Shown: one piece after another, positions 1-64,000 of the stretch
How positions within the stretch are numbered: position 1 is the stretch's first letter
How the letters are laid out: each line of letters begins with the position of its first letter
Origin: a virus
Length of the DNA: 64,000 nt
Direction: 5' to 3' (one strand)
IMG/VR virus record: IMGVR_UViG_3300021420_000016
Location: 1-64,000 of that record
Made by a program: the position numbers and the translations under genes
The notes under the pieces: model-generated
What the model was told of the DNA's origin: nothing
The model's input: the letters and a program-made list of their open reading frames with translations, nothing else
The model's database searches: none

Positions 1-555
1 GTCGCCGCAGCCATCACCGCGATCCTGCTGGGCCTGCTCACCGCCTTGTGGGGTGCGGCATGGGGCCTAGGCTGGGCCAGCGCGATCACCGTCCTGGGCA
101 TCGGGGAGATCCGCGGCACCCAGCAGGGCCTCGCGGACCTGCTGGCCGAGGCCCGCTCCCGGATCGACGGCATCCTGGAAACCCGGCTGTCCCGGCTGGA
201 ACGCGTCCTGACTGCGGCGCTCGACAGCGGCATCTCCGCCGACGAGCTGGCGGAGCAGATCCGCGCGATTCTCGGCTCCCTGATCAGCGCGCTGCTGGTC
301 ACCCAGTCCGAGACCACGTGGGCATCTGGCCGGGCGGCGTACTGGGTGTACAAGCTCGCAGGCGTCAAATGGGTCCGGTGGCAGACAAGGAACGACGGCA
401 GGGTGTGTGCCCGGTGCAAGGCAAATCAGGCAGCAAGCCCAGTCAGACTAGGGCAGAAGTTCCCGTCGGGGGACAAAACGCCGCTAGCTCATCCTCGCTG
501 CAGGTGCAGTCTCGTACCGGCGGCCGCGCCCGCAGCGCGGCAACTGGCGGCGTGA
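1..555 (+). CDS. Phage head morphogenesis protein (SPP1 gp7 / Mu gpF family), 5'-partial
   Basis: Frame open from base 1; C-terminal motif WxTxxDxRVCxxC...PLAHPRCRCSLVP. Confidence 0.88.
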   Translation, partial: VAAAITAILLGLLTALWGAAWGLGWASAITVLGIGEIRGTQQGLADLLAEARSRIDGILETRLSRLERVLTAALDSGISADELAEQIRAILGSLISALLVTQSETTWASGRAAYWVYKLAGVKWVRWQTRNDGRVCARCKANQAASPVRLGQKFPSGDKTPLAHPRCRCSLVPAAAPAARQLAA

Positions 556-773
556 GCGCCCATGGGCCGCGGGTTGAGGAAGCGCACACGATCACGGTCA
601 CCTGTGCGATCAGCGGCCCCCGGGCACAGCGCATCGACGGGCTGCGGCCCTGCGCGACTCTCGCGGACGTGGAAGCGTTCTGCGCCAAACTGCGGGATCT
701 CGGCGCAAAAAACAACCTGCCACTCCCCGACGTGGTCGCGCTGCGGGCCGTCCTGAACGCGAGCGCCCGGTGA
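552..773 (+). CDS. Small hypothetical protein (73 aa)
   Basis: GTG start overlaps the upstream stop (GTGA). Confidence 0.55.
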   Translation: MSAHGPRVEEAHTITVTCAISGPRAQRIDGLRPCATLADVEAFCAKLRDLGAKNNLPLPDVVALRAVLNASAR

Positions 774-822
774 CCGTCATGGCGGGGATCGAGGCACCAC
801 TGATCCCGCCGGGGAGGCCGCT

Positions 823-1599
823 ATCTGTTTGGATTGCGGATGCCTCCGGCCCCTGGACCGCCACGGCAACCCCGATCACATCGCCCTGCCGCGGCTGCAG
901 CGCGCCGCCGCCGCATCCGGGCTGCCAGCCGCTGAGGCCGCGTGGAACATTCCGCGCACCCTCGCCGCCGCGGTGCACGGCGGCTGCCCGCCCGGCGAGG
1001 ACGCGCTCACCGGCCACCCGGCGCTCATCTGGGACTGCGACGGCATCCTGTCCTTCACCGCCGAAGCCCTCTGCGGGGCACTGAACGCCCGGTTCGGCAC
1101 CTCCTACGCCCCACTGTCGCAGACATTCTTCCCCGGCACGTTCATTACCGCCCGGCTGCCGCAGCAGCAGGCAGGATGGGTGTCCGGGCTGCTGTCCGAG
1201 CCGGCGTTCCTGGCATCATTCGCCCCGGACTTCCACGCCCTCGACACCCTCCGCGACGCCTACGACGCCGGCTTCCCCTGCCAAGTGGTCACCGAACGGG
1301 ACCCGTCGGTCCAGGCCGCCACCGCAGACTGGCTGGCGGACTGGGGCGGACCCGCGATCGAGGTGCACGCGGTCGGGCACGGAAACAAACCGGCTTATCT
1401 CGCCGGCTGCTTCGGGTCAGATAACGCCGCCGTGCTCCTGGACGATAACCCTGCCGTCCAGATTACCGTCGCCCGGCCCGGCATCAGTGTCTGGACCCCC
1501 GAGCGGCCCTACACGCCCACCCTGGCCCGCGATCACGTCCGCGAGTTCGCCACCTGGGACTCCGCCCGCTACTGGCTGGCGCTGGGCCCGCAGCCTTAG
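823..1599 (+). CDS. HAD-family 5'(3')-nucleotidase-like phosphatase with N-terminal CxxCGC metal-binding segment
   Basis: WDCDGIL (DxDG) and LLDDNP motifs; SD GGGAGG 812-817 favours an ATC start at 823 giving MCLDCGC; TTG 829 is the alternative. Confidence 0.7.
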   Translation: MCLDCGCLRPLDRHGNPDHIALPRLQRAAAASGLPAAEAAWNIPRTLAAAVHGGCPPGEDALTGHPALIWDCDGILSFTAEALCGALNARFGTSYAPLSQTFFPGTFITARLPQQQAGWVSGLLSEPAFLASFAPDFHALDTLRDAYDAGFPCQVVTERDPSVQAATADWLADWGGPAIEVHAVGHGNKPAYLAGCFGSDNAAVLLDDNPAVQITVARPGISVWTPERPYTPTLARDHVREFATWDSARYWLALGPQP

Positions 1600-1817
1600 C
1601 GTCTCAACTTTCGCAGTCGTGCCATCTCGGCCCGCAGGAGCAGGGCGCCGGCGCGCTCAGCCTCTTCGGGTGAAAGGTCAGGATTGCGCCGCAGCGCCTC
1701 GGCGGTGAACTTGGCGCGACGACCCCGGTTCGCCGCCTCGGTCATTTTTTTCGGATCCTCATGCGCCCGGCCCGCCCTAGCGATCAGGCCGTCCGCAGGG
1801 GTGTAACGGCGTGGCAT
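1596..1817 (-). CDS. Small basic hypothetical protein (antisense accessory gene)
   Basis: 73-aa ORF; -10-like TACGCT 7 nt before ATG (leaderless). Confidence 0.6.
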   Translation of the reverse strand: MPRRYTPADGLIARAGRAHEDPKKMTEAANRGRRAKFTAEALRRNPDLSPEEAERAGALLLRAEMARLRKLRR

Positions 1818-1992
1818 GCCGATAAGCGTAACTGGCCTGCCAATCAGGCGGCCGAGGTTCTGCCCTCACCGGTCAGGGACACGGCCCTGAAATGAGCGGA
1901 AGCCCCCAGGGATGTCCATGCCTGGAGGCTCCCGCCGCGAACCCCTGACTAGTGGGTGACCCGAAGTCCATCTCGCCCATCTTGGAGACACC

Positions 1993-2286
1993 ATGGCCGG
2001 CAGCCCCCCTGTCGTCACCGCGGTCACCTACGACCAGAAAAGTTACCCGCCGGGCGCGAAGATCACCGCCACGGTCACCTACGCCCCCGGCGCCTCGGTG
2101 ATCTCCTTCACCGGCACCGGCGAAGTCACCGACCAGGCCACCGGCCAGGAGGCCGAAGGCACCGCCCAGTTCCAGATCAGCGAACCCGACCCAACCAAGG
2201 CGTCCGCGTTCACCGATACCGGGAACCGCACCTGGACCCTGGTATCGGACGTCTCCGGCGTCGCCACCTGGACGGCCACAGCGTGA
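1993..2286 (+). CDS. Small Thr-rich beta-strand virion protein
   Basis: SD GGAGA, ATG, strong GC3 codon bias. Confidence 0.7.
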   Translation: MAGSPPVVTAVTYDQKSYPPGAKITATVTYAPGASVISFTGTGEVTDQATGQEAEGTAQFQISEPDPTKASAFTDTGNRTWTLVSDVSGVATWTATA

Positions 2287-3176
2287 CCGCGGGCATCAGC
2301 ACCTGGCCGTCGGCCGGCACCGCCACCGTCAAAGCTGCCTCCGGCGCCACCGCCACCGGCACGGCGCCATTCCAGGTCGCCACCCCCAACGTTGGCACCG
2401 CGCTACGGCAAGTCCCGTGGAACGACCCCACGGTCACCCAGTTCTGCAAACTGTCCGCCCGGCCGCTGCCACTGCAGCACACGTTCCTGATGAGCTCGTT
2501 CACCACCTACCAGGCGTCGGTGCTGAACGGGTATCCCGCCGCCTGCCGGGCCGCCCTGGTCGACATGGAACCCGCCACGCCAGCCCAGCTGGACACCTTC
2601 CTGGCCACATGTGCCGCCGCAGGCCTGAAAATGTGGATCACCCTCGCGCACAACCCGACGTCGAAATTTGCGACGGCCGCGGACTACTTCACCTGGCTCG
2701 CCCCGCTGGTGCCGATCGTCCGCAAACACGGCTACCCGCACGTGGTCGACTTCACCGACTACGAGGTGTACAAAAAAGACGCCCACGTCTCGTGGACGCC
2801 GGTGCCGCCGAACACCCCCGATGACCTGACCGACATGCTCGGCCAGGAGTTCTACGCCGACGGCTACTACGGCTACTCCTCCCGCCTCGACAAGCTCGCC
2901 GCCTACGCCGACTCGATCGGCAAGCCGTTCTGCGTGGACGAGATCGGCGCCGACCAGCAGACAACCACCGTCGCACAGGGCACCGAATTCTTCACCTACG
3001 CCCTGGACTGGCTGCAGGCCCGCGTCGCCGCCGGGAAAACCCCGCCGCTGGTGTGCGCGTGGAACGGCGGCAAAGGCGCCAACCCCGCCTACACCGGGTA
3101 TGCGGCAGCGACCGAGCCGGCGGCGTGGCTGGACCTGTACGGGCAGATGTATGACACGGTCGCGGCCCTCGCCTAA
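2283..3176 (+). CDS. Glycoside hydrolase-like TIM-barrel protein (GH26-like), possibly catalytically altered
   Basis: GTGA overlap start; MWITLAHNP, DMLGQEFY and KPFCVDEIG resemble clan GH-A strand motifs. Confidence 0.5.
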   Translation: MTAGISTWPSAGTATVKAASGATATGTAPFQVATPNVGTALRQVPWNDPTVTQFCKLSARPLPLQHTFLMSSFTTYQASVLNGYPAACRAALVDMEPATPAQLDTFLATCAAAGLKMWITLAHNPTSKFATAADYFTWLAPLVPIVRKHGYPHVVDFTDYEVYKKDAHVSWTPVPPNTPDDLTDMLGQEFYADGYYGYSSRLDKLAAYADSIGKPFCVDEIGADQQTTTVAQGTEFFTYALDWLQARVAAGKTPPLVCAWNGGKGANPAYTGYAAATEPAAWLDLYGQMYDTVAALA

Positions 3177-3267
3177 GGCGAACGCCGGGCCACGCTGTAC
3201 GCCCACAGGACGCCAAGAGCCACGATGGCCACATTCAGAATCCGCAGGGCCCAGAGCAGTACGGCCA

Positions 3268-3507
3268 TCAGAGGTCCGCGATATCCATTCCGCGCGTCTG
3301 CGGCCGGTAGCCCGCAGAGTCAGGGATCATCATTGCGGGCTCCTTGTGCCACAACCGGATAAGAGTATCCGGTTGTCCTCTTGTGCTGCGCACATAGGCC
3401 TGGCCGTCCACCAGCACCGCCATGTACGGTTCTCCGGGGTCAAGCCGGCTGATCTGCTCGTTCAGGCTCTCCACCTGCCCGGGGCTTATGGCGGCCACCT
3501 GTGTCAT
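3268..3507 (-). CDS. Small hypothetical protein (antisense accessory gene)
   Basis: 79-aa ORF; TAAGCT 6 nt before ATG. Confidence 0.55.
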   Translation of the reverse strand: MTQVAAISPGQVESLNEQISRLDPGEPYMAVLVDGQAYVRSTRGQPDTLIRLWHKEPAMMIPDSAGYRPQTRGMDIADL

Positions 3508-3529
3508 ACGCGCAGCTTAACCCGCAAGG

Positions 3530-3561
3530 CGGGGGGCACGCCCGCTAGACCGTGCCCCCCG
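3530..3561. terminator. GC-rich hairpin, probable terminator
   Basis: CGGGGGGCACG / CGTGCCCCCCG 11-bp inverted repeat in an intergenic gap. Confidence 0.45.
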
Positions 3562-3680
3562 TTAAGGCGCGGCGACGGTTCCACGGTCACACCGCGCCGG
3601 CGGTCCGGAGGCCGCGGCCCCCAAGAGCGCTTGCCCCCCGACGATAGCACCGCGTCTCCACCGCCAGGGAGGAAACGCCG

Positions 3681-4076
3681 GTGACCAACTCCTCCTCAGT
3701 GAACCCCTGGACCCTGAGGATGGCCGCCGGGTCGCTGCAGCAATGGCTGTTCGAGTTCACCACCACCGCGCCGGGCGGCGCGACCCCGTACCCGATCGGC
3801 GGCGCGACCGGCTGGGAGTATGTGGCCCGGCCCAGTGCCACCGACGTGACCGTGCCGCCAATGATCGACATCACCACGACGCCCAGCACCGCCGGGGTGC
3901 TCACCGTGACCAGCAGCTCATCGGCGTCGTCAGTGCTCTTGAACATGTACCCGGCGGCGACGGCGAGCCTGACGCCTGGGACGTACTACCACGCCTTGTG
4001 GGAGAGCCCCGGCGGAAGCACCGCCTTCTGCTGGGCCACAGGCCTGCTGATCGTGGAAGGCAATCCGCAGCCGTGA
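3681..4076 (+). CDS. Virion structural protein (Ig/BppU-N-like beta domain)
   Basis: SD GGGAGG; TASLTPGTYYHALW...GLLIVE pattern. Confidence 0.6.
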   Translation: MTNSSSVNPWTLRMAAGSLQQWLFEFTTTAPGGATPYPIGGATGWEYVARPSATDVTVPPMIDITTTPSTAGVLTVTSSSSASSVLLNMYPAATASLTPGTYYHALWESPGGSTAFCWATGLLIVEGNPQP

Positions 4077-4345
4077 GCGAGCCATTGTTCGCGCGCACGG
4101 TCACCAAGGCCACGGTGACACATGTGATCGTCCGGGCGTGCGTGAACTGCCAGCACCCGCGGGAGACCGGCAAGCCCTGCGCCGGATGCGGACTGACAGA
4201 TCCCCCCGTGACCCACGACCTCGGGGTGCAGTCCTACGCCCACCGCAACCCGTTCAAGCGCCTCGGCTGGTGGGCCGTGGGCCAGCGTCTCGCCGCGCGC
4301 CGGGCCAGAATCGCGGCACGTTACCTCACCGGGGGGTCACAGTGA
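4073..4345 (+). CDS. Zn-ribbon hypothetical protein
   Basis: GTGA overlap; CVNC...CAGC. Confidence 0.6.
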   Translation: MSEPLFARTVTKATVTHVIVRACVNCQHPRETGKPCAGCGLTDPPVTHDLGVQSYAHRNPFKRLGWWAVGQRLAARRARIAARYLTGGSQ

Positions 4346-5004
4346 CAAACACCGTGGTGGTTACCCGCACGGGGGACGGTGTGGTTGCCGGCCGGATGAT
4401 CGGCTCCACGCCGACGCAGGCCGAGCCGAAGAATCTCGGCTGGGGCATCGGCGGGGTCGGCACCGGGTCCCCGTACACGGCGGCGAAGACGGACGTGGCC
4501 GCGTTCGACGAGTCCGCCGAGTCCCGCGTCGCCGGCACGTCCTCGCAGCAGACCACCACCTACACCAACGACACCTACCAGGTCGCCGGGACCATCACCT
4601 CGCTGAGCGGCCAGACGATCGCCGAGGTACTCCTGTCCGACTCGGCGACCAAGCCGTTCGCCACCACGGTCGCGTCCGGCGCCGGCACGGTCATCGGGTC
4701 GTCCTCCAATACCTCGATGAACGTTGCGGCGTCCTATACCCCGGCGAACAACACCTTTGTCCAAGTGGACACCGAAGTTCTTAAGGTAACCGCCGGGACG
4801 GGCACCACAAGTCTCACTGTGACTAGAGCCCAGAACGGCAGTTCCGCCATCAGCACCATCAGTGCCGGCGACATCGTGACCTTGGGAAACGCCGCCGGCG
4901 GGGCCACCGCGAACGCGACAATCTTCGTACACGCGACGTTTAGCGGCCTGCCATTGAATACAAACGACTCACTGACCTCGACCGTGAGTGTTTCCTTCAA
5001 CTGA
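4342..5004 (+). CDS. Thr/Ser/Gly-rich virion protein (fibre or decoration)
   Basis: GTGA overlap; VDTEVLKVT...LTVTRAQNGS module and HATFSGLPLNTNDSL C-terminus. Confidence 0.7.
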   Translation: MTNTVVVTRTGDGVVAGRMIGSTPTQAEPKNLGWGIGGVGTGSPYTAAKTDVAAFDESAESRVAGTSSQQTTTYTNDTYQVAGTITSLSGQTIAEVLLSDSATKPFATTVASGAGTVIGSSSNTSMNVAASYTPANNTFVQVDTEVLKVTAGTGTTSLTVTRAQNGSSAISTISAGDIVTLGNAAGGATANATIFVHATFSGLPLNTNDSLTSTVSVSFN

Positions 5005-5049
5005 CCGCCTTACCTTCAGCCATTCTAGTGCGATTGCCGGAGGTGCGGC

Positions 5050-5643
5050 GTGTCCGGTCTTTCCGGCACCTGGTACGAGACGATCAACGTCCAGTCCGGG
5101 GCGGGCACCCCACTGCTGGGCAACGCCTCCGCGGGCACGTCCACGGTCATCTCCAAGACCCCCGGCGGCGCCGCCTACCTGCCGGCGAACTTCTTCACCC
5201 CCGGCGCCGGGACCACCAAGGGCATCCGGGTCACCGCACGGGGGGTCTTCTCCACCACGGCCACCCCGCAGACCCTCGCCGCGCTCGGCGTCTACGCCGA
5301 CGCCACACAAGGCACCTCCGGCACCGCACTCGGCCCGCTCGGCCCCTCCACGATCTCCATCGCTTCGGCGACAGCCTGGTGGTGGACGTACGAGGCAGAC
5401 ATCGTCTGCACCGCCACCGGATCCTCGGGGACGTGGCTGGTGATGGGCATCGCCCAGTTCGCCACCGCCGTCAACACCTCGGCCCTGGCACCGCAGATCG
5501 TGTCGGTGGGCTCCACCACCGCGGTGTCGCTGTCGACGGAAAGCGCCTACTACCTGGAGATGGCCGCGACGTGGACGAACGCCTCCACCAGCGCGACCAG
5601 TTCGATCACGTGCTCGACGTTCAACGTCTACGGGATCAACTAG
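5050..5643 (+). CDS. Thr/Gly-rich virion protein
   Basis: SD GGAGG, GTG, beta-rich composition. Confidence 0.7.
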   Translation: MSGLSGTWYETINVQSGAGTPLLGNASAGTSTVISKTPGGAAYLPANFFTPGAGTTKGIRVTARGVFSTTATPQTLAALGVYADATQGTSGTALGPLGPSTISIASATAWWWTYEADIVCTATGSSGTWLVMGIAQFATAVNTSALAPQIVSVGSTTAVSLSTESAYYLEMAATWTNASTSATSSITCSTFNVYGIN

Positions 5644-5675
5644 CCGGCACCTGACCTGACCGGCGGGAGGCGCTG

Positions 5676-7487
5676 GTGGCCGTCTACCTCGCCAACACCT
5701 TCGACGGCGGCACCAACGGCACTACGATCACCCCGGCGATCTCGGGGGGAACCTCCGGGCCGGCGTTCGACGCGGTTGTCTCCAATACTGGCAGCACCGG
5801 CGTCCTCTCCTACGACAGCACGCACGTCCTCGGTGGCCATCCGCTGGCCCTCAAAGCCGCCACAGGGGGAACCTCAACCTCGGTTTACGTGTCCTGGAGT
5901 GCATCGCTCACCGCCTCTGGCCTCCTGCAAGTGTTCTTCCGTCAGTACCTGTACTTCACCGCCAACCCTTCGGGCTCCAACGTCCGGGTGTTCAACGCAC
6001 TCACCACCGGCGCGGCCCAGTGCGGCGGCATCAACATCACCACCGCCGGCGTGGTGTCCTGCGTCATCGCCAGCGGCGGGGCCGCCACCTCCACGGTCAC
6101 CACGATCCCGCTGAACCAGTTCTTCCGCATCGAGGGCTACCTGATCGGCGACCCCTCCGTGGGTCAGCTCCAGGTCAAGCTGTTCACCACAGCGGACGCC
6201 TCCATCCCGGCTGAGACCAAAACCAGCACGGCCACCCAGAACACCACCGGCACGGTGGGCATCTGCCGGTTCGGCATCTGCACCGCCCTGACCGGCGCCG
6301 GCCCGTTCTGGATGGCTTCCCCCGGCGCGTCCGACACCGGGTACCTAGGCCCCGAGGCCCCCGTGTCCGGGATCCCGCGCACGTTTGCCGGGCCGGTGTT
6401 GCTGAACGGGCCGATGCGGGCCGCCGGGCCGCGCCGGATCTATCCCATGGAACCGTCCGGCCAGCGAGTCATCCCCGTCACCCTCCCCGCCGTTGTGACC
6501 ACCACTGGCACGATCGCCGACCAGGCATCCAAGGTGCTCGCCACCTCAGTCACCACGGCCGGCACTGCGCAAGATCGAGTATCCAAGAGCCTCGCCGCTT
6601 CGGTGACAACCACCGGATCGGTGACCAGGCAAGTATCCAGGGCCTTCACCGCCACAGTCACCGCCGCGGCCGCCGCGGCCCGCAGCCCGGCCAAGACTTT
6701 CACCGCCGCCGTCACCGCAACCGGCTCACTGGCACGGCAGGCCGGCAAGACCCTCCCCGCCGCCGTCACCACGACCAGCTCGCTCGGCCAGCAAGCCGTC
6801 AAGACTCTCGCGGCCGCCGTCACTACAACTGCTTCCCTGGCCCGCAACCCCGGCAAGACGTTCTCCGCCGCCATCACCGCGACCGCAGCGCTCGCACGCA
6901 GCCCCGGCAAGACGCTCCCGGCCACCGTGACTACCGCGGCCACCCTCGGCGCCCGCTCACTGGCCAAGACACTCACTGTGACCGTGACCGCCACCGGGTC
7001 ACTCGGCCGCACGCTCACCCGCACCTTCACTGCCACGGTGACCACCACGGCCACGTACGCCAAGGGCTACCACCGCACATTCACGGTCGCCGTGACCACC
7101 GCCGGGGCGATCCGCCGGGGCATCGGCAAGATCCTCTCCGCCGTGGTGAACACGGCCGGGGCAATCATCCACGGAAGCATCCCCGGCCCACGCCAGCCCG
7201 GCGTCCTCACCATCACCCCATACGGCCCGCTGACCGCGGTTCCCGCGATCACCCCCACAGGCGCACAGGCGGCCACAGGTGCTATCACCCCATACGGGCC
7301 GCTGGCCGCGACCGTCACGCTTGAGCCCGCAGTCGCGCAGACGGCCACGGTCACCATCACCCCCACAGGCGCGCAGGCGGCCGCGCTGACCGCCAGCGCG
7401 CCTGGACAACCGCCCGTGACCTGGGAACCCGCCCCGCCACTGGCCGCCCAGCCATCCCAGCCCGTGGTGCTCACCCCATCGGCCTGA
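5676..7487 (+). CDS. Putative head fibre: N-terminal beta-sandwich plus about 13 tandem 18-aa repeats
   Basis: SD GGGAGG; repeat consensus KTxxAxVTxTxxLxRxxG. Confidence 0.7.
   Translation: MAVYLANTFDGGTNGTTITPAISGGTSGPAFDAVVSNTGSTGVLSYDSTHVLGGHPLALKAATGGTSTSVYVSWSASLTASGLLQVFFRQYLYFTANPSGSNVRVFNALTTGAAQCGGINITTAGVVSCVIASGGAATSTVTTIPLNQFFRIEGYLIGDPSVGQLQVKLFTTADASIPAETKTSTATQNTTGTVGICRFGICTALTGAGPFWMASPGASDTGYLGPEAPVSGIPRTFAGPVLLNGPMRAAGPRRIYPMEPSGQRVIPVTLPAVVTTTGTIADQASKVLATSVTTAGTAQDRVSKSLAASVTTTGSVTRQVSRAFTATVTAAAAAARSPAKTFTAAVTATGSLARQAGKTLPAAVTTTSSLGQQAVKTLAAAVTTTASLARNPGKTFSAAITATAALARSPGKTLPATVTTAATLGARSLAKTLTVTVTATGSLGRTLTRTFTATVTTTATYAKGYHRTFTVAVTTAGAIRRGIGKILSAVVNTAGAIIHGSIPGPRQPGVLTITPYGPLTAVPAITPTGAQAATGAITPYGPLAATVTLEPAVAQTATVTITPTGAQAAALTASAPGQPPVTWEPAPPLAAQPSQPVVLTPSA
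6475..7170 (+). repeat. About 13 degenerate 54-nt coding repeats
   Basis: KTFTAAVTATGSLARQAG-type units. Confidence 0.8.
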
Positions 7488-7501
7488 CAAGAGGGGGCCG
7501 C

Positions 7502-8020
7502 ATGCGCGTCACGGTGGAAGACGGCACCGGCAAGCGAGTCGTCATCGACGGGGACGCCCCCGAGGCGGCCAAAAGCGCCTGGGACGGCGCAGGCTTCGCC
7601 GGCGTGCTCATCAAGTCCGCGCCCGAACGCCGTTACACTCTGTGCGTCGCCTACCCCGCCATGAAAGCCGACGTCAAAGTAGCCCAGGACGGCTACCGGG
7701 ACTTCGTCGGCCCCGACGCCCTCGAAGACGCCGCCTGGTCCTATCTCACCAAGGGCGCCGAAGTCGGCCTGTGGCATTCCGACGGCACCGACGGCGCCGG
7801 CACCTGCGTCGAGTCTTACATCTACCGCGGACCCGACTGGTCCATACCCGTCAAAGGCGGCACCCAGGTCGTCAAAGCGGGGGACTGGCTCGTCGGCATC
7901 GTCTGGTCGAAAGACGCCTGGCCGCTCGTCCTGAAGGGCCACATCAACGGTGTGTCCATGCAAGGCGGCGCCGCCCGCCGCCGCCCCACACCCGAATCCC
8001 TCGCCCAGCTCAGGAGGTAG
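7502..8020 (+). CDS. XkdF-like putative prohead serine protease
   Basis: VAYP...DGYRDFV...LEDAAW...VGLWH...VESYIY...GDWLVG...INGVSMQG. Confidence 0.85.
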   Translation: MRVTVEDGTGKRVVIDGDAPEAAKSAWDGAGFAGVLIKSAPERRYTLCVAYPAMKADVKVAQDGYRDFVGPDALEDAAWSYLTKGAEVGLWHSDGTDGAGTCVESYIYRGPDWSIPVKGGTQVVKAGDWLVGIVWSKDAWPLVLKGHINGVSMQGGAARRRPTPESLAQLRR

Positions 8021-8023
8021 ACC

Positions 8024-10597
8024 ATGACCCACCCCCTGTTCGCCGGCGAAGACGAAGACGAGGCCCTCAAAGACACCGACGGCATCACCGAAATCATCCA
8101 GCTCGACCCCAGCCGCATGGACGGCGTGTTCGCACCCGCGAACGGGGCCCCATTCCTGCTCATCAAGTCCATCGCCAACAGCACGGGGGGTGCCGCGATG
8201 ACGGCCGCCGCGACCGAAACCGACATCGAACTGACGGAGGAGGCCGCCGCCGGGCCAGGCACCGAAACCGCCAAGGGGCAGGCACCACCCGCCGAAGGGG
8301 AAGCCGCCAAGGACTCCACCGACGGCGACAACGGCGAAGCGGACGAGGGCGCCGAAGGCGAAACCGACGACGACGGGGGAGCCGAAGCCGACGCTGGCGC
8401 CGCCAAAGCCGCCACCCCGGAGCCGCCGCACGTGACCAAGGCCGCGATCAAGGCCGCCCGCAGCGCTTACGAGACCGCCCGCCGCGAGTACGACGCCGCC
8501 GAGCCCACCACCAAAGGCGCCATGGACGGCACCGACGTCCTCCGCGCCCGCGCCGACTGGAACAAGTGGCGCGAACTCGGCAAATCCGAAGGCCTCGACG
8601 GCACCGAAACCGGCCGCGCCCACTGGGTCGCCAAACACCTCGCCGAGGACGCAACCCCGGAGCTCACCCTGGGCGACGAGGTGATCAAGGCCGAGGAGAG
8701 CGTCTACAAGCGCAAGTTCACCACCGCGCAGCGCCGCAAAGCCGCCAGTGCAGGCCACGCCCTGGACGACGGCAGTTACCCCATCGAAAACGCCGGCGAC
8801 CTCGACAACGCCGCCCACCTCGCCCGCTCCGGCCACGGCAACGTCGCCGGCGCCAAGCGCCTCATCGCCCGCCGCGCCAAAGAACTCGGCGTGTCCAACC
8901 CCCTGTCCGAGGACAAGGAGCCGGTGGGTGCCAGTAAGGCAGCCGAGCCTGAGATGGCCGAAGAAACCACTACCACCACTGCGGCACCCCCGCTGGACCC
9001 GGCCGAGGCGGTGGAGAAGGCCGCCGCGGCGGGACTGATCAGCCGCGAAGTCGCCGACTCCCTCCTGGCCAAGGTCAAGCGCGGCGTCCCCGCCACGACA
9101 CAGCCCGCCGGGGCGCACCGCGAGCCCGACGGCTCCTACGTCGAATCCCTCGAACACGACGCCAGCCTGCCCAGCGACAGCGACGGCAGCTCCGACCACA
9201 TCCCCGCACCCGTCGCCGAAGCCGGCACGATCCCCCCGGCGAACGCGAACACCAGCGTGATGGCCGAGCGCGCGGGCAAATCCGCCCCGTACTCGGTGCA
9301 GCGGATGCACGACGCCCTATGCCCCGCCTACGACGAAGCCGACGTGATCGAGGCCTACCCGGCACTGAAGTCCGTCATGGACGCGGTCGACGGCGTCTGG
9401 TTCGAGGCGCAGGCCGCCTGGAAGCAGGCCGAGGGCAAGGCAAAGAAAGCCGCCAAGCTGACCGCCATCGCCAAAGCCGCCGAGAGCCTCCACGACGCCG
9501 ACCCCGCCGCCCTCGCCGACGCCCGCGCCGGCCTGCGCAAGGCGTTCACCGACGCCTACCCCGACACCAAGATCCGCCCCCAGTCCGGGATCAGCCCGTC
9601 CTCATTCCACCGGTCCTGGATCACCGCAGGCCACGAAGCGAACTCCCCGGCCATCACCGGCACCCAAGCCGCCTCCCCGGCACCCCCCGCGTCCCACGTG
9701 CCCGAGCCGCAGCAGTTCCAGCGCGGCAACCTCACCGCCGGCCACGAAACCCCCTCCCCGGGCGACCACGGGCCCAACAACCCTAACCCGCCCGGATCCT
9801 CCGGCAACGACTACTACTCCACCTCCGAGCAGATGATGGCCGCCGCCGCGATGCGTTCCGTCCACGACCACATCCAGGCCACCTTCGCCGGATGCTGCCC
9901 CATGGCCCCGGCCCGCCACGCCCTCCCCACCGGCCCGGGAATGGGCGCCACCAGCACACCGGAAAAGAAGGTCCCCATGTCCATGGGAGGCATCCCCACC
10001 GTCGGCAAATCCGAAAACGGCACCCTCGATTCACAGGCCCTCGCGGACCTCGCCGCGGCCCTCGTGCAGATCGCCAAGACCGCCACCCCCGACAGTGACA
10101 GCGACGGAGACGGCAAGGCGTTCGGCGGCAACCAGGCACCCCCGTTCGGCAAGAAAAAGAAGGGCAAAGGCAAGGCGAACAAAGCAGAACTGATCGCCGC
10201 CCTCAAAGAAGCCTCCGAAGCCGGCGCCCGCGCCGCCCTCGACGCGATGAAAGCCCACGGAGACGGCGCTGCCGTCCAGGCCGTCGTCGCCGAGCAACTC
10301 CGCGAAATCGGCGCCCGATACGACTCCCAGCTCTCCGACCTCACCAAGCAGGTCGAAGAACTGGGCTCCCAGCCCGACCCGGCGCAGGCCCCCGTGCGAG
10401 GCCAAATGAGCCGGCCGGAGACCGCAGCTCCCGTGGAGAAGCGCTCCCTGATCGACGAGCACCGCGCCGCCAAAGCCGCACAGGCCGAAGCCGAGCGCGA
10501 GGCTTTCACCGACTACGTCCGCATGCAAGCGCAGTCGGCTGACCCCAAGGTCCGTTCCCGCGCCGAGGAGGTGCTTCGCACTATCCCGGCGCCCTAG
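8024..10597 (+). CDS. Large capsid scaffold/maturation-associated protein (857 aa)
   Basis: SD AGGAGG; N-terminal PAN-xx-PFLLIKS motif, internal DGSYPIEN...IARRAKELG domain, acidic and low-complexity linkers, coiled-coil C-terminus; lies between protease and capsid. Confidence 0.7.
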   Translation: MTHPLFAGEDEDEALKDTDGITEIIQLDPSRMDGVFAPANGAPFLLIKSIANSTGGAAMTAAATETDIELTEEAAAGPGTETAKGQAPPAEGEAAKDSTDGDNGEADEGAEGETDDDGGAEADAGAAKAATPEPPHVTKAAIKAARSAYETARREYDAAEPTTKGAMDGTDVLRARADWNKWRELGKSEGLDGTETGRAHWVAKHLAEDATPELTLGDEVIKAEESVYKRKFTTAQRRKAASAGHALDDGSYPIENAGDLDNAAHLARSGHGNVAGAKRLIARRAKELGVSNPLSEDKEPVGASKAAEPEMAEETTTTTAAPPLDPAEAVEKAAAAGLISREVADSLLAKVKRGVPATTQPAGAHREPDGSYVESLEHDASLPSDSDGSSDHIPAPVAEAGTIPPANANTSVMAERAGKSAPYSVQRMHDALCPAYDEADVIEAYPALKSVMDAVDGVWFEAQAAWKQAEGKAKKAAKLTAIAKAAESLHDADPAALADARAGLRKAFTDAYPDTKIRPQSGISPSSFHRSWITAGHEANSPAITGTQAASPAPPASHVPEPQQFQRGNLTAGHETPSPGDHGPNNPNPPGSSGNDYYSTSEQMMAAAAMRSVHDHIQATFAGCCPMAPARHALPTGPGMGATSTPEKKVPMSMGGIPTVGKSENGTLDSQALADLAAALVQIAKTATPDSDSDGDGKAFGGNQAPPFGKKKKGKGKANKAELIAALKEASEAGARAALDAMKAHGDGAAVQAVVAEQLREIGARYDSQLSDLTKQVEELGSQPDPAQAPVRGQMSRPETAAPVEKRSLIDEHRAAKAAQAEAEREAFTDYVRMQAQSADPKVRSRAEEVLRTIPAP

Positions 10598-10612
10598 AAC
10601 CACGAACGCGCC

Positions 10613-10636
10613 GGCCCCCTTTTGTGGGGCCTTTTT
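10613..10636 (+). terminator. Intrinsic terminator-like hairpin just upstream of the capsid gene
   Basis: GGCCCC-7nt-GGGGCC-TTTTT. Confidence 0.6.
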
Positions 10637-10651
10637 CATGCCGTAGGAGGC

Positions 10652-11164
10652 ATGATGTCTGAAAACGAAGTGGCAATCCCTTACGGGAGCGCCGCCACCC
10701 CCGTCCTGGAAAGGACGGGCACCGACACCCGCTGGCACGCCGATGCGGACGTCGAGCGTTACCGCGCCCCGGACCTGATGCTGTCGGACAAAATGCCGAC
10801 GCTGGTCAAGGGCGCAGGATATGCCCGGGTCGGCGGCAATATGCCGCTGTCCGACGACGAGCAGATCTTCCGCCGTTCCATGAAGGCGGAGGACGCTTTC
10901 CGTGCCGCCATTTCCAAGGGCGTCAACGAGCCCCGCGAGGTGCTCAAGGGCCTCAAGCCCGAATTCGCTGGGCAGTTCGCCGCCTTTATGACGGCCGCGC
11001 CACAGAACCAGGGGCTGCGGCAACTGGCCAACCAGTTCGCCTCCGCCCTGAAGGACGTCCCTGGCGTCGACCAGGACGTCCTGAAGTCCATTACCACCAC
11101 GTCGCCGCTTGGGACAGGGTTCGTGCCCTTCGATCTCGTCGCCCCGAGCTCTCTCATCTACCCT
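10652..11164 (+). CDS. Major capsid protein exon 1
   Basis: Ends FDLVAPSSLIYP at ...TACCCT. Confidence 0.85.
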
Positions 11165-14100
11165 GGATGATCATGGGGCACTATGCCGTGAGGCATAGTC
11201 GCAAACCCCCGAGAATTGCTGGGACACCCACACCTACCTGCTTATGCCACAGCGTGAGGCGAAAGCCTGGCCGCGACGGCCTGAGAAATAGGCAGCAGGG
11301 GCAATCAGCAGCCGAGCCGCCCTGGCGCAAGCCGAGCGGAAGGTTCAGAGACTAGGCACGGGGGACCTGCTCGCGCAGGCCAAGGAATAGTCCGATCTGC
11401 ATGGAGACATGCAGAGCCATCCAGAAATGCGATGGCCCGCCGCAGTAAGCGGCGAGTAACAATTTTGGTGTATAGCCCTCTGCGCAACAAGCTCCCCCGA
11501 GTCCCGGGTCAGGGCGCGTCGCGCAGGCGCAAGGTCATCACCGGCGTCTCCGGCTCCCAGACCGGCCCGAGCGGCGGCAAGTTCGTCCGCCTCGGCATCC
11601 CGGAACTGGTCCAGTCCGGCGGCGCGATCGGCGGCACCAGTTCCGCAGTGAACTGGCCGCTCAACCTCCCCGGCACCGGAACCCAGGATGCCGTGGACCT
11701 CACCGTCCCTTGTCTAAACTAGGTAGGGGCCTCGCCCGGTGACGGGCGAGTGAAAACCGCGAGAACTGCTGGAACACCCGTATCACCTGCTCACGCCACA
11801 GCGTGGCCCGAAAGGGCGAGCGCGACGGCTTGAGAAGTGAGCAGCAGGGGCAATCAGCAGCCGAGGGCCTAAGGGCAACGCGCCTACGGTCAAGGTTCAG
11901 AGACTATGTACGCGGGATCTGGCATAATTGAATAATGGGCAACTGGTCAATGCGCGCCTTCGCCCCCGCCGAACAGCTTGACATCACCACCCGGTACGAC
12001 GCGGGGGAGAGCGTCAACGCTCTCCGCATCGAGTACAAGTGCGCGCCGGAAGCCATCCAGGCAACCCTGCGAGCTGCGGGAATCAAGCTGAGAACGCGGG
12101 CCGAATCGCAGCGCACCCCCCAGTTCCGTCAGCAATCGCGGGAGGCGCTGCTGCAGCGGCTCCCATGCATGCGAGGCCCGGCAACGGATACGCCTATCGA
12201 GCGGCGCCTATGCGACGCCCTGATGGCGGCGGGGATCGGATTCACAACCCAGTCCCTGCTGCTGGATCGCTACTTGGTGGATATAGAACTCCATCAGGCC
12301 CCTATCGTTCTTGAGGCCGACGGTGCGCAGCACACCCTGCGAGACCAGAGGATTAAGGACGCCGAACGCGACACCGCGCTGACTGCGGCCGGTTACCGGG
12401 TATTCCGGTTCACCGGCAGCAAGATCAACCACGACGCCGCCGTTTGCGTCAGGGAAGTCGTCGCCGCTTGCGGCCTGACGCCTGACGGCGATCCGGTCTA
12501 CGACATCCGTACACGGTTCGCCGGGCCGCTCCACCCACGCTGGACGCGGGTCAAGTTCACCTGCGAGCAGTGCGGCACGGAGTTCTGGAAGCCGCCGTCA
12601 CACCGCGCGTTTGGCCACGTCTTCTGCAAGCAGAGGTGTTACGGCGACTGGTTGCACGAACATCCTGAAGTCAACACCCACCGGCAGCGCCGCAGCCAGC
12701 GCGACTGGACGGGACTTGCCGAACTGTACGGCGCCGGGATGTCTATCAAGCAGCTAGGCATCCACTTCGGGTGCAGCAACAGGATGATCACGTCAGCAAT
12801 GCGCGACCAGAGCATCCCGGTCCGGCCAATAGGAGGCCGCCGCGTCAAGGGCGGGTTTTATGCGGCCGGGATCGCGCCATCGTAAAAGCCAGATCAAGAT
12901 ATAGTTCCGATCTTACGCGAGAGCGTGAGAGGACGGCGGAAACGACCGTCCCCGCCAGGTCATGCTGGTGAGTAACAACATGTACCGCTTCTGGGGATTG
13001 TCCGAGAACCTGAGCTGGCTCAGCCAGTTCGAGGGTTGGTCTATTTAACTGGCCCCCCTGCGGAGCGATCCGCAGGTGCAAACCGCACCGTAACGGTGAA
13101 CCCCACCGAGCTCGCCGGGGAATACCGTGGAAACCTCGCATCAGGGTTCCGTAGAGAGCAAACGTGTGGCACCTGCCACGGGGGGCTGTCCCGATGTCAA
13201 CGGGGACAGCAAACCGCAGGTGAAGTTGTGCTCCGGCCTGCACCGATGGAAAAGGTGCAGAGTCATCCAGAAATGAGATGACCCCCGCCTAAGGAATGGC
13301 GGGAGTAACAAACCGCAAGGGTTCGAGGACATTTCTGCACTGGCAAATCTTTTGCTGCTGCAGGAGTTCATGTTGAACGAAGAGGCGAGCCATCTGGGCG
13401 CCACTTCCATCGCCCTCTCCGCGCCGGCCGCGCCAACCCTCACCGCGAGGACGGCAAACACCGGAGAAACCGCGCTGACCGGTGTCACCACGAACGTCTT
13501 CGTGGAAGTCACCGCAGCCACCTTCTTCGGGGAAACCGCGGCCGGATCGTCGGCTTCCGTGGCCTGGTCCTCGGGCCAGGTTGTGGACGTGCAGATCGCA
13601 CCCGTCAAGGGCGCGATGTTCTACAAGATCTACACGACCACGGGGGCCTCCGCGGGCACCTACTACCTCAACGCCAACAACGTCGGCGGCCTGTACTACA
13701 CCCTCCAGGGTGCACTGCCCACCACGGGCACGCAGGCCCCGGCTTCCGATACCGGCACCTCCTCGGCCAACGACCAGGAGGGGCTGTTCTCGGTCCTGTC
13801 CGGCAACGCCGCGTCCGGCGGGTCGAACATCTATCCCGCGAACTGGGCTGCCGGTTACTTTACCCAGTCGGTTGGTGACACTCTGAAGACCTCCGTGCTG
13901 AACACGGCCCTTCAGCAGCTGTGGGACGGCACCGGCTCCGGCGTGGGGACCTATGGTTCGTACCGCGCCGACCCTGCGGAGATCATCGCCGAAGGTGGCG
14001 ACGTCGCCCGCCTGTCCAATGACATCGTGCAGCTTGGGGCTGCCACCAACTACCGCCTGTTCGTGGAGCAGTCGGAAGTGCCTGGTGTGCGCCTTGGTGC

Positions 14101-14686
14101 TGCCGTGTCGGAATTCCAGAATCCCGTGACGAGGTCCGTCGTCCGCGTGGTGGTCCACCCGTGGCTGCCGCAGGGCTCGGCTCTCCTGATGAGTTACACG
14201 ATGCCGTTCGCGTGGAGCAACGTCTCCAACGTGGTCGAGTTCGTGGCGGTCCAGGACTACCTCACTATGAGTAACTAGGGGCCTACGCAGAGTGATCTGC
14301 GTAGGGATGCGCACTGTTCGGGGAACCCCTCCGGAAATCACCGGGGAATCCCGAGCGTCGGCGATGCCTGCCGGCGTGTAGAGACTGTATGTGCGCCCTC
14401 TGTGTGACGGACGTAAATGCGAGGCATTACGTGCTTACGGCCGCAGAGGAAGAGACAGGCCGATCTCATGCAATGGCAAAGCATGAGAGGCTGGCAGAAA
14501 TGACCAGCCCCGCCACTTCGGTGGCGAGTAACAATATGCAGTATCTCCTGGCCCGTGATCGACGCCAGCTTCCGCTACAGCATGTTCATGCTGGGCGCGC
14601 TGGTCGTCAACGCTCCGTTCTACTGCTCGCTCATTCAGGGCCTGCAGAAGACCGACCGGTCCGGTTCCACCGGCACCTGGTCCTGA
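10652..14686 (+). CDS. Major capsid protein, spliced from 5 exons: join(10652..11164,11468..11710,12983..13036,13316..14262,14539..14686), about 634 aa
   Basis: SD AGGAGG (start 10652 or 10655); removing four U|...G introns gives an uninterrupted ORF: LIYP|VYSPLRNKLPRV, LTVP|YRFWGLSE, QFEG|QGFEDISAL, QDYL|SISWPVID; capsid position after protease and scaffold. Confidence 0.88.
11165..11467 (+). ncRNA. Group I intron 1 (303 nt, IC-like core with P5abc extension, no ORF)
   Basis: P AATTGCTGGGAC 11214, Q AATCAGCAGC 11303, R GTTCAGAGACTA 11343, S AAGGAATAGTCC 11382; P1 CCCU/GGGG; P3 CCCCCG/CGGGGG; GNRA-capped P2 and P9; terminal G. Confidence 0.93.
11468..11710 (+). CDS. Major capsid protein exon 2 (81 aa)
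   Basis: VYSPLRNKLPRV...AVDLTVP. Confidence 0.85.
11711..12982 (+). mobile_element. Group I intron 2 (1272 nt) with a homing endonuclease gene in the P8 loop
   Basis: P AACTGCTGGAAC 11764, Q 11852, R GTTCAGAGACTA 11895, S AAGATATAGTTCC 12896; IGS GGTA-GGGG pairs 3' exon TACC and 5' exon CCCT; P8 GATCTGGC/GCCAGATC brackets the ORF. Confidence 0.93.
11935..12885 (+). CDS. Intron-encoded Vsr/DUF559-type (EDxHD-like) endonuclease with HTH and Zn-finger domains
   Basis: TPIERRL...YLVD...LEADGAQH...DAERD...GYRVFRF; CEQC...FCKQRC; HTH-like segments at both ends. Confidence 0.88.
   Translation: MGNWSMRAFAPAEQLDITTRYDAGESVNALRIEYKCAPEAIQATLRAAGIKLRTRAESQRTPQFRQQSREALLQRLPCMRGPATDTPIERRLCDALMAAGIGFTTQSLLLDRYLVDIELHQAPIVLEADGAQHTLRDQRIKDAERDTALTAAGYRVFRFTGSKINHDAAVCVREVVAACGLTPDGDPVYDIRTRFAGPLHPRWTRVKFTCEQCGTEFWKPPSHRAFGHVFCKQRCYGDWLHEHPEVNTHRQRRSQRDWTGLAELYGAGMSIKQLGIHFGCSNRMITSAMRDQSIPVRPIGGRRVKGGFYAAGIAPS
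12983..13036 (+). CDS. Major capsid protein exon 3 (54-nt mini-exon)
   Basis: YRFWGLSENLSWLSQFEG; absent from the ORF track. Confidence 0.85.
13037..13315 (+). ncRNA. Group I intron 3 (279 nt, compact core, no ORF)
   Basis: P1 GGGU/GCCC; P2 with GCGA loop; P3 CCGCAC/GTGTGG; P4 ACGGT/ACCGT; P7 GAGAGCA/TGCTCC (compensatory variant); terminal G. Confidence 0.88.
13316..14262 (+). CDS. Major capsid protein exon 4
   Basis: QGFEDISALANLLLLQEFMLNEE...VHPWLPQG...VQDY. Confidence 0.88.
14263..14538 (+). ncRNA. Group I intron 4 (276 nt, compact core, no ORF)
   Basis: 5' exon ends TACCT, IGS GGG; P2 with GUGA loop; P4 TCGGG/CCCGA; R GTAGAGACTG; S AAGAGACAGGCC; shared 3' module; terminal G. Confidence 0.85.
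14539..14686 (+). CDS. Major capsid protein exon 5
   Basis: SISWPVIDASFRYSMFMLGALVVNAPFYCSLIQGL...stop, followed by a terminator. Confidence 0.85.
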
Positions 14687-14696
14687 AACCCGGCGA

Positions 14697-14729
14697 AGGC
14701 CCGGGCCGGGCGTTCCCCGGCCCGGGCCT
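14697..14729. terminator. Bidirectional terminator hairpin after the capsid gene
   Basis: 14-bp perfect IR AGGCCCGGGCCGGG/CCCGGCCCGGGCCT between convergent genes. Confidence 0.75.
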
Positions 14730-14747
14730 CCCGGCTCCCTTGATGCT

Positions 14748-15119
14748 TTAGATCATCGGGCTCTTTCTGATGATGCTGAAGTCCTCGTCCGCCGGGCCCC
14801 GGTTGTCGGCGTGGAACGCGAGTGACGACTGGCCGCCGAGCGCGTTGACGCAGGCGATGCACAGGTCTTCATCGGCGAACTCGTCCCCGCCGACGTAGAC
14901 CCCTGGCCAGTACTCATCGGCGCCGACTTGGAGCTTCGTGCCGCACAGCATGGGCGTCCGCTCGAACATCGCCTCTATGAACCGCTTAGTGTCGGCGGGG
15001 TCGTGTGGCTTGTATATGGTCACCACTTCACCCGGCATCCAGGGCAGGATGTGGACGCGGCCGGTCTTGGTGTTGCGGACGAACTCCAGCCGGCCGTCGG
15101 GTGCGATGCGGGCGCTCAT
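14748..15119 (-). CDS. Hypothetical protein
   Basis: 123-aa ORF, ATGA coupling, good codon bias. Confidence 0.65.
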   Translation of the reverse strand: MSARIAPDGRLEFVRNTKTGRVHILPWMPGEVVTIYKPHDPADTKRFIEAMFERTPMLCGTKLQVGADEYWPGVYVGGDEFADEDLCIACVNALGGQSSLAFHADNRGPADEDFSIIRKSPMI

Positions 15120-15829
15120 GATGCCGTCCTCGCCGACGCGAGCGGCGCGGGCATTAGGTCATCCCACGGGCAGCTCTGCGGGATGATGCACCGACCGCCC
15201 GGGTGGGCGTGATTGTCCCGTGTGATCACGTGACCGGAGCGGCAGGTCCACGCAGTGAAGTCCGCGTTCATCTGGCCGGGCTGGTAGCAGTGCCAATCCT
15301 CCGATCCGCCCACCCGGTGAGAGTCCGGGGTGCCTTCCTGCACGGTCGACGGGCAGTTGTGGTGGTCGCCGGGGCACTGGCCCTCGCCCCGAAGCGAACC
15401 CCGCTCCGCCTCGCAGATGCGGCAGCGCGCCAGTCTCGCAGGCTCGCCCGGTTCCAGGATTAGCGCGTGCCCTCTGGCGATACCCGGCAATGGTGGCATC
15501 GTGGCGATCTCTGCGATGGGCCGCCAGCCATCGTGTGTCCCCGTGACGTAGTCGCAGCGGCCGGCATCACCTAGGCACCACGGGCAGCACCACCAGCGGC
15601 ACCACTCGCCGTCGATGCAGCGCTCAATGACCGCGTCGGGGTGCTTGGAGCACTGGATCGAGCCCTCGTGAACCTCGTAGACCTCGTAGACCTCGGTCCA
15701 GATGTCCTCGGCAATCTCGCCGTCCGCAGCCAGTGGGCCGTGGACGGTAGCGGCGCCCCAGGCGGTCAGGTGCTCGCCGTGGCCGCAGTCGGCGCAGCGG
15801 TAGACGCTGGTCTCAGGTTTGGCGCTCAC
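15116..15829 (-). CDS. Cys/His-rich hypothetical protein
   Basis: GTGA-coupled start at 15829; several CxxC motifs. Confidence 0.6.
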   Translation of the reverse strand: MSAKPETSVYRCADCGHGEHLTAWGAATVHGPLAADGEIAEDIWTEVYEVYEVHEGSIQCSKHPDAVIERCIDGEWCRWWCCPWCLGDAGRCDYVTGTHDGWRPIAEIATMPPLPGIARGHALILEPGEPARLARCRICEAERGSLRGEGQCPGDHHNCPSTVQEGTPDSHRVGGSEDWHCYQPGQMNADFTAWTCRSGHVITRDNHAHPGGRCIIPQSCPWDDLMPAPLASARTAS

Positions 15830-16341
15830 AATGCCCCCTCTTCGGTTTCCTGCGCGAGTGCCAACTCCTCCAGTGCCCGGCGCAGGTTGTACGCCTGATT
15901 GGTGGGCATCCACAGGTTCCAGCCGGCGCGGTCTGCGAGGCCGTACGGTTCCATGGCCCGGCGCAGCGCCCTCCTGGTGTGGGCGACCGTGCGGGCGTCT
16001 ACGGGGCTGTCGTACTCGCAGACCTCGGTGGTGGTGATCGGGCCGCCGGCGTTGTCCCGGGTGCGTGCGATCAGGGCGTGAGCGACGCGGGCGACGCGGC
16101 GGGGGAGCGTGACCACGGCGGCGGTTTTGCCGCTGCCGGGGCAGACCTGTCGGCACATGGGCGGCCAGTCGTGGGTGGTGACGGTAGCTTCCGCCGCGGC
16201 CGGGCTGGCGGCTTCACCGGTGACCATCTTGTGGTGATGAGGGCATACGACGACCACGGGCACCTTGTGACCGGGGCATGTCTCATCGCACGGCTTGTTC
16301 CAAGGTTCGTGTGCGTGAGCCTGGGCCGGGCCGGTCATCAC
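15826..16341 (-). CDS. Hypothetical protein
   Basis: Translationally coupled within the antisense operon. Confidence 0.55.
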   Translation of the reverse strand: MMTGPAQAHAHEPWNKPCDETCPGHKVPVVVVCPHHHKMVTGEAASPAAAEATVTTHDWPPMCRQVCPGSGKTAAVVTLPRRVARVAHALIARTRDNAGGPITTTEVCEYDSPVDARTVAHTRRALRRAMEPYGLADRAGWNLWMPTNQAYNLRRALEELALAQETEEGAL

Positions 16342-16559
16342 AGGCTCGCTATCGCGGCTGCGGCCGCGTCGTCGTCGGCGTGCCCGCGGTCGAATGCCCA
16401 CTCAGCTACATCCATCGCAAACCTCTTGTCGCGGTAGGCGATCACGACTGCGGGCCCGTCTTGGTAGGCCCGGTTGCTGCGGTCGGCGGCGGTGTTGGCT
16501 TCCCGGGTGACTGCTTTGGCGTCGCGGGTGGAGAGGCACAGGAGACGGGTTTCGGCCAT
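16338..16559 (-). CDS. Small hypothetical protein
   Basis: ORF in the antisense operon. Confidence 0.5.
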   Translation of the reverse strand: MAETRLLCLSTRDAKAVTREANTAADRSNRAYQDGPAVVIAYRDKRFAMDVAEWAFDRGHADDDAAAAAIASL

Positions 16560-16598
16560 TGGGTCAGCCCTCATCTTTCCCCAGTTCTTGCGTGCCGC

Positions 16599-16814
16599 TC
16601 ATCGGGCCTGTTTCCTGTCGCCTGCCAGTTTCGCCAGTGCCGCTTCACGCATCCATGCCGCGACGGACGGCCGCCGCATGGCGGCCCTGGCCCGCTCCTC
16701 CTCGGCGGCGAAGATCTCGTCGTGCAGCCTTCTCGGCATGCTCATGATGAAGCGGACCAGTTCGTCCGGGTCTAGCCTGTCCTGCTCCGCGTCGCGTGCT
16801 GCGCTCTCTGCCAT
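16599..16814 (-). CDS. Ribbon-helix-helix (Arc-like) DNA-binding protein
   Basis: VRFIMSMPRRLHDEI...SVAAWMREAA; extended -10 TGATATCAT 6 nt before ATG. Confidence 0.65.
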   Translation of the reverse strand: MAESAARDAEQDRLDPDELVRFIMSMPRRLHDEIFAAEEERARAAMRRPSVAAWMREAALAKLAGDRKQAR

Positions 16815-16915
16815 GCCGCGATGATATCACGCTTGCATCCCCCCGTGTCTACCCGCTCATGGCCCGCCAGCCAAATATCACCGCCGGGATCCGGCAGGCA
16901 AGGGAGAGATCAACC

Positions 16916-17356
16916 ATGGCATCTGACGTTGCAGTCGCCGTGCCTTACGGGTCCCTGGCGCAGGGCCAGGGCGTCTACGGGACCGCCACGGGGGCGACGA
17001 CGGCCTACTCCCCGTGGGACTCCACCACCGTCACCGCCGCCGCAGGCGCGGGTGCGGGCACGTCGCCGCCGGCGCCGGTGGTGGGCACTACCCCGGCGGC
17101 GACGATGATCCGCGGGTCGGTCACGTGGGGCACCGGGACGGCCACGGCTACCGGGTCGCAGGTGTCCATCACCTTCGGGTCTACGTTCCCCACGACACCC
17201 ACGGTGGTGCTGTGCCCGACGACGATCGCGGCCGGGACGCTGAACACCTACATCACGTCGGTCGGGTCCACCGGCTTCACGGTCGCCGCCGCGGTGGCGC
17301 CAACGGTGAGCCAGGGCGCGACGGTCTACGGGGCCGCCTGGTACGCCTCCCTGTGA
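16916..17356 (+). CDS. Thr-rich head decoration/fibre protein (H-type-lectin-like beta fold)
   Basis: ITFGSTFPTTPTVV...STGFTV motif; first + strand gene after the capsid. Confidence 0.65.
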   Translation: MASDVAVAVPYGSLAQGQGVYGTATGATTAYSPWDSTTVTAAAGAGAGTSPPAPVVGTTPAATMIRGSVTWGTGTATATGSQVSITFGSTFPTTPTVVLCPTTIAAGTLNTYITSVGSTGFTVAAAVAPTVSQGATVYGAAWYASL

Positions 17357-17456
17357 CCCTTTGAAGGCATTCCCTTTCAATCCCCCCGAAGGGCCTTCTT
17401 TTGAACAACTCCTGTTCCTCCCATGCCGCGATAGCGGCCCGGGGAGGTGATGAGGG

Positions 17457-19293
17457 TTGAGGATCATATTGCATTCGAATGCACCGTGGCCCTCAACCTT
17501 AGGCTGGTTACGGAATCCAGGCGCGCATCTGGGCGCGCAAGTGGCGCGACATGGGCCACGAGGTCATCTTCAGTGCGTTCTCCGGTCTGGCGGGTTCGCC
17601 GTTGCCGTATGACGGGTTCAAGGTGCTTCCGTCGGTGTTCAACGGTGACCCGTTCGGTGCGGCGATCCTGGGGGAGCATTTCCGCCGGGAGCAGGCCGAT
17701 TTCATCATCACTTTGTGTGACATCTGGGCTTTGGAGCCGTCGCATCTGACGGGGCTGCCAGTGGCGCACTGGATGCCGGTGGACTGTGCGCCGCTGTCGA
17801 TGCGGGATGAGAACTGCCTGAAGGTGTCGGGCGCGGTGCCGATCGCGATGTCCCGGTTCGGGGAGCGGATGCTCCGCGATGCGGGTTTCGAGACGGTTCT
17901 GTACGCGCCGCATGGCATCGATTTGGATGTGTGGTCGCCGTCGCTGGACCGGGATGAGGCGCGGCGGCAGCTCGGCGTGGATGGGCTGTTCACGATCGGG
18001 ATCAATGCGGCGAACAAGGACGCGTTCCGTAAGGGCATGGCCGAGCAGTATGAGGCTTTCGCCAGGTTCCATGCGAAGCACCCGGATAGCGCGCTGCTGG
18101 TGCATTCAGTGCTGGCGGAGAAGGATTCCCTGGATCTGCGGGTGATCGAGCAGCGCCTTGGGCTGACCGGCGCGGTGCGGTATGTGGATCAGTACGCGCT
18201 GCTGACGGGGCAGGTGCCGCAGGAGCACCTGGTGAACTGGTATGCCGCCCTGGACCTGTATTCGGCGTGCTCGTTCGGCGAGGGGTTCTGCCTTCCCGCG
18301 GTGGAGGCGATGGCGTGCGGCGCGCCGGTGGTGGCGACGGACTGTTCCGCTTTGGCGGAGGATGTCGCGGCGGGGCAGTGGCTGGTAAAGGGCGAGCGAT
18401 TCTGGAATCCCACCCATGGCTCATGGTGGGTGAAGCCGGATATCGGCGGGATCGCCAAGGCGTACGAGGCCGCATACCAGAAGGGTCCCGCGTGGCAGGC
18501 GAAGCGGGGGAAGGCGCGGGCGTCAGCGGAACGGTTCGGCGTGGACCGGGTCGCGGAAGAGTACTGGGAGCCGGTGCTGGCCGCGTTGAAGGAGCGGTTC
18601 TGCCCGGCGGTGACCCTGACTGGCGCGGGGGAGCGGCCGGAGGGCGCGCCGGAGGTCTCAGTGTGTTTCGCGTCCCGCGGCCGGCCGGAGTCTCTCGCGG
18701 AGACGGTGGCGCAACTGGTCGCTTTGGCCGCTGAGCCGGACGCGATCGAGGTCCTGATCGCCGCCGACCCGGATGACGAGGCCACCCACACCGCGGCGCT
18801 GCCGCCACAGGCGCGAGTGTGGGTGGCACCGGAACGGTACGGCTACACCGGGCTGCACCGCTACCTGAATGCGCTGGCATCTCGTGCTGCCGGTGAGTGG
18901 ATTTTGTGGTGGAACGATGACATGCGGATGGTCACCCCCGGCTGGGACAAGATCATCCGCTCGAACCGGCCCGCCGTCTTGTGGCCGCATGCCAACCATG
19001 TGCATCACGCCAACATCGCCCCCGCGTGGCCGAAAGCCTGGTCGGACGCGATGGGGCACGTGTCGCCGACGACGCACATGGACACGTATCTGCAAAGGCT
19101 GGGGGAGGCGCTCGGCCGGCACGACCCGGTCGCGGTGGAGATCACCCATGACCGGGCGGATGTCACCGGGAACCACGACGACCAGACCTACGCCGAGGGG
19201 CGCAAGCTGCTTGGGCCTGAAGGCATGGTCGATGAGGTCTTCCCCTACGACCAGGTGGCCAGGGACGCGGCGGTCATCCGGGGGCTGCTGTGA
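17457..19293 (+). CDS. Bifunctional glycosyltransferase (GT4 + GT2-like) with a 7-nt coding gap: join(17457..17498,17506..19293)
   Basis: SD GGAGGTGA + TTG gives MRIILHSNAPWPST; the +1 frame continues GYGIQ...; GT4 motif EGFCLPAVEAMACG; C-terminal ASRGRP...WNDD. Confidence 0.85.
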
Positions 19294-19637
19294 CCGGCTG
19301 CCCGTTCTGCGCGCGCATCGAGGCGGCCGGATACGAATCTTGGGCGAGCGACCCGGATGTGGTGTGGTTTGAGCCGCTGAACCCGGTCACGCCGGGGCAC
19401 ATGCTGTTCGTGCCGGCCCGCCATGTCGCGGACGCGCTGGAGGACCCGTACACGACAGCGCTCACGATGGAAATCGCCTCGCGCAAGACCCAGGGGTCTT
19501 GCAATCTGATCACGTCGGTGGGCGCGCTGGCCAGCCAGACGGTCTGGCACCTGCACATTCACGCCGTGCCCCGCCGGCCCGGCGACGGCCTTCAGTTGCC
19601 CTGGCCGCAGCGGTCGTTTGCGGAGATAGCCGGATGA
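19290..19637 (+). CDS. HIT-family nucleotide hydrolase
   Basis: CPFC, PVTPGHMLFVP, QTVWHLHIH. Confidence 0.9.
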   Translation: MTGCPFCARIEAAGYESWASDPDVVWFEPLNPVTPGHMLFVPARHVADALEDPYTTALTMEIASRKTQGSCNLITSVGALASQTVWHLHIHAVPRRPGDGLQLPWPQRSFAEIAG

Positions 19638-20278
19638 CCCTCCGCAATCTGATGCGCGTGCATGAGGACGTGCTGCGGCAGGGGTGGGCGCTGACCACCG
19701 CCACCGAAATGGGCCTGGACACCGCCGGGACCCGGGAGGCCCTGGCGCCCGCCTTGGCTCCGGATCCGCGGGGGCCAGGCAAGCAGCAGGCCCTGGATGT
19801 GGTCACCTACGAGCGGGACGGCGCGCATCTGCTGGTCGCCGAGGCTGAATCGAACGACATCGGCGGCGTTCCGGGGGGCATTTCCCGGTGCTGGCTGATC
19901 GGGCCGCCTGGCGGCGCGGCGGCGCCTGCGGGGGATTTGGTGGCCCGGGCGGTGCTGCGGATGGCCCCGGTGTCGCTGCGCCGGGCGGCGGGGCGAATGA
20001 GCGCCACGTTCCTGCGGTACGGTCCCGGCGCGGAGGCCAATGCGCACCAGGACAAGTTCGGTGACATGGTCGTCATCTGGGTGCTGGACCGGGACGGGGA
20101 CGGCGGGCAGAGTTTCCTGCTCACTCCGGACCGTGAGGACGCGTTGCGGCGCACGCTCGCAGTAGGGGAGATGCTGATCTTCCGGGATGAGATGTTCCTG
20201 CACGGGGTCACCGCGATGCGCGGGGAGGGTGCGTCCCGGGATGCGCTGGTGTTCATCACTTTGCGGGACGGTTCCTGA
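19634..20278 (+). CDS. 2-oxoglutarate/Fe(II) dioxygenase
   Basis: HQD...FLHGVT...SRDAL facial-triad pattern. Confidence 0.75.
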   Translation: MTLRNLMRVHEDVLRQGWALTTATEMGLDTAGTREALAPALAPDPRGPGKQQALDVVTYERDGAHLLVAEAESNDIGGVPGGISRCWLIGPPGGAAAPAGDLVARAVLRMAPVSLRRAAGRMSATFLRYGPGAEANAHQDKFGDMVVIWVLDRDGDGGQSFLLTPDREDALRRTLAVGEMLIFRDEMFLHGVTAMRGEGASRDALVFITLRDGS

Positions 20279-20892
20279 TGGAGTGGAGGCTGTTCGGGGA
20301 CGTGCTGCCTGAGCCGGCGGGGATGCTGGCGGGCCGCGGGTGGATGGATCTGGAGCATCAGCCCGGGTTCGCCCAGCGGGCGGGCATGGTTGCGGGCCTG
20401 GTGGCTTTGGTTGCGGGTTTGTGCCCTGACGTCGAGTCGGTGACCGACTTGGGGTGTGGTGACGGGTCCCTGCTCGCCCGGTTCCCGGCGCACCTGTACA
20501 GCTGGGGTTATGAGATCGGCCTCGGCGACGTGGCTGCGGCACGGGACCGGGGCCTGAACGTGTTCCAGGCCGACATCCTGCACGAGCGGCTGGAATACGG
20601 GTCCCTGCTGGTGGCCAGCGAGGTGCTGGAGCACCTGGAAGATCCGCGGGCGTTCTTGGAGGCGCTGCCGGCTAGGCCGCTGGTGGTGTCGTCGCCGTCG
20701 GCGGAGACCGGGGACTGGCACAACGACATTCACGCGTGGGCGTGGGACCTGCCTGGGTATAAGGCGCTGCTGGAGTCGGCGGGGTGGCGGGTGCTGTACC
20801 AAACCGATTGTGACGGCGGCCGGAACTGTTTCGAGGGCGTGGAGGGCCCGCAGCGGTTTCAGGCGGCGGTGTGCGTGAAGGCGGCGGCGTGA
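20278..20892 (+). CDS. Class I SAM-dependent methyltransferase
   Basis: DLGCGDG, SEVLEHLEDP. Confidence 0.85.
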   Translation: MEWRLFGDVLPEPAGMLAGRGWMDLEHQPGFAQRAGMVAGLVALVAGLCPDVESVTDLGCGDGSLLARFPAHLYSWGYEIGLGDVAAARDRGLNVFQADILHERLEYGSLLVASEVLEHLEDPRAFLEALPARPLVVSSPSAETGDWHNDIHAWAWDLPGYKALLESAGWRVLYQTDCDGGRNCFEGVEGPQRFQAAVCVKAAA

Positions 20893-21440
20893 GGGTGCGG
20901 CTGCGGCCCGCGTGGAGTGAAGCGGAGCTTGCCGAGTTGTGCCCGGTGCCGCACGACCACACCAAGTACCGCAGTCACATCGTCCGGGTGGAGCACACCA
21001 TTTCCCTCGGGCAGGCGCTGCTGCGGGACACCGAGATGCCCGCTGTGGTGACGGTGGCGGACCTGTCCTGCGGGGATGCGGTCATCCCGCGGGCCTTGTG
21101 CGCGGATCCGGTGCTGGGGGATTTCGCCCCCGGCTATCCGGTCACCGGGATGATTGAGAACACGGTCATCTCGTGCCCGCTGGTGGACCTATTCGTGCTG
21201 TCGGAGACCGCTGAGCATGTGGACGACCCGGACGGGCTGCTGGCGGCTATCCGGTACCGGGCGCACCGGCTGCTGCTGTCCACGCCGCTGGCGGAGTTCG
21301 ATGACCACAACGACCAGCATTACTGGGGCTGGGATCTTGACGGGGTGCGGGAGATGCTCATCGGCGCGGGGTGGGATCCGGTGCTCTGGTCCACGGTGAC
21401 CGGCCCGGATGCTGCGTTCCAAATCTGGGGCTCCCGGTAA
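20889..21440 (+). CDS. Methyltransferase-like protein
   Basis: ADLSCGD, SETAEHVDDP, HYWGWD. Confidence 0.7.
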   Translation: MRVRLRPAWSEAELAELCPVPHDHTKYRSHIVRVEHTISLGQALLRDTEMPAVVTVADLSCGDAVIPRALCADPVLGDFAPGYPVTGMIENTVISCPLVDLFVLSETAEHVDDPDGLLAAIRYRAHRLLLSTPLAEFDDHNDQHYWGWDLDGVREMLIGAGWDPVLWSTVTGPDAAFQIWGSR

Positions 21441-22324
21441 TGAAAACCGTTCTCATCACCGGGAGCGCGGGGTTCCTGGGGCGCCATCTGACCCGCGCGC
21501 TGGACGACGCCGGGTATGCGATCACCAGCATCGACCGCGGCGACGGCCTCGACGCCCGGGACTTCTTCCGCCAGTCCAGCGACCGGTTCGACCTAGTGGT
21601 TCATGCGGCCGCTGCGGGGGCGGACCGGGCGTCGATCGACGGCTCCCCGCTGGTCCTGGCAGCGAACTTCGAGCTCGACGCCGGCTTGTTCGGCTGGGCG
21701 GCCCGCACCCGCCCCGGGCGGGTGGTGTACCTGTCGTCCTCGGCCGCCTACCCGGTGGTCCTGCAGCAGCCCGGCAGCGACTACCGGCTGCGTGAACGGG
21801 ACATCAGCCTGCGGCACCCGCAGCAGCCCGACGGCATCTACGGGTGGTGCAAGCTCACCGGCGAACGTCTCGCCGCCCTCGCCCGCGACGCCGGCGTCCC
21901 GGTGACCGTTGTGCGGCCGTTCTCCGGTTACGGGGAGGACCAGGGGGAACGGTTCCCGTTCGGCGCGCTGGCCGCGCGGGCGGTGCGCCGCGAAGATCCC
22001 TTCGTAATCTGGGGCACCGGGGAGCAGGTCCGCGACTTCATCCACGTGGACGACATCGTCGCCGCGGTCACGACCATGGCCGAGCAGGGCATCGACGGGC
22101 CAGTGAACCTGGGCACCGGGCGGCCCACGGCGCTGCTCAGCCTCGCCGGGATGGCCTGCGAAGCCGCCGGGTACAAGACGGTCACCTGGGAGGCGCACCC
22201 GGAGAAACCCGCCGGGGTGGCGTGCCGGGTCGCCGACATCACCGCGATGAGCGAGTTCTGCACCCCGAAGGTCACCCTGGAAGAGGGCGTGGCCCGGGCC
22301 GTGTGCGCCCTCGTCGCCGCATGA
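21440..22324 (+). CDS. NAD-dependent nucleotide-sugar epimerase/dehydratase
   Basis: ITGSAGFLG, YLSSSAAY, YGWCK, VRDFIHVDD. Confidence 0.92.
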   Translation: MKTVLITGSAGFLGRHLTRALDDAGYAITSIDRGDGLDARDFFRQSSDRFDLVVHAAAAGADRASIDGSPLVLAANFELDAGLFGWAARTRPGRVVYLSSSAAYPVVLQQPGSDYRLRERDISLRHPQQPDGIYGWCKLTGERLAALARDAGVPVTVVRPFSGYGEDQGERFPFGALAARAVRREDPFVIWGTGEQVRDFIHVDDIVAAVTTMAEQGIDGPVNLGTGRPTALLSLAGMACEAAGYKTVTWEAHPEKPAGVACRVADITAMSEFCTPKVTLEEGVARAVCALVAA

Positions 22325-22500
22325 CCAGCCCCGTCCCTGCCGGTCCCTGCCGCCACTGCCGCCAGCCGGTGCACGAATGTTACGCAGTGATCCTCTGGGG
22401 TCACCGCCATTCCGCAGCGGCCTGCCAGGGCTGGGTCCACCAAAACGGCGAACACGCCTGCCGCGGCGGCGCGGCAGTGGCCGAATTCGCCGGAACCTGA
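22321..22500 (+). CDS. Small Cys/His-rich protein
   Basis: ATGA overlap; CRHC. Confidence 0.45.
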   Translation: MTSPVPAGPCRHCRQPVHECYAVILWGHRHSAAACQGWVHQNGEHACRGGAAVAEFAGT

Positions 22501-22598
22501 TCTTCCCCAAAGCACGCTCCCCAGCCCTGGCGCGCCCGCCGGGGCTTACTCATGTCATCCACAGCGCCCGCGGGGGCCACAACCAAGGAGTGCCAGAC

Positions 22599-23138
22599 AT
22601 GGCCGTCAACTCAAGCCTGAACACCCAGGGCACCCCCCCGGGCGGCGCCTACATCCAGCCTGCGCAGGGGTACGTCATCCAGGCGACCACCGACGCCGAC
22701 GTGAACGGCGCCCTGCAGCAGTCGGTCGCCGGCCCGAACGCCGGGTTCTCCTACTTCGGAGTGGCGAGCTACCGGGACGCCCAGGCCACCATCCAGGCCG
22801 GCTCCAAGGCGTCCGCGCCGTCTGCGGGCGGCACCTGCGTGACGATCACCCCGGGCACGGTGGGCCTGTGGGAGATCACCGGGCTGCTCGGCATCACCGG
22901 CACCACCGTCGCGACGACCGACACGAACAACTTCCAGTTGATCGCCAACGGGTCCACGCTGATCTCCACCATCACCTACCCGGTGCCCTCCACCACCGGC
23001 GGCCAGGGCGCGGTCCCGTTCGGCCCGGTGGTGGTCTCCATGACCGGCACCGCGAACACCGTGCAGGTGCAGGCCGCGGCGAACTCCACCGCGTCGTCGG
23101 TGTACTCGGCGACGATCGTCGCCCGCCGCGTCGGCTGA
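22599..23138 (+). CDS. Thr/Gly-rich virion protein
   Basis: SD AAGGAG; beta-rich. Confidence 0.7.
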   Translation: MAVNSSLNTQGTPPGGAYIQPAQGYVIQATTDADVNGALQQSVAGPNAGFSYFGVASYRDAQATIQAGSKASAPSAGGTCVTITPGTVGLWEITGLLGITGTTVATTDTNNFQLIANGSTLISTITYPVPSTTGGQGAVPFGPVVVSMTGTANTVQVQAAANSTASSVYSATIVARRVG

Positions 23139-23440
23139 TGGCCGGAGCAAACCAGGTCCCGGTGGGCACCACGCCGACGCTGCTGGTCAGCGCGCCCGTC
23201 GTCGGGGTGTCCGCCGGGCCGGGGCCAGTGGGCTGGTTCCAGATGGTCAACGGAACCGCGGCCACCGTGTACCTCAACGGCGGCACCACGGTGTCGTCCT
23301 CGAACGGGTACCCGCTCGGCACGGCCGCGACGACCATCGCGCCGAACGTGCTCACGGGCTGGCTGTTTTCCGGCGACAGCATCTACGGGATCGTCGCCTC
23401 CGGGTCTTCGACCGTCGACGTGCTTCAGACCGGGGTGTGA
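23138..23440 (+). CDS. Small virion protein
   Basis: TGATG coupling; TVYLNGGTTVSSSNGYPL. Confidence 0.7.
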   Translation: MAGANQVPVGTTPTLLVSAPVVGVSAGPGPVGWFQMVNGTAATVYLNGGTTVSSSNGYPLGTAATTIAPNVLTGWLFSGDSIYGIVASGSSTVDVLQTGV

Positions 23441-23443
23441 GCC

Positions 23444-23722
23444 GTGGCCCGGGTAACCCTCCCCGCCGGGTGCACGGGGCTCGACTTCGCTGACGGAGGC
23501 AAGACGCCGCCGGTTAGGCAGGGCACTTCGATCGAGGTTTCCGACCAGAACGCCCACTATCTGGCCAAGTCCTGGTACGGGCAGAACGGCGTCATCGGCG
23601 GCACAGGGTATTCGATGGGAACTAAGGGCGGCCGCTGGTGCGTGAACCACCGGCCGGCGCGCCTGTGGAACGCGTGGAGCAAGGAATGCCCGTCGTGCGG
23701 GCTGCCGACGGAGCCGGCCTAG
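23444..23722 (+). CDS. Small Zn-ribbon protein (head-tail region)
   Basis: WC...WSKECPSCG. Confidence 0.65.
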   Translation: MARVTLPAGCTGLDFADGGKTPPVRQGTSIEVSDQNAHYLAKSWYGQNGVIGGTGYSMGTKGGRWCVNHRPARLWNAWSKECPSCGLPTEPA

Positions 23723-24048
23723 GTGCGCTCGGTCATGCGCCCCCGCGTCAGCCCGAAACCAAACGTCTCATCCCGCCAGGACTCATCATCCGGTTCCCAT
23801 GGATATAGGTAGCCGCTCGCCGGGCTGCCGCTGTCCACGTGGCGACGAAGGCCGCCGTGGTCCCACCGGGTGCCGTCGATCTCGTTGTGGCAGCAGTCGA
23901 GCAGCAGGCATCCGCACCACATGCCCGCATGCCGGTCGGCCGTCTGGGCGCTGCTGAACTCCGGCGGTTCCGGTGGCGGATACGGCAGTGGCTGGTTCGC
24001 ATACGCGGCCGTGGAGGCCGGTGAAAGCGGGCCGGCCCACATCATCAT
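23719..24048 (-). CDS. Hypothetical protein (antisense accessory gene)
   Basis: 109-aa ORF fills the gap between + strand genes. Confidence 0.45.
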   Translation of the reverse strand: MMMWAGPLSPASTAAYANQPLPYPPPEPPEFSSAQTADRHAGMWCGCLLLDCCHNEIDGTRWDHGGLRRHVDSGSPASGYLYPWEPDDESWRDETFGFGLTRGRMTERT

Positions 24049-24077
24049 CCCCCCCCATTCTCCAAGGGAGTTTCATC

Positions 24078-24683
24078 ATGCCTGCAGTCGCCTATGCGAT
24101 GAGCGATCTTATCCCCAGCGACGACGGCCGCCACAGTGCCGGCCACATCCACCGTCCCGTCCACGCCGGCGGCTGCGGCCAGGAACACGAAGTCCAGGTC
24201 GACCACGTGGGCCGGGCGTTCATCGAGTGCGACCGGTGCGCGCCGTCGCTGATCGGCTCCCACTACGGGTGGGCTGCCCGCCCCGGGGACGTGCCGCTGA
24301 CCTGCGACGAGGTCGCCGACCAGGAACTGGCCGAGCGGGACGCCAAGGGCGCGCAGAACACCCTGCTGAAGGGCATGACCGAGGCGTTCGTGCGGGCCTT
24401 GCAGGGCGGTTCCAGTTTCCCCGGGATGGCCGCGGCGCCTGCGCCGAAGTCGCTGGTCGAGCAACTCTCCGACATGTCGGCCGCCGAGCGGGCGCAGCTC
24501 GCCGCGCTGCTCGCCCCACCGGCCCCCTCGGGGACGGCGGAAGTTACCGCGGCCCACGGGGCGGCCACGGCGGGCGGGGCTCATGTCCTGACGCCGCCGG
24601 CGCCGGAACCTGGTGCCGCCCGGGTGGTGCAGCCCGCCGAGCCGGTGAAGCGCGGCCCGGGACGCCCGCGGAAGAACCCCTGA
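24078..24683 (+). CDS. Hypothetical protein with C-terminal AT-hook-like KRGPGRPRK
   Basis: SD AGGGAG, ATG 24078. Confidence 0.7.
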   Translation: MPAVAYAMSDLIPSDDGRHSAGHIHRPVHAGGCGQEHEVQVDHVGRAFIECDRCAPSLIGSHYGWAARPGDVPLTCDEVADQELAERDAKGAQNTLLKGMTEAFVRALQGGSSFPGMAAAPAPKSLVEQLSDMSAAERAQLAALLAPPAPSGTAEVTAAHGAATAGGAHVLTPPAPEPGAARVVQPAEPVKRGPGRPRKNP

Positions 24684-24942
24684 TGGCCGGGACGCCCACC
24701 CAGCCGCCCGGGGGCAGCGGCGTGGCGGGGGACCGGGCGGAGGAGAACGGGCTCGCGCCGCAACGGCCGGTGCCGCGGCGCTGGTCACCCCGGGGGAGCC
24801 GCCGGCGGTGGGGCTGTCCCCGGATCCGGCACTGATGAAGCCGTACGTCACGCCGGTCCCGTTGAAGGCGCCGCTGAACGCCGCCGTGATGCGCACGGCC
24901 CCGGGTGAAAGCCCGGCCTGACGCTCCGGGGGTGAGCGCTGC

Positions 24943-25878
24943 ATGGCGCTGATGACAGGCCCGGTCTCGCCCTATATCACCCCAGATCAACTCACTACCT
25001 ACCCGCTTGGCGTGTCCTGGAACACGATTCCGGATCAGCGGGCCTCCGATGCGGCGAAGTACGCCGCGCAGGTGCTGATCTGCCAGACCGCCACCGGCAT
25101 GGCCGATGCCCGGTGCAACCAGGTGCTGCGGTCCACGTCACAGACCGAGACCTTGCACGGGCCCGGCGGTTACCGGTTCAGCATGCTGCCTGACGGTACT
25201 TCGCGGCTGCTGCTGTCCCAGTGGCCGATCCTCGGTGTCACCGCCATGCAGGTGGCCCGGTCGGTGCCGCTGCCCTACCAGTTCACGCCTGTCACCACTG
25301 GCAACTGGGCGGTGGAGCGGCCCGCACTGCTGGTGACGAGCTCGTCGGTGGCGGCGGATTCGGGGACCGGCGGGCAGGCGGTCATCCTCGGCCCCGGGTA
25401 CGTGCAGGGCGGCCGCGGCGCTTACGTGGCGGAAACCACTTACCTTGCCGGCTGGCCGCACTGCGGTATCACTGTGGCTGCTAATCCGGGCGACGAGATC
25501 TTGCAGGTGGACGACTGCACCGGGTGGGCCCCCGCCAGTCCGGGCGCCCCGGGTGCGACCGGTGTCATCCAGGACACCAGTGTTGCCCAGCAGGAAGCCA
25601 TCGCCTGCGCCGCGTCCTCGGTCACCGTCGGCCCCGGGTTCCTGTCGCTGGCTGCCCCGTTGCAGTACGCCCATGACCCGGGGATTCTCGCCACCGCCTT
25701 GCCGGGGCAGATTCAGTGGGCGACAGCCCTGTTTGCCGCCTCGCAAGCGCTGACCCGCGGGTCGACCAGTACCACCATTCAGACCACCCGCGGCGGGGCT
25801 CAGCGCAACGCGGGCGGCGGCGCCGCGCTCGCGGAGATGGCCTGCCAGCTGCTGGCGCCGTTCCGGCGCACCGAGTAG
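24943..25878 (+). CDS. Head-to-tail adaptor protein
   Basis: PYITPDQL N-terminus, RCNQVLR, TYLAGWP, LLAPFRR C-terminus; position. Confidence 0.7.
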   Translation: MALMTGPVSPYITPDQLTTYPLGVSWNTIPDQRASDAAKYAAQVLICQTATGMADARCNQVLRSTSQTETLHGPGGYRFSMLPDGTSRLLLSQWPILGVTAMQVARSVPLPYQFTPVTTGNWAVERPALLVTSSSVAADSGTGGQAVILGPGYVQGGRGAYVAETTYLAGWPHCGITVAANPGDEILQVDDCTGWAPASPGAPGATGVIQDTSVAQQEAIACAASSVTVGPGFLSLAAPLQYAHDPGILATALPGQIQWATALFAASQALTRGSTSTTIQTTRGGAQRNAGGGAALAEMACQLLAPFRRTE

Positions 25879-25887
25879 GCGGCTCCG

Positions 25888-26394
25888 ATGCCCATTACTA
25901 CGGTGATGACGTACATCAGGGATCTGATCGACGGGACCACGCCGCCGGGGGACACCGGGCTGTCCGGCCCGCTGGTGGCGCTGATCACTCCGTTCGACCC
26001 GGATGAGTCCGGTGACGCCCGCGCCTACATCTGGCCTTCCGCCGGCTCGGAGACCCGGCGGGCGTTCCCGCGGAACACCGGCCCGGGGACGCCGGGCGCG
26101 TGGAAAAACCTGCGCCATTCCATTGACGTGTTCCTCACCTGGTTCGATTCCGATTCGGACCCGGACGGGGATGTCAATTTCCCGGCACTGATCGACTATG
26201 TCATGGACCTGCTGCGCACGTCGCCGTGCGACGAGGTCGCCTACGACCCGGAAACGGGGCGGCCCAGCCATCTGATTAACGTCGGCGAGAACATGACGTA
26301 CGAGTATGTGACGCCGATGTCGATGGAAGACCAAAGGCAGCTCAGGTACGACGCGAAAATCATGGTGCCGATTCTTGAACTGTTCCAGGCCTGA
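25888..26394 (+). CDS. Tail terminator / tail completion protein
   Basis: Acidic 168-aa protein preceding the tail tube. Confidence 0.55.
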   Translation: MPITTVMTYIRDLIDGTTPPGDTGLSGPLVALITPFDPDESGDARAYIWPSAGSETRRAFPRNTGPGTPGAWKNLRHSIDVFLTWFDSDSDPDGDVNFPALIDYVMDLLRTSPCDEVAYDPETGRPSHLINVGENMTYEYVTPMSMEDQRQLRYDAKIMVPILELFQA

Positions 26395-26408
26395 ATTGAG
26401 GGGGAGCG

Positions 26409-26681
26409 GTGCGTTACCCATTTCTTGGCACGTCCGGGCGCATGTACGGGCAGTTCCTGGACGGCGCGACCGGGAAAACCCTCCAGGCCGAACCCGGTGG
26501 CGTGTACGACATGGTGCCCGCCGCCGGCCAGGAAGACATGACCGTGCCACCGCAAGACGGCCTGTGGGGGCCTGCGCTCAGTGCACCCAAGACGGCCGCC
26601 AGCAAAGACAAGGCAGCGCCGAAAGGCCGCGCTGCGAACGGTGCCGCTGCGGCGGCCAAGGGGGATGTGACCGGTGCCTGA
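26409..26681 (+). CDS. Small hypothetical protein
   Basis: SD GGGGAG; typical small gene before a tail tube. Confidence 0.6.
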   Translation: MRYPFLGTSGRMYGQFLDGATGKTLQAEPGGVYDMVPAAGQEDMTVPPQDGLWGPALSAPKTAASKDKAAPKGRAANGAAAAAKGDVTGA

Positions 26682-27939
26682 CACCTTTGCCGCCAACCTG
26701 TACCCGGTCCCGCGGCGGTTCATCGGCGTGGCCAAAGAGACTGTCGCCGGGACCGTTGTGGCGCCGGCGTACACGTTCCCCATGACCACTTTCAAGCCGG
26801 TTGACAAGTACACTTATCTCAAGGACATGGGCTGGCGTAACGCCATGGCGGACTTCTACACGTTCACCCAGGGCGTGAAGATCTCCGACGTTTCCATGGG
26901 CGGCCCGTTCTTCGCCGACGGTATCGGTTACATGCTCGCCGACATTTTCGGCGACTACTACCAGGCGGTGAACGGCACCTCCACCACCCCGACGACCCTG
27001 TCTTCCGCGTACACCACCACGTCGCTGGGCACCATCTCGACCACCGGCAACACCGGGCTGTCCACGGGGGCCACGTTCGCGCTGGGGACGCTCGGCACCA
27101 CCGGGGAGGAAGTCCGCACCGTCGCCTCGATCACCGGGTCCGGGCCGTACACCGTCGTCGCGAACGCGCCGTTCTACCAGAACCACGCCAACGGCGCCCC
27201 CGTCACCGCCTACACCAGCGTGACCACGTACGTGCACAACTTCGCGCTGCTCAACGGCGGGGCGGGGATGGGCGGCTTCCTGCAGGCCCAGCCGCCGACC
27301 TACACCCTGACGGACTACACGGGGGTTACGGCAACCACGGGTGCGCGTAACTACGCCTACACGTGCCTGTCCGAGCTGACCCTGACCGGCACCGCCACCG
27401 AACTGGTCATGTGGGAAGCCAAAGCCACCGCCCTCGCCTCGGCCACCGCGGCGACGATCCCGGTGAACACCCTGACCGGCGTCCCCCCCGAGGCGGCGTG
27501 GCGGTCCACGGTCAGCTTCAACTCCACGCAGGAATACAACGACATGGAGTGGAAACTCGTCGTCACCCGGAAGGTGGAGCCGAAGTTCACCACCTCGGGG
27601 CAGCAGGACCCGTTCGCCATCGGCCGCGGGACGCTCGGCGCAGTAGCGTCGTTCCAGTTCGACCCGGCCGTGGACGAATCCGAGTTCCTGTTCTTCACGA
27701 ACAACACCCAGCCGACCATGAACATCACTGCCGGGAACGGGCTCGCCGGGTCGTCGTTCTCGTCGGTGGCCATCAACGCCAACGTGGCCGCGTTCGACAC
27801 TGCAGAGATCGTGGACAGCCGGGAAATGTTCGGCTACGACGAATCCGCCACCCTCGTAGCGAATTCCACGAACATCGGCCCATCCGGGTCGGTCGGCCCG
27901 GTGGTGGTCACGCTCACCAATGCCATCGTCAACTACTGA
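26674..27939 (+). CDS. Major tail tube protein
   Basis: FIGVAKETVAGT N-terminal motif, VTLTNAIVNY end; upstream of chaperone and tape measure. Confidence 0.8.
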   Translation: MPDTFAANLYPVPRRFIGVAKETVAGTVVAPAYTFPMTTFKPVDKYTYLKDMGWRNAMADFYTFTQGVKISDVSMGGPFFADGIGYMLADIFGDYYQAVNGTSTTPTTLSSAYTTTSLGTISTTGNTGLSTGATFALGTLGTTGEEVRTVASITGSGPYTVVANAPFYQNHANGAPVTAYTSVTTYVHNFALLNGGAGMGGFLQAQPPTYTLTDYTGVTATTGARNYAYTCLSELTLTGTATELVMWEAKATALASATAATIPVNTLTGVPPEAAWRSTVSFNSTQEYNDMEWKLVVTRKVEPKFTTSGQQDPFAIGRGTLGAVASFQFDPAVDESEFLFFTNNTQPTMNITAGNGLAGSSFSSVAINANVAAFDTAEIVDSREMFGYDESATLVANSTNIGPSGSVGPVVVTLTNAIVNY

Positions 27940-27945
27940 ACGTAG

Positions 27946-28458
27946 TCAGTAGTTGACGGGCGGCCAGCACTCCGCATAGCCGGGGGAGTACTCGTAACGG
28001 CTGGCGACCGCCCGCACGGTGCGGCAGACGCCGAAGCCCCTGACGCCGCCCATGGCGTAGTAGTGGCAGGTGACACACCCCATCTCCCGGTCGCCGAAGC
28101 CACCCGGTTTCCCGCACCTGACCACGCTGTACCCCTCGAACCGCTCACTGAGCTCTAGGCCGAGTTCGATGCGGCGCTTCGCGCTGCTGAGGATGTAGTG
28201 CTCATCCAGAATGGTCAGGTCAGCCTCGCATGCGGCGATGACTTGCCGGGGGTCATTGGCGGCCATGTGGGCGGCGATCTCGTCAAGCGTCTCCACGGTG
28301 ATCGCGTAGTCGGGATCGTCTGCGTCGGTCAGGAATCCGCCACCAAGCGCCGCCGTCCACGCCGGGTGAAATCCTCCGTCGGCCTGCGCCGCCGCTTCCG
28401 CCAGGGCCTTCCGCTCTCTGACAGCTTCCCGTAGCCACGCAACTGCCGCCTCGTTCAC
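27946..28458 (-). CDS. DUF6221-like protein
   Basis: AWLRE...AAHMAANDPRQVIAACEA...CRTVRAVASRY...PGY...W. Confidence 0.7.
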   Translation of the reverse strand: MNEAAVAWLREAVRERKALAEAAAQADGGFHPAWTAALGGGFLTDADDPDYAITVETLDEIAAHMAANDPRQVIAACEADLTILDEHYILSSAKRRIELGLELSERFEGYSVVRCGKPGGFGDREMGCVTCHYYAMGGVRGFGVCRTVRAVASRYEYSPGYAECWPPVNY

Positions 28459-28721
28459 CCGCGCCTCCACACCGTGTTCACCGATTGGCCGCTGTGATGG
28501 TTGCGGGTGATCAGCCGCACCCGGCCCTGCGCCCGGGCCCGGGCTAGGCACCAGTCGCACAGGCTGACCCGCAGGATCTGATCTGCGGTCAGGGGCCGCA
28601 CCAGAAGAGACAGCGACCCGGACCGGCCCCCTTCGAACCATGTCGGCGGATCCGGTTCCCACATCGGTTTCCCGCACATCAGGCACGGCTCCGCCACGCC
28701 GTCCGTACTTACTCGGTCCAT
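28455..28721 (-). CDS. Small Zn-finger hypothetical protein
   Basis: CLMC...LCDWC; GTGA coupling. Confidence 0.5.
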   Translation of the reverse strand: MDRVSTDGVAEPCLMCGKPMWEPDPPTWFEGGRSGSLSLLVRPLTADQILRVSLCDWCLARARAQGRVRLITRNHHSGQSVNTVWRRG

Positions 28722-28750
28722 GCCCGCCATCCTCCCCCCAGGAGAACCCT

Positions 28751-29182
28751 TTGCGCGTTGAACTCCCGAGCGGCCACTTCGCCGAGCTCCGGGACCACAT
28801 GCTCCACGGCGACGTCCGGTTCGCGAAGAAAGCAGCCAAGTTCCGGGTGTCCCGCGGCGGCGACTCCGACGTGGACCTGTCATTCGAGGACGAGGTCACC
28901 GGGGCGATCCTGTACCGGATGCTGATCCAGTGGGACGTCCCGCAGCAACTGCCGCGGGACGCGCAGAACCTGGACTTGGCCCTCGGCATCCTGGACATGC
29001 TGGAAGAAGACGACTTCGCTGCGCTGCGCAAAGCCGTGCGCCCCTTCTACCTGAAGGTGATGGAGCGCCCGGCCGAGGAAGAGTCCCCAAAAGAAGAGTC
29101 CGGGCTTACCGCGATTTCTTCCTACGCCGGACCGGAGCCGGATGGCCTTCCGAACCCGAATACTACGGATATTTCGACCTGA
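28751..29182 (+). CDS. Tail assembly chaperone (gpG-like, 143 aa)
   Basis: SD AGGAGA + TTG; lies between tube and tape measure. Confidence 0.75.
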   Translation: MRVELPSGHFAELRDHMLHGDVRFAKKAAKFRVSRGGDSDVDLSFEDEVTGAILYRMLIQWDVPQQLPRDAQNLDLALGILDMLEEDDFAALRKAVRPFYLKVMERPAEEESPKEESGLTAISSYAGPEPDGLPNPNTTDIST

Positions 29183-29373
29183 CGCGCCGCTACAACTGGA
29201 CGCAGCAGATGATCGACGCCCAGGACGCGGACTACATCGCCGAGCTCCCATTCATGGCGGCGGGCTGGGATGAGGCGGTCGCCGAACTGCAGAAAGCGGA
29301 ACACCGCAAAAACGCCCCGAACCCTGACCGGAAACGGCGAATGTTCGGCACCGGCGGCGGAATGAACGCCTGA
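28751..29373 (+). CDS. Tail assembly chaperone gpGT via -1 frameshift at CCCAAAA (29086-29092), about 207 aa
   Basis: In-frame C-CCA-AAA heptamer; the -1 frame is open to 29373 with YNWT...IDA motif. Confidence 0.75.
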
Positions 29374-29386
29374 GCAGGGAGGTGCC

Positions 29387-29914
29387 GTGGATTTCGCTGC
29401 CGTGCCCGGCTTGTATGAGGCGATCCGGGCCCGCGCCGAAACCGCCGCCGTCCCGGTCGCCGGGGTGATCGGGAAAACCTACAAAGGCCACCTGGTGGAC
29501 GTGACCCTGGTCGAATCCGGGTCCCACCCGCCGGTCACCCAGACCCCGGCCGCGCCCGGCGCGCCGCCCGCGGTGATGCCCGGGGGAGTGCACGGGTCGC
29601 TGCGCGGGTCGGTGACGATGGGTGGCCCGGTCGGTGGCGGTGGTATCGGCGAATCCTGGGTCAACCCGAACGTTATTTACGCCGCCACCCAGGAGTACGG
29701 GGGGGTGCATCACGCGGTCCGCGGGCCCTACATGTGGCTGTGGATCAACTACATCGGCCCAGCCGCAGTGAAACGCCGCGGGTGGCGCAAGGAAACGGTG
29801 ACCATTCCCGAGCGGCCCTACATGCGGCGGGCGGTGGCCGAAACCATCGCCAACGGCTCGCTGAGCCGCGCCGCGGCGGCGGCGTTCGCGGCGATGGTCC
29901 TGCCCGGCGAATAA
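29387..29914 (+). CDS. HK97 gp10-like tail completion/neck protein
   Basis: GSLRGSV...VIYAATQEYGG...VTIPERPYMRRA. Confidence 0.7.
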   Translation: MDFAAVPGLYEAIRARAETAAVPVAGVIGKTYKGHLVDVTLVESGSHPPVTQTPAAPGAPPAVMPGGVHGSLRGSVTMGGPVGGGGIGESWVNPNVIYAATQEYGGVHHAVRGPYMWLWINYIGPAAVKRRGWRKETVTIPERPYMRRAVAETIANGSLSRAAAAAFAAMVLPGE

Positions 29915-29942
29915 GACGACGTCGGGGCGGGGGTGAACTGCC

Positions 29943-32900
29943 ATTCCCGACCTGCCTGATGTGACCCAGCGTTTCATTGCCGATGTACGGCCGTTCATCG
30001 ACAGCATGAGCCAGCTCATCGCGAGCGCTGAACTGGCCGAGGCTGCCGTTCAGGCGCTGATCGACAAGATCGCCCAGCTTGACGGCAAGGTCGTCACCAT
30101 CGCGGTGAATACCGTCGGCAACGCCGGCGATTCCGGCGTCGGGGGAATCGCCACCCAGGCCGAAGCCGCCGCGGGTGCCGTCCGCGACCTGGCGGTCATC
30201 TGGACGGAGGAAGAAGCGGCCCAGTCGGCCGCCGACGCAGGTGCGCGGATGTTCGGCCGCGACGTCGCCGCGTCGATGGCCCGGGCGGAAGACGCCACTC
30301 ACGCCTACACCCAGGCCCTGATAGACAACCTGGAATATGACCGTTACGTCATTAACAACAGCGCCGAGCAATGGGCTGTGGGCCTGGCGAAAGTGGCCGA
30401 TGCGTACCGGAACGTTTACGACGCCCAGGAGCCGATGGAACGCTCACTGGGCGAACTGCGAGACGGCATCAACGCGACCAATGAGGCAGTCGATTTCGAA
30501 GCGCAGGTCATGCAGGCCAAGCTTGGCCCTGGATTCCTCATCGCGGCTAGCAACGCCCACGTTGCCAGTGATGCAATGCGCGAGGCGGCGTCCGCCGTGT
30601 CCGCGTCGGGGAACGCCGCCGGAACCGCCTGGGGGCCGTGGTGGTTTTTCGGGAACAACTTCCGGACCGTCGCGCACTGGATTGTCGCCGGGAGCGCCGA
30701 GTTCCTCGCTGTAGCCATTCCCGCCGCTATCGCCCTGGGTGCCGGGGTGGCCGTGGCCGCACAAGGTGCGCAGAACGCTTACGAGCATTTCACGGCACTT
30801 TACGACGCGACCGAGTCCACCGCGAACGCGATGCACACAACTGTCGGTGACGTGCTGGGCCTGGGTAACGCCTTGCAAACGGCGCAGAACGCCGCAAATC
30901 CGGGGGTTTATGAAATACTCGGGTCGGCCATTAATGACGCGAAGTCCGGCTTTTCCAGCCTCGCGACCACCGGTTTGCAAGTGGTCCACATGTTCGATGA
31001 ATTCGCCGCCCGCGTCACTGTAGACCTCCGGGAGGGACTGGGCACCGAAGTCCAGAGCCTGCTTTCCGGAATGGTTCATGATCTTCAAGAGTTTGGGCAG
31101 GTTCTGGGTAATCTCGGTCACGCCTTGCTCAATTTCGCCGCCGACATGCCTGGTCTTGTCCACATTCTTTTGACTCTCGCAACCTATCTCTCCTCAGTCA
31201 TTGAACTGGCGTCGCACGGCGGAGCGTTCATTACGCTTGCCATGGCAATTGAGGAGACGTACCGCTGGGGCGGGCTGCTTCTGGGCCTAATGGCCCGGCT
31301 GGCCGGTGCCGGCGGCATGATGACCGCATTCGCGGACGGCGGCGGCTTCATTACCAAGTTCGGCGCCGCGATCAAAGCCTTGGTGGCGCAGGGCGGTATC
31401 GCGATCATCTGGGTCGGCCAGATGATCGGCAAGCTCTCCGGTCTCGTTCCGGCGGCGGAAGAGGCCGGGGCCGCAGTGGAGACTTTTGGTGCCGACGTGG
31501 CCATCGCCGGGGCCGAGATGGACACCAACTGGATCGCCGCCATCGCGGCGGCCGTCGTCGTCCTCGGCTTCCTCGCCTACAAGCTCACCTCGGTGAAATC
31601 CGCCACCGACCAGTTCGTCGCCTCCACCGACCAGGCGGTGCAGTCCGCCTCTGACCTGCAGGTATTCAACACCATCGCTAAGACGATGGCCGAGAACGCC
31701 GTGCACATGTCGGCGGCGCAGCAGCAGTCCACCACGGCCACGAACCAGTTCAACGCCGCCGCCGAGCACGGCAAATACGCGACGGCCGGGTACGCCGGGG
31801 CGGCCATGCAGGCCGAGGGCGCGGTCCAGAAACTGTCCCAGCAGCAGACCTACCTCATCGGCACCGCCGCCACCGTCGGCACGAACCTGGGCCTTCTGTC
31901 CAGCCACTTCCACACCACCGCCATCGGCGCCCTCGCGCTAGCCAACGCGGCCGGGGTGAATCTTCAGATCCCGCTGACTAACAGCGGCATGGCCGCGAAA
32001 ATCGCCGAACAACAGATCACCAACCTCAAAACCGGCCTCGGGGCGATGGCTGCGCCCGCCGGGGTGATCGGCGCAGATATGGAAGCCATCGGCGTCCAAT
32101 CCCAGCTTGCCTCCTCCAAGGTGGGCCAAGTCAACCAGGCCATGGATGCCTTCATTGCTGGCACCACCGGCGGCATGAACTCGGTCATGCAGTTCAATGC
32201 CGGGCTGCAGGCGATGGGCAAGGACACGGTGGCCGGCAGCCAGAGCATCAGCGGAGCGATTAACACCATTTCCAAGAGTGCCGCGGCAATGGGCTACACT
32301 CTGCAGGGGTTCGGCCCGAAAGCACAGCAAAGCTGGCAGCAGTTCGACGGCGCCGTCCAGCAGGGCAATACGGTCCTGGACACGATGCGCACCGGCATGG
32401 CTGAGAATGTCGTGTCCTGGGGGCAGTACAACAACGAGGTCAAGGCAGTCGGCGGTTCGCTGCTGCCGTTCGCGGCTCACAACAAGGCGGCGCTGTCCAT
32501 CGTGTCGCAGTTCGCTCAGGAAATAGGCGACCCGGCCACGCATAATCTCAGGACCCTTGCTTCTGACTTCGGGATTACCGGTAAGGCCGCCCAGAATATG
32601 GCCACCGTGGGTATGGAGCAGGCCATTGCCAAAATGGCCAACCTGTCCCAGGTCGCCCGGAATCTGTCGGCTACTGTGTCGAGCCAGCTCACCGGGGCCA
32701 TGGCCAGTGCGATCACCAAGTTCAGCGGGATGAACTCGGCGGTCAACAAGTACGCCCAGGATTTGGGCAACGCTAATACCCCGTCCTCGATTCTGCATGC
32801 TGATCTGCAGAAAATTAGCGACGCTGCCAGCAACGAGTACCGCATGATTTCCGACGCTTCCCGGGGCATCAGCGACGCCACCAAGAACACCGATCTGATG

Positions 32901-33704
32901 AAGGGCGCCGCAGAGGGCGCCGCCGGGGCCATCAAGGGCGCCGGCGACTCCGTGGACAGCTTCACCGGGAAACTCCAGAACACCCACGCCGCCCTGGGCG
33001 ACGTGGTCGCCCGGGCCGGGGAGGCAGCGAACGCCACCCAGGGGTTGTCGTCGCAGACCCGGACTGCGGCGACCTCGGCCAGCGGGCTTTCCACGCAGAC
33101 CGGCCAGGCGACCACGCAGGTCCGGAACCTGGGGTCGGCGGCAAGTGTCACGCAGGCCCACGTCGGCGACGTCAACAACGAAATCCGCACCGCCGCGACC
33201 GCGGCCGGCAACGCCCAGGGGCCACTGGGGGGCATGACCGGGCAGATCCGCAACGTCGGGTCGGCGGCGTCCACCGCCGCCGGTGAGGTGCACGCCCTGG
33301 CGACGGCGATGGCCGGGCTGCAGTCCAAGACGGTCACGCTGACCACGAACATGGTCACGGTCACCTCGACCATTCACCGCCAGCACGGCGGCCCCGTCTT
33401 CCCCGGCGTCCCCTACACCGTCGGCGAGGCGGGGGAGGAGCTGTTCGTTCCCAGCCAGGCGGGGGTCATCCTGCCGCACGACCAGACGGCGCAACTGATC
33501 GGCGCGCCGCAGGCCGCCGCGGGGCCGCCGGCGGGCGGGTTCGGGAACCAGGGCACTTCCGAGGTGCATTCCCATATCAGCGTGAACCTGGATGGCCGGC
33601 AGCTCTGGAAGGGCATCCAGACGCAGATGCTCCAGTGGCAGATTCGCAATTCCGGCCGCGCTACGGGCCTGACGGTCCCACAGCCCCCGGGGAAGCTCAC
33701 CTAG
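29943..33704 (+). CDS. Tape measure protein (about 1250 aa)
   Basis: Long Ala-rich helical ORF with hydrophobic stretches and C-terminal HGGPV...VGEAGEELFVP; start ATT 29943 (SD GGGGTGA) or GTG 29961. Confidence 0.9.
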   Translation: MPDLPDVTQRFIADVRPFIDSMSQLIASAELAEAAVQALIDKIAQLDGKVVTIAVNTVGNAGDSGVGGIATQAEAAAGAVRDLAVIWTEEEAAQSAADAGARMFGRDVAASMARAEDATHAYTQALIDNLEYDRYVINNSAEQWAVGLAKVADAYRNVYDAQEPMERSLGELRDGINATNEAVDFEAQVMQAKLGPGFLIAASNAHVASDAMREAASAVSASGNAAGTAWGPWWFFGNNFRTVAHWIVAGSAEFLAVAIPAAIALGAGVAVAAQGAQNAYEHFTALYDATESTANAMHTTVGDVLGLGNALQTAQNAANPGVYEILGSAINDAKSGFSSLATTGLQVVHMFDEFAARVTVDLREGLGTEVQSLLSGMVHDLQEFGQVLGNLGHALLNFAADMPGLVHILLTLATYLSSVIELASHGGAFITLAMAIEETYRWGGLLLGLMARLAGAGGMMTAFADGGGFITKFGAAIKALVAQGGIAIIWVGQMIGKLSGLVPAAEEAGAAVETFGADVAIAGAEMDTNWIAAIAAAVVVLGFLAYKLTSVKSATDQFVASTDQAVQSASDLQVFNTIAKTMAENAVHMSAAQQQSTTATNQFNAAAEHGKYATAGYAGAAMQAEGAVQKLSQQQTYLIGTAATVGTNLGLLSSHFHTTAIGALALANAAGVNLQIPLTNSGMAAKIAEQQITNLKTGLGAMAAPAGVIGADMEAIGVQSQLASSKVGQVNQAMDAFIAGTTGGMNSVMQFNAGLQAMGKDTVAGSQSISGAINTISKSAAAMGYTLQGFGPKAQQSWQQFDGAVQQGNTVLDTMRTGMAENVVSWGQYNNEVKAVGGSLLPFAAHNKAALSIVSQFAQEIGDPATHNLRTLASDFGITGKAAQNMATVGMEQAIAKMANLSQVARNLSATVSSQLTGAMASAITKFSGMNSAVNKYAQDLGNANTPSSILHADLQKISDAASNEYRMISDASRGISDATKNTDLMKGAAEGAAGAIKGAGDSVDSFTGKLQNTHAALGDVVARAGEAANATQGLSSQTRTAATSASGLSTQTGQATTQVRNLGSAASVTQAHVGDVNNEIRTAATAAGNAQGPLGGMTGQIRNVGSAASTAAGEVHALATAMAGLQSKTVTLTTNMVTVTSTIHRQHGGPVFPGVPYTVGEAGEELFVPSQAGVILPHDQTAQLIGAPQAAAGPPAGGFGNQGTSEVHSHISVNLDGRQLWKGIQTQMLQWQIRNSGRATGLTVPQPPGKLT

Positions 33705-33760
33705 CAGCCGCCCGGTAACACCAGCACCCCCCCCTTTTCGGAGCACGCGGGAGGCACTTC

Positions 33761-34606
33761 TTGGCGGCCATCGAGGTTTATCAAGATATTCCGCAGACCC
33801 AGGTCAACTCGGGCGGTACCGACGCGCCCGCGCCGGGGACCTCGGAGTCGTGGACGGTGGCCTCGTCGGGGTCGTTCCCACCGGCGTCGTCGGGCGCCGC
33901 CCAGCCGACCCAGTTTCACGTCTCCGACCCGGCTCTCGCATCAGAGATCGTCCTGGTGACGAACATTTCCGGGCTGACCTGGACGGTGACCCGCGGCGCG
34001 GAAGGCACCACCCCGGTGGCGCACGCGGCCGGGTTCACGATCAAGCAGGTGGTCACGGCGGGTGGCCTGGGCCTGGCGGGGACTGGGCAGAACCAGTGGA
34101 CCGCGCCGGATGGCGTTGTGGCCGAGACGTTTCCGCGGATCTTCTCCGCCGGGTCGCAGGCGCTCACCTCGGGCGTCCTGGCGGTGGTGGGGATCTCCCT
34201 GCCGCAGTACCTGACCGTCTCGCAGATCACGATGGCGACGAAGGGCACGGCGGCTTCCGGCGTGACCAACGGGTGGTACGCGATCTGCGACTCGGGGCTC
34301 GTGGTGCGCGGCGCGACGGGAAACCAGACGGGCTGGGGGTCCACGAACACCGCTTACACCTACAACCTCGGCACGGCGTACACGACGACCTACACGGGCT
34401 TGTACTACATCGGGGTCAACATCACCGCAGGGACGGCGCCGACGCTGCTGACCTGCACGCCGATGGGCTCGGCGCTGGTAGGTGTGGCGCCGACGCTGTG
34501 CGGAACGGTGTCCACCGGGTATTCGGCGACGCCACCCGCGGCGACCACGGCGCTGTCCGGGCTGACCGCGAACATCAACTTCACCATGTACGCAGGCCTG
34601 TCCTAA
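33761..34606 (+). CDS. Minor tail protein
   Basis: EIVLVT...WTVTRGAEGTTP-AHAAG module; SD GGGAGG. Confidence 0.7.
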   Translation: MAAIEVYQDIPQTQVNSGGTDAPAPGTSESWTVASSGSFPPASSGAAQPTQFHVSDPALASEIVLVTNISGLTWTVTRGAEGTTPVAHAAGFTIKQVVTAGGLGLAGTGQNQWTAPDGVVAETFPRIFSAGSQALTSGVLAVVGISLPQYLTVSQITMATKGTAASGVTNGWYAICDSGLVVRGATGNQTGWGSTNTAYTYNLGTAYTTTYTGLYYIGVNITAGTAPTLLTCTPMGSALVGVAPTLCGTVSTGYSATPPAATTALSGLTANINFTMYAGLS

Positions 34607-34627
34607 AGCCTAGGAAGGCGCTGAGGC

Positions 34628-37600
34628 ATGGCGGCGAAGGCTGGGCCGGTCGGGGCGTACGCCGATTACACCAACGGCGTCTGGCCCGGCACTGTCACCA
34701 ACCAGCCGCAGGCGTGGGCCCTGTGGGAATCGCAGACAGGCACCACCGCCCAAGCGTGCAAGATCTTCTACTACAACCTTTCGCAGTTCCCCACTGCGAT
34801 GGACTCCCAGACCAGCACCGCCGCCAGCCTGGGCATCAAGGCCGTCGTCTGCGTCAAGCCGAATTACGCCTCCACCTCGACCATGGCCACTGACCTGGTG
34901 TCGTTTACCGCGATGGTCCAGATGTTCAAGTCCAACGGGCTGAGCGGGTACATCGTGCTGTGGCAGGAGCCGCAGAACCTCGGCAAGACGCCGACCAACC
35001 CGACCGGCCCGGAGTTTCAGGCCCTGTTCCGGTATGACCCGAACGGGACCGGGATCGGCGGCTACCATGCCGCGGCGAACCAGTACGGGTTCCAGCTGGT
35101 CTATGACGCCGCCTCGCACAGCCCCGGCGAATGGTCGACCTTCTACCCGGGCGCGCAGTTTTTGGACGCCATCGCCGTCGACTACTACTGCGACACCTAC
35201 CTGGGCGGCATCCGGATCGACGGCACCGGGTCCATCATGGATCTTGCCGACAACGGCTACTACTACCATCCCAGCGGCAACGTGCCTGCGCCGCCGATAC
35301 CGTTCGGGATTTTTGAGACCGGCGTCACCGCCGGGGGCACGTCCTCGCAGCCGACCCAGGCGCAGATGGCCGCCTACCTGGGGTATCTGAGCCAGATCAT
35401 GGGCTGGAACCCGGCGGCGGCCGGGCTGAACGCGGGACGGCTGAACCGGGGCCTGGCCAACGCCCCGGTCATGTGGTACAACGGCCAGGCCAGCCAGACC
35501 CTCAACCAGATCGTCCCGCTGGCGACAGCCACCTACACCCACGCTTCCTACTGCGTCGACACCGGCTACCCGGCGCTGTGGACTGCGCTCCAGCCGCAGT
35601 CGGCGGGCTACACCACCCCCGCGGTTCCCGGCCTCGCCGCGCCCGGCACGTTCACCCCCGGCCTTGAGGGCACGTACCAGCCGCTGGAACCGCTGTACAC
35701 CACGGCGATCCCCGGGATGGCGCAGCCCGCCACGTTCTCGCCCGGCGACCCGGGCAACCAGTCGCTGCCGCCGCCGCCGCCCATCGTCGCGCTCACTCCC
35801 GCCGTGGCTGGCCAGGCGTCGCCCGGCACGTTCACCCCCGGCGACCCCGGGGCGGCGATCCCCGGGCCCGTGGACGATCCGTACGTCGTCCAGCAGGTGA
35901 CGGCCTCCTTCACCTACAACTACGGGTGGAGCAGCACCGAGTTCTCCGGCAACGCTCCCGGCAACATGCTGGTGGTGATCGCCGCCTGGGACTTGAACGC
36001 CACCGGCACCACCGCGCCGATGCCCGCCGCCTACGTGGTCGACTCGAACCTGAACTATTGGTGGCACGCCGGCACCACCAGTTCCGATAACACCGGGTCA
36101 CGGTGTGCGATCTGGGTGGCGCCGAACGCGCAGGCCGTGGACTGGGTGTCGTGTTCGCTGACCACGTTCTCCTCCTCCCTCGTCTACACGATCCTTGAGG
36201 TCGGCAACGCGCCGCAGTTCTTCACCATCGACATCTCCGAGACCGACTCCGACACCGGGAACATCACCTTGTCCGCGGACCCGGGGCTGACCGGAGCCGC
36301 GGACATCGGGTTCACTATGCTGGCGGCCGGGTCCACCACCACCACCCTCACCGGGCCCCCCGCCGGGTGGACGGCACTGACACAGGTGCAGGCGGGCGCG
36401 GGGCAGCCGAACGGGATCACCCTGTGGCCGTTCTGGAACCCGGTCGTGGTGGCGGGCACCGACCTGGATGCGTCCTACACGGTGTCGTCGTCGGCTCCGC
36501 TGTCGGCGGTCACGGTGGCGATCGAGGCCAGCCCGTACCCGCCGCGGCAAAACAACCCGAACCTGCCCGTGATCCGGGTGGAGGCTGCGTTCGGGTTCCT
36601 GCCCGGCGACCCGTCCCAGTCGCCGCCATCGTGGACCGACATCACTAACAGGTGTGCAGCCAAGGATGGCACCCCGTTCATCGCGCCGTCGCTGGGCAAG
36701 GCATACGAACTGGCCACCCCCGAGACTGGGGAACTGCTCATTTCCTGCGACAACCACGACGGCGCTTTTACCCCGGGGAACGGCAACAGTCCTTATGGCG
36801 TGCCGGGTGTGGGCGTGGTGCTCGGCACGCCCATCCGGGTGAGCGCATTCTGGGACGGGTCCTGGTACAACATCGCCTACGGGTATGTTGAAAGATGGCC
36901 GCAGGAATGGCCGGACATGCCGCAATGGGGCATGTCCGCAATGATCGCCGCCGATGCTTTCTCCGCGCTCGCGGCCGCCGTGTCGTATTCGGCACTTAAT
37001 GGGGACCTGCTGATCGATTCGCCTTATGTGCTAATCCCCTGCTACGAGCAGTACACCACCCAGGCCAATTCGATCAACGTGGTATTCACGGCATCGGAAT
37101 GCCAGGGGCTGCTGGCAGCGAACATTTCCAGGTTCAACCAGCGGCCCGGAACCTACGTGGATGGCAGCGGCGCGGGCGGCGTGGTCAACCCGTGCGCCAC
37201 CGGCCAGTCCACCACACTGCTCGGGTCACAGGACACCGGATTCGGCTGCTCGTCGTTCACGCCGCCACTAACGCTGACCTCCTCAGGCCCGGGGATGATC
37301 TACTGGGACCCGGCGCTGCCCTCGCCGCTGTCCCCGGCGGGACTGACGGTGGAATTCTGGCTGACCATCTCCGCCATCTCCTCGGGCCCGAACACGCAGC
37401 CGACGGTGTTCACCGCGTTCTCCTCGGCGTCCAACTACCAGACGTCGCACCCGAGCCTGCAAATCCAGGTGCAGAACTACACCGGCAACAACATCATCGT
37501 GGTCACGTTCGCCGACGGCACAACAATGCAGGCGCCGTTCTCGCCTAGCCCGAACCCGCAGCAGGTGGCGCTGGTCTTCTCCCCGTCCACGGTGTCCCTG

Positions 37601-38611
37601 TACACCAACGGCGCGCTGGCCCAGTCCCAGGCGCTGTCGGCCGCGCAGGCGGGCAACTGGGCCGCCTGCATGCTGGGCTGCGGAAACTATGCGTATCACA
37701 ACGGCACCCTCGTCGGCGGCGTGTTCACTGCCAATAACCTGGCCATCTACCCCTACCAGGTGCCCCTGCAGCGGATCGTGTCGCACTACGTCACGGGCGT
37801 GAGCGGGCAGCAGGGCGTCGACGCGACCACCCGGATCGCCCAGATGCTCGCCTGGTCGGCGCTGGGCGTCCCCCGCGGCGGGCAGGTCACGTTCAACGGG
37901 GTGCCGGCCCCGGTGCAGCAGGGCCCCGCGTACTCACTGTCCGGGACCAGTGTGTCCGACGGGATCAACCAGGTCGCCACCAACGAACTGGGCATGGCGT
38001 TCGCCTCCCCGGACGGCACGCTGCAGTTCATGCACCGCTGGGCCCTGTACAACCAGGTCCCGTCGCTGGTGTTCGGCGACGACGAATCCCTGGGGGAGAT
38101 CCCCTACCTGCCGGGCCAGAGTTTCGACTATGGAAATACGTATCTATTCAATATCGACCAGGTGACCCAGACGATAGGCCCGACGACGGGCATCACCGTC
38201 ACCAGCGCCGACACCACCAGTGAGGCGGAATACTTCAACCGGTCGATCCTGCAGCTCGGCATCCAGACCATGTCCAATCTGGACGCCTACGACATCGCCA
38301 ACCAGTCCCTGTCGGTCTACTCCCAGCCATTCCTGCGACTGCAGGGCCTGACCGTGGACGCCGCCGCTAACCCTTCGGTGGCGTTCCCCGGGGTGCTGTC
38401 CTTGCAGCAGGGCAACGTGACGACGGTGAACCGGCGGCCGGTCGGCGGCGCGCCGATCAGCGTCAGCGTGCTCGTGCAAAAAGTGACCCACAACATCGGC
38501 CCGGGGATGTGGCAGACCTCTTATGAGATGTCCCCGTACACGCCGCTGAGCGCGGTGCTTCAGCTTGACGCCCCCGGTTACGACGAAATAGGCGGCAACT
38601 CGCTTCCGTAG
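34628..38611 (+). CDS. Large tail-tip/baseplate protein: GH26-like N-terminal domain, Pro-rich repeats, LamG-like domain
   Basis: LWQEP, FYPG...DAIAVDYY, PFGIFETG; WTDIT...DNHDGAFTPGN...SPY...GYVERWP actinophage tail motif; LTVEFW...SLYTNG. Confidence 0.75.
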   Translation: MAAKAGPVGAYADYTNGVWPGTVTNQPQAWALWESQTGTTAQACKIFYYNLSQFPTAMDSQTSTAASLGIKAVVCVKPNYASTSTMATDLVSFTAMVQMFKSNGLSGYIVLWQEPQNLGKTPTNPTGPEFQALFRYDPNGTGIGGYHAAANQYGFQLVYDAASHSPGEWSTFYPGAQFLDAIAVDYYCDTYLGGIRIDGTGSIMDLADNGYYYHPSGNVPAPPIPFGIFETGVTAGGTSSQPTQAQMAAYLGYLSQIMGWNPAAAGLNAGRLNRGLANAPVMWYNGQASQTLNQIVPLATATYTHASYCVDTGYPALWTALQPQSAGYTTPAVPGLAAPGTFTPGLEGTYQPLEPLYTTAIPGMAQPATFSPGDPGNQSLPPPPPIVALTPAVAGQASPGTFTPGDPGAAIPGPVDDPYVVQQVTASFTYNYGWSSTEFSGNAPGNMLVVIAAWDLNATGTTAPMPAAYVVDSNLNYWWHAGTTSSDNTGSRCAIWVAPNAQAVDWVSCSLTTFSSSLVYTILEVGNAPQFFTIDISETDSDTGNITLSADPGLTGAADIGFTMLAAGSTTTTLTGPPAGWTALTQVQAGAGQPNGITLWPFWNPVVVAGTDLDASYTVSSSAPLSAVTVAIEASPYPPRQNNPNLPVIRVEAAFGFLPGDPSQSPPSWTDITNRCAAKDGTPFIAPSLGKAYELATPETGELLISCDNHDGAFTPGNGNSPYGVPGVGVVLGTPIRVSAFWDGSWYNIAYGYVERWPQEWPDMPQWGMSAMIAADAFSALAAAVSYSALNGDLLIDSPYVLIPCYEQYTTQANSINVVFTASECQGLLAANISRFNQRPGTYVDGSGAGGVVNPCATGQSTTLLGSQDTGFGCSSFTPPLTLTSSGPGMIYWDPALPSPLSPAGLTVEFWLTISAISSGPNTQPTVFTAFSSASNYQTSHPSLQIQVQNYTGNNIIVVTFADGTTMQAPFSPSPNPQQVALVFSPSTVSLYTNGALAQSQALSAAQAGNWAACMLGCGNYAYHNGTLVGGVFTANNLAIYPYQVPLQRIVSHYVTGVSGQQGVDATTRIAQMLAWSALGVPRGGQVTFNGVPAPVQQGPAYSLSGTSVSDGINQVATNELGMAFASPDGTLQFMHRWALYNQVPSLVFGDDESLGEIPYLPGQSFDYGNTYLFNIDQVTQTIGPTTGITVTSADTTSEAEYFNRSILQLGIQTMSNLDAYDIANQSLSVYSQPFLRLQGLTVDAAANPSVAFPGVLSLQQGNVTTVNRRPVGGAPISVSVLVQKVTHNIGPGMWQTSYEMSPYTPLSAVLQLDAPGYDEIGGNSLP
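35608..35860 (+). repeat. Three coding repeats (T-P/T-A-V/I-P/A-GxAxP-G/A-TF-T/S-PG)
   Basis: Visible in the translation and as repeated CACGTTC-C-CCCGGC DNA. Confidence 0.7.
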
Positions 38612-38761
38612 TCACTCCCGGTGCGGGCACCGCCGCCAGAACAGCAGCCGGCAGCGCCACGTCTTCGGGCGCGACGGCCCGTGCCAGGGGTCTTCCATCC
38701 GCCGGATCACATCGAGAACCGTGGCGTACGGCGGCGGCGCGGGCCGGTCCTCATCGCTCAC
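38612..38761 (-). CDS. Very small hypothetical protein (49 aa)
   Basis: GTG..TGA ORF filling the gap between tail genes. Confidence 0.3.
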   Translation of the reverse strand: MSDEDRPAPPPYATVLDVIRRMEDPWHGPSRPKTWRCRLLFWRRCPHRE

Positions 38762-38796
38762 CACCCCAGCATCCCATGCCGGAAGGGAACGCCCGC

Positions 38797-40467
38797 GTGC
38801 CCGTAGCCCTCGCGCAGGAAGCAGACGCCGCCTCCTCCTCGGTGACCTTGGGTGCCGGCACTACCGCCGGGAACACGGTGATCGTGGCGGTGGCGTGCCT
38901 GTCCTCCTCGGCCTCGGCCGGGGTCACGGGCGTCACTCTCGGCGGCTCGCCGGACAACTTCACGCTGATCGCCCCCGGCCCCTCGGCGCATGACACCACC
39001 TCGCCGAACGACTACCTGAACGTGTCCGTGTGGGCGGATGCCAACTGCCTTGCTGGCGGCACCGCCATCGTGGTCACCGGTACCGGGGTGCTGGCCACCT
39101 GGGCCTATGAGTTCTCCGGGCTACAGGGCAGCGCTGACGTCGCCAGGGTGCTCGCAGTCAGCACGTACCAGGACTCGTGGCTGGCATCCACGGCGCCGAC
39201 CACGGTCCCGGCGGAGGCATGGATCGCCGTCGCCGGCGCGGCCAACCAGACCGCCACGCCCACCCCAAGCATCACCGCCGGGAACGGATGGACGGCAGAG
39301 ACCGCTTACAACGGGACGTCGGGTTCCTACGACTGGGCTGGCGTGTCCGCGTACCAGACGGTTAACACGGTAGGGACGCCGGTCTTCAACGGGAACCATG
39401 CACAGCCGTCGCTCTCTGTCGTCGCGATCGTCACCCTCGGCGCCGGGGCGCCGCCTGTCGCATCGGCGGCGATAGCCCCTCTTACCGGAAACGTGACCGT
39501 CCGCCAAGGTGGCCTGAGTGTGCACGGCAATGTCGCCGCTGGCGGCGTGGTCACTCAGGGCGGCACGCCGGTGAATCTTATCCCGGTCGGCCCGAAGACG
39601 GGGAACTACACCGCCAAGCCGGGCGATTTCGTGCTGACGAACTATGGCGCAGGTCTTCCTGCACTGCCGGTGATCACCCTGCCCGCCGCGCCGCCGAACG
39701 GGGCGCTGATTGGCGTCAAACTGCTCACCAATCCCGCTGGGCTGCTGACCGTGCAGGCGTCCGGCGCCGACGTGATCGACGCCGTCCCCGCCGCCACCAC
39801 GCAGATCAATCCCACCGGCACCGGCACCGTGTTCGTCCTTCAGTACCAGACTTCCACCGCCACCTGGTACACCCAGTCCACCGGCACCCAGTTGCCGCCG
39901 CCGCCGGCGATGAACTCACCACAGCCCAGCGACCTTGGCTATGTCACCTGGGCGTACGACCCGGCGGTGATGAACGGTACGCTCACCGGCGTCGCACTTC
40001 CGTCGTCGGGGAACGTGACCCTGGTCAGGTGCCCAGTGCGGGCCACCATGAACATCTCCACTATCGAGGTCTATGCCACCGCCAGCGGCAGCAGTCTCAC
40101 CTCGGGTGAGAACTTCGCTGGCGTCTACACCTCCGCAGGCGCCCTGTTGTGCGCCACGGCAGACCAGACCTCCAACTGGACGGCCAGTGGTGCGCCGGTA
40201 ACCGCCAGCCCGGTCGGCGCCCCCTTCGCCGTCAATCCGCCGTGGGTGTGGGCGGCGTTCCTGTGCAATGGCAGCACCGGGCCGTCCTTCGCCGCCACCG
40301 CGAATGTGTCCGCCGCCTGGGCGAACGGGCATCCGAGCAGCGGCCGGGGATACCGGTACGCCCAGCTCGTCGGCACGTTCACCAGCCTGCCGTCCTCGTT
40401 CGCCCTGATCGGCGGCGCCGGTGGTTACGGTACCGCCGCCACCCAGTACTGGACGGCCCTGTACTGA
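38797..40467 (+). CDS. Minor tail / fibre protein
   Basis: Thr/Gly-rich; KTGNYTAKPGDFV...ITLPAAP module shared with 44373..46019. Confidence 0.7.
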   Translation: MPVALAQEADAASSSVTLGAGTTAGNTVIVAVACLSSSASAGVTGVTLGGSPDNFTLIAPGPSAHDTTSPNDYLNVSVWADANCLAGGTAIVVTGTGVLATWAYEFSGLQGSADVARVLAVSTYQDSWLASTAPTTVPAEAWIAVAGAANQTATPTPSITAGNGWTAETAYNGTSGSYDWAGVSAYQTVNTVGTPVFNGNHAQPSLSVVAIVTLGAGAPPVASAAIAPLTGNVTVRQGGLSVHGNVAAGGVVTQGGTPVNLIPVGPKTGNYTAKPGDFVLTNYGAGLPALPVITLPAAPPNGALIGVKLLTNPAGLLTVQASGADVIDAVPAATTQINPTGTGTVFVLQYQTSTATWYTQSTGTQLPPPPAMNSPQPSDLGYVTWAYDPAVMNGTLTGVALPSSGNVTLVRCPVRATMNISTIEVYATASGSSLTSGENFAGVYTSAGALLCATADQTSNWTASGAPVTASPVGAPFAVNPPWVWAAFLCNGSTGPSFAATANVSAAWANGHPSSGRGYRYAQLVGTFTSLPSSFALIGGAGGYGTAATQYWTALY

Positions 40468-40496
40468 CCACCGCACACCACCCCGGGGGAGGGCTG

Positions 40497-43400
40497 TTGC
40501 CATCTCCCGTGGTGCCGTGGGTTCAATATCAGCCCTTGACCGCCAAGGCCTTGAATATTTCGCTTTACACCTCCGACGGGACGGCGGACAACACGACCGG
40601 GATCAGTTTCGCGACCTGGCGGCCAGCATTGTTCGAGGCCTACAACACCGCACTGACGCTGCACACCTCCTCGGGTGGCAGTCGCAGCACCCTGGCGTCG
40701 ACCGGAAGCCTGACCTCGTGCTGGGTTGTGTTTGACTCGGCCGGTTACTTCGGCCAGACCCAGGATCTCCCGGCGTACGGCTACTACCAGTTCACCCCGG
40801 TCGTGGAAGGGTCCACCGGGGATGGGATCAACGCCGGCGGCTGGTATCTGGTCGCCCACTTCGCCCCGCTGACCTCCACGTCCAGCCAGACCAGCGTCGG
40901 CGCGGACCTTTTGCAGAACGGCGCGTTCCTGTCTGCGGGGACGCGGCAGAAGCCCACCTCGGCGAACCACGGGTGCCCGTTCTTCTTCGACCTGATCAAC
41001 GCCGGCACCAACACCTTCGCCCCCGCCGCGCTCGTGGGCGACTCCTCCAGCGCGAACTGCTCGCTCGTGGTCAACAGCACCGACTCCTCGGGGGAAACGC
41101 CCCGGTCGTATGCGATCTGGGCGGGGATCTCGGCGTCGTCGGCCGGGGAGGCGTCCTGGGACGTCGCCGGGACCTACACCTGGTTCGCGCCGGACGGGGT
41201 CACCGAGGTCACCGTGGCCGAGACCGGCGGCGGCGGCGGTGGTGGCGCGGGGAACTCCTCCTCCGCAATCACGGGCGGTGGTGGCGGTGGCGGGGCCGAG
41301 TTCGCCTCCGGGGTGGTCGCGGTCACCCCCGGCGACCCGTTCCCGGTGACCGTCGGCGCGGGCGGCACGGGCGGCGCCGCGGCGGGCGACAACGGGTCCA
41401 ACGGCGGCGTGTCCACGTTCACCGGGCTGTCCTCGCTCACCGCCCACGGCGGCAGTTTCGGCGCCGGGGCCACCACGGCGGCCTCCGGCGCGGGCGGCGC
41501 GGGCGGCACCGGGTCGGGGGCGAGCACCCACTTCAGCGGCGGCGCGGGAGCTACCGGGTCAAACAACAAGTACGGCGGCGGCGGCGGCTCCTCGGGCGGC
41601 ACCACCTCGAAGGGCAACGCCGCTTCCAGTGCGGCGGCCGCCCCGGCGGTACCCGGCGGTGGCCCCGGTGGCGCTGGCGGGGCGCCGGTGATCTCCGTCG
41701 TGCAGACCGCGCACGGGTCCGCCAACGGCAACGCCCTGACCGTCTCCCTCAAGGGCACCCAGGCCGGGAACACGATCCTGGCGTTCGTCTACTACCAGGC
41801 CACCGGGGGCACTCTGACGGACCCGGTGGTCGCCCTGAACGACGGCACCGCGCTCACCTCCCGGGTGGAAGCCGACGTCACCAGCAACGTCAACTTGCAG
41901 GTCCGCCTGTTCGACGTGTACGCCATCCCCGGCGGCGAAACGTCGATCACCATCACCGGCTCGGGCAGCAGTGACCGGGGCGTCCTCGCCGAGATCTACG
42001 AGGTGTCCGGCCTCGGCGCCAGTCCGGCGTTCGACATCCAGTCCACGCACACGCAGGGGCCCTCGCACCCGGACGTGAACTACCAGTCCTGGTCCGGCAG
42101 CGCGCCGCCATCCACCACCAAGGCCCCCGAGTTGTGGGTGGCGATGACCGGCGGCCAGCAGATCGGGAACTTCACCGTCCAGAACCCGGCGGGCAGTGAG
42201 GGCTGGACAGTGGACAGCCCCCATTACGTCACCACCAGCGGCACCTACAGCAACGTCACCGGCGCGATCCTCACCGCCCACCAGATCAAGACCGCCACTG
42301 GCGCAATCGGGTTCTCCGGCCTGTTCTCCACCGGGGTCACCAAGGGCACCATGGCCGTCTCGTACGTCCCCGGCGCGGCCACCGTCGGCCAGTCCCCGCC
42401 AGTCGGGCCCGGTGGCGGTGGCGGCGGCGGGTACAACCAGAACGCGGGCGCAAACGGTTCCGACGGGCAGGTCACCCTGACGTGGACCACGTCGTCCAAC
42501 TCCAACTACGGCACCGGGAACGTCCCTGCCCCCCTGGCGGCGTGGAACGACACGACCCCCGTGACCGCGGCCCTGCTCAACGGAAACACGGGCGTCGCCG
42601 GCGTCGTCAATTTCCTGGCCAACCCCCCCGTGCTGCGCGCCCACGCCACCACCACCCAGTCCATCGCGAACTCCACCGCGGCCACGGTCGCGCTCGGCGT
42701 GGTGGACACCGACACCTACTCGGGGTGGAACTCCTCCACCAATACCTACACGGTGGCGCAGCCGGGCATCTACCTCGCCGGCGCCCTGGTGCCCTACGCC
42801 GCGAACGGCACCGGGATCCGCACCGCCGGGATCAGCGTCAACGGCACCATCTACTGGGGGCCGCCGTCCAACGGTGGCTCGGCGGACCTGTGCAGCGTCC
42901 CCAAGACGCAGATGTTCTCCCTCAACATCGGCGACACCGTGCAGCTTGCCACGTGGCAGAACTCCGGCGGGGCGCTCGGCACCGCGACCGCGGCGCAGGC
43001 CCGGATGTTCCTGGTGTGGCTGTGCGCCCAAGGTGCTCCGGCGACCGTCCCCGGCGCTCCCGATCCGGGGTTCCGGTGGCAGTCCGGCACGCCCGGAGCG
43101 GCACTGCCGGGGCTGATGACCCAGCACCTGTCGCAGGACCTCGGCTTCCTGGTGCAGCGGCCCTACCTGCTCGCCTACCAGTCGGCGGCGCAAAGCGGGC
43201 TCACCCAGAACGCCTTCTCCACCGTCGTGCTGGACCAGGCCAAGGGCATTGTCCACGCCGACGCCGGGGACAACTACGGCGGGTGGACGTCGGGGTCCTC
43301 CAACAACTACGCCGCTGTCGTACCCGGGTGGTATCTGTGCGCGGGCGAGTTCTTCGCCACCGAGTCGGCCGCCTCCGGCGCATCGGTCATCGGTGCCATC

Positions 43401-43649
43401 CTGCCCTCCACGTCCGGCGGGTTCACCCCGAGCGTCACGCCGGACTGGTACCAGCACCAGACCGCCACCACCAACACCGGTCTCGGCGGAGGGGTGACGG
43501 TCCTGGGTCTCTACTATTTGGAGGCCGGTGAGTCCCTGACCCCGCAGATCGAGGCCCAGTCGTACACGGCGACCTTCGGCACCCTCGCGGGCACGGCGTC
43601 CTCTGGGCAGGTGAACTCGCAGTTCGGGATGGTGTGGATCAGTAGCTGA
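40497..43649 (+). CDS. Glycine-rich minor tail protein with C1q-like C-terminal domains
   Basis: SD GGAGGG + TTG; GTYTWFAPDGVTEV...GGGGGGG; YTVAQPGIY. Confidence 0.75.
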   Translation: MPSPVVPWVQYQPLTAKALNISLYTSDGTADNTTGISFATWRPALFEAYNTALTLHTSSGGSRSTLASTGSLTSCWVVFDSAGYFGQTQDLPAYGYYQFTPVVEGSTGDGINAGGWYLVAHFAPLTSTSSQTSVGADLLQNGAFLSAGTRQKPTSANHGCPFFFDLINAGTNTFAPAALVGDSSSANCSLVVNSTDSSGETPRSYAIWAGISASSAGEASWDVAGTYTWFAPDGVTEVTVAETGGGGGGGAGNSSSAITGGGGGGGAEFASGVVAVTPGDPFPVTVGAGGTGGAAAGDNGSNGGVSTFTGLSSLTAHGGSFGAGATTAASGAGGAGGTGSGASTHFSGGAGATGSNNKYGGGGGSSGGTTSKGNAASSAAAAPAVPGGGPGGAGGAPVISVVQTAHGSANGNALTVSLKGTQAGNTILAFVYYQATGGTLTDPVVALNDGTALTSRVEADVTSNVNLQVRLFDVYAIPGGETSITITGSGSSDRGVLAEIYEVSGLGASPAFDIQSTHTQGPSHPDVNYQSWSGSAPPSTTKAPELWVAMTGGQQIGNFTVQNPAGSEGWTVDSPHYVTTSGTYSNVTGAILTAHQIKTATGAIGFSGLFSTGVTKGTMAVSYVPGAATVGQSPPVGPGGGGGGGYNQNAGANGSDGQVTLTWTTSSNSNYGTGNVPAPLAAWNDTTPVTAALLNGNTGVAGVVNFLANPPVLRAHATTTQSIANSTAATVALGVVDTDTYSGWNSSTNTYTVAQPGIYLAGALVPYAANGTGIRTAGISVNGTIYWGPPSNGGSADLCSVPKTQMFSLNIGDTVQLATWQNSGGALGTATAAQARMFLVWLCAQGAPATVPGAPDPGFRWQSGTPGAALPGLMTQHLSQDLGFLVQRPYLLAYQSAAQSGLTQNAFSTVVLDQAKGIVHADAGDNYGGWTSGSSNNYAAVVPGWYLCAGEFFATESAASGASVIGAILPSTSGGFTPSVTPDWYQHQTATTNTGLGGGVTVLGLYYLEAGESLTPQIEAQSYTATFGTLAGTASSGQVNSQFGMVWISS

Positions 43650-43862
43650 GGTTCAGGCGTCATTGTGGCGGGGGACACTTCTGGCCCCACTGTCCCCCGC
43701 ACTCAGGACAGACATGCTGTCCAAAATGACGGGGGGTTAGGCCGCACATACAGGTGCGCCGGTAGTTCAGGGCGCCCTTGCGCGTCCGGGGGACGAAAAT
43801 ACGCGGACAACGATCGGGCCGCTGGGCCTTGATCGCAGCTTGCAGGCCATGGCCGCTCATGG

Positions 43863-44309
43863 TTACCCCGCCTGCGTGAACACGTAGAAGGTCGTCCCGC
43901 AGGCGGCACCCACCACCGGGTACCGGCCCGTCCCGCAGTAGGCGAGATACAACGGCGGTGCGCCCACCGACAGGGTGTGCCCGGGCCCGTACGTCCACAG
44001 GGCCCCCGTGCCTGTGGTGAGTACGAGCCGCCCGGATGCCGCCACGGCGATAGACAGGGTGCTGCCGTAAGGCTTCAGCACGTCGCCGGTGAAGTCCCAG
44101 TTCTGGTCCGGCCGGATGGCGCTGCACTTGGCCAAGACGGCAGCTTCGCCCGCGTGCGGGGCCTTGAGCGGGGAACCTAGGCCCAGGCACAGGACGGTAC
44201 CGGTCCCTGAGGACCAGGAGACGCGTGACACCGGGTCAGTGGACGCGGACGCGGCGGCGGTGCTCCCGGCAATTACCAGTGCGAGCATCAAGGCGGCGAG
44301 TTTAGGCAC
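43863..44309 (-). CDS. Secreted protein, ricin-B lectin-like
   Basis: Signal peptide; LCL...LAKC...DQNW; SD GGGAGG. Confidence 0.5.
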   Translation of the reverse strand: MPKLAALMLALVIAGSTAAASASTDPVSRVSWSSGTGTVLCLGLGSPLKAPHAGEAAVLAKCSAIRPDQNWDFTGDVLKPYGSTLSIAVAASGRLVLTTGTGALWTYGPGHTLSVGAPPLYLAYCGTGRYPVVGAACGTTFYVFTQAG

Positions 44310-44372
44310 GGTTCCTCCCTTTGATTCACTGCTTCATTCTGCCATTCCGGCGGCTGTTTTGAGGAGTGGCCC

Positions 44373-46019
44373 GTGACGACTCCGGTACCCGGCCCGCCCG
44401 CCTCGGTGCTGTCCGCAATCCTCGTGGCCAACCCGGATGCCCCCGGTTCCCCCCTGAAGCTGGCGACGTTCAGCCAGTCCGGGGAACCTCCCGTCCTTCC
44501 CTCGCTGATGAACGATGTGGTGGTCATGCCTCAGGACGGATTGCTGGACGCCAACGGTACCTGGACCGGGTTCCTGGCCACCCAGGGCCTGACCGGAGCC
44601 ACCGCAGCCACGAGGTGGGTGGGCTCCACTGCCGCCGGGGCGCCGACGGCCGGCACGTTCGACGCGGGGGACTTCATCACCTCCCAGGACGGCAACGCCT
44701 ACATCTGTACCGCACCCGGATCGCCGGGAACGTGGGTGGCCTCAGGGGGCGCCCCGTCCGGCACAGCCGGCGGCGACCTCGGCGGCACCTACCCGGACCC
44801 GACCGTGGTGTCCGTGGCGCACGTGACCGCCGGCACCCTGGGCCTCACGCACGGCGGCACCGGGGCGACGTCGCAGAACTTCGCCAACTTGCTCACCCCC
44901 ACCGGCACCAAGACCGCCGCCTACACTGCCAGCCCCGGCGACTTCGTGCCGTGCGACACCAACTCGGTCGGCGCGTTCACGGTCACCCTGCCGGCCGCCC
45001 CGGCGGGGCTGACCGCCATCGGCATCAAGATGATCAAGCAGTCCGGCACGAACGCGGTCACCATCGCCGCCGGCGGCTCGGACGTGTTCAACGTCGCCGG
45101 GGGTGCCACCAGTCTCACCCTGAACCTGCTGTTCCAGGGGGTGCTGCTGCAGTACCGCAGCAGCGGGGCCATCTGGTACGTCTTCTCCGACGACCTGCCC
45201 CTGGGTGCCCTGGACTCCCGGTACGTCGCCTCAGTCAGTGCCGGGGACACCTCCGTCGTCATCGGCGGCAGCGCGTCGGCGCCGACGGTCGAGACCGGCA
45301 CACTGGACGTGATCGCCGCGGATCACCCGCCGGCGGCGAACTGGTCGAACAACTCCCACAAGATCACCAGTGTGGCCAACGGCGGTGCGGCGCAAGACGC
45401 CGCTGCGTGGGGGCAGACGGTCAGCGGCGTCCTCACCACCGTCGGCGACACCGTCTACGAGAACTCCACCCCGGCCCCGGCCCGGCTGGCGGGTAACACC
45501 ACCGCACAGAAGATGTTCCTGAACTCCACCGGGACAGGCTCGGCGGCGAACGCGCCCGCGTGGGCCACGGTCTCCGGGCAGTACCTGCGCGCTCCCACCA
45601 TCGTCACCACCGGGACCACCTACACCACCACCTCCGCGACGTTCGCCGCGATCGCCCCCGGCACCGTAGGCACGGGAAGCTTCATCGCGCCGTCTTCCGG
45701 CGAGGTGGTCATCGAGGTGGATGTGGTGCTGAACACCTCGGTGGCGACGACCTACGGGTTCGCGCTCGCCACGACCGCGACCGTGACCCCGATCGTGGGA
45801 AACGTCATCGGCGGTGAGGCGTCGTCCTCGACGCCCTACCAGCCGACGCACCTGTGCTTCCCGGTGACCTCGCTGACCGGTGGCACCTCCTACAACTACG
45901 ACGTGCTGTTCGCGACGGTCAGCGGCACCCTGTCGTGCCCCTCGCTGGGCAGCGCCAACACCACCGTCACGGCCAACAACAAGGGCGCCCCCATCGTCGT
46001 CGCCGTCAAAGCCGTCTGA
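44373..46019 (+). CDS. Tail fibre-like protein
   Basis: PSGTAGGDLGGTYPDPTV and HKITSVANG...QDAA fibre motifs. Confidence 0.75.
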   Translation: MTTPVPGPPASVLSAILVANPDAPGSPLKLATFSQSGEPPVLPSLMNDVVVMPQDGLLDANGTWTGFLATQGLTGATAATRWVGSTAAGAPTAGTFDAGDFITSQDGNAYICTAPGSPGTWVASGGAPSGTAGGDLGGTYPDPTVVSVAHVTAGTLGLTHGGTGATSQNFANLLTPTGTKTAAYTASPGDFVPCDTNSVGAFTVTLPAAPAGLTAIGIKMIKQSGTNAVTIAAGGSDVFNVAGGATSLTLNLLFQGVLLQYRSSGAIWYVFSDDLPLGALDSRYVASVSAGDTSVVIGGSASAPTVETGTLDVIAADHPPAANWSNNSHKITSVANGGAAQDAAAWGQTVSGVLTTVGDTVYENSTPAPARLAGNTTAQKMFLNSTGTGSAANAPAWATVSGQYLRAPTIVTTGTTYTTTSATFAAIAPGTVGTGSFIAPSSGEVVIEVDVVLNTSVATTYGFALATTATVTPIVGNVIGGEASSSTPYQPTHLCFPVTSLTGGTSYNYDVLFATVSGTLSCPSLGSANTTVTANNKGAPIVVAVKAV

Positions 46020-46066
46020 GGGCCCACCGCCTAGTGAGTGGCGGCCCCCCGTGGAGGGGGTGAGGC

Positions 46067-47308
46067 GTGCCATCCCAGTTCGCCGGCTCGTTCGCCCCTT
46101 CCCCGCAGTCGTGGCTGGGTATCGCCCGCGAACTCATCGCTGGCACGCCGGTGCTGCCCACCGACGCGGTCCCCGTCGACGGCGACGCCTACGACATCGA
46201 AGACACCCCCGTATTCCTGCAAGACGCCGGAATCCGCGCCACCATGGGTGCCGTGTTCGGCGCCGTCCCGGGCACCCAGACTGCCGCGTTCTCCTTCGGT
46301 TCCCCCGCCTACCTGGACGTCGAAGGCTACTGGCTCGACAACATTTTCGGCGACGTCTCCACCGTGTCCGGCGGCGCGCTCGGCACCGCGCGGGCCCTGC
46401 AAACCGCACTGCCCGTGGGGGCGGCCAGCCTCGCCGTAGGCGCCTCCCTGGGCAGCGTCACCGCCGGCAGTATCATCCAGATCGCCGACGGGGATGCCTC
46501 CGAGATTGTCGTCGCCACCACGGCCACCGGCGGGACCGCGGTGAGCTTCACCGGCACCCCGTGCCGGTTCGCCCACGCCACCACCGCGACCGCCGCGCTG
46601 CAAACCGCCGCGGTCAACTACCAGCACACGTTCAACCTGCTGAACTCCGGCACCGGCATGCCGCCAACCCACACGGTCACCGACTGGACCGGCCTCACCC
46701 CCGGCGTCAGTGCCCGGTCCTACCCGAACGCGGTGGCCACCGAGCTGGATTTGGCCGGCGACGCCACCGGGTACATCACCACCAAGGTCACCGGCGTGTC
46801 CTGGCTGTCGGCACCCGCCGCGTCCACGCCCACGGTCCCGCCCGGGTTCGCAGCCCCGCTGGCATCGTGGGCTGCCACCGTCACCGTCGGCGGCGAACCA
46901 GTCCCCGACGTGGGGGACTGGAGTGTCGCCTTCCAGCGGCAGACCATCGCCTACTGGAACGCCCAGAATGCCCAGGCGCCGTACGTTTTCCCCCGCGGGC
47001 CGCTCACCGTCACCGGCGGCCTCGACTACACCGTCCCCCTCGACGAGAGCCCCCTGGACCTGATGCTCGAAGACGGCCTGCAGCCGCTGGTCATCTCCGT
47101 CAGCAACGGCCGGACCGGCGCCGCGGCCCTGTCCATGACCCTGTCCTGCGCCCAGATCCAGGCGGTCACGGCTAAACCCGTCCGGGGCGAAACCCTGATC
47201 GGTTACGCGGACACCTGGATTGCGATCGACAACGCCACCAACGCGGGAGGTTCGGGAGGCCTCGGCGCCGCCACCGTGACGCTCGTCAACGCCGTCGCCA
47301 CGTACTAG
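46067..47308 (+). CDS. Second tail-tube-like protein (paralogue of 26674..27939)
   Basis: Collinear motifs WLGIARELIAGT, YWLDNIFGD, HTFNLLN, PPTHTVTDWTG, VTLVNAVATY. Confidence 0.8.
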   Translation: MPSQFAGSFAPSPQSWLGIARELIAGTPVLPTDAVPVDGDAYDIEDTPVFLQDAGIRATMGAVFGAVPGTQTAAFSFGSPAYLDVEGYWLDNIFGDVSTVSGGALGTARALQTALPVGAASLAVGASLGSVTAGSIIQIADGDASEIVVATTATGGTAVSFTGTPCRFAHATTATAALQTAAVNYQHTFNLLNSGTGMPPTHTVTDWTGLTPGVSARSYPNAVATELDLAGDATGYITTKVTGVSWLSAPAASTPTVPPGFAAPLASWAATVTVGGEPVPDVGDWSVAFQRQTIAYWNAQNAQAPYVFPRGPLTVTGGLDYTVPLDESPLDLMLEDGLQPLVISVSNGRTGAAALSMTLSCAQIQAVTAKPVRGETLIGYADTWIAIDNATNAGGSGGLGAATVTLVNAVATY

Positions 47309-47334
47309 CAGCCAGGCCACCCGGGGGGCCGTCA

Positions 47335-47835
47335 ATGGCCACAGGCCCACGCGATGAGCACGGCTCCCCGGCCGGGCCCGGGGGGGTGGACGCCCAGCTT
47401 TCCATCCCGCTCAAAGAGTACTTCGAGGCGCTCCGCGCCGCCGACGAACGGCTTCTCGCCGAGCGTGACCGCCGCTACAAGGAAGTCAGGGAGGCGGAGG
47501 AAAAGGCGCTGTGGGTCAAGGAAGCCGCCGACGCCAGGGCGCTTCAGCTCGCGGAAAAAACACAGGCGTACAAGGACGAGAAGGCCAACGAGTTGCGGGA
47601 GCAGATCGCCAGCGAACGCGGCCTGTACGTCACCCGCGCGGAACTGGCCAGCGCGGTGCGGGAACTGCAAGCGAACATCGAGCCGCTCGCCGAGTACGTG
47701 ACCAGCGCCGCCGGGCATGTCTCGGGCACCGAGAGCCAGAAGACGGAACAGCGCCTGGACAACGCCCAGATATTGCAGATCCTCGTCCTCGTCGGTTTGG
47801 CGATCGGCCTAGTCATTAGCTTTCTTCACCACTAA
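47335..47835 (+). CDS. Coiled-coil protein with C-terminal transmembrane helix (lysis region)
   Basis: LKEYFE...DRRY...KANELR; hydrophobic tail. Confidence 0.7.
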   Translation: MATGPRDEHGSPAGPGGVDAQLSIPLKEYFEALRAADERLLAERDRRYKEVREAEEKALWVKEAADARALQLAEKTQAYKDEKANELREQIASERGLYVTRAELASAVRELQANIEPLAEYVTSAAGHVSGTESQKTEQRLDNAQILQILVLVGLAIGLVISFLHH

Positions 47836-47857
47836 AAAGCACAGGAGAGGCCGGTGG

Positions 47858-48112
47858 ATGGACAGCACGCTTATCACGCTGCTGACCGGCGCCGGAGTTG
47901 CGGGCGTGTTCTGCATCCTTTTCATTACGGGATTCGTCTACCCCCGCACCGTGGTGACTGATCTCAAAGCCGAGATAGCGGAACTTAAAGAGGCCGTCGA
48001 AGCTGAACGCGACCGGGCGAACACCGCAGTCACGGCGGCGTCGGCGACCCGCGACATCCTCGCCGCCATCCAGCTCGGCCAGCACCTCGGGCCCGCCCGG
48101 GACGCCCTGTGA
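47858..48112 (+). CDS. Small membrane protein
   Basis: N-terminal TM helix plus coiled coil. Confidence 0.7.
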   Translation: MDSTLITLLTGAGVAGVFCILFITGFVYPRTVVTDLKAEIAELKEAVEAERDRANTAVTAASATRDILAAIQLGQHLGPARDAL

Positions 48113-48336
48113 ACTGGCTGCGGACAGCATTCAGGAGGACGGCCGAGGTGATCCTTCCCTGGATGGCTAAACCGGAACGCCACGCCGCCATCGCCGCCGC
48201 CCGCCGGGAGAAAGAACATTCCCAGGCGACACTGCGGCACGCCCAGTCGGTGGAGCGGCAAATCCGGCAGATGGCCGATGAGAATCATTACGCCGAAAAG
48301 ATTGCCCGGCAGATCATCTGGGGCGACCACAAGTGA
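48109..48336 (+). CDS. Small hypothetical protein (lysis cassette)
   Basis: GTGA coupling; ENHYAEKI motif. Confidence 0.65.
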   Translation: MNWLRTAFRRTAEVILPWMAKPERHAAIAAARREKEHSQATLRHAQSVERQIRQMADENHYAEKIARQIIWGDHK

Positions 48337-48686
48337 CCCAGGATCAATGGATCATCCTGGCCTTCAAGATCGCGACCATCTCCGGGTTCGTCGCGCTGGT
48401 CGCCTGGATCGTGGTGTACACGCGGCTCGCGGCGTGGTGGAAAAACCCGGTCGGCCGCACCCTGGTCGCCAAGTCCGCCCTCATCGCCGCCCTGCTGGTA
48501 CCCACCGCCCTGTCGCTGTTCTTCAACCTCAACCGGCTCGACAGCAGGATCGCCGGCTGGGCCGACGCGGCCCTCCTCGGCCTGGTCACCCCCGTGATGT
48601 GGTGGAGAACTTACGTATGGATCAAGCTCCACCGCGCCGGCCAGTTCCTCCCTAACGGGCAGGACGGCAGAAAGGGGGGGGCGTGA
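48333..48686 (+). CDS. Putative holin (3 TM)
   Basis: Y...WWKNPVGR motif, three hydrophobic helices. Confidence 0.65.
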   Translation: MTQDQWIILAFKIATISGFVALVAWIVVYTRLAAWWKNPVGRTLVAKSALIAALLVPTALSLFFNLNRLDSRIAGWADAALLGLVTPVMWWRTYVWIKLHRAGQFLPNGQDGRKGGA

Positions 48687-49045
48687 TCCGTGCGGTCACC
48701 GACATCGGGAACTTCTGCCTGTGGGGCTCCTCGGCACTCATCGTGATCTTCATGATCCAGTACACGGCCCTGGCGAAATGGTGGAAAAACCCGATCGGGG
48801 TCACCATCATCGGCCTGGACCTGTGCCTCCTGGCGATCTTCGTCCCGTCACTGCTGGCCCAGGCCGACCCCGGCGGCTTCGCCCACTTCGCCTCGGCCCG
48901 GTGGTACCTGTTCCTGTCCGCCAGCGTGGTGACCCTCACCTTCCTGTTCGTCGCCACCCGGGTCATCACCTGGGAATACCTGCGCCGCAAACGGCGCCAC
49001 CTGCTGCCCGACGGGGGGAACCATGGCGGACAGCGAAACCCGTGA
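48683..49045 (+). CDS. Putative holin paralogue (3 TM)
   Basis: Y...WWKNPIG motif. Confidence 0.65.
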   Translation: MIRAVTDIGNFCLWGSSALIVIFMIQYTALAKWWKNPIGVTIIGLDLCLLAIFVPSLLAQADPGGFAHFASARWYLFLSASVVTLTFLFVATRVITWEYLRRKRRHLLPDGGNHGGQRNP

Positions 49046-49517
49046 CGTCGCCGCACACGAAGCGGCGCAAACCCACCACTACTGGCTGCATTTCCCCCCG
49101 CATCCGGCGCGGAAAGACGACCCGCATTACGTGGACTTCGACCACTACCACCGCAAAACCCGCGCCGCCGCGCGGTGTTACATCGGGGAACGCATCGGGT
49201 TCGGCGAATGCCTCGACGCCCAGGGAAGCCCGTGCCCGCCGCCGGACGGCGGGGGAGAGCAGCCGGGCCTGGAACTCCACCACGCCCACATCGAATTCAG
49301 CTTGCAAAACGGCGTCGATCTCACCGCCCTCGAAAAGGACTACCCAGGTGTTTCCGACCCCACACAAGTGGGTGCATGGGTGGAATCAGCGGTCAATCTG
49401 CGCTGGTATTGCGCATGGCATCACCGTGGGGCTTCCGGGGCCCACACGGCAACCCATAGTGATTTTGAAGCCACACAATATGTTCCGGGCCTTATTTCCA
49501 AAGGTCCCAGCGAATGA
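49023..49517 (+). CDS. His-Me finger (HNH-like) hypothetical protein
   Basis: LELHH...NLRWYCAWHHRG. Confidence 0.55.
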   Translation: MADSETRDVAAHEAAQTHHYWLHFPPHPARKDDPHYVDFDHYHRKTRAAARCYIGERIGFGECLDAQGSPCPPPDGGGEQPGLELHHAHIEFSLQNGVDLTALEKDYPGVSDPTQVGAWVESAVNLRWYCAWHHRGASGAHTATHSDFEATQYVPGLISKGPSE

Positions 49518-50071
49518 CCGGCATTCCGCTCCGAATCGCCGAGCCAGCTGGAGCGTATATGCGCTCGCTGCGGCGTTTCGTCTTCACTCACTGCGGTAAC
49601 GACTGCCCGGCGGGCGGCTACCACGACGCCAGCGCCGGTCTTGGCCGCGTCACAGAACGGCTCACCCACGGTGACGTCTGGGACCGCAAAGATGCCCGCT
49701 GGCCCACAACATGTGCGGCCTGCGGCTATGGGTTCGCCGTCGGCGATGAATGGCAACTCAACGACGACGCGATCTACCGCCTGCCGGATGGTGCCGAGTT
49801 CGTCTTCCGTGGCACGTTTGGGAACGCTGCACCACCAGGCACCATGATCCGCGCCGAATGGTACGACGAGTTCAGCGACCGGCCGGGGCAGTCGTGGCTC
49901 ATCTCCCTGCCGGGCGGCGGGGAATGGATCACCACCCAGTCCGCGACCGGCGGCGGCCACTGGACCGTCACGGGCACACCGCCGGACATCACCGTGAACC
50001 CGTCGATCTGGCATAACGCGCCACGCGGGTGGCACGGGTTTATCCGGGACGGAGAGCTGGTGCCGGCATGA
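49514..50071 (+). CDS. Hypothetical protein (DUF6527-like C-terminus)
   Basis: WTVTG...ITVNPSI...WHGFIRDG. Confidence 0.55.
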   Translation: MTGIPLRIAEPAGAYMRSLRRFVFTHCGNDCPAGGYHDASAGLGRVTERLTHGDVWDRKDARWPTTCAACGYGFAVGDEWQLNDDAIYRLPDGAEFVFRGTFGNAAPPGTMIRAEWYDEFSDRPGQSWLISLPGGGEWITTQSATGGGHWTVTGTPPDITVNPSIWHNAPRGWHGFIRDGELVPA

Positions 50072-50706
50072 GTGACCACCCGCATTTCGGTGTCACCAGG
50101 CACGGCCTCAAGGTTCACGCCCGCACCATCGACCACCACCCGGACGGCAGCGCCTACGCCAAGTTCAACAAGCACGTCGCCCTGGCCCTGACCCGTTACG
50201 TCGGGACCATGACCTGCTTTTGGGTTTTCTGCTGCCTGTCGCTGTCGTCGCTGCCCGCGGTGCTGTCCGGGTTCACGGTGTTCCACGGCACCTTCCCGGC
50301 GATCATTGTCAAGGCCAGCATCATCGCCTTGGTCGCATGGGTCGCACAGACGCTGATCCAGTTGGTGCTCCTTCCCGCACTGATGGTGGGGCAAAACCTC
50401 CAAAACGAGGCCGCCGACGCCCGCGCGGCGAAGACGTTCGAGGATGTCGAAACCGTAATGGACAGGCTCGACATCCACACCGAAGGCGGCATCAAGGAAG
50501 TCCTGGACGCGGTGGCCGCGCTCCGCGGCGAGATGGCCGCGCGGCCGAAACGCAGGGAGTTAGCACCCTGGCCGCGTGGTGGCTTGACCGCGTGCTGCCC
50601 AGCGTCGTGTCCGCCGCCGTGTGGGCGCCGGTGGCGTTCTGGATGCAGCACCGGGCGCTGTCCCGCAAATTCCGCAAGGTCACCGGCGAGCAGACCGGTG
50701 AACTGA
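50068..50706 (+). CDS. DUF1003-like membrane protein (true 3' end uncertain, possibly about 50562)
   Basis: FN...VGTM...WVAQTLIQLVLLPALMVGQN. Confidence 0.65.
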   Translation: MSDHPHFGVTRHGLKVHARTIDHHPDGSAYAKFNKHVALALTRYVGTMTCFWVFCCLSLSSLPAVLSGFTVFHGTFPAIIVKASIIALVAWVAQTLIQLVLLPALMVGQNLQNEAADARAAKTFEDVETVMDRLDIHTEGGIKEVLDAVAALRGEMAARPKRRELAPWPRGGLTACCPASCPPPCGRRWRSGCSTGRCPANSARSPASRPVN

Positions 50707-50747
50707 AACGGCACATGGACGCCGGGGGAGAGGCGGGCGGCACATGA
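50559..50747 (+). CDS. Small membrane protein lacking a canonical start
   Basis: LAAWWLDRVLPSVVSAAVWAPVAFW; stop coupled to the endolysin start. Confidence 0.45.
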   Translation, partial: VSTLAAWWLDRVLPSVVSAAVWAPVAFWMQHRALSRKFRKVTGEQTGELKRHMDAGGEAGGT

Positions 50748-51577
50748 GCTTGATCATGTACGACGCTATCGCGGTCGGCAACATCCCCCAGAACGCCACC
50801 GCGGCCGCCGGGTACGTGGACGGGATGTGGCCCACGCTCTTGGAACTCAAGGCGCGACTGCCCCACGCGCACGTCCTGTCGATCGCCGTGTTCGCCGCCG
50901 ACGACGCCGACTGCCTCGACGTCGAGCAGGGCGACGCCACCCCCGCCGAGGCGCCCGGCTGGGTGCTGCGCCAGCAGGACCGCGGCGCCTACCGGCCGGC
51001 GGTGTACACGAGCGTCTCGAACGTCCCCGCGGTCCTCTCCGCCCTGGGGGCCGCGGGGATCCCCCGCAGCGGCGTGCGGATCTGGTCCGCGCACTACACC
51101 GGGATCACGCACATCTGCGGGCCGTCGACCTGCGCCTACCCGGGGCTGACGATCAACTGCGACGCCACCCAGTTCACCGACGTCTCCCACGGCCTGCCGC
51201 TGGACGCATCCCTGGTATCCGGCACGTTCTTCGACGGCCCCCCGAAACCGCCAGCACCCCAAACGTTCATCCCCCAAGGAGACGGCGTGTTCTTCCTCCC
51301 CAACGGCTCCGGCGCGGTCGCCGCCCTGCCCGTTCCCCGGTTCGTCCTGGGCGCCGGCCCGGCGGGCACCCCGGCGATCGTCGCGCCGACGGTGCTGCGG
51401 CTGGCATCCAACAGCCCCGCCCAGCAGGAATACATGGTGGACGACAGCGGTTCGTGGCTGCCGCTGAACATCGACTACACCCGGTCCCCGGAGGAACTGC
51501 AGATCGGCGCCGCCAGCGTGATCAAGATCCGCCGCACCGACGCCGGGACGAACCTGGTCACCGGCGACTTCGCCTAA
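50744..51577 (+). CDS. Endolysin, GH25-like muramidase
   Basis: AGYVDG, LDVEQGDA, PAVYTS, IWSAHY, ATQFTD. Confidence 0.8.
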   Translation: MSLIMYDAIAVGNIPQNATAAAGYVDGMWPTLLELKARLPHAHVLSIAVFAADDADCLDVEQGDATPAEAPGWVLRQQDRGAYRPAVYTSVSNVPAVLSALGAAGIPRSGVRIWSAHYTGITHICGPSTCAYPGLTINCDATQFTDVSHGLPLDASLVSGTFFDGPPKPPAPQTFIPQGDGVFFLPNGSGAVAALPVPRFVLGAGPAGTPAIVAPTVLRLASNSPAQQEYMVDDSGSWLPLNIDYTRSPEELQIGAASVIKIRRTDAGTNLVTGDFA

Positions 51578-51580
51578 GTA

Positions 51581-51775
51581 CTACTGCCCGCGGACAATCG
51601 CAAGGGCTGCCTCCAGGATCTCGGCCACCGCCCCCGGCGGGATGATCACCCCCGAGGTGAACGGCGCCGCGTGGACTAACACGTCCATCCGGCCGGGGCG
51701 GCCGCCGCCGGTGATCTCGATGCGAGCCATGTCGCAGAACCTGTTCTCATCCGCCGCACCGGTCAGCCGTTTCAC
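51581..51775 (-). CDS. Small hypothetical protein
   Basis: 64-aa ORF. Confidence 0.35.
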   Translation of the reverse strand: MKRLTGAADENRFCDMARIEITGGGRPGRMDVLVHAAPFTSGVIIPPGAVAEILEAALAIVRGQ

Positions 51776-51811
51776 CGTGCACGCCCTTCCGCCAAAGGCC
51801 GTCTTTAGGGA

Positions 51812-53260
51812 TCATCTTTCCACGCCGGTGGCCCCGCGGGCCGACTGGCGCAGGCCGACTGTGGACTGAACATCATCTTCAGTCAGGACGAGCCACGCCC
51901 ACTCGGCAGCTACGGTCAGGGAGCATGCCACCGCATGCGCTACGCGATCCTGACGGCGCCACTCGGTCAGCAACCGATCATTCTTGCTGGTATTGCACGC
52001 CTTGCAGGCTGGAACGAGGTTTGATTCGTGTTCCCAGCCACCCCGGGCGAGTGGGCGCACATGATCCACGGTCTCGGCTTCTGCGCCGCAGTAGACACAC
52101 GGGCCCGCGGCCCTCACCGCTATGTAGACCGCCCGCGGGACCGGTCCCGCGATTTCGGCGGCGGCCTTGCGGGCCCGGCGGGCGTTGCCGTTGCGGCGGT
52201 TGATCGCTGAGCGGATCTCGTGAGGTATTGACGCAAGACGGCAGCCCAGGCAGCGACGGTTCCGGCTAGTGAAGATTTGGCCGCAGTCATCGCAAGCTCG
52301 CTCAAATGCAGCGCACCTGAAGCACTTCCGCTCATGACCCGTGAATATTTGTTCGCACCCTTCACAGTTGCGCTCAGTCGATCGGCATGCATCACAGAAG
52401 CGATGGTTTCCCTTAAACCGCCGATCGCAACCCGCACACGTGCGTATATGCGCCATGCACATAAAACATCGGGGCTTGTTCCCCCGGAAATGTTCGCCGC
52501 AGGCGGCGCAGACTCGTTCGGTGAGTTGGCAAGATGGGCAACGCTTCATCCGACCCTTGAACCTCTGACCGCAGTCGATACAACGACGTTCTATAGCACT
52601 ACACGGGCCGCATAGCCGTTCATCTCCCCGGAATTTCTTTCCGCAACCGCCGCAGATGCGGTCAACTTGGACACATCGCTTGCAGCGTGAGTTGCGGCCC
52701 TTGAACTTACGGCCGCACCCTTCACATGCGCGCTCCGTGGCACTACAGGGTCCACAGCGAAGAACTGGCCCCTTAAAGATCCGGCCGCAGTCAGTACAGG
52801 ATCGTTCGATCCGCAGACACCGCTGGCAGTAACGCTTGCGGCCCTTAAACCTCCGGCCACACTCCACACAGTCCCTTTCGGGCCGAGTGCAGCGGGAACA
52901 GCGGGTTTCAGGCCCAATGAATACACGGCTGCAGCCAGTACAGGTGCGCTCCTCCGTTCGGCGGCAAGGCCCACATTCAAACGTGGACCCCTTAAATCTC
53001 TGGCCGCATTTAGTGCAGTCTCGCTCTGGTACACGGCACACGTTGCACCTGCGCGACGTGCCCTGGAATTCATCCCCGCACTCAAGGCAGATCCGTTTGG
53101 TCCGGTGGCGACAGGCTGGGCACTTGCGCCCTTGGTCGCCACGAAAGACCTTGCCGCATGCGACGCACGTACGATCCGTGGCGCGGCAAGTAGGGCATTG
53201 ACGCGTGTGGCCCCTGAACCTACGCTCGCACTTTTCGCAGACTCGCAACCCATCTGCCAT
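51812..53260 (-). CDS. HNH endonuclease with 14 tandem C4 zinc-finger repeats
   Basis: RxCxxCxxxFxGxxxxCxxC x14; CVYC...TVDHVRPLARGG...NLVPACKACNTSK. Confidence 0.92.
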   Translation of the reverse strand: MADGLRVCEKCERRFRGHTRQCPTCRATDRTCVACGKVFRGDQGRKCPACRHRTKRICLECGDEFQGTSRRCNVCRVPERDCTKCGQRFKGSTFECGPCRRTEERTCTGCSRVFIGPETRCSRCTRPERDCVECGRRFKGRKRYCQRCLRIERSCTDCGRIFKGPVLRCGPCSATERACEGCGRKFKGRNSRCKRCVQVDRICGGCGKKFRGDERLCGPCSAIERRCIDCGQRFKGRMKRCPSCQLTERVCAACGEHFRGNKPRCFMCMAHIRTCAGCDRRFKGNHRFCDACRSTERNCEGCEQIFTGHERKCFRCAAFERACDDCGQIFTSRNRRCLGCRLASIPHEIRSAINRRNGNARRARKAAAEIAGPVPRAVYIAVRAAGPCVYCGAEAETVDHVRPLARGGWEHESNLVPACKACNTSKNDRLLTEWRRQDRVAHAVACSLTVAAEWAWLVLTEDDVQSTVGLRQSARGATGVER

Positions 53261-53310
53261 GAACGGATCGTATCAGCGAGTACCGACAGTTTCATGGAGG
53301 TGGGCCGAGC

Positions 53311-53811
53311 ATGGCGCTACCTGGCGGCCTGAACACCATTACGGTGACTGGGACTTATGTCAATGCTCTGGGTGCTGCTCAGCCTGGCACGGTTTCCTTT
53401 ACTCCCAGTTCAACGGTGACCGATGCGACAGGGGCGACAGTTCTTACCGAGACTGCGGTCACCGCCACCCTGAACTCCTCGGGCAACTTCTCTCTTGGGC
53501 CGCTCCCTTGCACCGACTCGGTCGGTCTTGTGCCTCTTGGCTGGTGCTACACCGTGAACGTCGCCGTCGGGGGAGCGCAGCAGGCCATTTCGCCGGTGTA
53601 CCTGCCGCATGCGCTCGGATCCACGGTCGACATGTCCCAGATCACCCCCGGGCCCGCAGCGCCGGCGCCGTCAGGGCTGATCTACCTGCCGAACGCGGTC
53701 AGCCCACCGACCGGTGGCCCGTCAGGTGGCGGCGGATTCCTGTACGCCCTCAACGGTGCCCTGTACTGGCAGGGACCCTCGGGCAGTCCCACCCTGATCG
53801 CGGCAGCCTGA
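53311..53811 (+). CDS. Virion/tail-associated protein
   Basis: TVTGTYV...GTVSFTPS...ATLNSSGNFS motif; SD GGAGG. Confidence 0.7.
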   Translation: MALPGGLNTITVTGTYVNALGAAQPGTVSFTPSSTVTDATGATVLTETAVTATLNSSGNFSLGPLPCTDSVGLVPLGWCYTVNVAVGGAQQAISPVYLPHALGSTVDMSQITPGPAAPAPSGLIYLPNAVSPPTGGPSGGGGFLYALNGALYWQGPSGSPTLIAAA

Positions 53812-53815
53812 CCCG

Positions 53816-54244
53816 TCAAAGACGCTTCACTGCGTAGATGTGCCCGTGACGGTCGGTGGCGACCTGCCACCCTTCGCCGGTAGTCAGGTCGGGGATGACA
53901 ATTAACTCCGCCGGGGCGGTCAGTGGAGGCCCAGGCAAGACAGCGATTCCGGCTGGCCCGGGCTGCAGCAGTGGCGGCGGCGGCTTATATCCGGCCGAGT
54001 ACACCCGCCCGGGCCGACGGCCGGTGAGCAGACGGCGGACCGCCTCGTCCGATGCGCCGAGCGCTCCAGCGATTCTGCTTGCGGCATGGCGCGGATCTTC
54101 CAGGACGTCGGGGTTTTCCTGGATGTAACGAGCCACAGCCGGCCGCAAATTGCCATGGTTCCACCGGCCCCGGCCACCGGCCGGGGCTTCGGCCGGCCCG
54201 CCGGTGTCTTCCTCTGCCGCCGCCTCAGCCGGTTCGCCCATCAT
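53816..54244 (-). CDS. Hypothetical protein (HTH-like segment)
   Basis: IAGALGASDEAVRRLL. Confidence 0.45.
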   Translation of the reverse strand: MMGEPAEAAAEEDTGGPAEAPAGGRGRWNHGNLRPAVARYIQENPDVLEDPRHAASRIAGALGASDEAVRRLLTGRRPGRVYSAGYKPPPPLLQPGPAGIAVLPGPPLTAPAELIVIPDLTTGEGWQVATDRHGHIYAVKRL

Positions 54245-54447
54245 TTCCTCGCGCGCCAGTCCTGATTGCCGCAGCCCAACTCGGCGCACGCGCACCACGC
54301 TCCGCGGCACCGGCGGTGCGGTGGCGGATTGAACGCGCACCGGGTGCAGATGAAGAACCCCGCCGGCACGGGCCCCCGGATCGCGCGCAGCAGTCGCCCC
54401 ATCACACCTGAAGCCTAAACCCGCCCCCCGGTTTTGGAGGTATCACC

Positions 54448-55251
54448 GTGGCCAACCTGCAACGTGTCCCGGGCAAGCGGGGCAGGCTGCCCCGCGACAT
54501 CACCCGGTTCGCGCCGCGCCTGGAGCATTACGTGCACGGCCCGCTGCGGGTGAGCGGCCTGCCACCGGCGAGCGGGGTCATCGACCGGTGCACGAAAGTC
54601 GCCGACTGGCCCATCTACCTCAACGACCAGATCGGCGACTGCACGATCGCCGGCGCCGGGCACATGCTCGGCGCGATGGCCGTCTACGGCGGCCACGAAG
54701 AACCCCTGTTCTCCGACGCCGAGATCACCACCGCCTACTCGGCCGTATCCGGCTATGTGCCCGGCGACTCCAGTACCGACAACGGCGCCGACATGCAGAC
54801 GGTGCTGCAATACCTGGCGAGCGTCGGCCTCACTGACACCACCGGGAAGGTACACAAGGTCGCCGGGTACGCCGCATTCGGCAGCCCCGCCGATGAGGTG
54901 CTCCTCGCCCAGGTGCTCGACGTGTTCGGGTCGGTGTATGTGGGCGTGTCGCTGCCCGAATACGCGGAGCAGGAGTTCGCCGCCGGGCAGCCATGGAACT
55001 GGCAGCCGAACGCGCAGATCGCCGGCGGCCACTGCATCGTCTTGCAGAAGCGTTCCGTCGGCGGCACCGGCGTCCTGGACTACATCACCTGGGGTGCCGT
55101 GCAGAAGGCCACCCGGAGTTTCCAGTACAACTTCGCCGAGGAAGCATGGGCGGTGGTCTCGCAGGACTGGCTCACCGCCAACGGCGATTCGATCGAGGGT
55201 CTGGACCTGGAGCAGTTGATCTCCGACCTGCAGTATGTCCCTGTCGGCTGA
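54448..55251 (+). CDS. Papain-like (C1-type) cysteine peptidase
   Basis: NDQIGDCTIAG, DNG, GGHCIV, ITWG; SD GGAGGT. Confidence 0.75.
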   Translation: MANLQRVPGKRGRLPRDITRFAPRLEHYVHGPLRVSGLPPASGVIDRCTKVADWPIYLNDQIGDCTIAGAGHMLGAMAVYGGHEEPLFSDAEITTAYSAVSGYVPGDSSTDNGADMQTVLQYLASVGLTDTTGKVHKVAGYAAFGSPADEVLLAQVLDVFGSVYVGVSLPEYAEQEFAAGQPWNWQPNAQIAGGHCIVLQKRSVGGTGVLDYITWGAVQKATRSFQYNFAEEAWAVVSQDWLTANGDSIEGLDLEQLISDLQYVPVG

Positions 55252-55252
55252 C

Positions 55253-56134
55253 CTATTCCGTGGCCCACATCGTGTCCGTGCCGTCGTCCAGCAATTTCCC
55301 GGCAACCTCGTAGCGCCGGGGCACGCTGAATGTCACCCGTGGCCCGTGACTGCCCTCTCCGGGCCAGACTGAAATGAAGTCCTGCGGATCGCCGCGGGTA
55401 TCGAGATACAGGTAGCCGAACCGCTCCTCGCGCACCAGGACGCCTTCGGTGATCCGGGACAAGTCCAGGAACTGGACTTTCCACCCGTTGTCGTCGCCCC
55501 AGTGGCAGCCCCAGACGAATCCGGCGGTACCGTCGGGCCACTCGTAGGAGTCTTTCCAGTGCGCCGTGCCGGGCAGGCTGCTGCCGTCGTGCACGTCCCA
55601 CCAGTCCGGGACGTAGAACCCGACGGGGCAGTGCCCCCAGCCGTCCGCCTTGCGATCCTCGGAGGCAATCACTTTGCCGGTGGCCAAGTCGATCACGTCG
55701 GTGGCCTGGTAATGCCGGGAGATGAGCGCGTAGTCCCGGTCGCCCTGACGGAACGGCTCGAACGGCGGCCGGCGGGGGTAGTCGCGCTTGTAGGCGGGCG
55801 CGTTCTCGATGGTCCCCTCGTCGTGCAGCGCGTCGAGGATCTGCACCTCGGTGGTCTCCCAGCACCCGGGCCGGGAAGGCGCCGCCTCCCATCGCTGTGA
55901 GTACCGCTCGCGTGGTGTGGGTTTCGGCGGGATCTGGAACATGCCCGTGGTGTCGATCTCCTTGATCCAGAACCGCTTGGTGTAGGCGCGCTCGACGACG
56001 TTCCGCTGATGCCAGCGGGCCATCTCGGCCTCGGCCTCGCCCTGGTCGGCCGAGTGGCCATAGGCGCTGATGTGGCCCTCGGTCAGGCCCGGACCTGCGG
56101 CGGACTCGCCCCAGATCTCATAAATGATCGTCAT
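55253..56134 (-). CDS. Hypothetical protein
   Basis: Strong codon bias; GFVWGCHWGDD. Confidence 0.65.
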   Translation of the reverse strand: MTIIYEIWGESAAGPGLTEGHISAYGHSADQGEAEAEMARWHQRNVVERAYTKRFWIKEIDTTGMFQIPPKPTPRERYSQRWEAAPSRPGCWETTEVQILDALHDEGTIENAPAYKRDYPRRPPFEPFRQGDRDYALISRHYQATDVIDLATGKVIASEDRKADGWGHCPVGFYVPDWWDVHDGSSLPGTAHWKDSYEWPDGTAGFVWGCHWGDDNGWKVQFLDLSRITEGVLVREERFGYLYLDTRGDPQDFISVWPGEGSHGPRVTFSVPRRYEVAGKLLDDGTDTMWATE

Positions 56135-56200
56135 ACCTTCCATGCTCCCACGGCAGGGAACTGTCACGCCATGCCCCGCGAGTGGCCCCAGGAGGTCACG

Positions 56201-56857
56201 ATGTCGCTGTGGAAACGCTTCGTCGCGCTGCTCCAGTACGAACCCGCGCTGGCGGCGGCGATCGGGCAGATCATCGTCGCTGGGATCATCGCCCGCCATC
56301 ACCCGCTCACCTCCGGCCAGGCTGGGTCGATCGAGGCTGCGGTGGCTGCGGCCGGCGCGGTGATCGTGGGGGTCCTGACACGCCCGTTCCGGGTGCAGGC
56401 CCTCGCCGGCCTTGTCACCGCCGGGGGCACGTTGCTCGCCGCGTTCGCCGCGAACTTCTCGCCGGGGACGGTGTCGTTCTGGAATGCCACCCTGGCTGCG
56501 ATCATGCTCATACTGAGCGCCCAGCGGGTTACCCCGACTATCGCGCTCCGCGGCACGAAGCAAGAGTTACGTAAGTCCTGCGGAAACTGGAAGGCCGCCG
56601 CCTCTCCTCCGGGAGGGGCGGCGGCCTTTTTTTGTGTTGCAAGAGGGGGGCTCCCCGCCCCCGTGGACGGTTGGGTCGGCAGCGAGCCCCCCTCTTTGGT
56701 GCCTGCAGGGCAGGTGCACCCCACCGCGAGAGATCTCTTAACGCCGGCTCGCGGCCCAGCGGCCCCAGTGTCGCGGATCTTGGCGGGGATCCTGCGAACC
56801 GGAGGGCACCACCACGAGTTTCATCTGCCAGCTCGTGGCCCGGCACTTACATGGTGA
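56201..56857 (+). CDS. Holin-like 4-TM membrane protein (true 3' end uncertain, possibly about 56569)
   Basis: SD AGGAGG; EPAL...RVTP holin-like motifs; the ORF runs through a terminator. Confidence 0.6.
   Translation: MSLWKRFVALLQYEPALAAAIGQIIVAGIIARHHPLTSGQAGSIEAAVAAAGAVIVGVLTRPFRVQALAGLVTAGGTLLAAFAANFSPGTVSFWNATLAAIMLILSAQRVTPTIALRGTKQELRKSCGNWKAAASPPGGAAAFFCVARGGLPAPVDGWVGSEPPSLVPAGQVHPTARDLLTPARGPAAPVSRILAGILRTGGHHHEFHLPARGPALTW
56591..56633 (+). terminator. Intrinsic terminator
   Basis: AAGGCCGCCGCCTCTCC / GGAGGGGCGGCGGCC followed by T7. Confidence 0.85.
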
Positions 56858-57441
56858 GACAGGCGCCCGCTTAAGAACAAGGGGGCGAACCGCTAGTTTA
56901 GCGGGCCCCGAACCGGTGCCGCCCGCTTTCCAGTGCCGGCGTGTTCCTGCCCCGCTTGCCCGTGTAGCCCCTGAACAGCCGGCCCAGGCTCTTCCATGGC
57001 GCCCGGCGCCGACTGCGGTGCTGGCCATCCCACACCGCATGGTAAACACCCATCGCATCCCCTCCCTGGCGGTTTCCCTCGTATGACGTTAAGCCTGCAC
57101 GGGCGGTGCACGCCAGCGACTGATTCGTCACTCTCCGGTAAGGCTCGGCGGGCCGGCGCTGCGGGTATCTACCGCAGTAGCCGGGTCCCTCCAGGTGGTC
57201 CCCGGGAGTTTGGCTAGGCGCCGGCCGTTCGTCGGCCTGCGCGCTGCCCAGCGTGATGGCGGCGGCCGGTGCCTAGCGTGATCTTCCACTAGCCCGCGGC
57301 GGGTGCCTTCCGCTAGCATCAGGGACAATGATGTAGTCACGCCGATAGCCTGACCAGCAACCGGCCCCGCCCCTCTGAGGTCCCTCCTTTCCCTTCGCCG
57401 GGAGGTTGCGGCCCGGGCAGGCGGGGCCGGTTGCTTTCGCG

Positions 57442-58905
57442 TTAGGTGTCCTGCTTGGCTTCCCACCACTCGATGTGGTCGCCCTTGGGTACCGGCCGGG
57501 TGACCATGCGCGGTTTCGCAGCCCGGACTGGGGGAGCAGACAGGTTGAACATGGCGGTCAGCGGGTAGGCGAGTTCGTCGTTGACCTCCAGCGGCGGCAA
57601 GCCGAAATTTTGCTCGGTGAATGCCAGGATGGACGTGAACGTCGCCGGGGTGGAGTCGGTGGAATCGGGGACCGCATACGGGGACACTGCGATGAGTGGC
57701 AGCCGGATACCTTCCGCGGTGCCGTCCGGGTCGGAACCTGGTGGCGGCTGGGAGTCGTAGAACCCGCCGTAGTCGTCCCAGGTGATGAGCAGTGCCGTGG
57801 AAGACCACTGCGGGCTGTTCATCACCGCGCTGGCCACCTGGCCTACGTAGTTGTCGCAGGCGGTGATCGAGAACCCGTTGTGGCACGAGTCGGCTGCGCC
57901 GATGGTCGCACCGCCGGCGGTGATCAGGGAGAAGTTCGGCAGCGTCCCTGCTGCGGCGTCGGTGAAGAACTGGCTCTCATCGACCAGGCTGCCGTCCTGG
58001 GGGGTGTCCAGGCAGGAGGCGAACGCCGGGCATGTCGACCAGATGTATCCCGAGTACTGGCCACCCGGGCCGGCCTTGTCGGTTTTGGTGGCGCCGTAGA
58101 TCTTCCACGACAGGCCCGCGGCGTCGAGCCGGTCCATGATCGTGGGCACGTTCAGCACCGGGGTGGGGCGGAACGCGCCGCCGTTCGGCAGGCCGAGGGC
58201 ATAGTCGGGGACACAGGACGGCACCACCTGCTTGCCTATGCCGGATTTCAGCGCTGGCCCCCAGTTCGCCACCTCGTTGCTGTCGCAGCCCCATCCCGGG
58301 CCGCCTGGGCCGCCGGGAACCTTCACCGGGTTGTTGGTGGAAAACCCGTCCGTGGTCGCGGCGACCGCGTACATGTGCCCGATCCACGACGGCTGGCTGG
58401 AGAACTCGAAGAACCGGTCGTTGATCGCGCCCGCATTGGCGAGGGCGATGATGTTGGGAATCTGCGCGGGGGTGTAGCCGCTGACGCAACCGTAGGCCGG
58501 CGCGGCGCAGGAGCCGGCCTGCTCGTTCTGCCAGCCGTCCATCTTCCCGCCGTCCATCGCGGCGAGTTGCGACTGCACCGTGTGGGATTCGGCTGGCACG
58601 ACATCCGGGCTGACCGATGGGGTGACCGCAGCACCGTTGGACAGGGTCACTGACGCGGGCATGGCATCCCCCGTCCCGCACCGGGGGGTGACGCCGTCCG
58701 GCATGGTCGCCGTCTGGCACCAGAACCCGAGGAGATGATCGAACGACTGGTTTTCCAGGTCGAGCACCACAATGTGCTGGATCGGGGAGGTGCCCGCCGA
58801 CGCGGGCCGGACGGCCTGCCCGGGCAGCAGTGCGGCCGACGACGCCACCAGGGCTGCCGGGACGGCCGCCCCGGCGAGCCAGCGTGTTCTGGCCTTAATC
58901 CTCAT
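57442..58905 (-). CDS. Secreted phosphoesterase / phospholipase C-family protein
   Basis: Signal peptide; PIQHIVVLDLENQSFDHLLG, DGGKMDG, ITWDDYGGFYD, RLPLIAVSPYA. Confidence 0.9.
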   Translation of the reverse strand: MRIKARTRWLAGAAVPAALVASSAALLPGQAVRPASAGTSPIQHIVVLDLENQSFDHLLGFWCQTATMPDGVTPRCGTGDAMPASVTLSNGAAVTPSVSPDVVPAESHTVQSQLAAMDGGKMDGWQNEQAGSCAAPAYGCVSGYTPAQIPNIIALANAGAINDRFFEFSSQPSWIGHMYAVAATTDGFSTNNPVKVPGGPGGPGWGCDSNEVANWGPALKSGIGKQVVPSCVPDYALGLPNGGAFRPTPVLNVPTIMDRLDAAGLSWKIYGATKTDKAGPGGQYSGYIWSTCPAFASCLDTPQDGSLVDESQFFTDAAAGTLPNFSLITAGGATIGAADSCHNGFSITACDNYVGQVASAVMNSPQWSSTALLITWDDYGGFYDSQPPPGSDPDGTAEGIRLPLIAVSPYAVPDSTDSTPATFTSILAFTEQNFGLPPLEVNDELAYPLTAMFNLSAPPVRAAKPRMVTRPVPKGDHIEWWEAKQDT

Positions 58906-58966
58906 GAGCGGTTGGGCCCCTAGTAAGGCTTGCTGCCCTGACCCCCGGCCTCTCGTGCTTTCGTTT

Positions 58967-59695
58967 CTAGCAGTGCGAGGCGTCAGGGGCGAAGATGTTC
59001 CCGTCGGCCGGGAGTGAGCCCCAGCTTCCGGCCGAGCCGTCCAGCCACTTGCTGGCGGCCTGCGGGCAGGCACTGTCGGTGCCGAACGCCAGAGTGTAGG
59101 TCCAGTTGCCGGTGGTGCCCAGGTACTCGGCGCCGCCGGTGTTCCCGGAGGTGTCCCAGAACTGGGTGCCGGGGGCGAAGAACTGCTCCACCCAGTTGCC
59201 GGTGCCCGGGGAATCCCCGCTGATGGACGCGGGCACCAGGGACGCATTAGCGGCCTTGGAGTTCGCGTAGAACTTGTAGTTGTAGGTGCCCGTCATGGGC
59301 CCGGTGAGGGTCGCGGTCATAAGCGGCGCCGGGCCACCGTTGAGACCACCCTGGCCGGGGGAGGCGTCACCGGGCACGGTGGTGAAGGTGCCGCTGTCCT
59401 TGATCTGGCCGGTCCAGGCGTAGCAGATGCCCGTGGTGAGGCCGGGGCAGTTGCTCACCGAGGTGGCGAAGTGGAAGGTGATCGTGGCCGTCCTGGTGAA
59501 GGCGTCCGTCGCCCAGTTGTTCGTGGTGCCGTTGCTGTTGGTTCCACTGTCGTCCCGGTTGGTGACACTGGTGGCGGCGGTGAATGTCGTGGGCGCCGCG
59601 TTCGCGCTGCCCGCCAGGGCCGGCGAAACCCAGATCCCGAGAGCGGCAGTGGTGGCGGCAGCGGCCAGTACAGCAGCCCTGAAACGTGTAATCAT
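58967..59695 (-). CDS. Secreted hypothetical protein
   Basis: Signal peptide ending PALA; Thr/Gly-rich. Confidence 0.75.
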   Translation of the reverse strand: MITRFRAAVLAAAATTAALGIWVSPALAGSANAAPTTFTAATSVTNRDDSGTNSNGTTNNWATDAFTRTATITFHFATSVSNCPGLTTGICYAWTGQIKDSGTFTTVPGDASPGQGGLNGGPAPLMTATLTGPMTGTYNYKFYANSKAANASLVPASISGDSPGTGNWVEQFFAPGTQFWDTSGNTGGAEYLGTTGNWTYTLAFGTDSACPQAASKWLDGSAGSWGSLPADGNIFAPDASHC

Positions 59696-59865
59696 GAGAT
59701 TCCTTCCCCCTCGGCGCGGAACGCGCCCGGATTTCGGAAATGTGCCCCCGGTGGCTGAGCCCGCCCCCCTGGGGGCTCAGCTTCACCAAAGACGCGCGCA
59801 CCATAATGTCATACGGCTACCTGACGCCAGGCAACTGTTCCCTTACCTGCGGGTGAGTCTGTCAT

Positions 59866-59901
59866 GTCGCAGTATTGACACGTACGTGTCAATACTGCGA
59901 C
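59866..59901. promoter_or_regulatory. Perfect 36-bp palindrome overlapping a TTGACA -35 element
   Basis: GTCGCAGTATTGACACGT|ACGTGTCAATACTGCGAC between divergent genes. Confidence 0.8.
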
Positions 59902-59910
59902 CGTGAGATC

Positions 59911-60612
59911 ATGCGGAACGTGACAATCACACCCCGGCTCACCACCGCCCTGGACCACGCCTGGGGCGCCATCCAGCAACACCACCCCGACGTCCCGGCC
60001 GTCGTCATCACCCTGGGCGCCGGCTCCCGGGCCCGCGGCCCGCTCAGGCTGGGGCACTTCGCGGAAAACCGGTGGCGGCGAGGCGAAGAGTCACTTCACG
60101 AGCTGTTCGTCGGGGGAGAGGGGCTCGCCCGAGGCGCCCACGACGTTCTCGGCACCCTGCTCCACGAAGCCGCCCACGGCGCCGCCGCGACCCGGGGCAT
60201 CCAGGACACCAGCAGGCAGGGCCGGTTCCACAACGCCCGGTACAAGGCGCTCGCCATGGAACTGGGCCTTGACGTAGCCAAGACCGGCACGATCGGCTGG
60301 TCCGCCACCACGGTCCCGGCCAGTACTGCGGCCTTGTACCACGCCGAGTTGCGGCACCTTGAAGGGGCACTTGTGGCCTACCGGCATCCCGAGGCTGGAA
60401 ACGGCCGCGGCGACCGGGCCAGCAGCAACAACGGGCTCGCCGCCCGGTGCGCGTGCAACCGCCTGATCCGCGCCTCGGAAACCGTACTCACGGCCGGGCC
60501 GATCACCTGCGGCCTGTGCGACACCAATTTCGAGCCGGCCGCCGCTCACCCGGGCAGCATGCAGAATTCCGCGACCAGCACCTCGGCCGCCGGGCACAAG
60601 CCGGGGGAGTAG
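59911..60612 (+). CDS. SprT-like zinc metalloprotein
   Basis: TLLHEAAH...RFHNARY; C-terminal CAC...CGLC. Confidence 0.75.
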   Translation: MRNVTITPRLTTALDHAWGAIQQHHPDVPAVVITLGAGSRARGPLRLGHFAENRWRRGEESLHELFVGGEGLARGAHDVLGTLLHEAAHGAAATRGIQDTSRQGRFHNARYKALAMELGLDVAKTGTIGWSATTVPASTAALYHAELRHLEGALVAYRHPEAGNGRGDRASSNNGLAARCACNRLIRASETVLTAGPITCGLCDTNFEPAAAHPGSMQNSATSTSAAGHKPGE

Positions 60613-61178
60613 GCGTCAACGGCCTCCCGCATGTAGATCATGAGATCCAGCGGGTGACCCTCCTCTAGTTCCTCCGCCAGATCGGGTGCACCATCGGGCG
60701 CGGCCGCCACCACCTGTCCGGCGGTGCGGAGGATCTCCTCGCGCCGGGCCTCCAGCCACTCCTCCTTCGAGGCCACGTTCGCGAGATGCCGCCGCATCGC
60801 GGCCTCGGTGTGCTCGTCCAGGTCAGCCCTGCGAGCCTGGAGCCGCATGTACCGCGCCTGGGCGGCCTGGCGGGTGTTCAGCCCCAGCGCCCGGGCGGCG
60901 TCTCGCCAGGTCCTGGCCGCCTTGCCGGAGGAGATGAGGGTCAGCAGGGCCAGTTCCCGGTGGTCGGCGGTCACATGCAGCCAGCGGATCAGCCGCAGGC
61001 AGTCGATCACGTCCTCGGCGAACACCTTCGGGGGCACGTCCCGGTGCGAGATCACCCACCCGATAGCCCCCGCAGCGTCATCTGGCATGGTCTCAATCCA
61101 GTCCCCACCTGCGGCAATGCGCCGGGCGGCGATGCGCGCGATGACATCGGCCGGGTTCTCGGGAGAGGGGCCATCCAC
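60546..61178 (-). CDS. HTH-containing hypothetical protein
   Basis: TWRDAARALGLNTRQAAQARY. Confidence 0.65.
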   Translation of the reverse strand: MDGPSPENPADVIARIAARRIAAGGDWIETMPDDAAGAIGWVISHRDVPPKVFAEDVIDCLRLIRWLHVTADHRELALLTLISSGKAARTWRDAARALGLNTRQAAQARYMRLQARRADLDEHTEAAMRRHLANVASKEEWLEARREEILRTAGQVVAAAPDGAPDLAEELEEGHPLDLMIYMREAVDAYSPGLCPAAEVLVAEFCMLPG

Positions 61179-61202
61179 GGGGTGTCTCGATCTCTTGACG
61201 GG

Positions 61203-61367
61203 CTACAGCACCGAGACGGTGCCGCGCGTCTCGACGTACACCCGCACTAGCGAAGACTGGCCGCGGTCAGCGTAAGGTTCCGACACTGACACCACATTGA
61301 AGACTAGGCGCAGCCGGTCAACGGCTTCCCGGCGCTCGTCTTCGGTGCCGTGCAGGCGGATCTTCAC
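61203..61367 (-). CDS. Small hypothetical protein
   Basis: MKIRLHGT...SEPYADRG...VRVYV; GTGA coupling. Confidence 0.6.
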   Translation of the reverse strand: MKIRLHGTEDERREAVDRLRLVFNVVSVSEPYADRGQSSLVRVYVETRGTVSVL

Positions 61368-61717
61368 CGGGCTGCCCGCATGCGCTCGCGGCCCCGGCCC
61401 GCCAGCCGAGCCTCCACCGCCCGGCGGATTCCCGTGTGCCCGTCGCCGCAAGCGGGCCCATAGTAGCCAGGGTCAGCCTGCAGCAGCAGGCGGCTGGCCG
61501 CGCCGAGCGCCTCGGCGTAGGCCTCGCCGGCGTCGAGGGTCGCCCCGTATTCGGGGTCGCTCCAGAGTCGCGGCTCCTCCTCCTGGTGCGCCACGCCGAG
61601 CCGGCGCTCAGCTTCCCCCATGTCAGCGCCCGTGCGGCAGCGCCAAGCCGTGTGCGCGTTGCCGAGATGGAAAAGTGCCAGTTCGAGCTGCTGGCGCTCG
61701 TGCGGGGAAACGTCCAT
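61364..61717 (-). CDS. Hypothetical protein
   Basis: SD AGGAGA. Confidence 0.55.
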   Translation of the reverse strand: MDVSPHERQQLELALFHLGNAHTAWRCRTGADMGEAERRLGVAHQEEEPRLWSDPEYGATLDAGEAYAEALGAASRLLLQADPGYYGPACGDGHTGIRRAVEARLAGRGRERMRAAR

Positions 61718-61727
61718 GATCTTTCTC

Positions 61728-62219
61728 CTAATCCAGGCCCAGGGACTGGCGGAGTTCGTCTTCGGTCGCGCCGGTCAGTTCTTTTTCGCGCTCCAGCACA
61801 AGGGCCATGGCCACCCGGATCAGCGTGTTCGCGGTGATGCGTCCGCCACGACCGTGCCGGTTTCTGTTGAGCGTGCGGGCGAGAGCCTCTAGATCAGCGA
61901 GTTGTTCAGGCCGCAGGCGCCCTTCCACGCGTATCAACTCAGGGTGCCGGGCTCGCTTGGCGCCAGCGGCGGGGATTCCGTTGTGACGTGGCTTCTCTCG
62001 CTCGATGGCTTCATTTTCGGCGGCTTTTGCGTCAGCAAGGGTGCCGTACCAAACGACGGTCTTTCGCGCAACCTCAGGCCACCAGGGCTTCTCTGCAGCG
62101 TGCTGATCAAAACGCATCCGGGGGTGATAGGTGCGACCGACGGAGAGCAAGCCGTCGGCGGCATCCCAGAGCCGGTACAACGCCGTGGTGTCGTCGGTGA
62201 ACTCCATCGGCTCCGTCAT
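61728..62219 (-). CDS. GIY-YIG nuclease-like domain fused to an RHH-like plasmid partition-partner domain
   Basis: ALYRLWD...LLSVG...RFDQH...KPWW...[14 protein letters not shown]; RLRPEQL...[11 protein letters not shown]. Confidence 0.7.
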
Positions 62220-62226
62220 GAGGCCC

Positions 62227-62370
62227 CTATCTGCCCTAGCAAGGCTAGCTGTCCTGATGATACTGCTAGGCCTGCCTGTTCTGCTAGAACTATCATGGCT
62301 GGATATACGCCACACTGTCCAATCTATGCTAGATCTATCAGGTCTGCGGGCTTCCGCAGGTCTGATAGAT
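62227..62370. repeat. parS-like array of degenerate 9-bp direct repeats (CTGCTAGNN-type)
   Basis: Phased units CTATCTGCC CTAGCAAGG CTAGCTGTC CTGATGATA CTGCTAGGC CTGCCTGTT CTGCTAGAA CTATCATGG... upstream of parA. Confidence 0.7.
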
Positions 62371-62388
62371 CGTAGTACACTTCCTCGC

Positions 62389-63051
62389 ATGGTCCAAGCA
62401 CGCCTCCGCGAACCGTATGTCGTGGCCGTCGCCTCCCAGAAGGGGGGAGTAGGCAAGACGACACTGGCCCTCGAACTCGCGGCCGCCGTCGCCGCGTCCT
62501 CTGGCCGGGCGCTCCTAGTGGACATTGACCCCCAGCGGTCCGCCGAGGAGATCGTCGCCTCCTCGCGGAACGTGCCGTTCGACTTCGCCGCCGAAGACAA
62601 TCCCGGCGTGCTCAAGCAACTGCGCACCATCCGCGACTACGACACGATCATTGTCGACACCCCGGGCAGTCTGGAACTCGCCGCCATCCTCGACGGCGTC
62701 CTCGCCTCAGCCACGTTCGCGCTCATCCCGATGGTGCCCGAGCGCGCAGCCGTGCAGCCGACCATCCGCACCGCTCGCATGTGCAAGGATCGCGGCGTGC
62801 CTCACCGGGTCGTCATCAACATGGCCGACCCGCTCCGCGGCCAGGGGCCCGTGGACGCGGCATGGCGGCTCCTGGATGAACTGGAGATCCCGCGGATGCG
62901 ATCCAAGGTGCGCCGGTACGTGAGCCACAGCCAAGCGCAGCTCGACGGGCAGATGATTACCGAGTACCACGGGGACCGGTCCTGGCAGGCCGCCCTCAGT
63001 GACATCAGGGGGGTTCAGGCCGAAATGCTCCTGGAACTGGGGAGACGATGA
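62389..63051 (+). CDS. parA: ParA-family partition ATPase (short, type Ib-like)
   Basis: QKGGVGKTT deviant Walker [18 protein letters not shown]. Confidence 0.93.
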
Positions 63052-63383
63052 TGGCGCGCAGGGACCTAGCTGCCCTGGTGGGCACGCGCGACCCAGCGCC
63101 GGAGCCCGCCGCTACTCAGCCGCCGCCGGTGCCGTCAGTCATCTCTGCTAGACCTGCGAGGCCTGCCAGAACTGCTAGAGTACCCCGGCCGACTCCGCCG
63201 CCGGCGGATATGACGATGCGCAGTTGGTACATGCCGCGGCGAGCTGCGAGTCGCCTTGCGGAACTCGTGGACGACATCCACTACGGCACCAGGTTGCCCA
63301 AGCACCTGATCATGGCAGCCGCGGTGGACGTCCTGGACCGCCATCGTGAAGAAATCGAAACCGAGGCTAGGGGGCAAGCATGA
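63048..63383 (+). CDS. ParG/RHH-type centromere-binding partner of ParA
   Basis: Coupled to parA; disordered Pro-rich N-terminus, C-terminal beta-alpha-alpha (RSWYMP...LAELV...KHLIMAAAV). Confidence 0.7.
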
Positions 63384-63730
63384 GCGCGCCGGCCGTGAGT
63401 AAGTGGTGGTACTTAGACCTCGCCGCCGAGTTCCCCGAACTAGAGATCTACATGGGCGGCTGGAAGTCCGGGCAGGAGAGGGACCTGCTTGAACTCGGAG
63501 ATCGAGTCATGATCGAGGAATCCGGCTGGCTAGCGACATGGGTCTACTCGAAACTGCGTGAACGGGTATGGGCGGGTGTCATCTACATGCTCCGCTCTGT
63601 GCAGGAGCGGGCGCGCGAGAGGGATCCAGACGCACTGGAACTGGATAACATTCCTTCAGACTGGCGCCCCGACCTCGAAGCATGGGAACGAGACCGCAGG
63701 TATCCACTGCTGGCCGGTGATGGCGAATGA
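63380..63730 (+). CDS. Hypothetical protein
   Basis: ATGA coupling. Confidence 0.55.
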   Translation: MSAPAVSKWWYLDLAAEFPELEIYMGGWKSGQERDLLELGDRVMIEESGWLATWVYSKLRERVWAGVIYMLRSVQERARERDPDALELDNIPSDWRPDLEAWERDRRYPLLAGDGE

Positions 63731-64000
63731 GCGGCCACCCGACGGTCACCGTCGTGCATCCGGCCGGCGGTGCCGCCGAAATCGATATTCTCATGGCGGG
63801 CCTGATCCGCGAATGCTGGCGGCTCGGCATCGGCACGTCGGAATGCTGTCAGGAAGCAGTGCCTGGCACGGCAGAGATCGGGTTCCTGACCCTTGGCGAC
63901 ATGGAACGCTTCTACGACCTGATCGCCGGCCCCTGCGGCGACAGCCTGTTTTACGCCTGGAGATGGGATCTGTGGGCAGACGCAGGCCTGCGCGGCGAGC
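63727..64000 (+). CDS. Hypothetical protein, 3'-partial
   Basis: ATGA coupling; EID...LIRECWRLGIGTSECCQ. Confidence 0.55.
   Translation, partial: MSGHPTVTVVHPAGGAAEIDILMAGLIRECWRLGIGTSECCQEAVPGTAEIGFLTLGDMERFYDLIAGPCGDSLFYAWRWDLWADAGLRGE

Follow-up and report, generated by a model that had tools for sequence, protein, structure and literature searches.

Is the region at 10652-14686 of the IMG/VR record IMGVR_UViG_3300021420_000016 a single interrupted gene or a row of separate genes, and what are the segments that interrupt it? The window analysed is a stretch of 64,000 nt from this record, which represents an uncultivated phage. The genome (154 kb, estimated to be 98% complete) is a metagenome assembly, and the population may therefore also include intron-less variants. 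Our answer is that the major capsid gene of this phage, whose hosts are probably actinomycetes, consists of five exons and four group I introns (Table 1).

The initial annotation had placed four introns within the gene, and their coordinates proved to be exact, with every insert preceded by T and terminated by G. Excision of these intervals restored the predicted open reading frame of 1905 nt (the sum of the five exons), which encodes 634 amino acids, has no internal stops and contains all four predicted junction peptides. Of the 4035 nt of the locus, 2130 (53%) are intronic. Gene callers see this gene as fragments only (ORFs of 182, 96, and 308 aa), and the 54-nt exon as nothing at all. This exon was rightly described at annotation as beyond the reach of any gene caller; it corresponds to a conserved segment of 18 aa in the homologues. 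Because only fragments are visible, the capsid gene is mis-annotated or missed here and in many related uncultivated phages.

Table 1. Features of the capsid locus and its surroundings (window coordinates).
Feature	Position	Strand	Remarks
Head maturation protease (Peptidase_S78_2 / XkdF-like)	7502..8020	+	Context for the capsid assignment
MCP exon 1	10652..11164	+	513 nt, 171 codons; start ATG at 10652 or 10655; SD AGGAGG at 10645-10650
Intron 1	11165..11467	+	303 nt, ORF-less; larger-core subtype; extended P5 arm with GAAA loop
MCP exon 2	11468..11710	+	243 nt, 81 codons
Intron 2	11711..12982	+	1272 nt; larger-core subtype; endonuclease ORF in P8 loop (P8 strands 11916-11923 / 12888-12895)
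DUF559 (Vsr-like PD-(D/E)xK) endonuclease, putative homing endonuclease	11935..12885	+	316 aa; HTH and Cys-rich domains
MCP exon 3, micro-exon	12983..13036	+	54 nt, 18 codons; conserved in all aligned homologues; tblastn match
Intron 3	13037..13315	+	279 nt, ORF-less; compact (Baka-like) subtype
MCP exon 4	13316..14262	+	947 nt; ends in codon phase 2
Intron 4	14263..14538	+	276 nt, ORF-less; compact subtype; weak 4-bp P1
MCP exon 5	14539..14686	+	148 nt including TGA stop
GC-rich 14-bp hairpin	14697..14729	+	10 nt past MCP stop; spurious Rfam hairpin matches and sequence

The spliced protein was collinear with intron-less homologues, as the initial annotation had anticipated. In BLASTP, 55 homologues without interruptions (540-635 aa) each matched it in one HSP that spanned the four junctions, with no gap at any of them. 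The closest homologue, P0001 (68% identity), aligned from residue 38 to the end with no unexplained gaps, which leaves no need for additional mini-introns lacking a core. The exons were under clear purifying selection and contained neither stops nor frameshifts. Sequence profiles were of little help in naming the protein: the Pfam SU10_MCP match was weak (22.4 bits, cut-off 24.1), and a sequence profile of the MCP family found nothing above chance level in the PDB, so that a fold search was needed to identify the capsid protein. The AlphaFold model of P0001 (pLDDT 78.5) had its top Foldseek matches among the capsid proteins of SPO1, Pa223, SU10, and HK97 (probability 1.00, E down to 7e-11). 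The HK97 fold expected at annotation was thus borne out on the model of this homologue, by which we assign the product of the gene as an HK97-fold major capsid protein. The upstream neighbours are the protease and an 857-aa low-complexity protein. Searching the whole 154-kb genome with the MCP family profile matched the five exons and nothing else; there is no second MCP gene by this search, and the gene is the sole major capsid gene of the phage. Exon 4 and the protein at the portal position gave no tblastn match among 50,697 cultured phage records. The hairpin downstream of the stop codon is probably a transcription terminator or an RNA-stability element.

Every insert is a group I intron that follows an exon U and ends in a terminal G (omega-G), which was also present in nine relatives including the proven Baka intron. 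P1 with a U•G wobble formed in 4/4 introns, with 10 bp in intron 2, 8 bp in intron 3, and 4 bp in introns 1 and 4. Reading by eye gave a short P10 between the guide and the 3' exon (about 4, 3, 2, and at most 3 bp for introns 1-4). Hence, the complementarity of the guide to the flanking exons claimed at annotation holds on the 5' side and only partly on the 3' side. An in-frame stop was located 2-6 codons into each intron (at nt 4-6 in intron 1). The motif GAGTAACAA has four copies in the 154-kb genome, counting both strands, and each lies at the 3' end of an intron, a distribution far from chance.

The intron structures were tested by threading onto consensus structures derived from relatives in other genomes only, 18 non-window sequences for the compact subtype and 10 for the larger-core subtype. 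Subtype-specific alignments were used since one joint alignment of both subtypes misaligned the P4-P7 core and was dropped. In the compact-subtype structure, 93.9% of cells were paired, compared to 33-38% with the partners slid; compensatory changes occurred in 42 of 60 pairs, and none of 500 shuffles reached the observed values. The G-binding G-C pair of P7 was invariant in 18/18 compact relatives and occurred in each of the window introns, and it was preceded by a bulged nucleotide. Introns 3 and 4 threaded onto the compact structure built without them, and introns 1 and 2 fitted the larger-core structure almost perfectly. Thus, the group I cores noticed at annotation were found in all four intervals, comprising P2-P9.2 with the P3/P7 pseudoknot.

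The Rfam search for group I introns (RF00028, gathering score 50 bits), a check proposed together with the initial annotation, gave a divided result. Intron 1 scored 55.2 bits. Intron 2 scored 20.8 bits in a partial match covering P4-P6, with the model split by the ORF; nhmmer recovered its 5' and 3' halves. Introns 3 and 4 had no match even at E 10, and this failure is the sole point for a reading of the inserts as something other than group I introns, be it inteins, group II introns, elements of translational bypass, assembly chimeras, or spacers between separate genes. Such a reading is hardly credible in the face of a covariation-supported P3/P7 pseudoknot core, which is specific to group I. 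Inteins are excluded by the exon-frame stops within 2-6 codons and by intron 4 interrupting a codon. Group II introns are excluded by ORF-less inserts of 276-303 nt, the lack of a reverse transcriptase, and the group I score of intron 1, and assembly chimeras by homologous inserts at the same sites in independent assemblies. Translational bypass was rejected along with them.

Intron 3 and the Baka gp34 intron had an identity of about 69% and the 3' tail GAGTAACAAACCG in common. Intron 3 was 78% identical to the intron of L082 at the identical site, and all of its core helices formed on the non-window structure. Intron 4 was the least regular. Its 4-bp P1 has a stability of about -2 kcal/mol, and its P7 contains one A·G mismatch in place of A-U, adjoining the G-binding pair; for these two reasons, its self-splicing efficiency is uncertain. 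Threading of intron 4 gave P3 6/6, P4 6/6, P5 4/4, P7 5/6, P8 8/8, P9 7/7, and P9.1 8/8. These features, together with the Rfam failure on introns 3 and 4 and the loss of the endonuclease from three of the four introns, would suit a partly decayed system, in which at least one intron, likeliest intron 4, no longer self-splices and the phage is defective or relies on a helper acting in trans. We consider such decay very unlikely, and just as unlikely that a host protein or a neighbouring ribozyme serves as the helper: the core helices are all intact with compensatory changes, the state of the exons described above shows no decay, and the genome is nearly complete by estimate. The nearest relative of intron 4, the L197 intron (72% identity), has the same P7 mismatch, which is therefore tolerated in that lineage.

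The nearest kin of each window intron lay in another genome (70-81% identity), the neighbouring introns being more distant (53-68%), which indicates that the introns were acquired independently. We therefore rejected the idea that one intron had recently been duplicated within the gene. Most relatives are intron-less; L082 has a homologue of intron 3 and L147 a homologue of intron 2 (81% identity), both at the same sites as here. In IMG/VR, introns of the same family are found in capsid genes on many other contigs. The endonuclease ORF, which lies wholly inside the P8 loop of intron 2, matched Pfam DUF559 (E 2e-13, 50.6 bits, cut-off 20.6) and, in the PDB, the endonuclease-like protein 3hrl (E 0.003). 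The intron ORF of L147, inserted at the same site 252|253, was 49% identical to it, and related endonuclease ORFs were carried by the introns of L070, L151, and L195. The encoded enzyme is presumably active and promotes homing of intron 2. A homing endonuclease gene, insertion in conserved motifs, presence/absence polymorphism, and independent acquisition are the features of selfish homing introns.

Taken as regulation, the same arrangement would make the four splicing steps a checkpoint, with capsid yield following GTP, Mg2+, temperature, or the timing of infection. The phage has only this capsid gene, so all four splicing events are obligatory; moreover, the introns constitute more than half of the transcript, and intron 4, with its weak P1 and P7 mismatch, could be rate-limiting. 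We nevertheless regard regulatory gating as improbable. In most relatives, an uninterrupted gene encodes the same capsid protein, so that introns are not needed for its function, and intron content varies by site among close relatives, with nearer kin elsewhere, as expected for selfish elements. Furthermore, the introns of LittleE and Baka were reported to be efficiently spliced (PMC3706429), and no regulatory element was found at the locus.

Very probably, then, this is a single HK97-fold capsid gene interrupted by four mobile self-splicing group I introns, independently acquired as selfish elements. This reading draws on the gene structure, its collinearity with homologues, the fold of a homologue, covariation-backed RNA structure, and homology to a proven intron. 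The four introns would represent one large "Baka-type" family with two core subtypes that appears to be common in soil phage contigs. According to the proposed mechanism, the entire 4-kb unit would be transcribed, and each intron would fold into a ribozyme with P1-P9.2 and the P3/P7 pseudoknot. Guanosine would attack after the exon U of the P1 U•G pair, and the exons would then be ligated after the terminal G. The early stop codons would bar ribosomes from the folding ribozyme. The end product would be the mRNA for the 634-aa capsid protein, and splicing of all four introns presumably takes place in the phage itself. As selfish elements acquired independently, the introns would sit at conserved capsid motifs, with intron 2 retaining its DUF559-type homing endonuclease and introns 1, 3, and 4 being left without an ORF.

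The classic phage introns of T4 td, nrdB, and nrdD and of the SPO1 DNA polymerase gene resemble those described here in having a stop just inside the intron, conserved insertion sites, a homing endonuclease gene that may or may not be present in the intron, and P2 and P9 helices capped by GNRA loops. In contrast to those introns, which reside in genes of nucleotide metabolism or replication, the host gene here is structural. No P7.1/P7.2 was seen, and the present introns have in addition a GUAACA tail and a P9.1 hairpin whose CAGAAAUG loop is invariant. Landthaler and Shub reportedly described, in 1999, three group I introns in orf142 of Staphylococcus phage Twort, which is likewise a late phage gene with several self-splicing introns. 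Twort has three introns as opposed to four, is a low-GC Firmicutes phage, and its intron lineages are presumably different from those found here.

Among Cluster J mycobacteriophages, a single capsid-gene intron has been proven in LittleE (Pope et al. 2013, PMC3706429), and the tail gene gp34 of Baka and Optimus contains an intron whose splicing was demonstrated in Baka by RT-PCR (PMC3706429). The Cluster J introns share with ours the high-GC actinophage context, structural host genes, the exon U, and the terminal G. They differ in occurring one per gene, compared to four with a 54-nt micro-exon here, in a capsid family unrelated at the sequence level to the present one, and in LAGLIDADG-like rather than DUF559-type endonucleases. 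Their class was left open as "most likely group I" in 2013 (PMC3706429), whereas the full group I core is covariation-supported here. In the Zeta-group crAss-like cMAG OLRF01000054, the MCP gene occurs in five fragments, and three of the four spacers contain group I intron-type domains (Yutin et al. 2021, PMC7886860). The likeness is close, with a major capsid gene in five pieces and four intervening segments. However, that phage infects Bacteroidota, its intron and capsid families both differ from ours, and its introns were recognised by their encoded proteins, while three of our four are ORF-less and were recognised by RNA structure. With these two precedents (PMC7886860, PMC3706429) and introns of the same family in many further capsid genes, the description of the four-intron capsid gene as "exceptional" in the initial annotation was too strong. 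The gene extends the known cases, and by itself it does not reveal a new mechanism.

The signature AGAG-N5-CAGAAATG-N12-42-GTAACA provides a quick finder of members of the intron family, and covariation-backed secondary structures are now given for Baka-type introns, whose compact form is missed by the Rfam model. At introns 1, 2, and 4, the exon ends are near-identical (CCCU, CCCU, and CCU) and the guides read GGGG, which might allow cross-intron reactions that skip the in-frame exon 2 (81 aa) or exon 3 (18 aa). A wider reading, which we find rather doubtful, is that the introns are more than neutral passengers and that capsid genes of soil actinophages are the main battleground of Baka-type introns, where the DUF559 enzyme of intron 2 cleaves the capsid gene of intron-less relatives during co-infection, resulting in interference competition, and such exon skipping takes place as well. 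Competition of this kind by an intron endonuclease has been shown for PhiPA3 (PMC11620839). If the wider reading were true, exon skipping would give rise to variant capsid proteins or make splicing a brake on head assembly. Two unrelated MCP families have been repeatedly invaded at the most conserved motifs of their capsid genes, which makes these genes a good system for the study of homing, endonuclease loss, and possible competition between phages.

The initial annotation had divided the major capsid protein (MCP) gene into five exons and four group I introns, and these coordinates were reproduced exactly. The window covers the first 64 kb of its parent IMG/VR record, which is 154,048 bp long, has a G+C content of 68% and is estimated to be 98% complete. 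Each of the four intervals is preceded by T and has G as its last base; together they make up 53% of the gene. The spliced protein was assembled by script from the window sequence, and all four junction peptides forecast earlier were present in its translation. Exon 4 was the query of an exhaustive HMMER search, which yielded 230 relatives; many were proteins of 540–635 aa with no interruption. Against 55 uninterrupted relatives, the spliced protein gave a single HSP extending over all four junctions; its identity to one of these homologues, P0001, was 68% over 601 columns. The joined exons were collinear with intron-less homologues, with zero gaps at every junction of the multiple alignment, in which the 18-aa micro-exon aligned to a conserved stretch. 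All four junctions fall in motifs that rank among the family's most conserved: IYPVY(S/T)PLRNK, (V/I)PY(K/R)F, GQGFED, and VQDYxSIxWPVID. Exons 2 and 4 matched PHROG 13692 collinearly. Two adjacent ATGs make the start ambiguous (634 or 633 aa).

Features of the capsid locus and of related loci on other contigs (L-numbers)
Feature	Position	Strand	Remarks
XkdF-type head maturation protease	7502-8020		upstream of MCP gene
Low-complexity protein	8024-10597		857 aa, Ala/Glu/Pro-rich; between head protease and MCP gene
Terminator-like GC hairpin, then T-run	10613-10631		between stop of 857-aa ORF (10597) and MCP start (10652)
Adjacent ATGs	10652-10657		1 nt and 4 nt after AGGAGG Shine-Dalgarno
MCP gene	10652-14686	+	exons of 513, 243, 54, 947, 148 nt; joined 1905 nt, 634 aa, stop-free
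Intron 1	11165-11467	+	inserted at 11164/11165
Intron 2	11711-12982	+	
Intron 3	13037-13315	+	
Intron 4	14263-14538	+	
Exon 1 end	11160-11164	+	CCCU
Exon 2 end	11706-11710	+	CCCU
Exon 4 end	14259-14262	+	CCU
Intron 1 guide	~11175-11181	+	GGGG
Intron 2 guide	~11725-11729	+	GGGG
Intron 4 guide	~14277-14281	+	GGGG
L070 intron	4429-5347		within 14 nt of IYPVY(S/T)PL motif
L147 intron	~6868-5795	minus	within 14 nt of IYPVY(S/T)PL motif
L151 introns	621-1952	minus	
L138 introns	2119-2988		
L149 introns	1872-2591		
L197 intron	1-284		closest relative of intron 4
L215 capsid homologue	3001-5439		Actinomycetota MAG contig

Of the four intervals, intron 1 passed Rfam RF00028 (55.2 bits; gathering score 50), intron 2 matched partially in P4-P6 (20.8 bits), and introns 3 and 4 gave no match. 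Homology, covariation, threading and splice-site features close this gap, and all four inserts are thus group I introns. Intron 3 is ~69% identical to the gp34 insert of Cluster J mycobacteriophages and has the same 3' end as that of phage Baka, whose splicing was proven by RT-PCR (Pope et al. 2013, PMC3706429). Dozens of homologous introns were present among the matches listed (capsid-gene relatives and a signature scan of IMG/VR). The family has in common P1, P2 with a GNRA loop, P3, P7, P8, P9, P9.1, P9.2, an invariant P9.1 hairpin loop CAGAAAUG and a GUAACA tail. Two subtypes are told apart by P4-P6: one has a compact form, the other is enlarged by an arm with a GAAA cap. Loop and tail are invariant or nearly so in both, and the surrounding stems covary freely; no description of a tertiary role for CAGAAAUG or GUAACA was found.

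The compact-subtype structure rests on 18 sequences, all from outside the window. RNAalifold recovered P2-P6, P9, P9.1 and P9.2, and 33 of 46 pairs were compensatory. After addition of P8 and of P7, which forms the pseudoknot with P3, 93.9% of 1042 cells were paired, vs. 33–38% when partners were slid by 1–3 columns as a control. Double changes occurred in 42 of 60 pairs, values reached by none of 500 shuffles, and the G-binding G-C pair in P7 was invariant. Threaded on this structure, intron 3 makes every helix; so does intron 4, with the sole exception of an A·G opposition adjoining the G-binding pair. The A·G is shared with the L197 intron; at this P7 position the remaining 17 family members carry A-U, and A·C is seen in L016. 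Introns 1 and 2 fit almost perfectly a larger-core structure built from 10 non-window sequences. All four introns have P1 with a splice-site U•G (strong in 2 and 3, just 4 bp in 1 and 4) and an in-frame stop within 2–6 codons. Splicing of the four introns in this phage is an inference, as is any estimate of how efficiently intron 4 would splice.

The P8 loop of intron 2 wholly contains a 316-aa ORF with a DUF559 (Vsr-like) nuclease domain that exceeds the Pfam cut-off, together with HTH motifs and a segment rich in Cys. Its closest relative (49% identity) lies within a capsid-gene intron of L147, which sits on exactly the intron-2 codon boundary (GTC CCT / TAC CGC) and is 81% identical to intron 2 as RNA. 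The endonuclease activity is putative, as would be any competitive or regulatory role.

Local duplication was ruled out as the origin of the four introns: each is nearer to an intron of another genome (70–81% identity vs. 53–68% to same-gene neighbours), which argues for separate acquisition. Searches of the whole genome with the family profile, with Rfam and with the GAGTAACAA motif turned up just these four copies. L082 carries an intron 78% identical to intron 3 at exactly its site. In other relatives, introns lie downstream of site 1 (by 2 nt and 14 nt), downstream of site 4 (by ~7 and ~24 nt), and near residues 280–290, 546, 600, 606 and 613; 76 of the best 80 IMG/VR relatives are insertion-free. 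Three genomes (this phage, L070 and L147) have introns at different positions within 14 nt of the IYPVY(S/T)PL motif; the offsets among them are 0, +2 and +14 nt, the core subtypes differ, and two of the introns have DUF559-type ORFs. The same intron family also occurs in an unrelated MCP family, phrog_1357 (L107, L124, L149 among the loci fetched). L151, L138 and L149 each hold two or three family introns in ~1 kb, which implies very short intervening exons; the L149 cluster lies inside the phrog_1357-type gene. The L215 match spans ~1.3 kb beyond coding length, an excess suggestive of an intron with an ORF, in either a prophage or a phage associated with the bin.

Sequence evidence for capsid identity was by itself weak (Pfam SU10_MCP, 22.4 bits, slightly below the cut-off), and a PDB profile search with the family gave no useful match. 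The HK97 fold expected in the initial annotation was borne out by an AlphaFold model of P0001 (55 aligned homologues; pLDDT 78.5), which matched the capsid proteins of SPO1, Pa223, SU10, HK97 and many others (probability 1.00, best E 7e-11). The family profile and tblastn matched only the five exons in the entire genome; therefore, this is the sole capsid gene. The 857-aa protein, without matches in Pfam or PHROG, could by its position be a scaffold or decoration protein. Because of the hairpin and T-run, the capsid gene may have its own transcript or be supplied by read-through; a search of 10300-14900 for a sigma-70-like promoter was negative. No homologue of the capsid protein was detectable in cultured phages. 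Prophage copies of the gene in Streptomyces, Actinoallomurus, Arthrobacter, Actinomadura, Nonomuraea and Streptosporangium genomes point to a probable actinomycete host.

Exons 2 and 3 comprise integral codon numbers. The like ends of exons 1, 2 and 4 and the GGGG guides make cross-intron pairing, and so exon skipping, chemically conceivable; in Twort exon skipping has been reported.

Twort orf142 is a known case of a gene with three introns. The description of the capsid gene as exceptional goes too far in view of published precedents: capsid-gene introns in LittleE (PMC3706429) and lactococcal phage Tuc2009 (cited in PMC3706429), and a five-fragment capsid gene in the crAss-like Zeta group (PMC7886860). 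In Jug phages, group I introns average 18.5 to a genome (PMC12880540). A literature search gave no account of actinophage capsid genes with multiple introns. Since capsid-gene introns, a three-intron gene and a five-fragment capsid gene are already known, the four-intron capsid gene is a well-supported new case, not a new kind.

Follow-up and report, generated by a model that had tools for sequence, protein, structure and literature searches.

A TTA-initiated 7-nt coding gap at the start of a soil phage glycosyltransferase gene and its probable crossing by a ribosomal hop

A glycosyltransferase gene in the window (the whole 64,000-nt stretch analyzed, positions 1 to 64,000 of IMG/VR record IMGVR_UViG_3300021420_000016) is interrupted after its fourteenth codon by the heptanucleotide TTAGGCT, and we consider it probable that the enzyme is made by programmed translational bypassing, that is, by a short ribosomal hop over these 7 nt. 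We favor hopping because versions of the same interruption, 4–11 nt long, occur in 14 related genes. A sequence-only reading of this DNA had proposed a UUA-triggered bypass of exactly this kind, and the proposal now draws support from the 15 gapped loci (window included), a landing rule that they share, hairpins at the take-off site, a grammar like that of the phage phiHau3 sites, and the fit of the T/GYG protein junction (the slash marks the join). The relevant features are as follows.

17417..17447, + strand: hairpin HP1, CCUCCC (17417-22) paired with GGGAGG (17442-47), with an inner GCCGC/GCGGC stem; present in both the MFE and the centroid fold
17443..17450, + strand: extended Shine-Dalgarno (SD) sequence GGAGGTGA, from the sequence
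17454..17500, + strand: hairpin HP2, from per-sequence folds
17457..17498, + strand: TTG start plus 13 codons (MRIILHSNAPWPST), the first coding segment, from reading of the sequence
17496..17498, + strand: take-off codon ACC (Thr), codon 14, in frame with TTG 17457
17499..17505, + strand: coding gap TTAGGCT, 7 nt, from the sequence and the identical gap in related loci L002 and L026
17506..19293, + strand: the coding sequence resumes (GYGIQARIW...) and runs to its stop at 19291-93, from domain scores and homologs
17508..17612, + strand: nonproductive frame-0 continuation with a second TTA (17508-10) and TGA 17610-12, from reading of the sequence

Read in frame 0, the gene encodes M/L-RIILHSNAPWPST, passes through TTA, GGC, and T, and runs on to the TGA to give a product of 51 amino acids. 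The glycosyltransferase frame (595 codons) picks up again at GGT 17506; it is the +1 frame, closed upstream by the TAG at 17500, and there is no start codon between TAG 17500-02 and ATG 17551. The SD sequence and TTG start that had been claimed are both present, and the TTA-GGC-T after the first segment, the GYGIQ in the +1 frame, and the TAG were confirmed base for base. The second TTA, also pointed out earlier, is real but not conserved (L002 has CTA there). Within the gap, the rare codon presented to the A site is TTA 17499-501, the stop in the +1 frame is TAG 17500-02, and the proposed landing triplet is GCT 17503-05. Deletion of exactly 17499-17505 restores HSNAPWPST/GYG, the typical GT4 N terminus that had been predicted. 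Against a profile of 61 intact N termini, the T/GYG junction scores highest (96.8 bits), with other junctions at 88.9–93.1 bits and a start at ATG 17551 at 44.3 bits. It should be noted that the gap boundaries are set by homology, and that the alternative junction PS/AGYG (the +1 frame from 17503 reads A-GYGIQARIW) falls just 3.7 bits below the best.

By its domain matches, the product is assigned a GT4 (GT-B fold) glycosyltransferase domain and, C-terminal to it, a GT2-like domain (PF13692, 51.2 bits, and PF00534, 43.6 bits, both over their cut-offs; PF00535 weak). The closest homologs share 84%–85% identity. An intact relative at ~75% identity (L007) was modeled with a GT-B fold (pLDDT >87 for residues 1-380) in which strand beta-1 spans residues 2-8 and helix alpha-1 residues 15-29; the best PDB matches to this model are the PBCV glycosyltransferase 3oy2, MshA, PimA, BshA, and WaaG. 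The first coding segment corresponds to beta-1 of the GT4 fold and the loop that follows it. Megablast of positions 17300-19300 against 50,697 phage records returned no match, and tblastn returned only distant glycosyltransferases, at ≤37% identity.

A single-base indel could, in principle, produce a frame break of this type, so the bases themselves matter. Contigs from a DNA run (possibly the source data) cover 17200-18152 without a difference, and a contig from an RNA library of a different study spans 17434-17584 with the gap retained and every base unchanged. TTAGGCT with the same bases also occurs in two other metagenome assemblies (L002 and L026), and analogous gaps occur in the 14 relatives. 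Moreover, a one-base deletion would leave the frame unrepaired, because a TAG follows in +1. The earlier reading had named an indel error as what would overturn it; given the independent contigs and the related loci, we attach practically no weight to a sequencing or assembly error. The four runs, including the RNA-library run X3, were examined as assembled contigs, which drop rare variants. A minor gap-less form could be lost in this way, although nothing direct speaks for removal or bypassing of the 7 nt at the nucleic-acid level (in a gap-less DNA subpopulation, by RNA editing or splicing, or by transcriptional slippage). Such removal is very improbable: the RNA-library contig keeps the gap, the gaps are neither homopolymers nor repeats, and the 12 differing gap versions described below have nothing in common beyond their initial TTA and a tRNA-matched end, a pattern that suggests the ribosome and not a polymerase or ribozyme.

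The earlier reading had called for an alignment of homologs. Interruptions were found in 15 of 29 related loci (window included), as 12 gap versions of 4–11 nt: TTAGGCT, TTAGTAGGCT, TTAAAGGGCC, TTAAAAAGGCC, TAGCT, TTACT, TTAAGC, TTAGC, TTAGT, TTAT, TTAGAT, and TTACCGC. They lie after codons 6 to 16 and need shifts of +1, −1, or 0, yet in all of them the canonical HSN-x6-GYG is recovered only by skipping the gap block. The gap begins with TTA in 14 of 15 cases (the window and 13 further loci) and with the stop TAG in one (L036, the only locus with a UAG in frame 0 at the gap). This coincidence of TTA with the exact point of the frame break exceeds chance. A stop in the +1 frame lies within 11 of the 14 TTA gaps. 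The intact relatives have no TTA in 280 codons, and they lack the TTA gap, the take-off hairpin, and the extended SD; gapped and intact genes are interleaved in the tree.

The other shared property concerns the two edges of the gap. Across gapped relatives the take-off codon is always NNY (ACC, ACT, AAT, CAC, or AGT), and in 14 of 15 loci the triplet that closes the gap could pair with the take-off tRNA, with a chance probability of ~2e-5 (six of seven independent cases). Take-off and landing triplets may be identical (ACT>ACT in L039), synonymous (AGT>AGC in L038), or dependent on G·U pairs, as in AAT>AGC/AGT/GAT, CAC>CGC, and ACY>GCY; the exception is L030 (AAT>TAT). As to the claim that both ACC and GCT could pair with tRNA-Thr(GGU), which the phage encodes, GCU in the window is near-cognate to this tRNA and requires a first-position G·U pair. 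A second scan of viral contigs with intact queries added 80 more distant homologs (30%–46% identity), all uninterrupted; these supply no independent test set for the gap rules.

In the mechanism that we propose, ribosomes would initiate at TTG 17457 behind the very strong SD sequence and translate 14 codons, which would leave peptidyl-tRNA-Thr at ACC (17496-98) while the A site holds UUA, a very rare codon. They would stall there because tRNA-Leu(UAA) would be scarce and is missing from the 38 tRNAs of the phage (tRNA-Leu with anticodons CAG, GAG, and CAA are present). TTA is the rarest sense codon of the phage genome (14 of 30,304 codons in coding-like ORFs, or 0.46 per 1000). The suggested hunger for UUA is read from phage codon usage; no relative, and hence no host, was found in 185,579 species genomes. 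The peptidyl-tRNA would then leave ACC, the mRNA would slide by 7 nt, and the anticodon would re-pair with GCU 17503-05 through G·U pairs. Decoding would restart at GGU 17506 to give ...PST/GYGIQ... and the full-length GT4 plus GT2-like enzyme. Where UUA is instead read as Leu, frame 0 would be kept and synthesis would end after 51 residues. The stall could also favor peptidyl-tRNA drop-off, because the nascent chain would be just 14 residues long. What is observed here is the anatomy, its conservation, and the comparative rules; the stall, the hop and how efficient it would be, and a possible control by tRNA level are inferred.

Several other ways of decoding the gap were considered. It is well known that +1 programmed frameshifting can occur at a hungry or stop codon, as at prfB (CUU-UGA-C) and Ty1 (CUU-AGG-C), where, as proposed here, a slow A-site codon triggers re-pairing of the P-site tRNA. 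In the window, by contrast, a +1 slip from ACC to CCU would pair poorly and bring UAG into the A site; since this overlapping +1 triplet is a stop, a simple slip would be unproductive. Relatives with the same motif need shifts of −1 or 0, so a one-base slip cannot be the common mechanism, and we rejected it. We also rejected quadruplet decoding of UUAG, which would not work in L004 or with gaps of 5, 6, 8, and 11 nt. An odd tRNA-like call with a two-base anticodon was dismissed as a frameshift suppressor owing to its poor acceptor stem. Across the full 154-kb genome, a crude search for further frame switches associated with TTA gave no second convincing site.

A further option is that the ribosome reads UUA as Leu and regains the frame only later, either by a +4 hop of tRNA-Gly from GGC (17502-04) to GGU (17506-08), giving ...STLG/YG, or by a +1 slip at GGC-U, giving ...STLG/GYG. 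The motif GGC-N-GGY is present in the window, L002, L004, L012, and L026, its take-off and landing triplets are cognate, and the two products score 90.6 and 88.9 bits, near the best junction. Nevertheless, we regard later correction as unlikely. It is impossible in L003, in L036 (frame-0 stop), in L039, and in any gap that follows Asn or His; no slow codon follows GGC to trigger the shift; and the universal TTA at the gap start is left unexplained. The extra residues would also fall in a loop whose length is fixed in the 61 intact homologs.

The bypass reading must also be weighed against the idea that there is no full-length enzyme, the gene being a pseudogene or encoding a truncated protein from ATG 17551, with the 5′ cassette acting as a selfish or regulatory silencing insertion. 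Some observations point this way. In every close relative the gene-caller start is placed at an internal Met, and the 5′ module (~100–150 nt) behaves as a swappable cassette. Homing-endonuclease genes lie beside some gapped loci, a tentative association: neighbors, mostly weak matches, occur at four of 10 gapped versus one of 10 intact loci. HNH genes adjoin the gapped L038 and L039, weak LAGLIDADG matches lie near L013 and L031, and the one match near an intact locus (L029) is weak. No homing-endonuclease gene adjoins the gap in the window. The coding signals speak against a dead or silenced gene. Both the mini-exon and the segment from the gap to ATG 17551 are conserved as protein, with synonymous changes (the nine codons H to T before the gap differ from those of L002 by six synonymous and no nonsynonymous changes), and both coding parts are under purifying selection. 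Downstream, all 15 gapped loci keep the 580-codon frame intact, and its first 228 codons contain no stop. Judged from the structural model, a protein begun at ATG 17551 would be missing two elements of the Rossmann core, beta-1 and alpha-1, and the TTA, landing-triplet, and hairpin rules would have no reason in dead genes. We thus view loss of the full-length enzyme as improbable, and return to translational bypassing.

The leader offers additional features that may bear on the hop. HP1 pairs CCUCCC with GGGAGG and is therefore predicted to sequester the SD sequence; it is the consensus structure in seven gapped loci, with G-C to G-U changes. The SD of the window forms a duplex with the 16S 3′ tail at −18.2 kcal/mol, and values for the 15 gapped loci range from −15.9 to −21.1 kcal/mol versus a mean of −10.9 kcal/mol for 14 intact loci, related loci being treated as independent. 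The 10-bp stem that was said to abut the take-off site exists: 17453-62 and 17491-500 form the outer helix of HP2, with nine Watson-Crick pairs and one G·U. Folding energy is −23.4 kcal/mol (z = −2.95) for the 58 nt that end at 17500, and the 116-nt leader has a folding z of −3.74. At HP2 paired positions +2, −1, −3, and −4, both sides change among the window, L002-4, and L026. Every one of the 15 gapped loci, unlike the intact ones, has a hairpin whose 3′ arm stops between −2 and +4 relative to the take-off codon; folding energies average −19.2 kcal/mol in gapped versus −12.7 kcal/mol in intact loci (p ~3e-4, again uncorrected for relatedness). RNAalifold on a MAFFT alignment of seven gapped loci recovered HP1 and not HP2. 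Because a 7-nt indel misaligns its 5′ arms, HP2 was judged from per-sequence folds, which lean toward pairing. A comparison of the leader with Rfam found no family. By pairing the start-codon region with the take-off region, HP2 probably helps forward movement and/or limits ribosome loading.

To our knowledge, natural bypassing has been described in very few genes, namely T4 gene 60 and its homologs, yeast mitochondrial byps, and Streptomyces phage and prophage terminases, the last comprising four sites in three phage and prophage genes. The large terminase of phiHau3 has two 10-nt UUA gaps, and the StrepC.1 and S. catenulae prophages have a 7-nt gap (Smith et al. 2013; Antonov et al. 2023, RNA Biol, PMC10732093). 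For the phiHau3 gaps, the full-length product has been reported from Streptomyces and a peptide across the junction from E. coli, and a +1-frame stop placed in the gap raised recoding about twofold (Antonov et al. 2023, PMC10732093). Read directly, the phiHau3 sites are GGC-TTACTCCGGT-AAG and TCT-TTAACGGTCC-ACG.

On sequence grounds, we read the window gap as a further candidate for UUA-triggered short-gap bypassing of the phiHau3 type. The two share an NNY take-off codon, followed in the A site by the UUA that opens a gap of ~7–10 nt; a final gap triplet able to pair with the take-off tRNA; decoding that would pick up at the very next codon; mRNA structure beside the UUA; and a high-GC actinophage setting in which TTA is very rare. 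They differ in that the gene here is a GT4 glycosyltransferase rather than a terminase, the gap lies 6–16 codons from the start rather than mid-gene, and the flanking hairpin includes the start codon. Furthermore, the window landing is near-cognate (ACC>GCU), whereas the validated phiHau3 sites are true synonyms, and the product was observed there and is predicted from sequence here. Finally, 12 natural gap sequences of 4–11 nt, some in-frame and one with UAG, compare with four published sites.

For T4 gene 60, a 50-nt bypass is associated with a MobA homing-endonuclease cassette, and pairing of mRNA exiting the ribosome has been proposed as the driver of forward movement (PMC5009743; Manning and Atkins, bioRxiv 10.1101/2022.08.31.505936; Wills et al., bioRxiv 10.1101/2024.12.09.627546). 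As in that system, the peptidyl-tRNA would depart from a take-off codon beside a slowly decoded A-site codon and re-pair downstream, the distribution is cassette-like and mosaic, and HNH genes stand beside two gapped relatives (L038 and L039). However, the gap is 4–11 nt rather than 50, there is no matched GGA pair (ACC/GCU in the window), the A-site codon is the rare sense codon UUA rather than UAG (except in L036), and the nascent peptide of 6–16 residues is too short for exit-tunnel action. Unlike the T4 gene 60/MobA arrangement, the window gap has no endonuclease gene next to it.

A UUA short-gap hop of this sort was previously documented only for Streptomyces phage and prophage terminases; here the proposed hop lies in a GT4 glycosyltransferase gene of a large soil phage. 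The enzyme may serve virion glycosylation, and its synthesis might be switched by the level of tRNA-Leu(UAA) or by developmental state, as the earlier reading suggested. Dependence of the hop on the supply of tRNA-Leu(UAA), if real, would link a glycosylation pathway of the phage to the physiology of its host. A more speculative extension, which we consider possible though rather doubtful, is that the gap belongs to a small, horizontally exchanged 5′ cassette through which the enzyme would be made only when tRNA-Leu(UAA) is scarce. Such a cassette would comprise the SD-sequestering hairpin, the extended SD, the start-codon/take-off hairpin, and UUAR with a landing triplet, and would repeatedly have replaced the weak native start region (often AUU, AUC, or AUA) of this glycosyltransferase in soil actinophages. 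If so, it would sense host physiology at the level of translation and thereby switch a phage glycosylation pathway, and the 12 natural gap versions would set general rules for short-range hopping: take-off codons of the form NNY with G34 tRNAs as their readers, landing with G·U allowed at any codon position, and a +1 stop overlapping UUA.

Within this one glycosyltransferase family, 12 natural versions of the gap fall at several points of a 10-codon stretch, and closely related intact genes act as built-in controls. This makes the rules of short-range hopping testable, including the trigger codon, the landing triplets tolerated, the +1 stop, the upstream hairpin, and compensation by SD strength. 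In addition, the starts placed at internal Met codons mean that gene callers systematically shorten these enzymes by ~30 residues.

The bases that the sequence-only reading reported at 17443-17520 are borne out (GGAGGTGA at 17443-50, TTG at 17457, TTA at 17499-501), and re-reading of the sequence gives the same trans-frame layout, with the enzyme in the +1 frame behind a TAG at 17500-02.

Reading frames at the start of the window glycosyltransferase gene
Frame 0 from TTG 17457, (+) strand: MRIILHSNAPWPST, then TTA, GGC, T; stop TGA at 17610-12
Long ORF in the +1 frame, (+) strand, closed by TAG 17500-02: A-GYGIQARIWARKWRDMGHEV from 17503

Gene callers begin the long ORF at ATG 17551 because the TAG closes the +1 frame, and a one-base deletion fails to restore the frame because that TAG follows in +1. 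The protein has Glyco_trans_1_4 and Glycos_transf_1 domains above Pfam cut-offs, and a weak GT2-like C-terminal domain. Sequencing or assembly error, which the earlier reading had named as an outcome that would undo it, is rejected: positions 17200-18152 match contigs assembled from a DNA run, possibly on the source sample, with 0 differences, and positions 17434-17584 match an RNA-library contig of a separate study with no difference and no indel. The suggested alignment of homologues for a 7-nt insertion recovers the identical TTAGGCT, within ACY/TTAGGCT/GGC, in two other metagenome assemblies (related loci L002 and L026).

Among the close relatives found by protein search (56-85% identity), most have gene calls that start at an internal Met or take the wrong frame at the N-terminus; homologues farther away open with M(R/K)IL.HSNAPW..TGYGQQ. 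We fetched the DNA of 29 loci, read all three frames, and defined the gap as the block whose skipping restores the canonical HSN-x6-GYG. The coding frame is interrupted at 15 of these loci ("gapped") and uninterrupted at the other 14 ("intact").

Gaps at interrupted loci (take-off codon / gap / next codon; length)
Window, L002, L026: ACY / TTAGGCT / GGY; 7 nt
L004: ACC / TTAGTAGGCT / GGC; 10 nt
L012: ACT / TTAAAGGGCC / GGC; 10 nt
L003: ACC / TTAAAAAGGCC / GGC; 11 nt
L036: ACT / TAGCT / GGC; 5 nt, TTA replaced by a frame-0 stop
L039: ACT / TTACT / GGC; 5 nt
L038: AGT / TTAAGC / GGG; 6 nt, in frame
L008, L031: AAT / TTAGC / GCY; 5 nt
L037: AAT / TTAGT / GGC; 5 nt
L030: AAT / TTAT / GCC; 4 nt
L019 (=L020): AAT / TTAGAT / GCC; 6 nt, in frame
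L013: CAC / TTACCGC / AGC; 7 nt, splits H from S of HSN

At every gapped locus the take-off codon is codon 6 to 16 and in frame with the assigned start, and the frame downstream of the gap is open (15/15, with 0 stops in the first 228 codons). No interruption occurs in 80 more distant viral homologues (L042-L121; 30-46% identity, GC 40-72%), and only the high-GC soil clade around the window has gaps.

Several rules are common to the gaps. TTA begins 14 of the 15 and TAG the other, and TTA is found at 0 of 280 N-terminal codons of intact relatives. Eleven of the 14 gaps with TTA have G or A as the following base, so that a +1-frame stop overlaps the TTA. All take-off codons are NNY. Allowing G.U, the last gap triplet pairs with the anticodon of the take-off tRNA in 14/15 loci, the landing pairs being identical (ACT>ACT), synonymous (AGT>AGC), or A-to-G variants (AAT>AGC/AGT/GAT, CAC>CGC, ACY>GCY); L030 (AAT>TAT) is the sole breach. 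Counting ~7 independent cases, such landing matches would arise by chance with a probability of ~2e-5. A one-base slip as the common mechanism is ruled out, given that the loci require shifts of +1, -1, or 0.

The most likely mechanism, which we consider probable from the comparison of these sequences, is a UUA-triggered 7-nt hop, in which peptidyl-tRNA-Thr would move from ACC to GCU and decoding would resume at GGU 17506. The layout of the gap, its authenticity, its conservation, and the rules common to the loci are shown by the sequences; a stall at UUA, the hop itself, its efficiency, and its dependence on tRNA-Leu(UAA) are parts of this reading that we infer. Among its weak points are the near-cognate landing triplet of the window and the short nascent chain. 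UUA-containing gaps are known from the terminase of the Streptomyces phage phiHau3 (two sites, 10 nt) and two prophages (7 nt) (Antonov et al. 2023, PMC10732093; after Smith et al. 2013). For gaps of this type, full-length product was reported in Streptomyces, the junction peptide was reported in E. coli after UUA was changed to UAA, and a +1 stop put into the gap gave a twofold rise (PMC10732093). The phiHau3 sites, re-read here as GGC/TTACTCCGGT/AAG and TCT/TTAACGGTCC/ACG, have the same grammar as the glycosyltransferase gaps, although their landing triplets are synonymous whereas that of the window is near-cognate. T4 gene 60 is more distant, with its 50-nt gap, matched GGA codons, A-site UAG, nascent-peptide signal, and MobA cassette; the likeness lies in the idea of forward movement driven by pairing of the mRNA leaving the ribosome. 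A literature search returned no paper tying bypassing to a phage glycosyltransferase.

Both coding parts are conserved as protein. Over the nine codons from H to take-off, the window differs from L002 at six codons (including Ser TCG vs AGC) and from L003 at five, all synonymous, and the segment from the gap to ATG 17551 shows protein conservation in all relatives. In the AlphaFold model of L007, the closest intact relative (pLDDT >87 over residues 1-380), strand beta-1 comprises residues 2-8, a loop residues 9-14, and helix alpha-1 residues 15-29, and the fold matches GT4 enzymes (PBCV GT 3oy2, MshA, PimA, BshA, WaaG). On this model, the window gap falls at the very boundary of loop (T14) and helix N-cap (G15), and a start at ATG 17551 would cost the protein beta-1 and alpha-1. 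With a profile built on 61 intact N-termini, the T/GYG junction scores 96.8 bits vs 88.9-93.1 for other junctions, 44.3 for the ATG 17551 start, and 15.4 for the unrecoded frame.

The window leader has two predicted hairpins (z = -3.74), and a search of Rfam with the leader matched no family.

Predicted leader hairpins
17417-47, (+) strand: HP1, CCUCCC pairs with the Shine-Dalgarno (SD) sequence GGGAGG
17454-17500, (+) strand: HP2, start-codon region pairs with codons up to the take-off codon and with UU of UUA

In 15/15 gapped loci, a predicted hairpin has the end of its 3' arm within -2 to +4 relative to the take-off codon. The 58 nt ending at take-off fold with a mean of -19.2 kcal/mol (z = -2.0), whereas the equivalent 58 nt of the 14 intact loci average -12.7 kcal/mol (z = +0.4; Mann-Whitney p ~3e-4, uncorrected for relatedness). 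At HP2 paired positions +2, -1, -3, and -4, both sides have changed among the window, L002-4, and L026. An extended SD is found at every gapped locus, its anti-SD duplex having -15.9 to -21.1 kcal/mol vs a mean of -10.9 kcal/mol in intact loci (p = 9e-5). These hairpins may have roles in translation. Conserved hairpins like HP1 (a CCUCCC-like anti-SD and an extended SD) also occur at L002-4, L008, L012, L013, L026, L031, and L036, with varying inner stems (GCCGC/GCGGC, GCTGCGC/GCGTAGC, GCCGCC/GGCGGC); this type looks like a translational lock additional to bypass.

The start position is ATT, ATC, or ATA in 6 of the 14 intact loci (L005:2914, L007:1254, L015, L016, L029, L033), as it is in L042, L044, L051, L052, and L094. 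Such homologues have a weak GAAGGG-type SD, and no ATG, GTG, or TTG lies in frame ahead of their conserved beta-1 strand; these starts may be a second means of holding enzyme translation low.

A tree built on the first 228 residues mixes gapped with intact genes; the parsimony count is 10 changes, and at least 7 are required by well-supported branches. Intact L024 has near-identical sisters in L013 (gap after His) and L031 (gap after Asn), and gapped L030 is near-identical to intact L015. In pairwise DNA profiles, the difference is limited to a ~100-150 nt block of leader, mini-exon (the short coding segment before the gap), and gap, with flanks of 80-100% identity on both sides (e.g., window vs L007, L030 vs L015); thus, leader, mini-exon, and gap behave as an exchangeable cassette. 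Endonuclease-like genes lie near some gapped loci.

Endonuclease-like genes
L039:1-372, (+) strand: HNH gene adjoining the gapped locus; its 3' end includes the glycosyltransferase SD
L038:1-356, (-) strand: HNH gene adjoining the gapped locus
L013:2-832, (-) strand: LAGLIDADG-like ORF, weak match near the gapped locus
L031:336-1010, (-) strand: LAGLIDADG-like ORF, weak match near the gapped locus

Intact L029 has a weak LAGLIDADG_3 match too, and no homing-endonuclease match lies beside the window gene, which makes a link of the gaps to homing tentative.

The window's genome (C1) is a single soil-metagenome contig of 154,048 bp and 68% GC. Of all sense codons it uses TTA least (14/30,304, several in spurious antisense ORFs).

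tRNA array
C1:72557-80918, beyond the window, (-) strand: 38 tRNA genes

The array includes Leu(CAG), Leu(GAG), Leu(CAA), and Thr(GGU), and Leu(UAA) and Leu(UAG) are absent among its 38 genes. The first tRNA call, c[72557,72627], is probably degenerate, as its anticodon loop is 6 nt long and its acceptor stem is poor.

HIT, methyltransferase, and NDP-sugar epimerase genes lie downstream of the glycosyltransferase, and a conserved small ORF lies directly upstream, with a weak capsid-like ORF farther upstream.

Upstream ORF
16796-17356, (+) strand: 186 aa, Thr/Ala/Gly-rich, ending ...AAWYASL

Its H-type lectin match is weak (E = 9e-4, below cut-off), and its product may be a glycosylation substrate or partner; any link of the gap to virion glycosylation or host development, as the sequence-only reading proposed, would be hypothetical. 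L002-L008 have a 146-aa counterpart ahead of the enzyme, and L021 has a comparable ...WYASL end there.

Elsewhere in the genome, beyond the window, an in-frame TAG at C1:118245-118247 (+) lies between two coding-looking segments (...AFNICD, the TAG, then CMIRAGTQGRVMTYRKYRP...), within a would-be C-x-x-C motif. The TAG may mark a normal boundary between two genes, the second beginning at an ATG two codons on; alternatively, it may be read through or hopped over.

Follow-up and report, generated by a model that had tools for sequence, protein, structure and literature searches.

The locus examined here raises the question of what a long row of zinc-binding units contributes to a phage nuclease. 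A large soil-actinobacterial phage encodes an HNH nuclease in which 14 tightly packed zinc-binding units lie on the N-terminal side of the HNH domain. The gene is present as a single copy within a 154-kb virus record, of which a stretch of 64,000 nucleotides was analysed (the window). It is a complete CDS on the minus strand (zinc-ribbon-array HNH endonuclease, P0001; 51812..53260), an intact open reading frame of 482 aa with its stop codon at 51812-51814.

The natural zinc ribbon (ZR)-HNH nicking endonucleases that phages and prophages encode, such as N.phiGamma, N.BceSVIII and Bth193 (Xu & Gupta 2013, NAR 41:378, PMC3592412), offer the obvious point of comparison. The characterised enzymes are site- and strand-specific nickases with sites of 3-7 bp; their accessory zinc sites number 1-2, or 4 in the Bth193 fusion, and the proteins measure from 95 to ~300 aa (PMC3592412). 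The phage protein resembles them in its N-terminal C4 ribbons, in a C-terminal HNH domain with a [CxxC]2 site of its own and in its phage or mobile-element origin. However, it is longer, at 482 aa, and its 14 accessory sites follow one another in tandem at a strictly regular spacing of 24 aa, whereas the ribbons of the known enzymes are irregularly spaced and their genes usually lie beside the terminase or cos site, not among lysis and tail-fibre genes as here. Judged by its sequence, the phage protein is an expanded-array variant of the ZR-HNH enzymes, and its family was previously unstudied; we found no description in the literature of a ribbon multiplied into a regular rod with as many as 14 distinct units.

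Architecture of the protein

The array occupies aa 6-344 (52229..53245, minus strand), as delimited by a regular-expression count and alignment. Its units begin at aa 6, 30, 56, 80, 105, 129, 153, 177, 201, 225, 249, 273, 297 and 321, are 24-26 aa long and follow the consensus R-x-C-x2-C-G-x2-F-x-G-x4-C-x2-C-x3-E. The preliminary description had counted 14 tandem C4 repeats, and this number is confirmed: 20,000 shuffled versions of the protein gave a mean of 0.2 units and a maximum of 3. Each of the 14 variable segments that it quoted is found exactly in the protein. The array contains 56 Cys, with a net charge of +45 and a pI of 9.4. Pairs of units match the Pfam double zinc ribbon family (DZR, PF12773; 31.0 bits against a gathering score of 27.3 at aa 251-292); that family, however, comprises two ribbons and has no assigned function there, whereas in the phage protein 14 units are joined to a nuclease. 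The divergence of the repeats at the DNA level, also claimed earlier, is borne out by identities among units that average 49% and reach at most 65%. TRF did not detect the array as a tandem repeat in the gene, and a nucleotide repeat search yielded only families of 60-80% identity at multiples of 72 nt.

An AlphaFold (AF2) model was built from the alignment, its array part covering units 9-14; the pLDDT is 93.3 overall, ~97 through the array and above 90 in the HNH core. Each modelled unit folds into a beta-hairpin that carries the first CxxC in its turn; after the hairpin, the second CxxC lies at a short helical turn of 4 residues. All four ligands of every unit are Cys, and the modelled units are without a recognition helix. 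For these reasons a C2H2 zinc-finger array was rejected, and the units are C4 zinc ribbon/knuckle modules. The likeness to ZFN and TALE architectures that had been proposed therefore survives in its architectural part only. Like the engineered ZFNs and nickases (C2H2 fingers joined to either FokI or the HNH domain of N.phiGamma) and the TALE nucleases, the phage protein couples distinct tandem units, variable in number, to a nuclease; but its units are 24-aa C4 modules without a recognition helix. The near-identity of TALE repeats is likewise absent, since the units differ from one another (17% identity at non-scaffold positions). No meaningful counterpart of the array was found among solved structures (best Z 2.9), and a single-unit profile gave nothing significant against PDB sequences, the best E value of 0.16 going to a C2H2-like CxxCGxxF knuckle only. 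As a side observation, ESM Atlas rows, all at a TM below 0.5, hint at putative fusions of the array to XerD-like recombinases, Mom and Amidoligase_2.

The array is followed by a basic linker (aa 345-384; 52109..52228, minus strand), in which the Arg-rich helix noted earlier is indeed present in the AF2 model as a long helix at aa 347-370, with a short helix after it. The linker motif N-A-R-R-A-R-K...G-P-V-P is conserved family-wide, and the linker occurs also in relatives without arrays. Next comes the HNH (beta-beta-alpha-Me) catalytic core (aa 385-437; 51950..52108, minus strand), delimited by Pfam, alignment and fold matches, and then a C-terminal helical tail (aa 438-482; 51815..51949, minus strand) with the family-conserved motif R-V-x-H...S-x-x-V-A-x-E. 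The description of the HNH domain as intact holds. Pfam HNH (PF01844) matches aa 388-429 with an E value of 1.7e-9 and 38.1 bits against a cut-off of 21.4, HNH_5 also matches, and so do several PHROG HNH families (best E 4e-16). The zinc site (C388, C391, C419, C422) and the catalytic residues (D399, H400, N414, N423) are invariant across the alignment of 61 sequences. Profile matches, catalytic and zinc residues, and fold all place the protein in the HNH endonuclease superfamily.

Matches to solved structures are limited to this HNH part and comprise Cas9-type HNH domains, the Gme HNH nickase and McrA. VIA Z scores for the HNH part are 7.5 to AceCas9 8d2k (rmsd 3.0 over 87 residues), 6.8 to GeoCas9 7mpz and 6.2 to EcoKMcrA 6ghc; the Foldseek probability to the Gme HNH nickase 4h9d is 1.00. 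Sequence comparisons, with the preceding helix included, give E values of 4e-8 to 4h9d and 0.002 to AceCas9. Gmet_0936 (4h9d), the type II-C Cas9 proteins (8d2k, 7mpz and 4oge of Actinomyces naeslundii), IscB and EcoKMcrA 6ghc have the same beta-beta-alpha-Me fold, and the phage HNH domain matches them in its Cys4 zinc site and in the D-H...N...N arrangement of its catalytic residues. Their targeting, in contrast, relies on a guide RNA, on a modified-base reader domain or on nothing, and none has a zinc-ribbon array. Some homologues are named McrA-like type IV restriction enzymes in their source, an assignment that we rejected because the N-terminal region is a zinc-ribbon array instead; EcoKMcrA aligns to the HNH part only (model residues 145-253). 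From sequence and model together, the C-terminal cassette is predicted to cut DNA in a metal-dependent manner, as an HNH nuclease of the Cas9/McrA-like type.

A sporadic family of solitary genes

The comparison of repeat number among homologues that had been proposed could be made: the ~70 homologues, mostly metagenomic, carry 2-10 units (median 6) on the same linker and HNH cassette, and the 14 units of the phage protein are the maximum found in the family. Streptomyces homologues include 6-unit versions, and the carriers are 3 of the 301 Streptomyces species sampled (about 1%); no member of the family turned up in ~400 other genomes drawn from across the phylum, and a single-protein scan of genome contigs returned two Streptomyces loci. 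The contexts of the homologues are unrelated: a TrwC plasmid or ICE, a DnaB/DUF3987 and serine-recombinase island, a DUF3631 element, a phage-like contig and plain chromosome. One Streptomyces homologue resides in a 5.3-kb tyrosine-recombinase element that splits a ComM-like gene. There is also a collinear 14-unit orthologue in unrelated flanks. The closest orthologue is readable only across several frameshifts, which may reflect assembly error or decay. The family is sporadic; its gene stands alone and passes between mobile elements of unrelated kinds, in keeping with the earlier label of a free-standing gene.

No upstream or downstream partner gene is conserved among six loci, which disfavours a restriction-modification or toxin-immunity pair. 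The tblastx matches were filtered by HSP score, the raw output being dominated by high-GC sum-statistics noise. With low-complexity filtering, a tblastn search of 50,697 phage records with the array alone yielded no match; a word-indexed search with the array alone gave 4 matches and the "longer" search none, both weak evidence. Megablast with 16 kb around the gene found nothing in the phage records. An allele of this locus lacking the HNH gene had been envisaged, but no HNH-less syntenic relative was found in the viral contigs or the phage collection when these were queried with the proteins of the neighbours. The empty-site search returned one non-syntenic contig, whose common part is a lysin-like N-terminal domain only, and a second query came back empty. 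Homing is therefore without comparative support.

Unit variation and the ligand of the array

The explanation that we favour, with moderate confidence, is that of a free-standing mobile ZR-HNH endonuclease whose array lies along DNA and positions the nuclease, in a selfish homing-type or anti-competitor role. The rod of 14 distinct and strongly basic C4 units would most likely follow the DNA, and its contacts would yield a target longer or more selective than the 3-7 bp of the known ZR-HNH enzymes. The role would most likely be that of a selfish homing-type nuclease, or of a weapon against competing phages or elements, rather than that of a packaging factor. We infer DNA, and not RNA or protein, as the ligand of the array, and the same applies to sequence specificity, target length and biological role. 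The idea of a long site is tempered both by the short sites of the known enzymes and by the behaviour of N.phiGamma, whose specificity is relaxed, not abolished, without its zinc ribbon, the minimal HNH domain keeping much of it (PMC3592412).

How the units vary bears directly on this question. The four-residue loops before the second CxxC had been called hypervariable, a claim that fails: across 533 units their entropy (3.1-3.75 bits) is no higher than that of the other non-scaffold positions (3.4-3.9 bits), and they change less in close orthologues. Pooled over 12 independent pairs of such orthologues, loops differ at 48% and other variable positions at 56% (p=0.011). The pN values of a Streptomyces orthologue pair, in which synonymous sites are saturated, are 0.175 for loops, 0.149 for the catalytic cassette and 0.42 for other variable positions. 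Units keep their positional identity between the phage protein and its collinear 14-unit orthologue. Between lineages, however, the variable residues are fully re-diversified (15.3% identity in register versus 14.2% out of register), although the HNH cassette remains alignable. The loop pattern fits unit-specific functional residues, as far as can be read from sequence, but a repeat-to-base code is not proven by it; weak constraint alone could account for the speed at which most non-scaffold positions evolve. The loop-conservation signal itself is modest.

An extreme form of the favoured explanation, which we think doubtful, would make the 24-residue C4 units a modular nucleic-acid reader: each unit would read a few bp, chiefly through the four-residue segment before the second CxxC, the length of the array (2-14 units) would set that of the target, and retargeting would occur by re-diversification. 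Were it true, nature would have a third repeat-per-site DNA reader beside C2H2 fingers and TALEs, in this case fused to a nuclease; such a reader would explain the target choice of mobile-element nucleases and, at 24 aa per unit, would offer a compact, nuclease-coupled targeting scaffold. Even if the array is not a modular reader, it shows clearly how a domain array has expanded in a phage nuclease. The orthologue pairs, the 6-unit Streptomyces versions and the 14-unit phage version together make a tractable system.

The best-surviving alternative, though one that we consider rather unlikely, is a low-specificity nuclease that degrades host or competitor DNA. The array would then act as a polyvalent basic clamp on the backbone, raising affinity or processivity, with short specificity residing in the HNH core; unit number would drift, because total avidity alone would matter. 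The high net charge of the array and the bias of loop positions 15-16 towards Arg/Lys fit such non-specific phosphate contacts, and the specificity kept by the minimal N.phiGamma domain, the free variation of unit number from 2 to 14, and the fast evolution of most non-scaffold positions with loss of positional identity between lineages point the same way. Nonetheless, no two units are alike, each resembles the unit at its own position in orthologues, and among close orthologues the loop residues change about as slowly as the catalytic cassette. Moreover, a non-specific phage nuclease without a partnered inhibitor gene would endanger the phage's own genome.

Tandem RanBP2-type ribbons bind single-stranded nucleic acid or RNA, and the Cys spacing of the array, C-x2-C-x10-C-x2-C, is that of RanBP2-type fingers. 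The array might thus bind single-stranded nucleic acid or RNA, or it might serve as a LIM-like rod for protein interaction, bringing the nuclease to a host or phage complex; either would suit units devoid of a recognition helix, and there are Foldseek rows to tandem LIM domains. Those rows are weak, however, with a probability below 0.25, and neither they nor the C2H2 rows rise above noise. Neither Pfam zf-RanBP nor LIM matches at E<=1, and a RanBP2-type finger was rejected on the former ground and because Arg, not Trp, precedes the first Cys pair. Fusion to a DNA nuclease and the strong basicity of the array favour DNA, and we regard these non-duplex ligands as distinctly improbable.

The locus in the phage genome

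The gene was correctly described as antisense, being a solitary minus-strand gene flanked by plus-strand genes; those adjoining it are lysin-like, tail-fibre-like and holin-like, and the lysin-like gene ends at 51577. No terminase was identified in the phage with Pfam PF03354 and PF03237 or in Pfam and PHROG scans of the large early open reading frames. Close to the phage protein stand also the gene-1 HNH endonucleases of actinophages (Gordonia phages NovumRegina and IDyn). HNH cores of actinophage examples are 45-57% identical to that of the phage protein, and NovumRegina gp1 has the ribbon form CxxC-x3-F...CxxC in common with its array. Among cultured phages, the HNH domain is matched best by terminase-adjacent ZR-HNH genes (NovumRegina gp1, with 2 ribbons followed by the small terminase subunit gene, IDyn gp1, with 3, and matches also to Lomovskayavirus genes 30-32), and the present gene is the sole Pfam-HNH gene of its phage; but a packaging-associated enzyme, aiding the terminase in cutting genome ends while its array recognises the cos region, is very unlikely for a gene that lies antisense amid genes for lysis and tail fibres, at a distance of ~40 kb from the capsid-like gene, and whose homologues have no terminase neighbour at the loci examined and lie in several cases in plasmids, islands or plain chromosome.

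A divergent intergenic region of 50 bp (53261..53310) separates the gene from the plus-strand tail-fibre-like gene 53311-53811. The leaderless promoter of its own that had been ascribed to the gene is upheld in part. The extended -10-like motif TGATACGAT (53267..53275, minus strand), a candidate leaderless promoter, is situated 6 nt upstream of the ATG, and no Shine-Dalgarno sequence was found upstream of that codon; a generic sigma-70 scan, on the other hand, found no promoter at the gene. Matches to the extended -10 motif number 2 in the window against 0.67 expected. A leaderless start from this motif is plausible on these grounds. No Rfam family was found in 51000-54500. The GC content was rightly seen to fall below that of the flanks, at 0.56-0.62 across 52200-53400 compared with 0.65-0.72, and no repeats were found bracketing this low-GC segment. 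GC3 is 0.65 in the gene and 0.62 in its array part, whereas the open reading frames of the phage average 0.76 +/- 0.09; the codon usage of the gene is atypical for the phage.

The nuclease gene and its predicted fold

The phage nuclease is encoded by an uninterrupted ORF of 482 amino acids (window 51812..53260, minus strand), in which a regular-expression parse finds 14 C4 units arranged head-to-tail, starting at residues 6, 30, 56, 80, 105, 129, 153, 177, 201, 225, 249, 273, 297 and 321. The units have the consensus R-x-C-x2-C-G-x2-F-x-G-x4-C-x2-C-x3-E and 12 of the 14 are 24 residues long (unit 2 has 26 and unit 4 has 25); shuffled versions of the protein never contained more than three such motifs. 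The array has 56 cysteines, a pI of 9.4 and a net charge of +45. The parse and alignment recovered both the 14 repeats and the loop strings listed in a preliminary description, and the HNH domain that it reported matches Pfam over the curated cut-off at residues 388-429. HNH_5 is also matched, as is DZR (double zinc ribbon), over its cut-off, and many PHROG “HNH endonuclease” families match the protein, three of them extending into the repeat region.

The repeats had been described as diverged at the DNA level and the gene as lower in GC than its flanks, and both observations stand. TRF detected no tandem array in the unit region, the mean DNA identity between units is 49%, and a repeat search over the array returned only 60-80% families spaced at multiples of 72 nt; judged at this level, the units are old. 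The GC content falls to 0.56-0.62 across the gene, and since GC3 is low too (0.65 in the gene and 0.62 in the array, versus 0.76 ± 0.09 in the phage's long ORFs), amino-acid composition is not the sole cause.

The extended -10 motif claimed for the gene, TGATACGAT, is present and ends 6 nt before the ATG, which no Shine-Dalgarno sequence precedes. Patterns of this type are rare in the window (2 matches vs 0.67 expected) and a generic sigma-70 scan found nothing; the motif fits an actinobacterial leaderless start, as a candidate only. The neighbouring genes, all on the plus strand, are lysin-like, tail-fibre-like (N-terminus), holin-like and a PHROG of unknown function. In the interval 53261-53330 a GGAGG ribosome-binding site serves the plus-strand gene at 53311, yet that gene has just 50 bp of intergenic DNA upstream, so its transcription probably starts inside or beyond the antisense HNH gene, and late plus-strand transcripts may run antisense over the nuclease gene.

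A structure model of residues 201-482 (units 9-14 onward), built on a 61-sequence alignment, has a mean pLDDT of 93.3, with values of ~97 all through units 9-14. In each modelled unit the first CxxC sits in the turn of a beta-hairpin, and the second at a helical turn of four residues that comes next. Because the hairpin's first strand comes from the end of the preceding unit, the units are predicted to interlock and not to be strung like separate beads. Beyond the array a long basic helix (residues 347-370) leads to the HNH core, after which the chain ends in a helical tail. Structure matches by Foldseek and an exhaustive VIA-align search are confined to the HNH region, and include actinobacterial Cas9 HNH (Z up to 7.5), IscB, EcoKMcrA (Z 6.2), GVE2 HNH and the Gme HNH nickase 4h9d; in BFVD, HNH endonucleases of cultured actinophages matched over 200-326 columns. 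Against solved structures the array gave only noise-level rows (tandem LIM domains at probability <0.25, a C2H2 array at Z 2.9), and the 14-unit profile had no significant match among PDB sequences, the best (E 0.16) falling on the CxxCGxxF knuckle of C2H2 fingers.

Relatives of the array and of the cassette

The protein belongs with the zinc-ribbon HNH endonucleases, as a variant. The natural nickases of this type have 1 or 2 accessory zinc sites (4 in a fusion) in 95 to about 300 amino acids, are usually encoded beside cos and terminase genes and cut one strand at 3-7-bp sites; without its ribbon, N.phiGamma has a weaker and relaxed, but not abolished, specificity (Xu and Gupta, PMC3592412). 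Two of the actinophage proteins matched in BFVD were inspected: there are two ribbons in NovumRegina gp1 and three, irregular and widely spaced, in IDyn gp1; each is gene 1 at a genome end, that of NovumRegina adjoining the small terminase subunit. A full-text literature search found no description of tandem or arrayed zinc ribbons, and a regular array of such length is unprecedented.

A word-indexed search yielded 82 related proteins, and HMMER, run exhaustively over 1.84 billion cluster representatives, gave 406 clusters at E<=1e-10, of which 64 reached E<=1e-30, mostly metagenomic and with absent or generic names (“HNH endonuclease”, “McrA”). Among the retrieved proteins bearing the cassette of basic linker and HNH, 67 have at least 2 units (median 6, second-largest 10), and the 14 of the phage protein are the maximum. 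Sub-families have CxC (P0025, P0030, P0044) or Cx4C (P0021, P0050) as first knuckle in all their units and retain G-x2-F/Y-x-G and the second CxxC, which shows that the unit tolerates a changed knuckle length. Elsewhere the cassette is preceded by multi-pass membrane domains, irregular Cys-rich regions or coiled coil: P0167, P0187 and P0199 (495-540 aa) carry linker, HNH and tail behind a multi-pass transmembrane region and have no zinc-ribbon array, and P0062 joins 4 units to a C-terminal DUF2637-type membrane region. The nuclease is thus a cassette for which the regular array is one among several N-terminal options. Six-unit versions occur in the named genomes of Streptomyces amritsarensis and Streptomyces sp. 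AM6-12; of 301 genomes of Streptomyces species, 3 contain the family, and none does among ~400 further genomes drawn from across the phylum.

Divergence of the unit residues

The loops (positions 13-16) had been called hypervariable. In a set of 533 canonical units (117 proteins) their entropy, 3.1-3.75 bits, is no different from the 3.4-3.9 bits at the other non-scaffold positions, so that the term is unjustified; Arg/Lys is enriched at positions 15-16. In a Streptomyces orthologue pair (L013/L014) with saturated synonymous sites, 6% of scaffold residues differ, as do 25% in the loops (pN 0.175) and 57% at other variable unit positions (pN 0.42), with pN 0.149 for the linker and HNH cassette. 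When 12 pairs independent in phylogeny are pooled, 48% of loop residues differ vs 56% of those at other variable positions (p=0.011, one-sided), and this lower loop divergence is limited to close pairs. The closest orthologue of the phage protein (L002, ENA contig_80220, 440-1950) has 14 collinear units and differs from it at 52% of loop and 68% of other variable positions (p=0.054); units pair by position, identity reaches 66-70% in units 2, 3, 6 and 12, with an unchanged DQGRK loop. This orthologue is legible only across at least 3 frame switches, through either long-read indel error or decay of the copy.

Non-scaffold identity among the phage protein's own units is only 17%, with no duplication periodicity. 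Over 2,016 family pairs it is equal in register (15.3%) and out of register (14.2%), so the variable residues have been wholly replaced between lineages; the nuclease cassette remains 50-70% identical. When loop residues are compared among homologues they prove unit-specific and conserved in close orthologues, not hypervariable, and are better described as under purifying selection within lineages. Residues distinct per unit, held within a lineage and rewritten between lineages form the pattern expected of specificity residues; it would also suit moderately constrained basic contacts amid weakly constrained filler.

Mobility and the role of the array

Homologues lie in heterogeneous contexts. 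P0020 has ordinary chromosomal surroundings, P0011 is in a plasmid/ICE-like region with a TrwC relaxase, P0009 shares an island with a serine recombinase and a DnaB/DUF3987 gene, P0002 belongs to a DUF3631 element and P0058 is on a phage-like contig. In Streptomyces sp. AM6-12 a 5.3-kb insert (5965-11255 of NZ_JBIQWN010000001.1) contains the 6-unit gene together with two tyrosine recombinases and a DUF6262 gene. It interrupts a ComM/Mg-chelatase-like gene (N-terminal part 11256-12281, C-terminal part 5185-5964) whose halves abut in the profile (positions 1-113 and 107-206); the insert is thus a small integrative element that carries the nuclease as its cargo. In filtered tblastx the phage and homologue contigs have the nuclease gene alone in common, never its flanks, and no neighbour gene is conserved among the loci compared. 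The gene thus behaves like a solitary mobile nuclease gene; neither a packaging factor nor one partner of a restriction-modification or toxin-immunity pair would be expected to behave in this way.

The preliminary observation is confirmed and its interpretation partly supported: the gene is real, mobile and free-standing and encodes an HNH nuclease with intact catalytic residues and a regular zinc-ribbon array of exceptional length, whereas the loops are not hypervariable. That the array reads DNA, at a long site or by any code, we infer; we give roughly even weight to its being a DNA-binding module by which a selfish or competitive nuclease selects its target. A non-specific clamp seems distinctly less probable. 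Least likely are a non-DNA ligand of the array or a packaging role, the latter being at odds with the solitary, mobile behaviour of the gene.

The virus record is 154,048 bp long (estimated 98% complete; the window is its first 64 kb), and in it the nuclease gene is single-copy and the sole Pfam-HNH gene. Pfam and PHROG scans, large early ORFs included, recognised no terminase; a capsid-like gene lies near 13.3 kb. Directly upstream of it lies a second free-standing nuclease, a protein of 316 aa (11935-12885, plus strand) that has a DUF559/Vsr-like endonuclease domain (E 2e-13) and matches HTH models weakly. The window's third nuclease-like gene is a 300-aa ORF (61728-62630, minus strand) that matches the PHROG endonuclease families phrog_3312 and phrog_16880 (E 1e-18). 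A 580-aa glycosyltransferase (17551-19293, plus strand; phrog_2170, E 7e-34) has a second glycosyltransferase-like region at its C-terminus. The SprT-like gene region at 59986-60534 has ~58% protein identity to a gene (5029-5568) on the plasmid/ICE-like TrwC-relaxase contig (L006), which bears a zinc-ribbon HNH homologue too.
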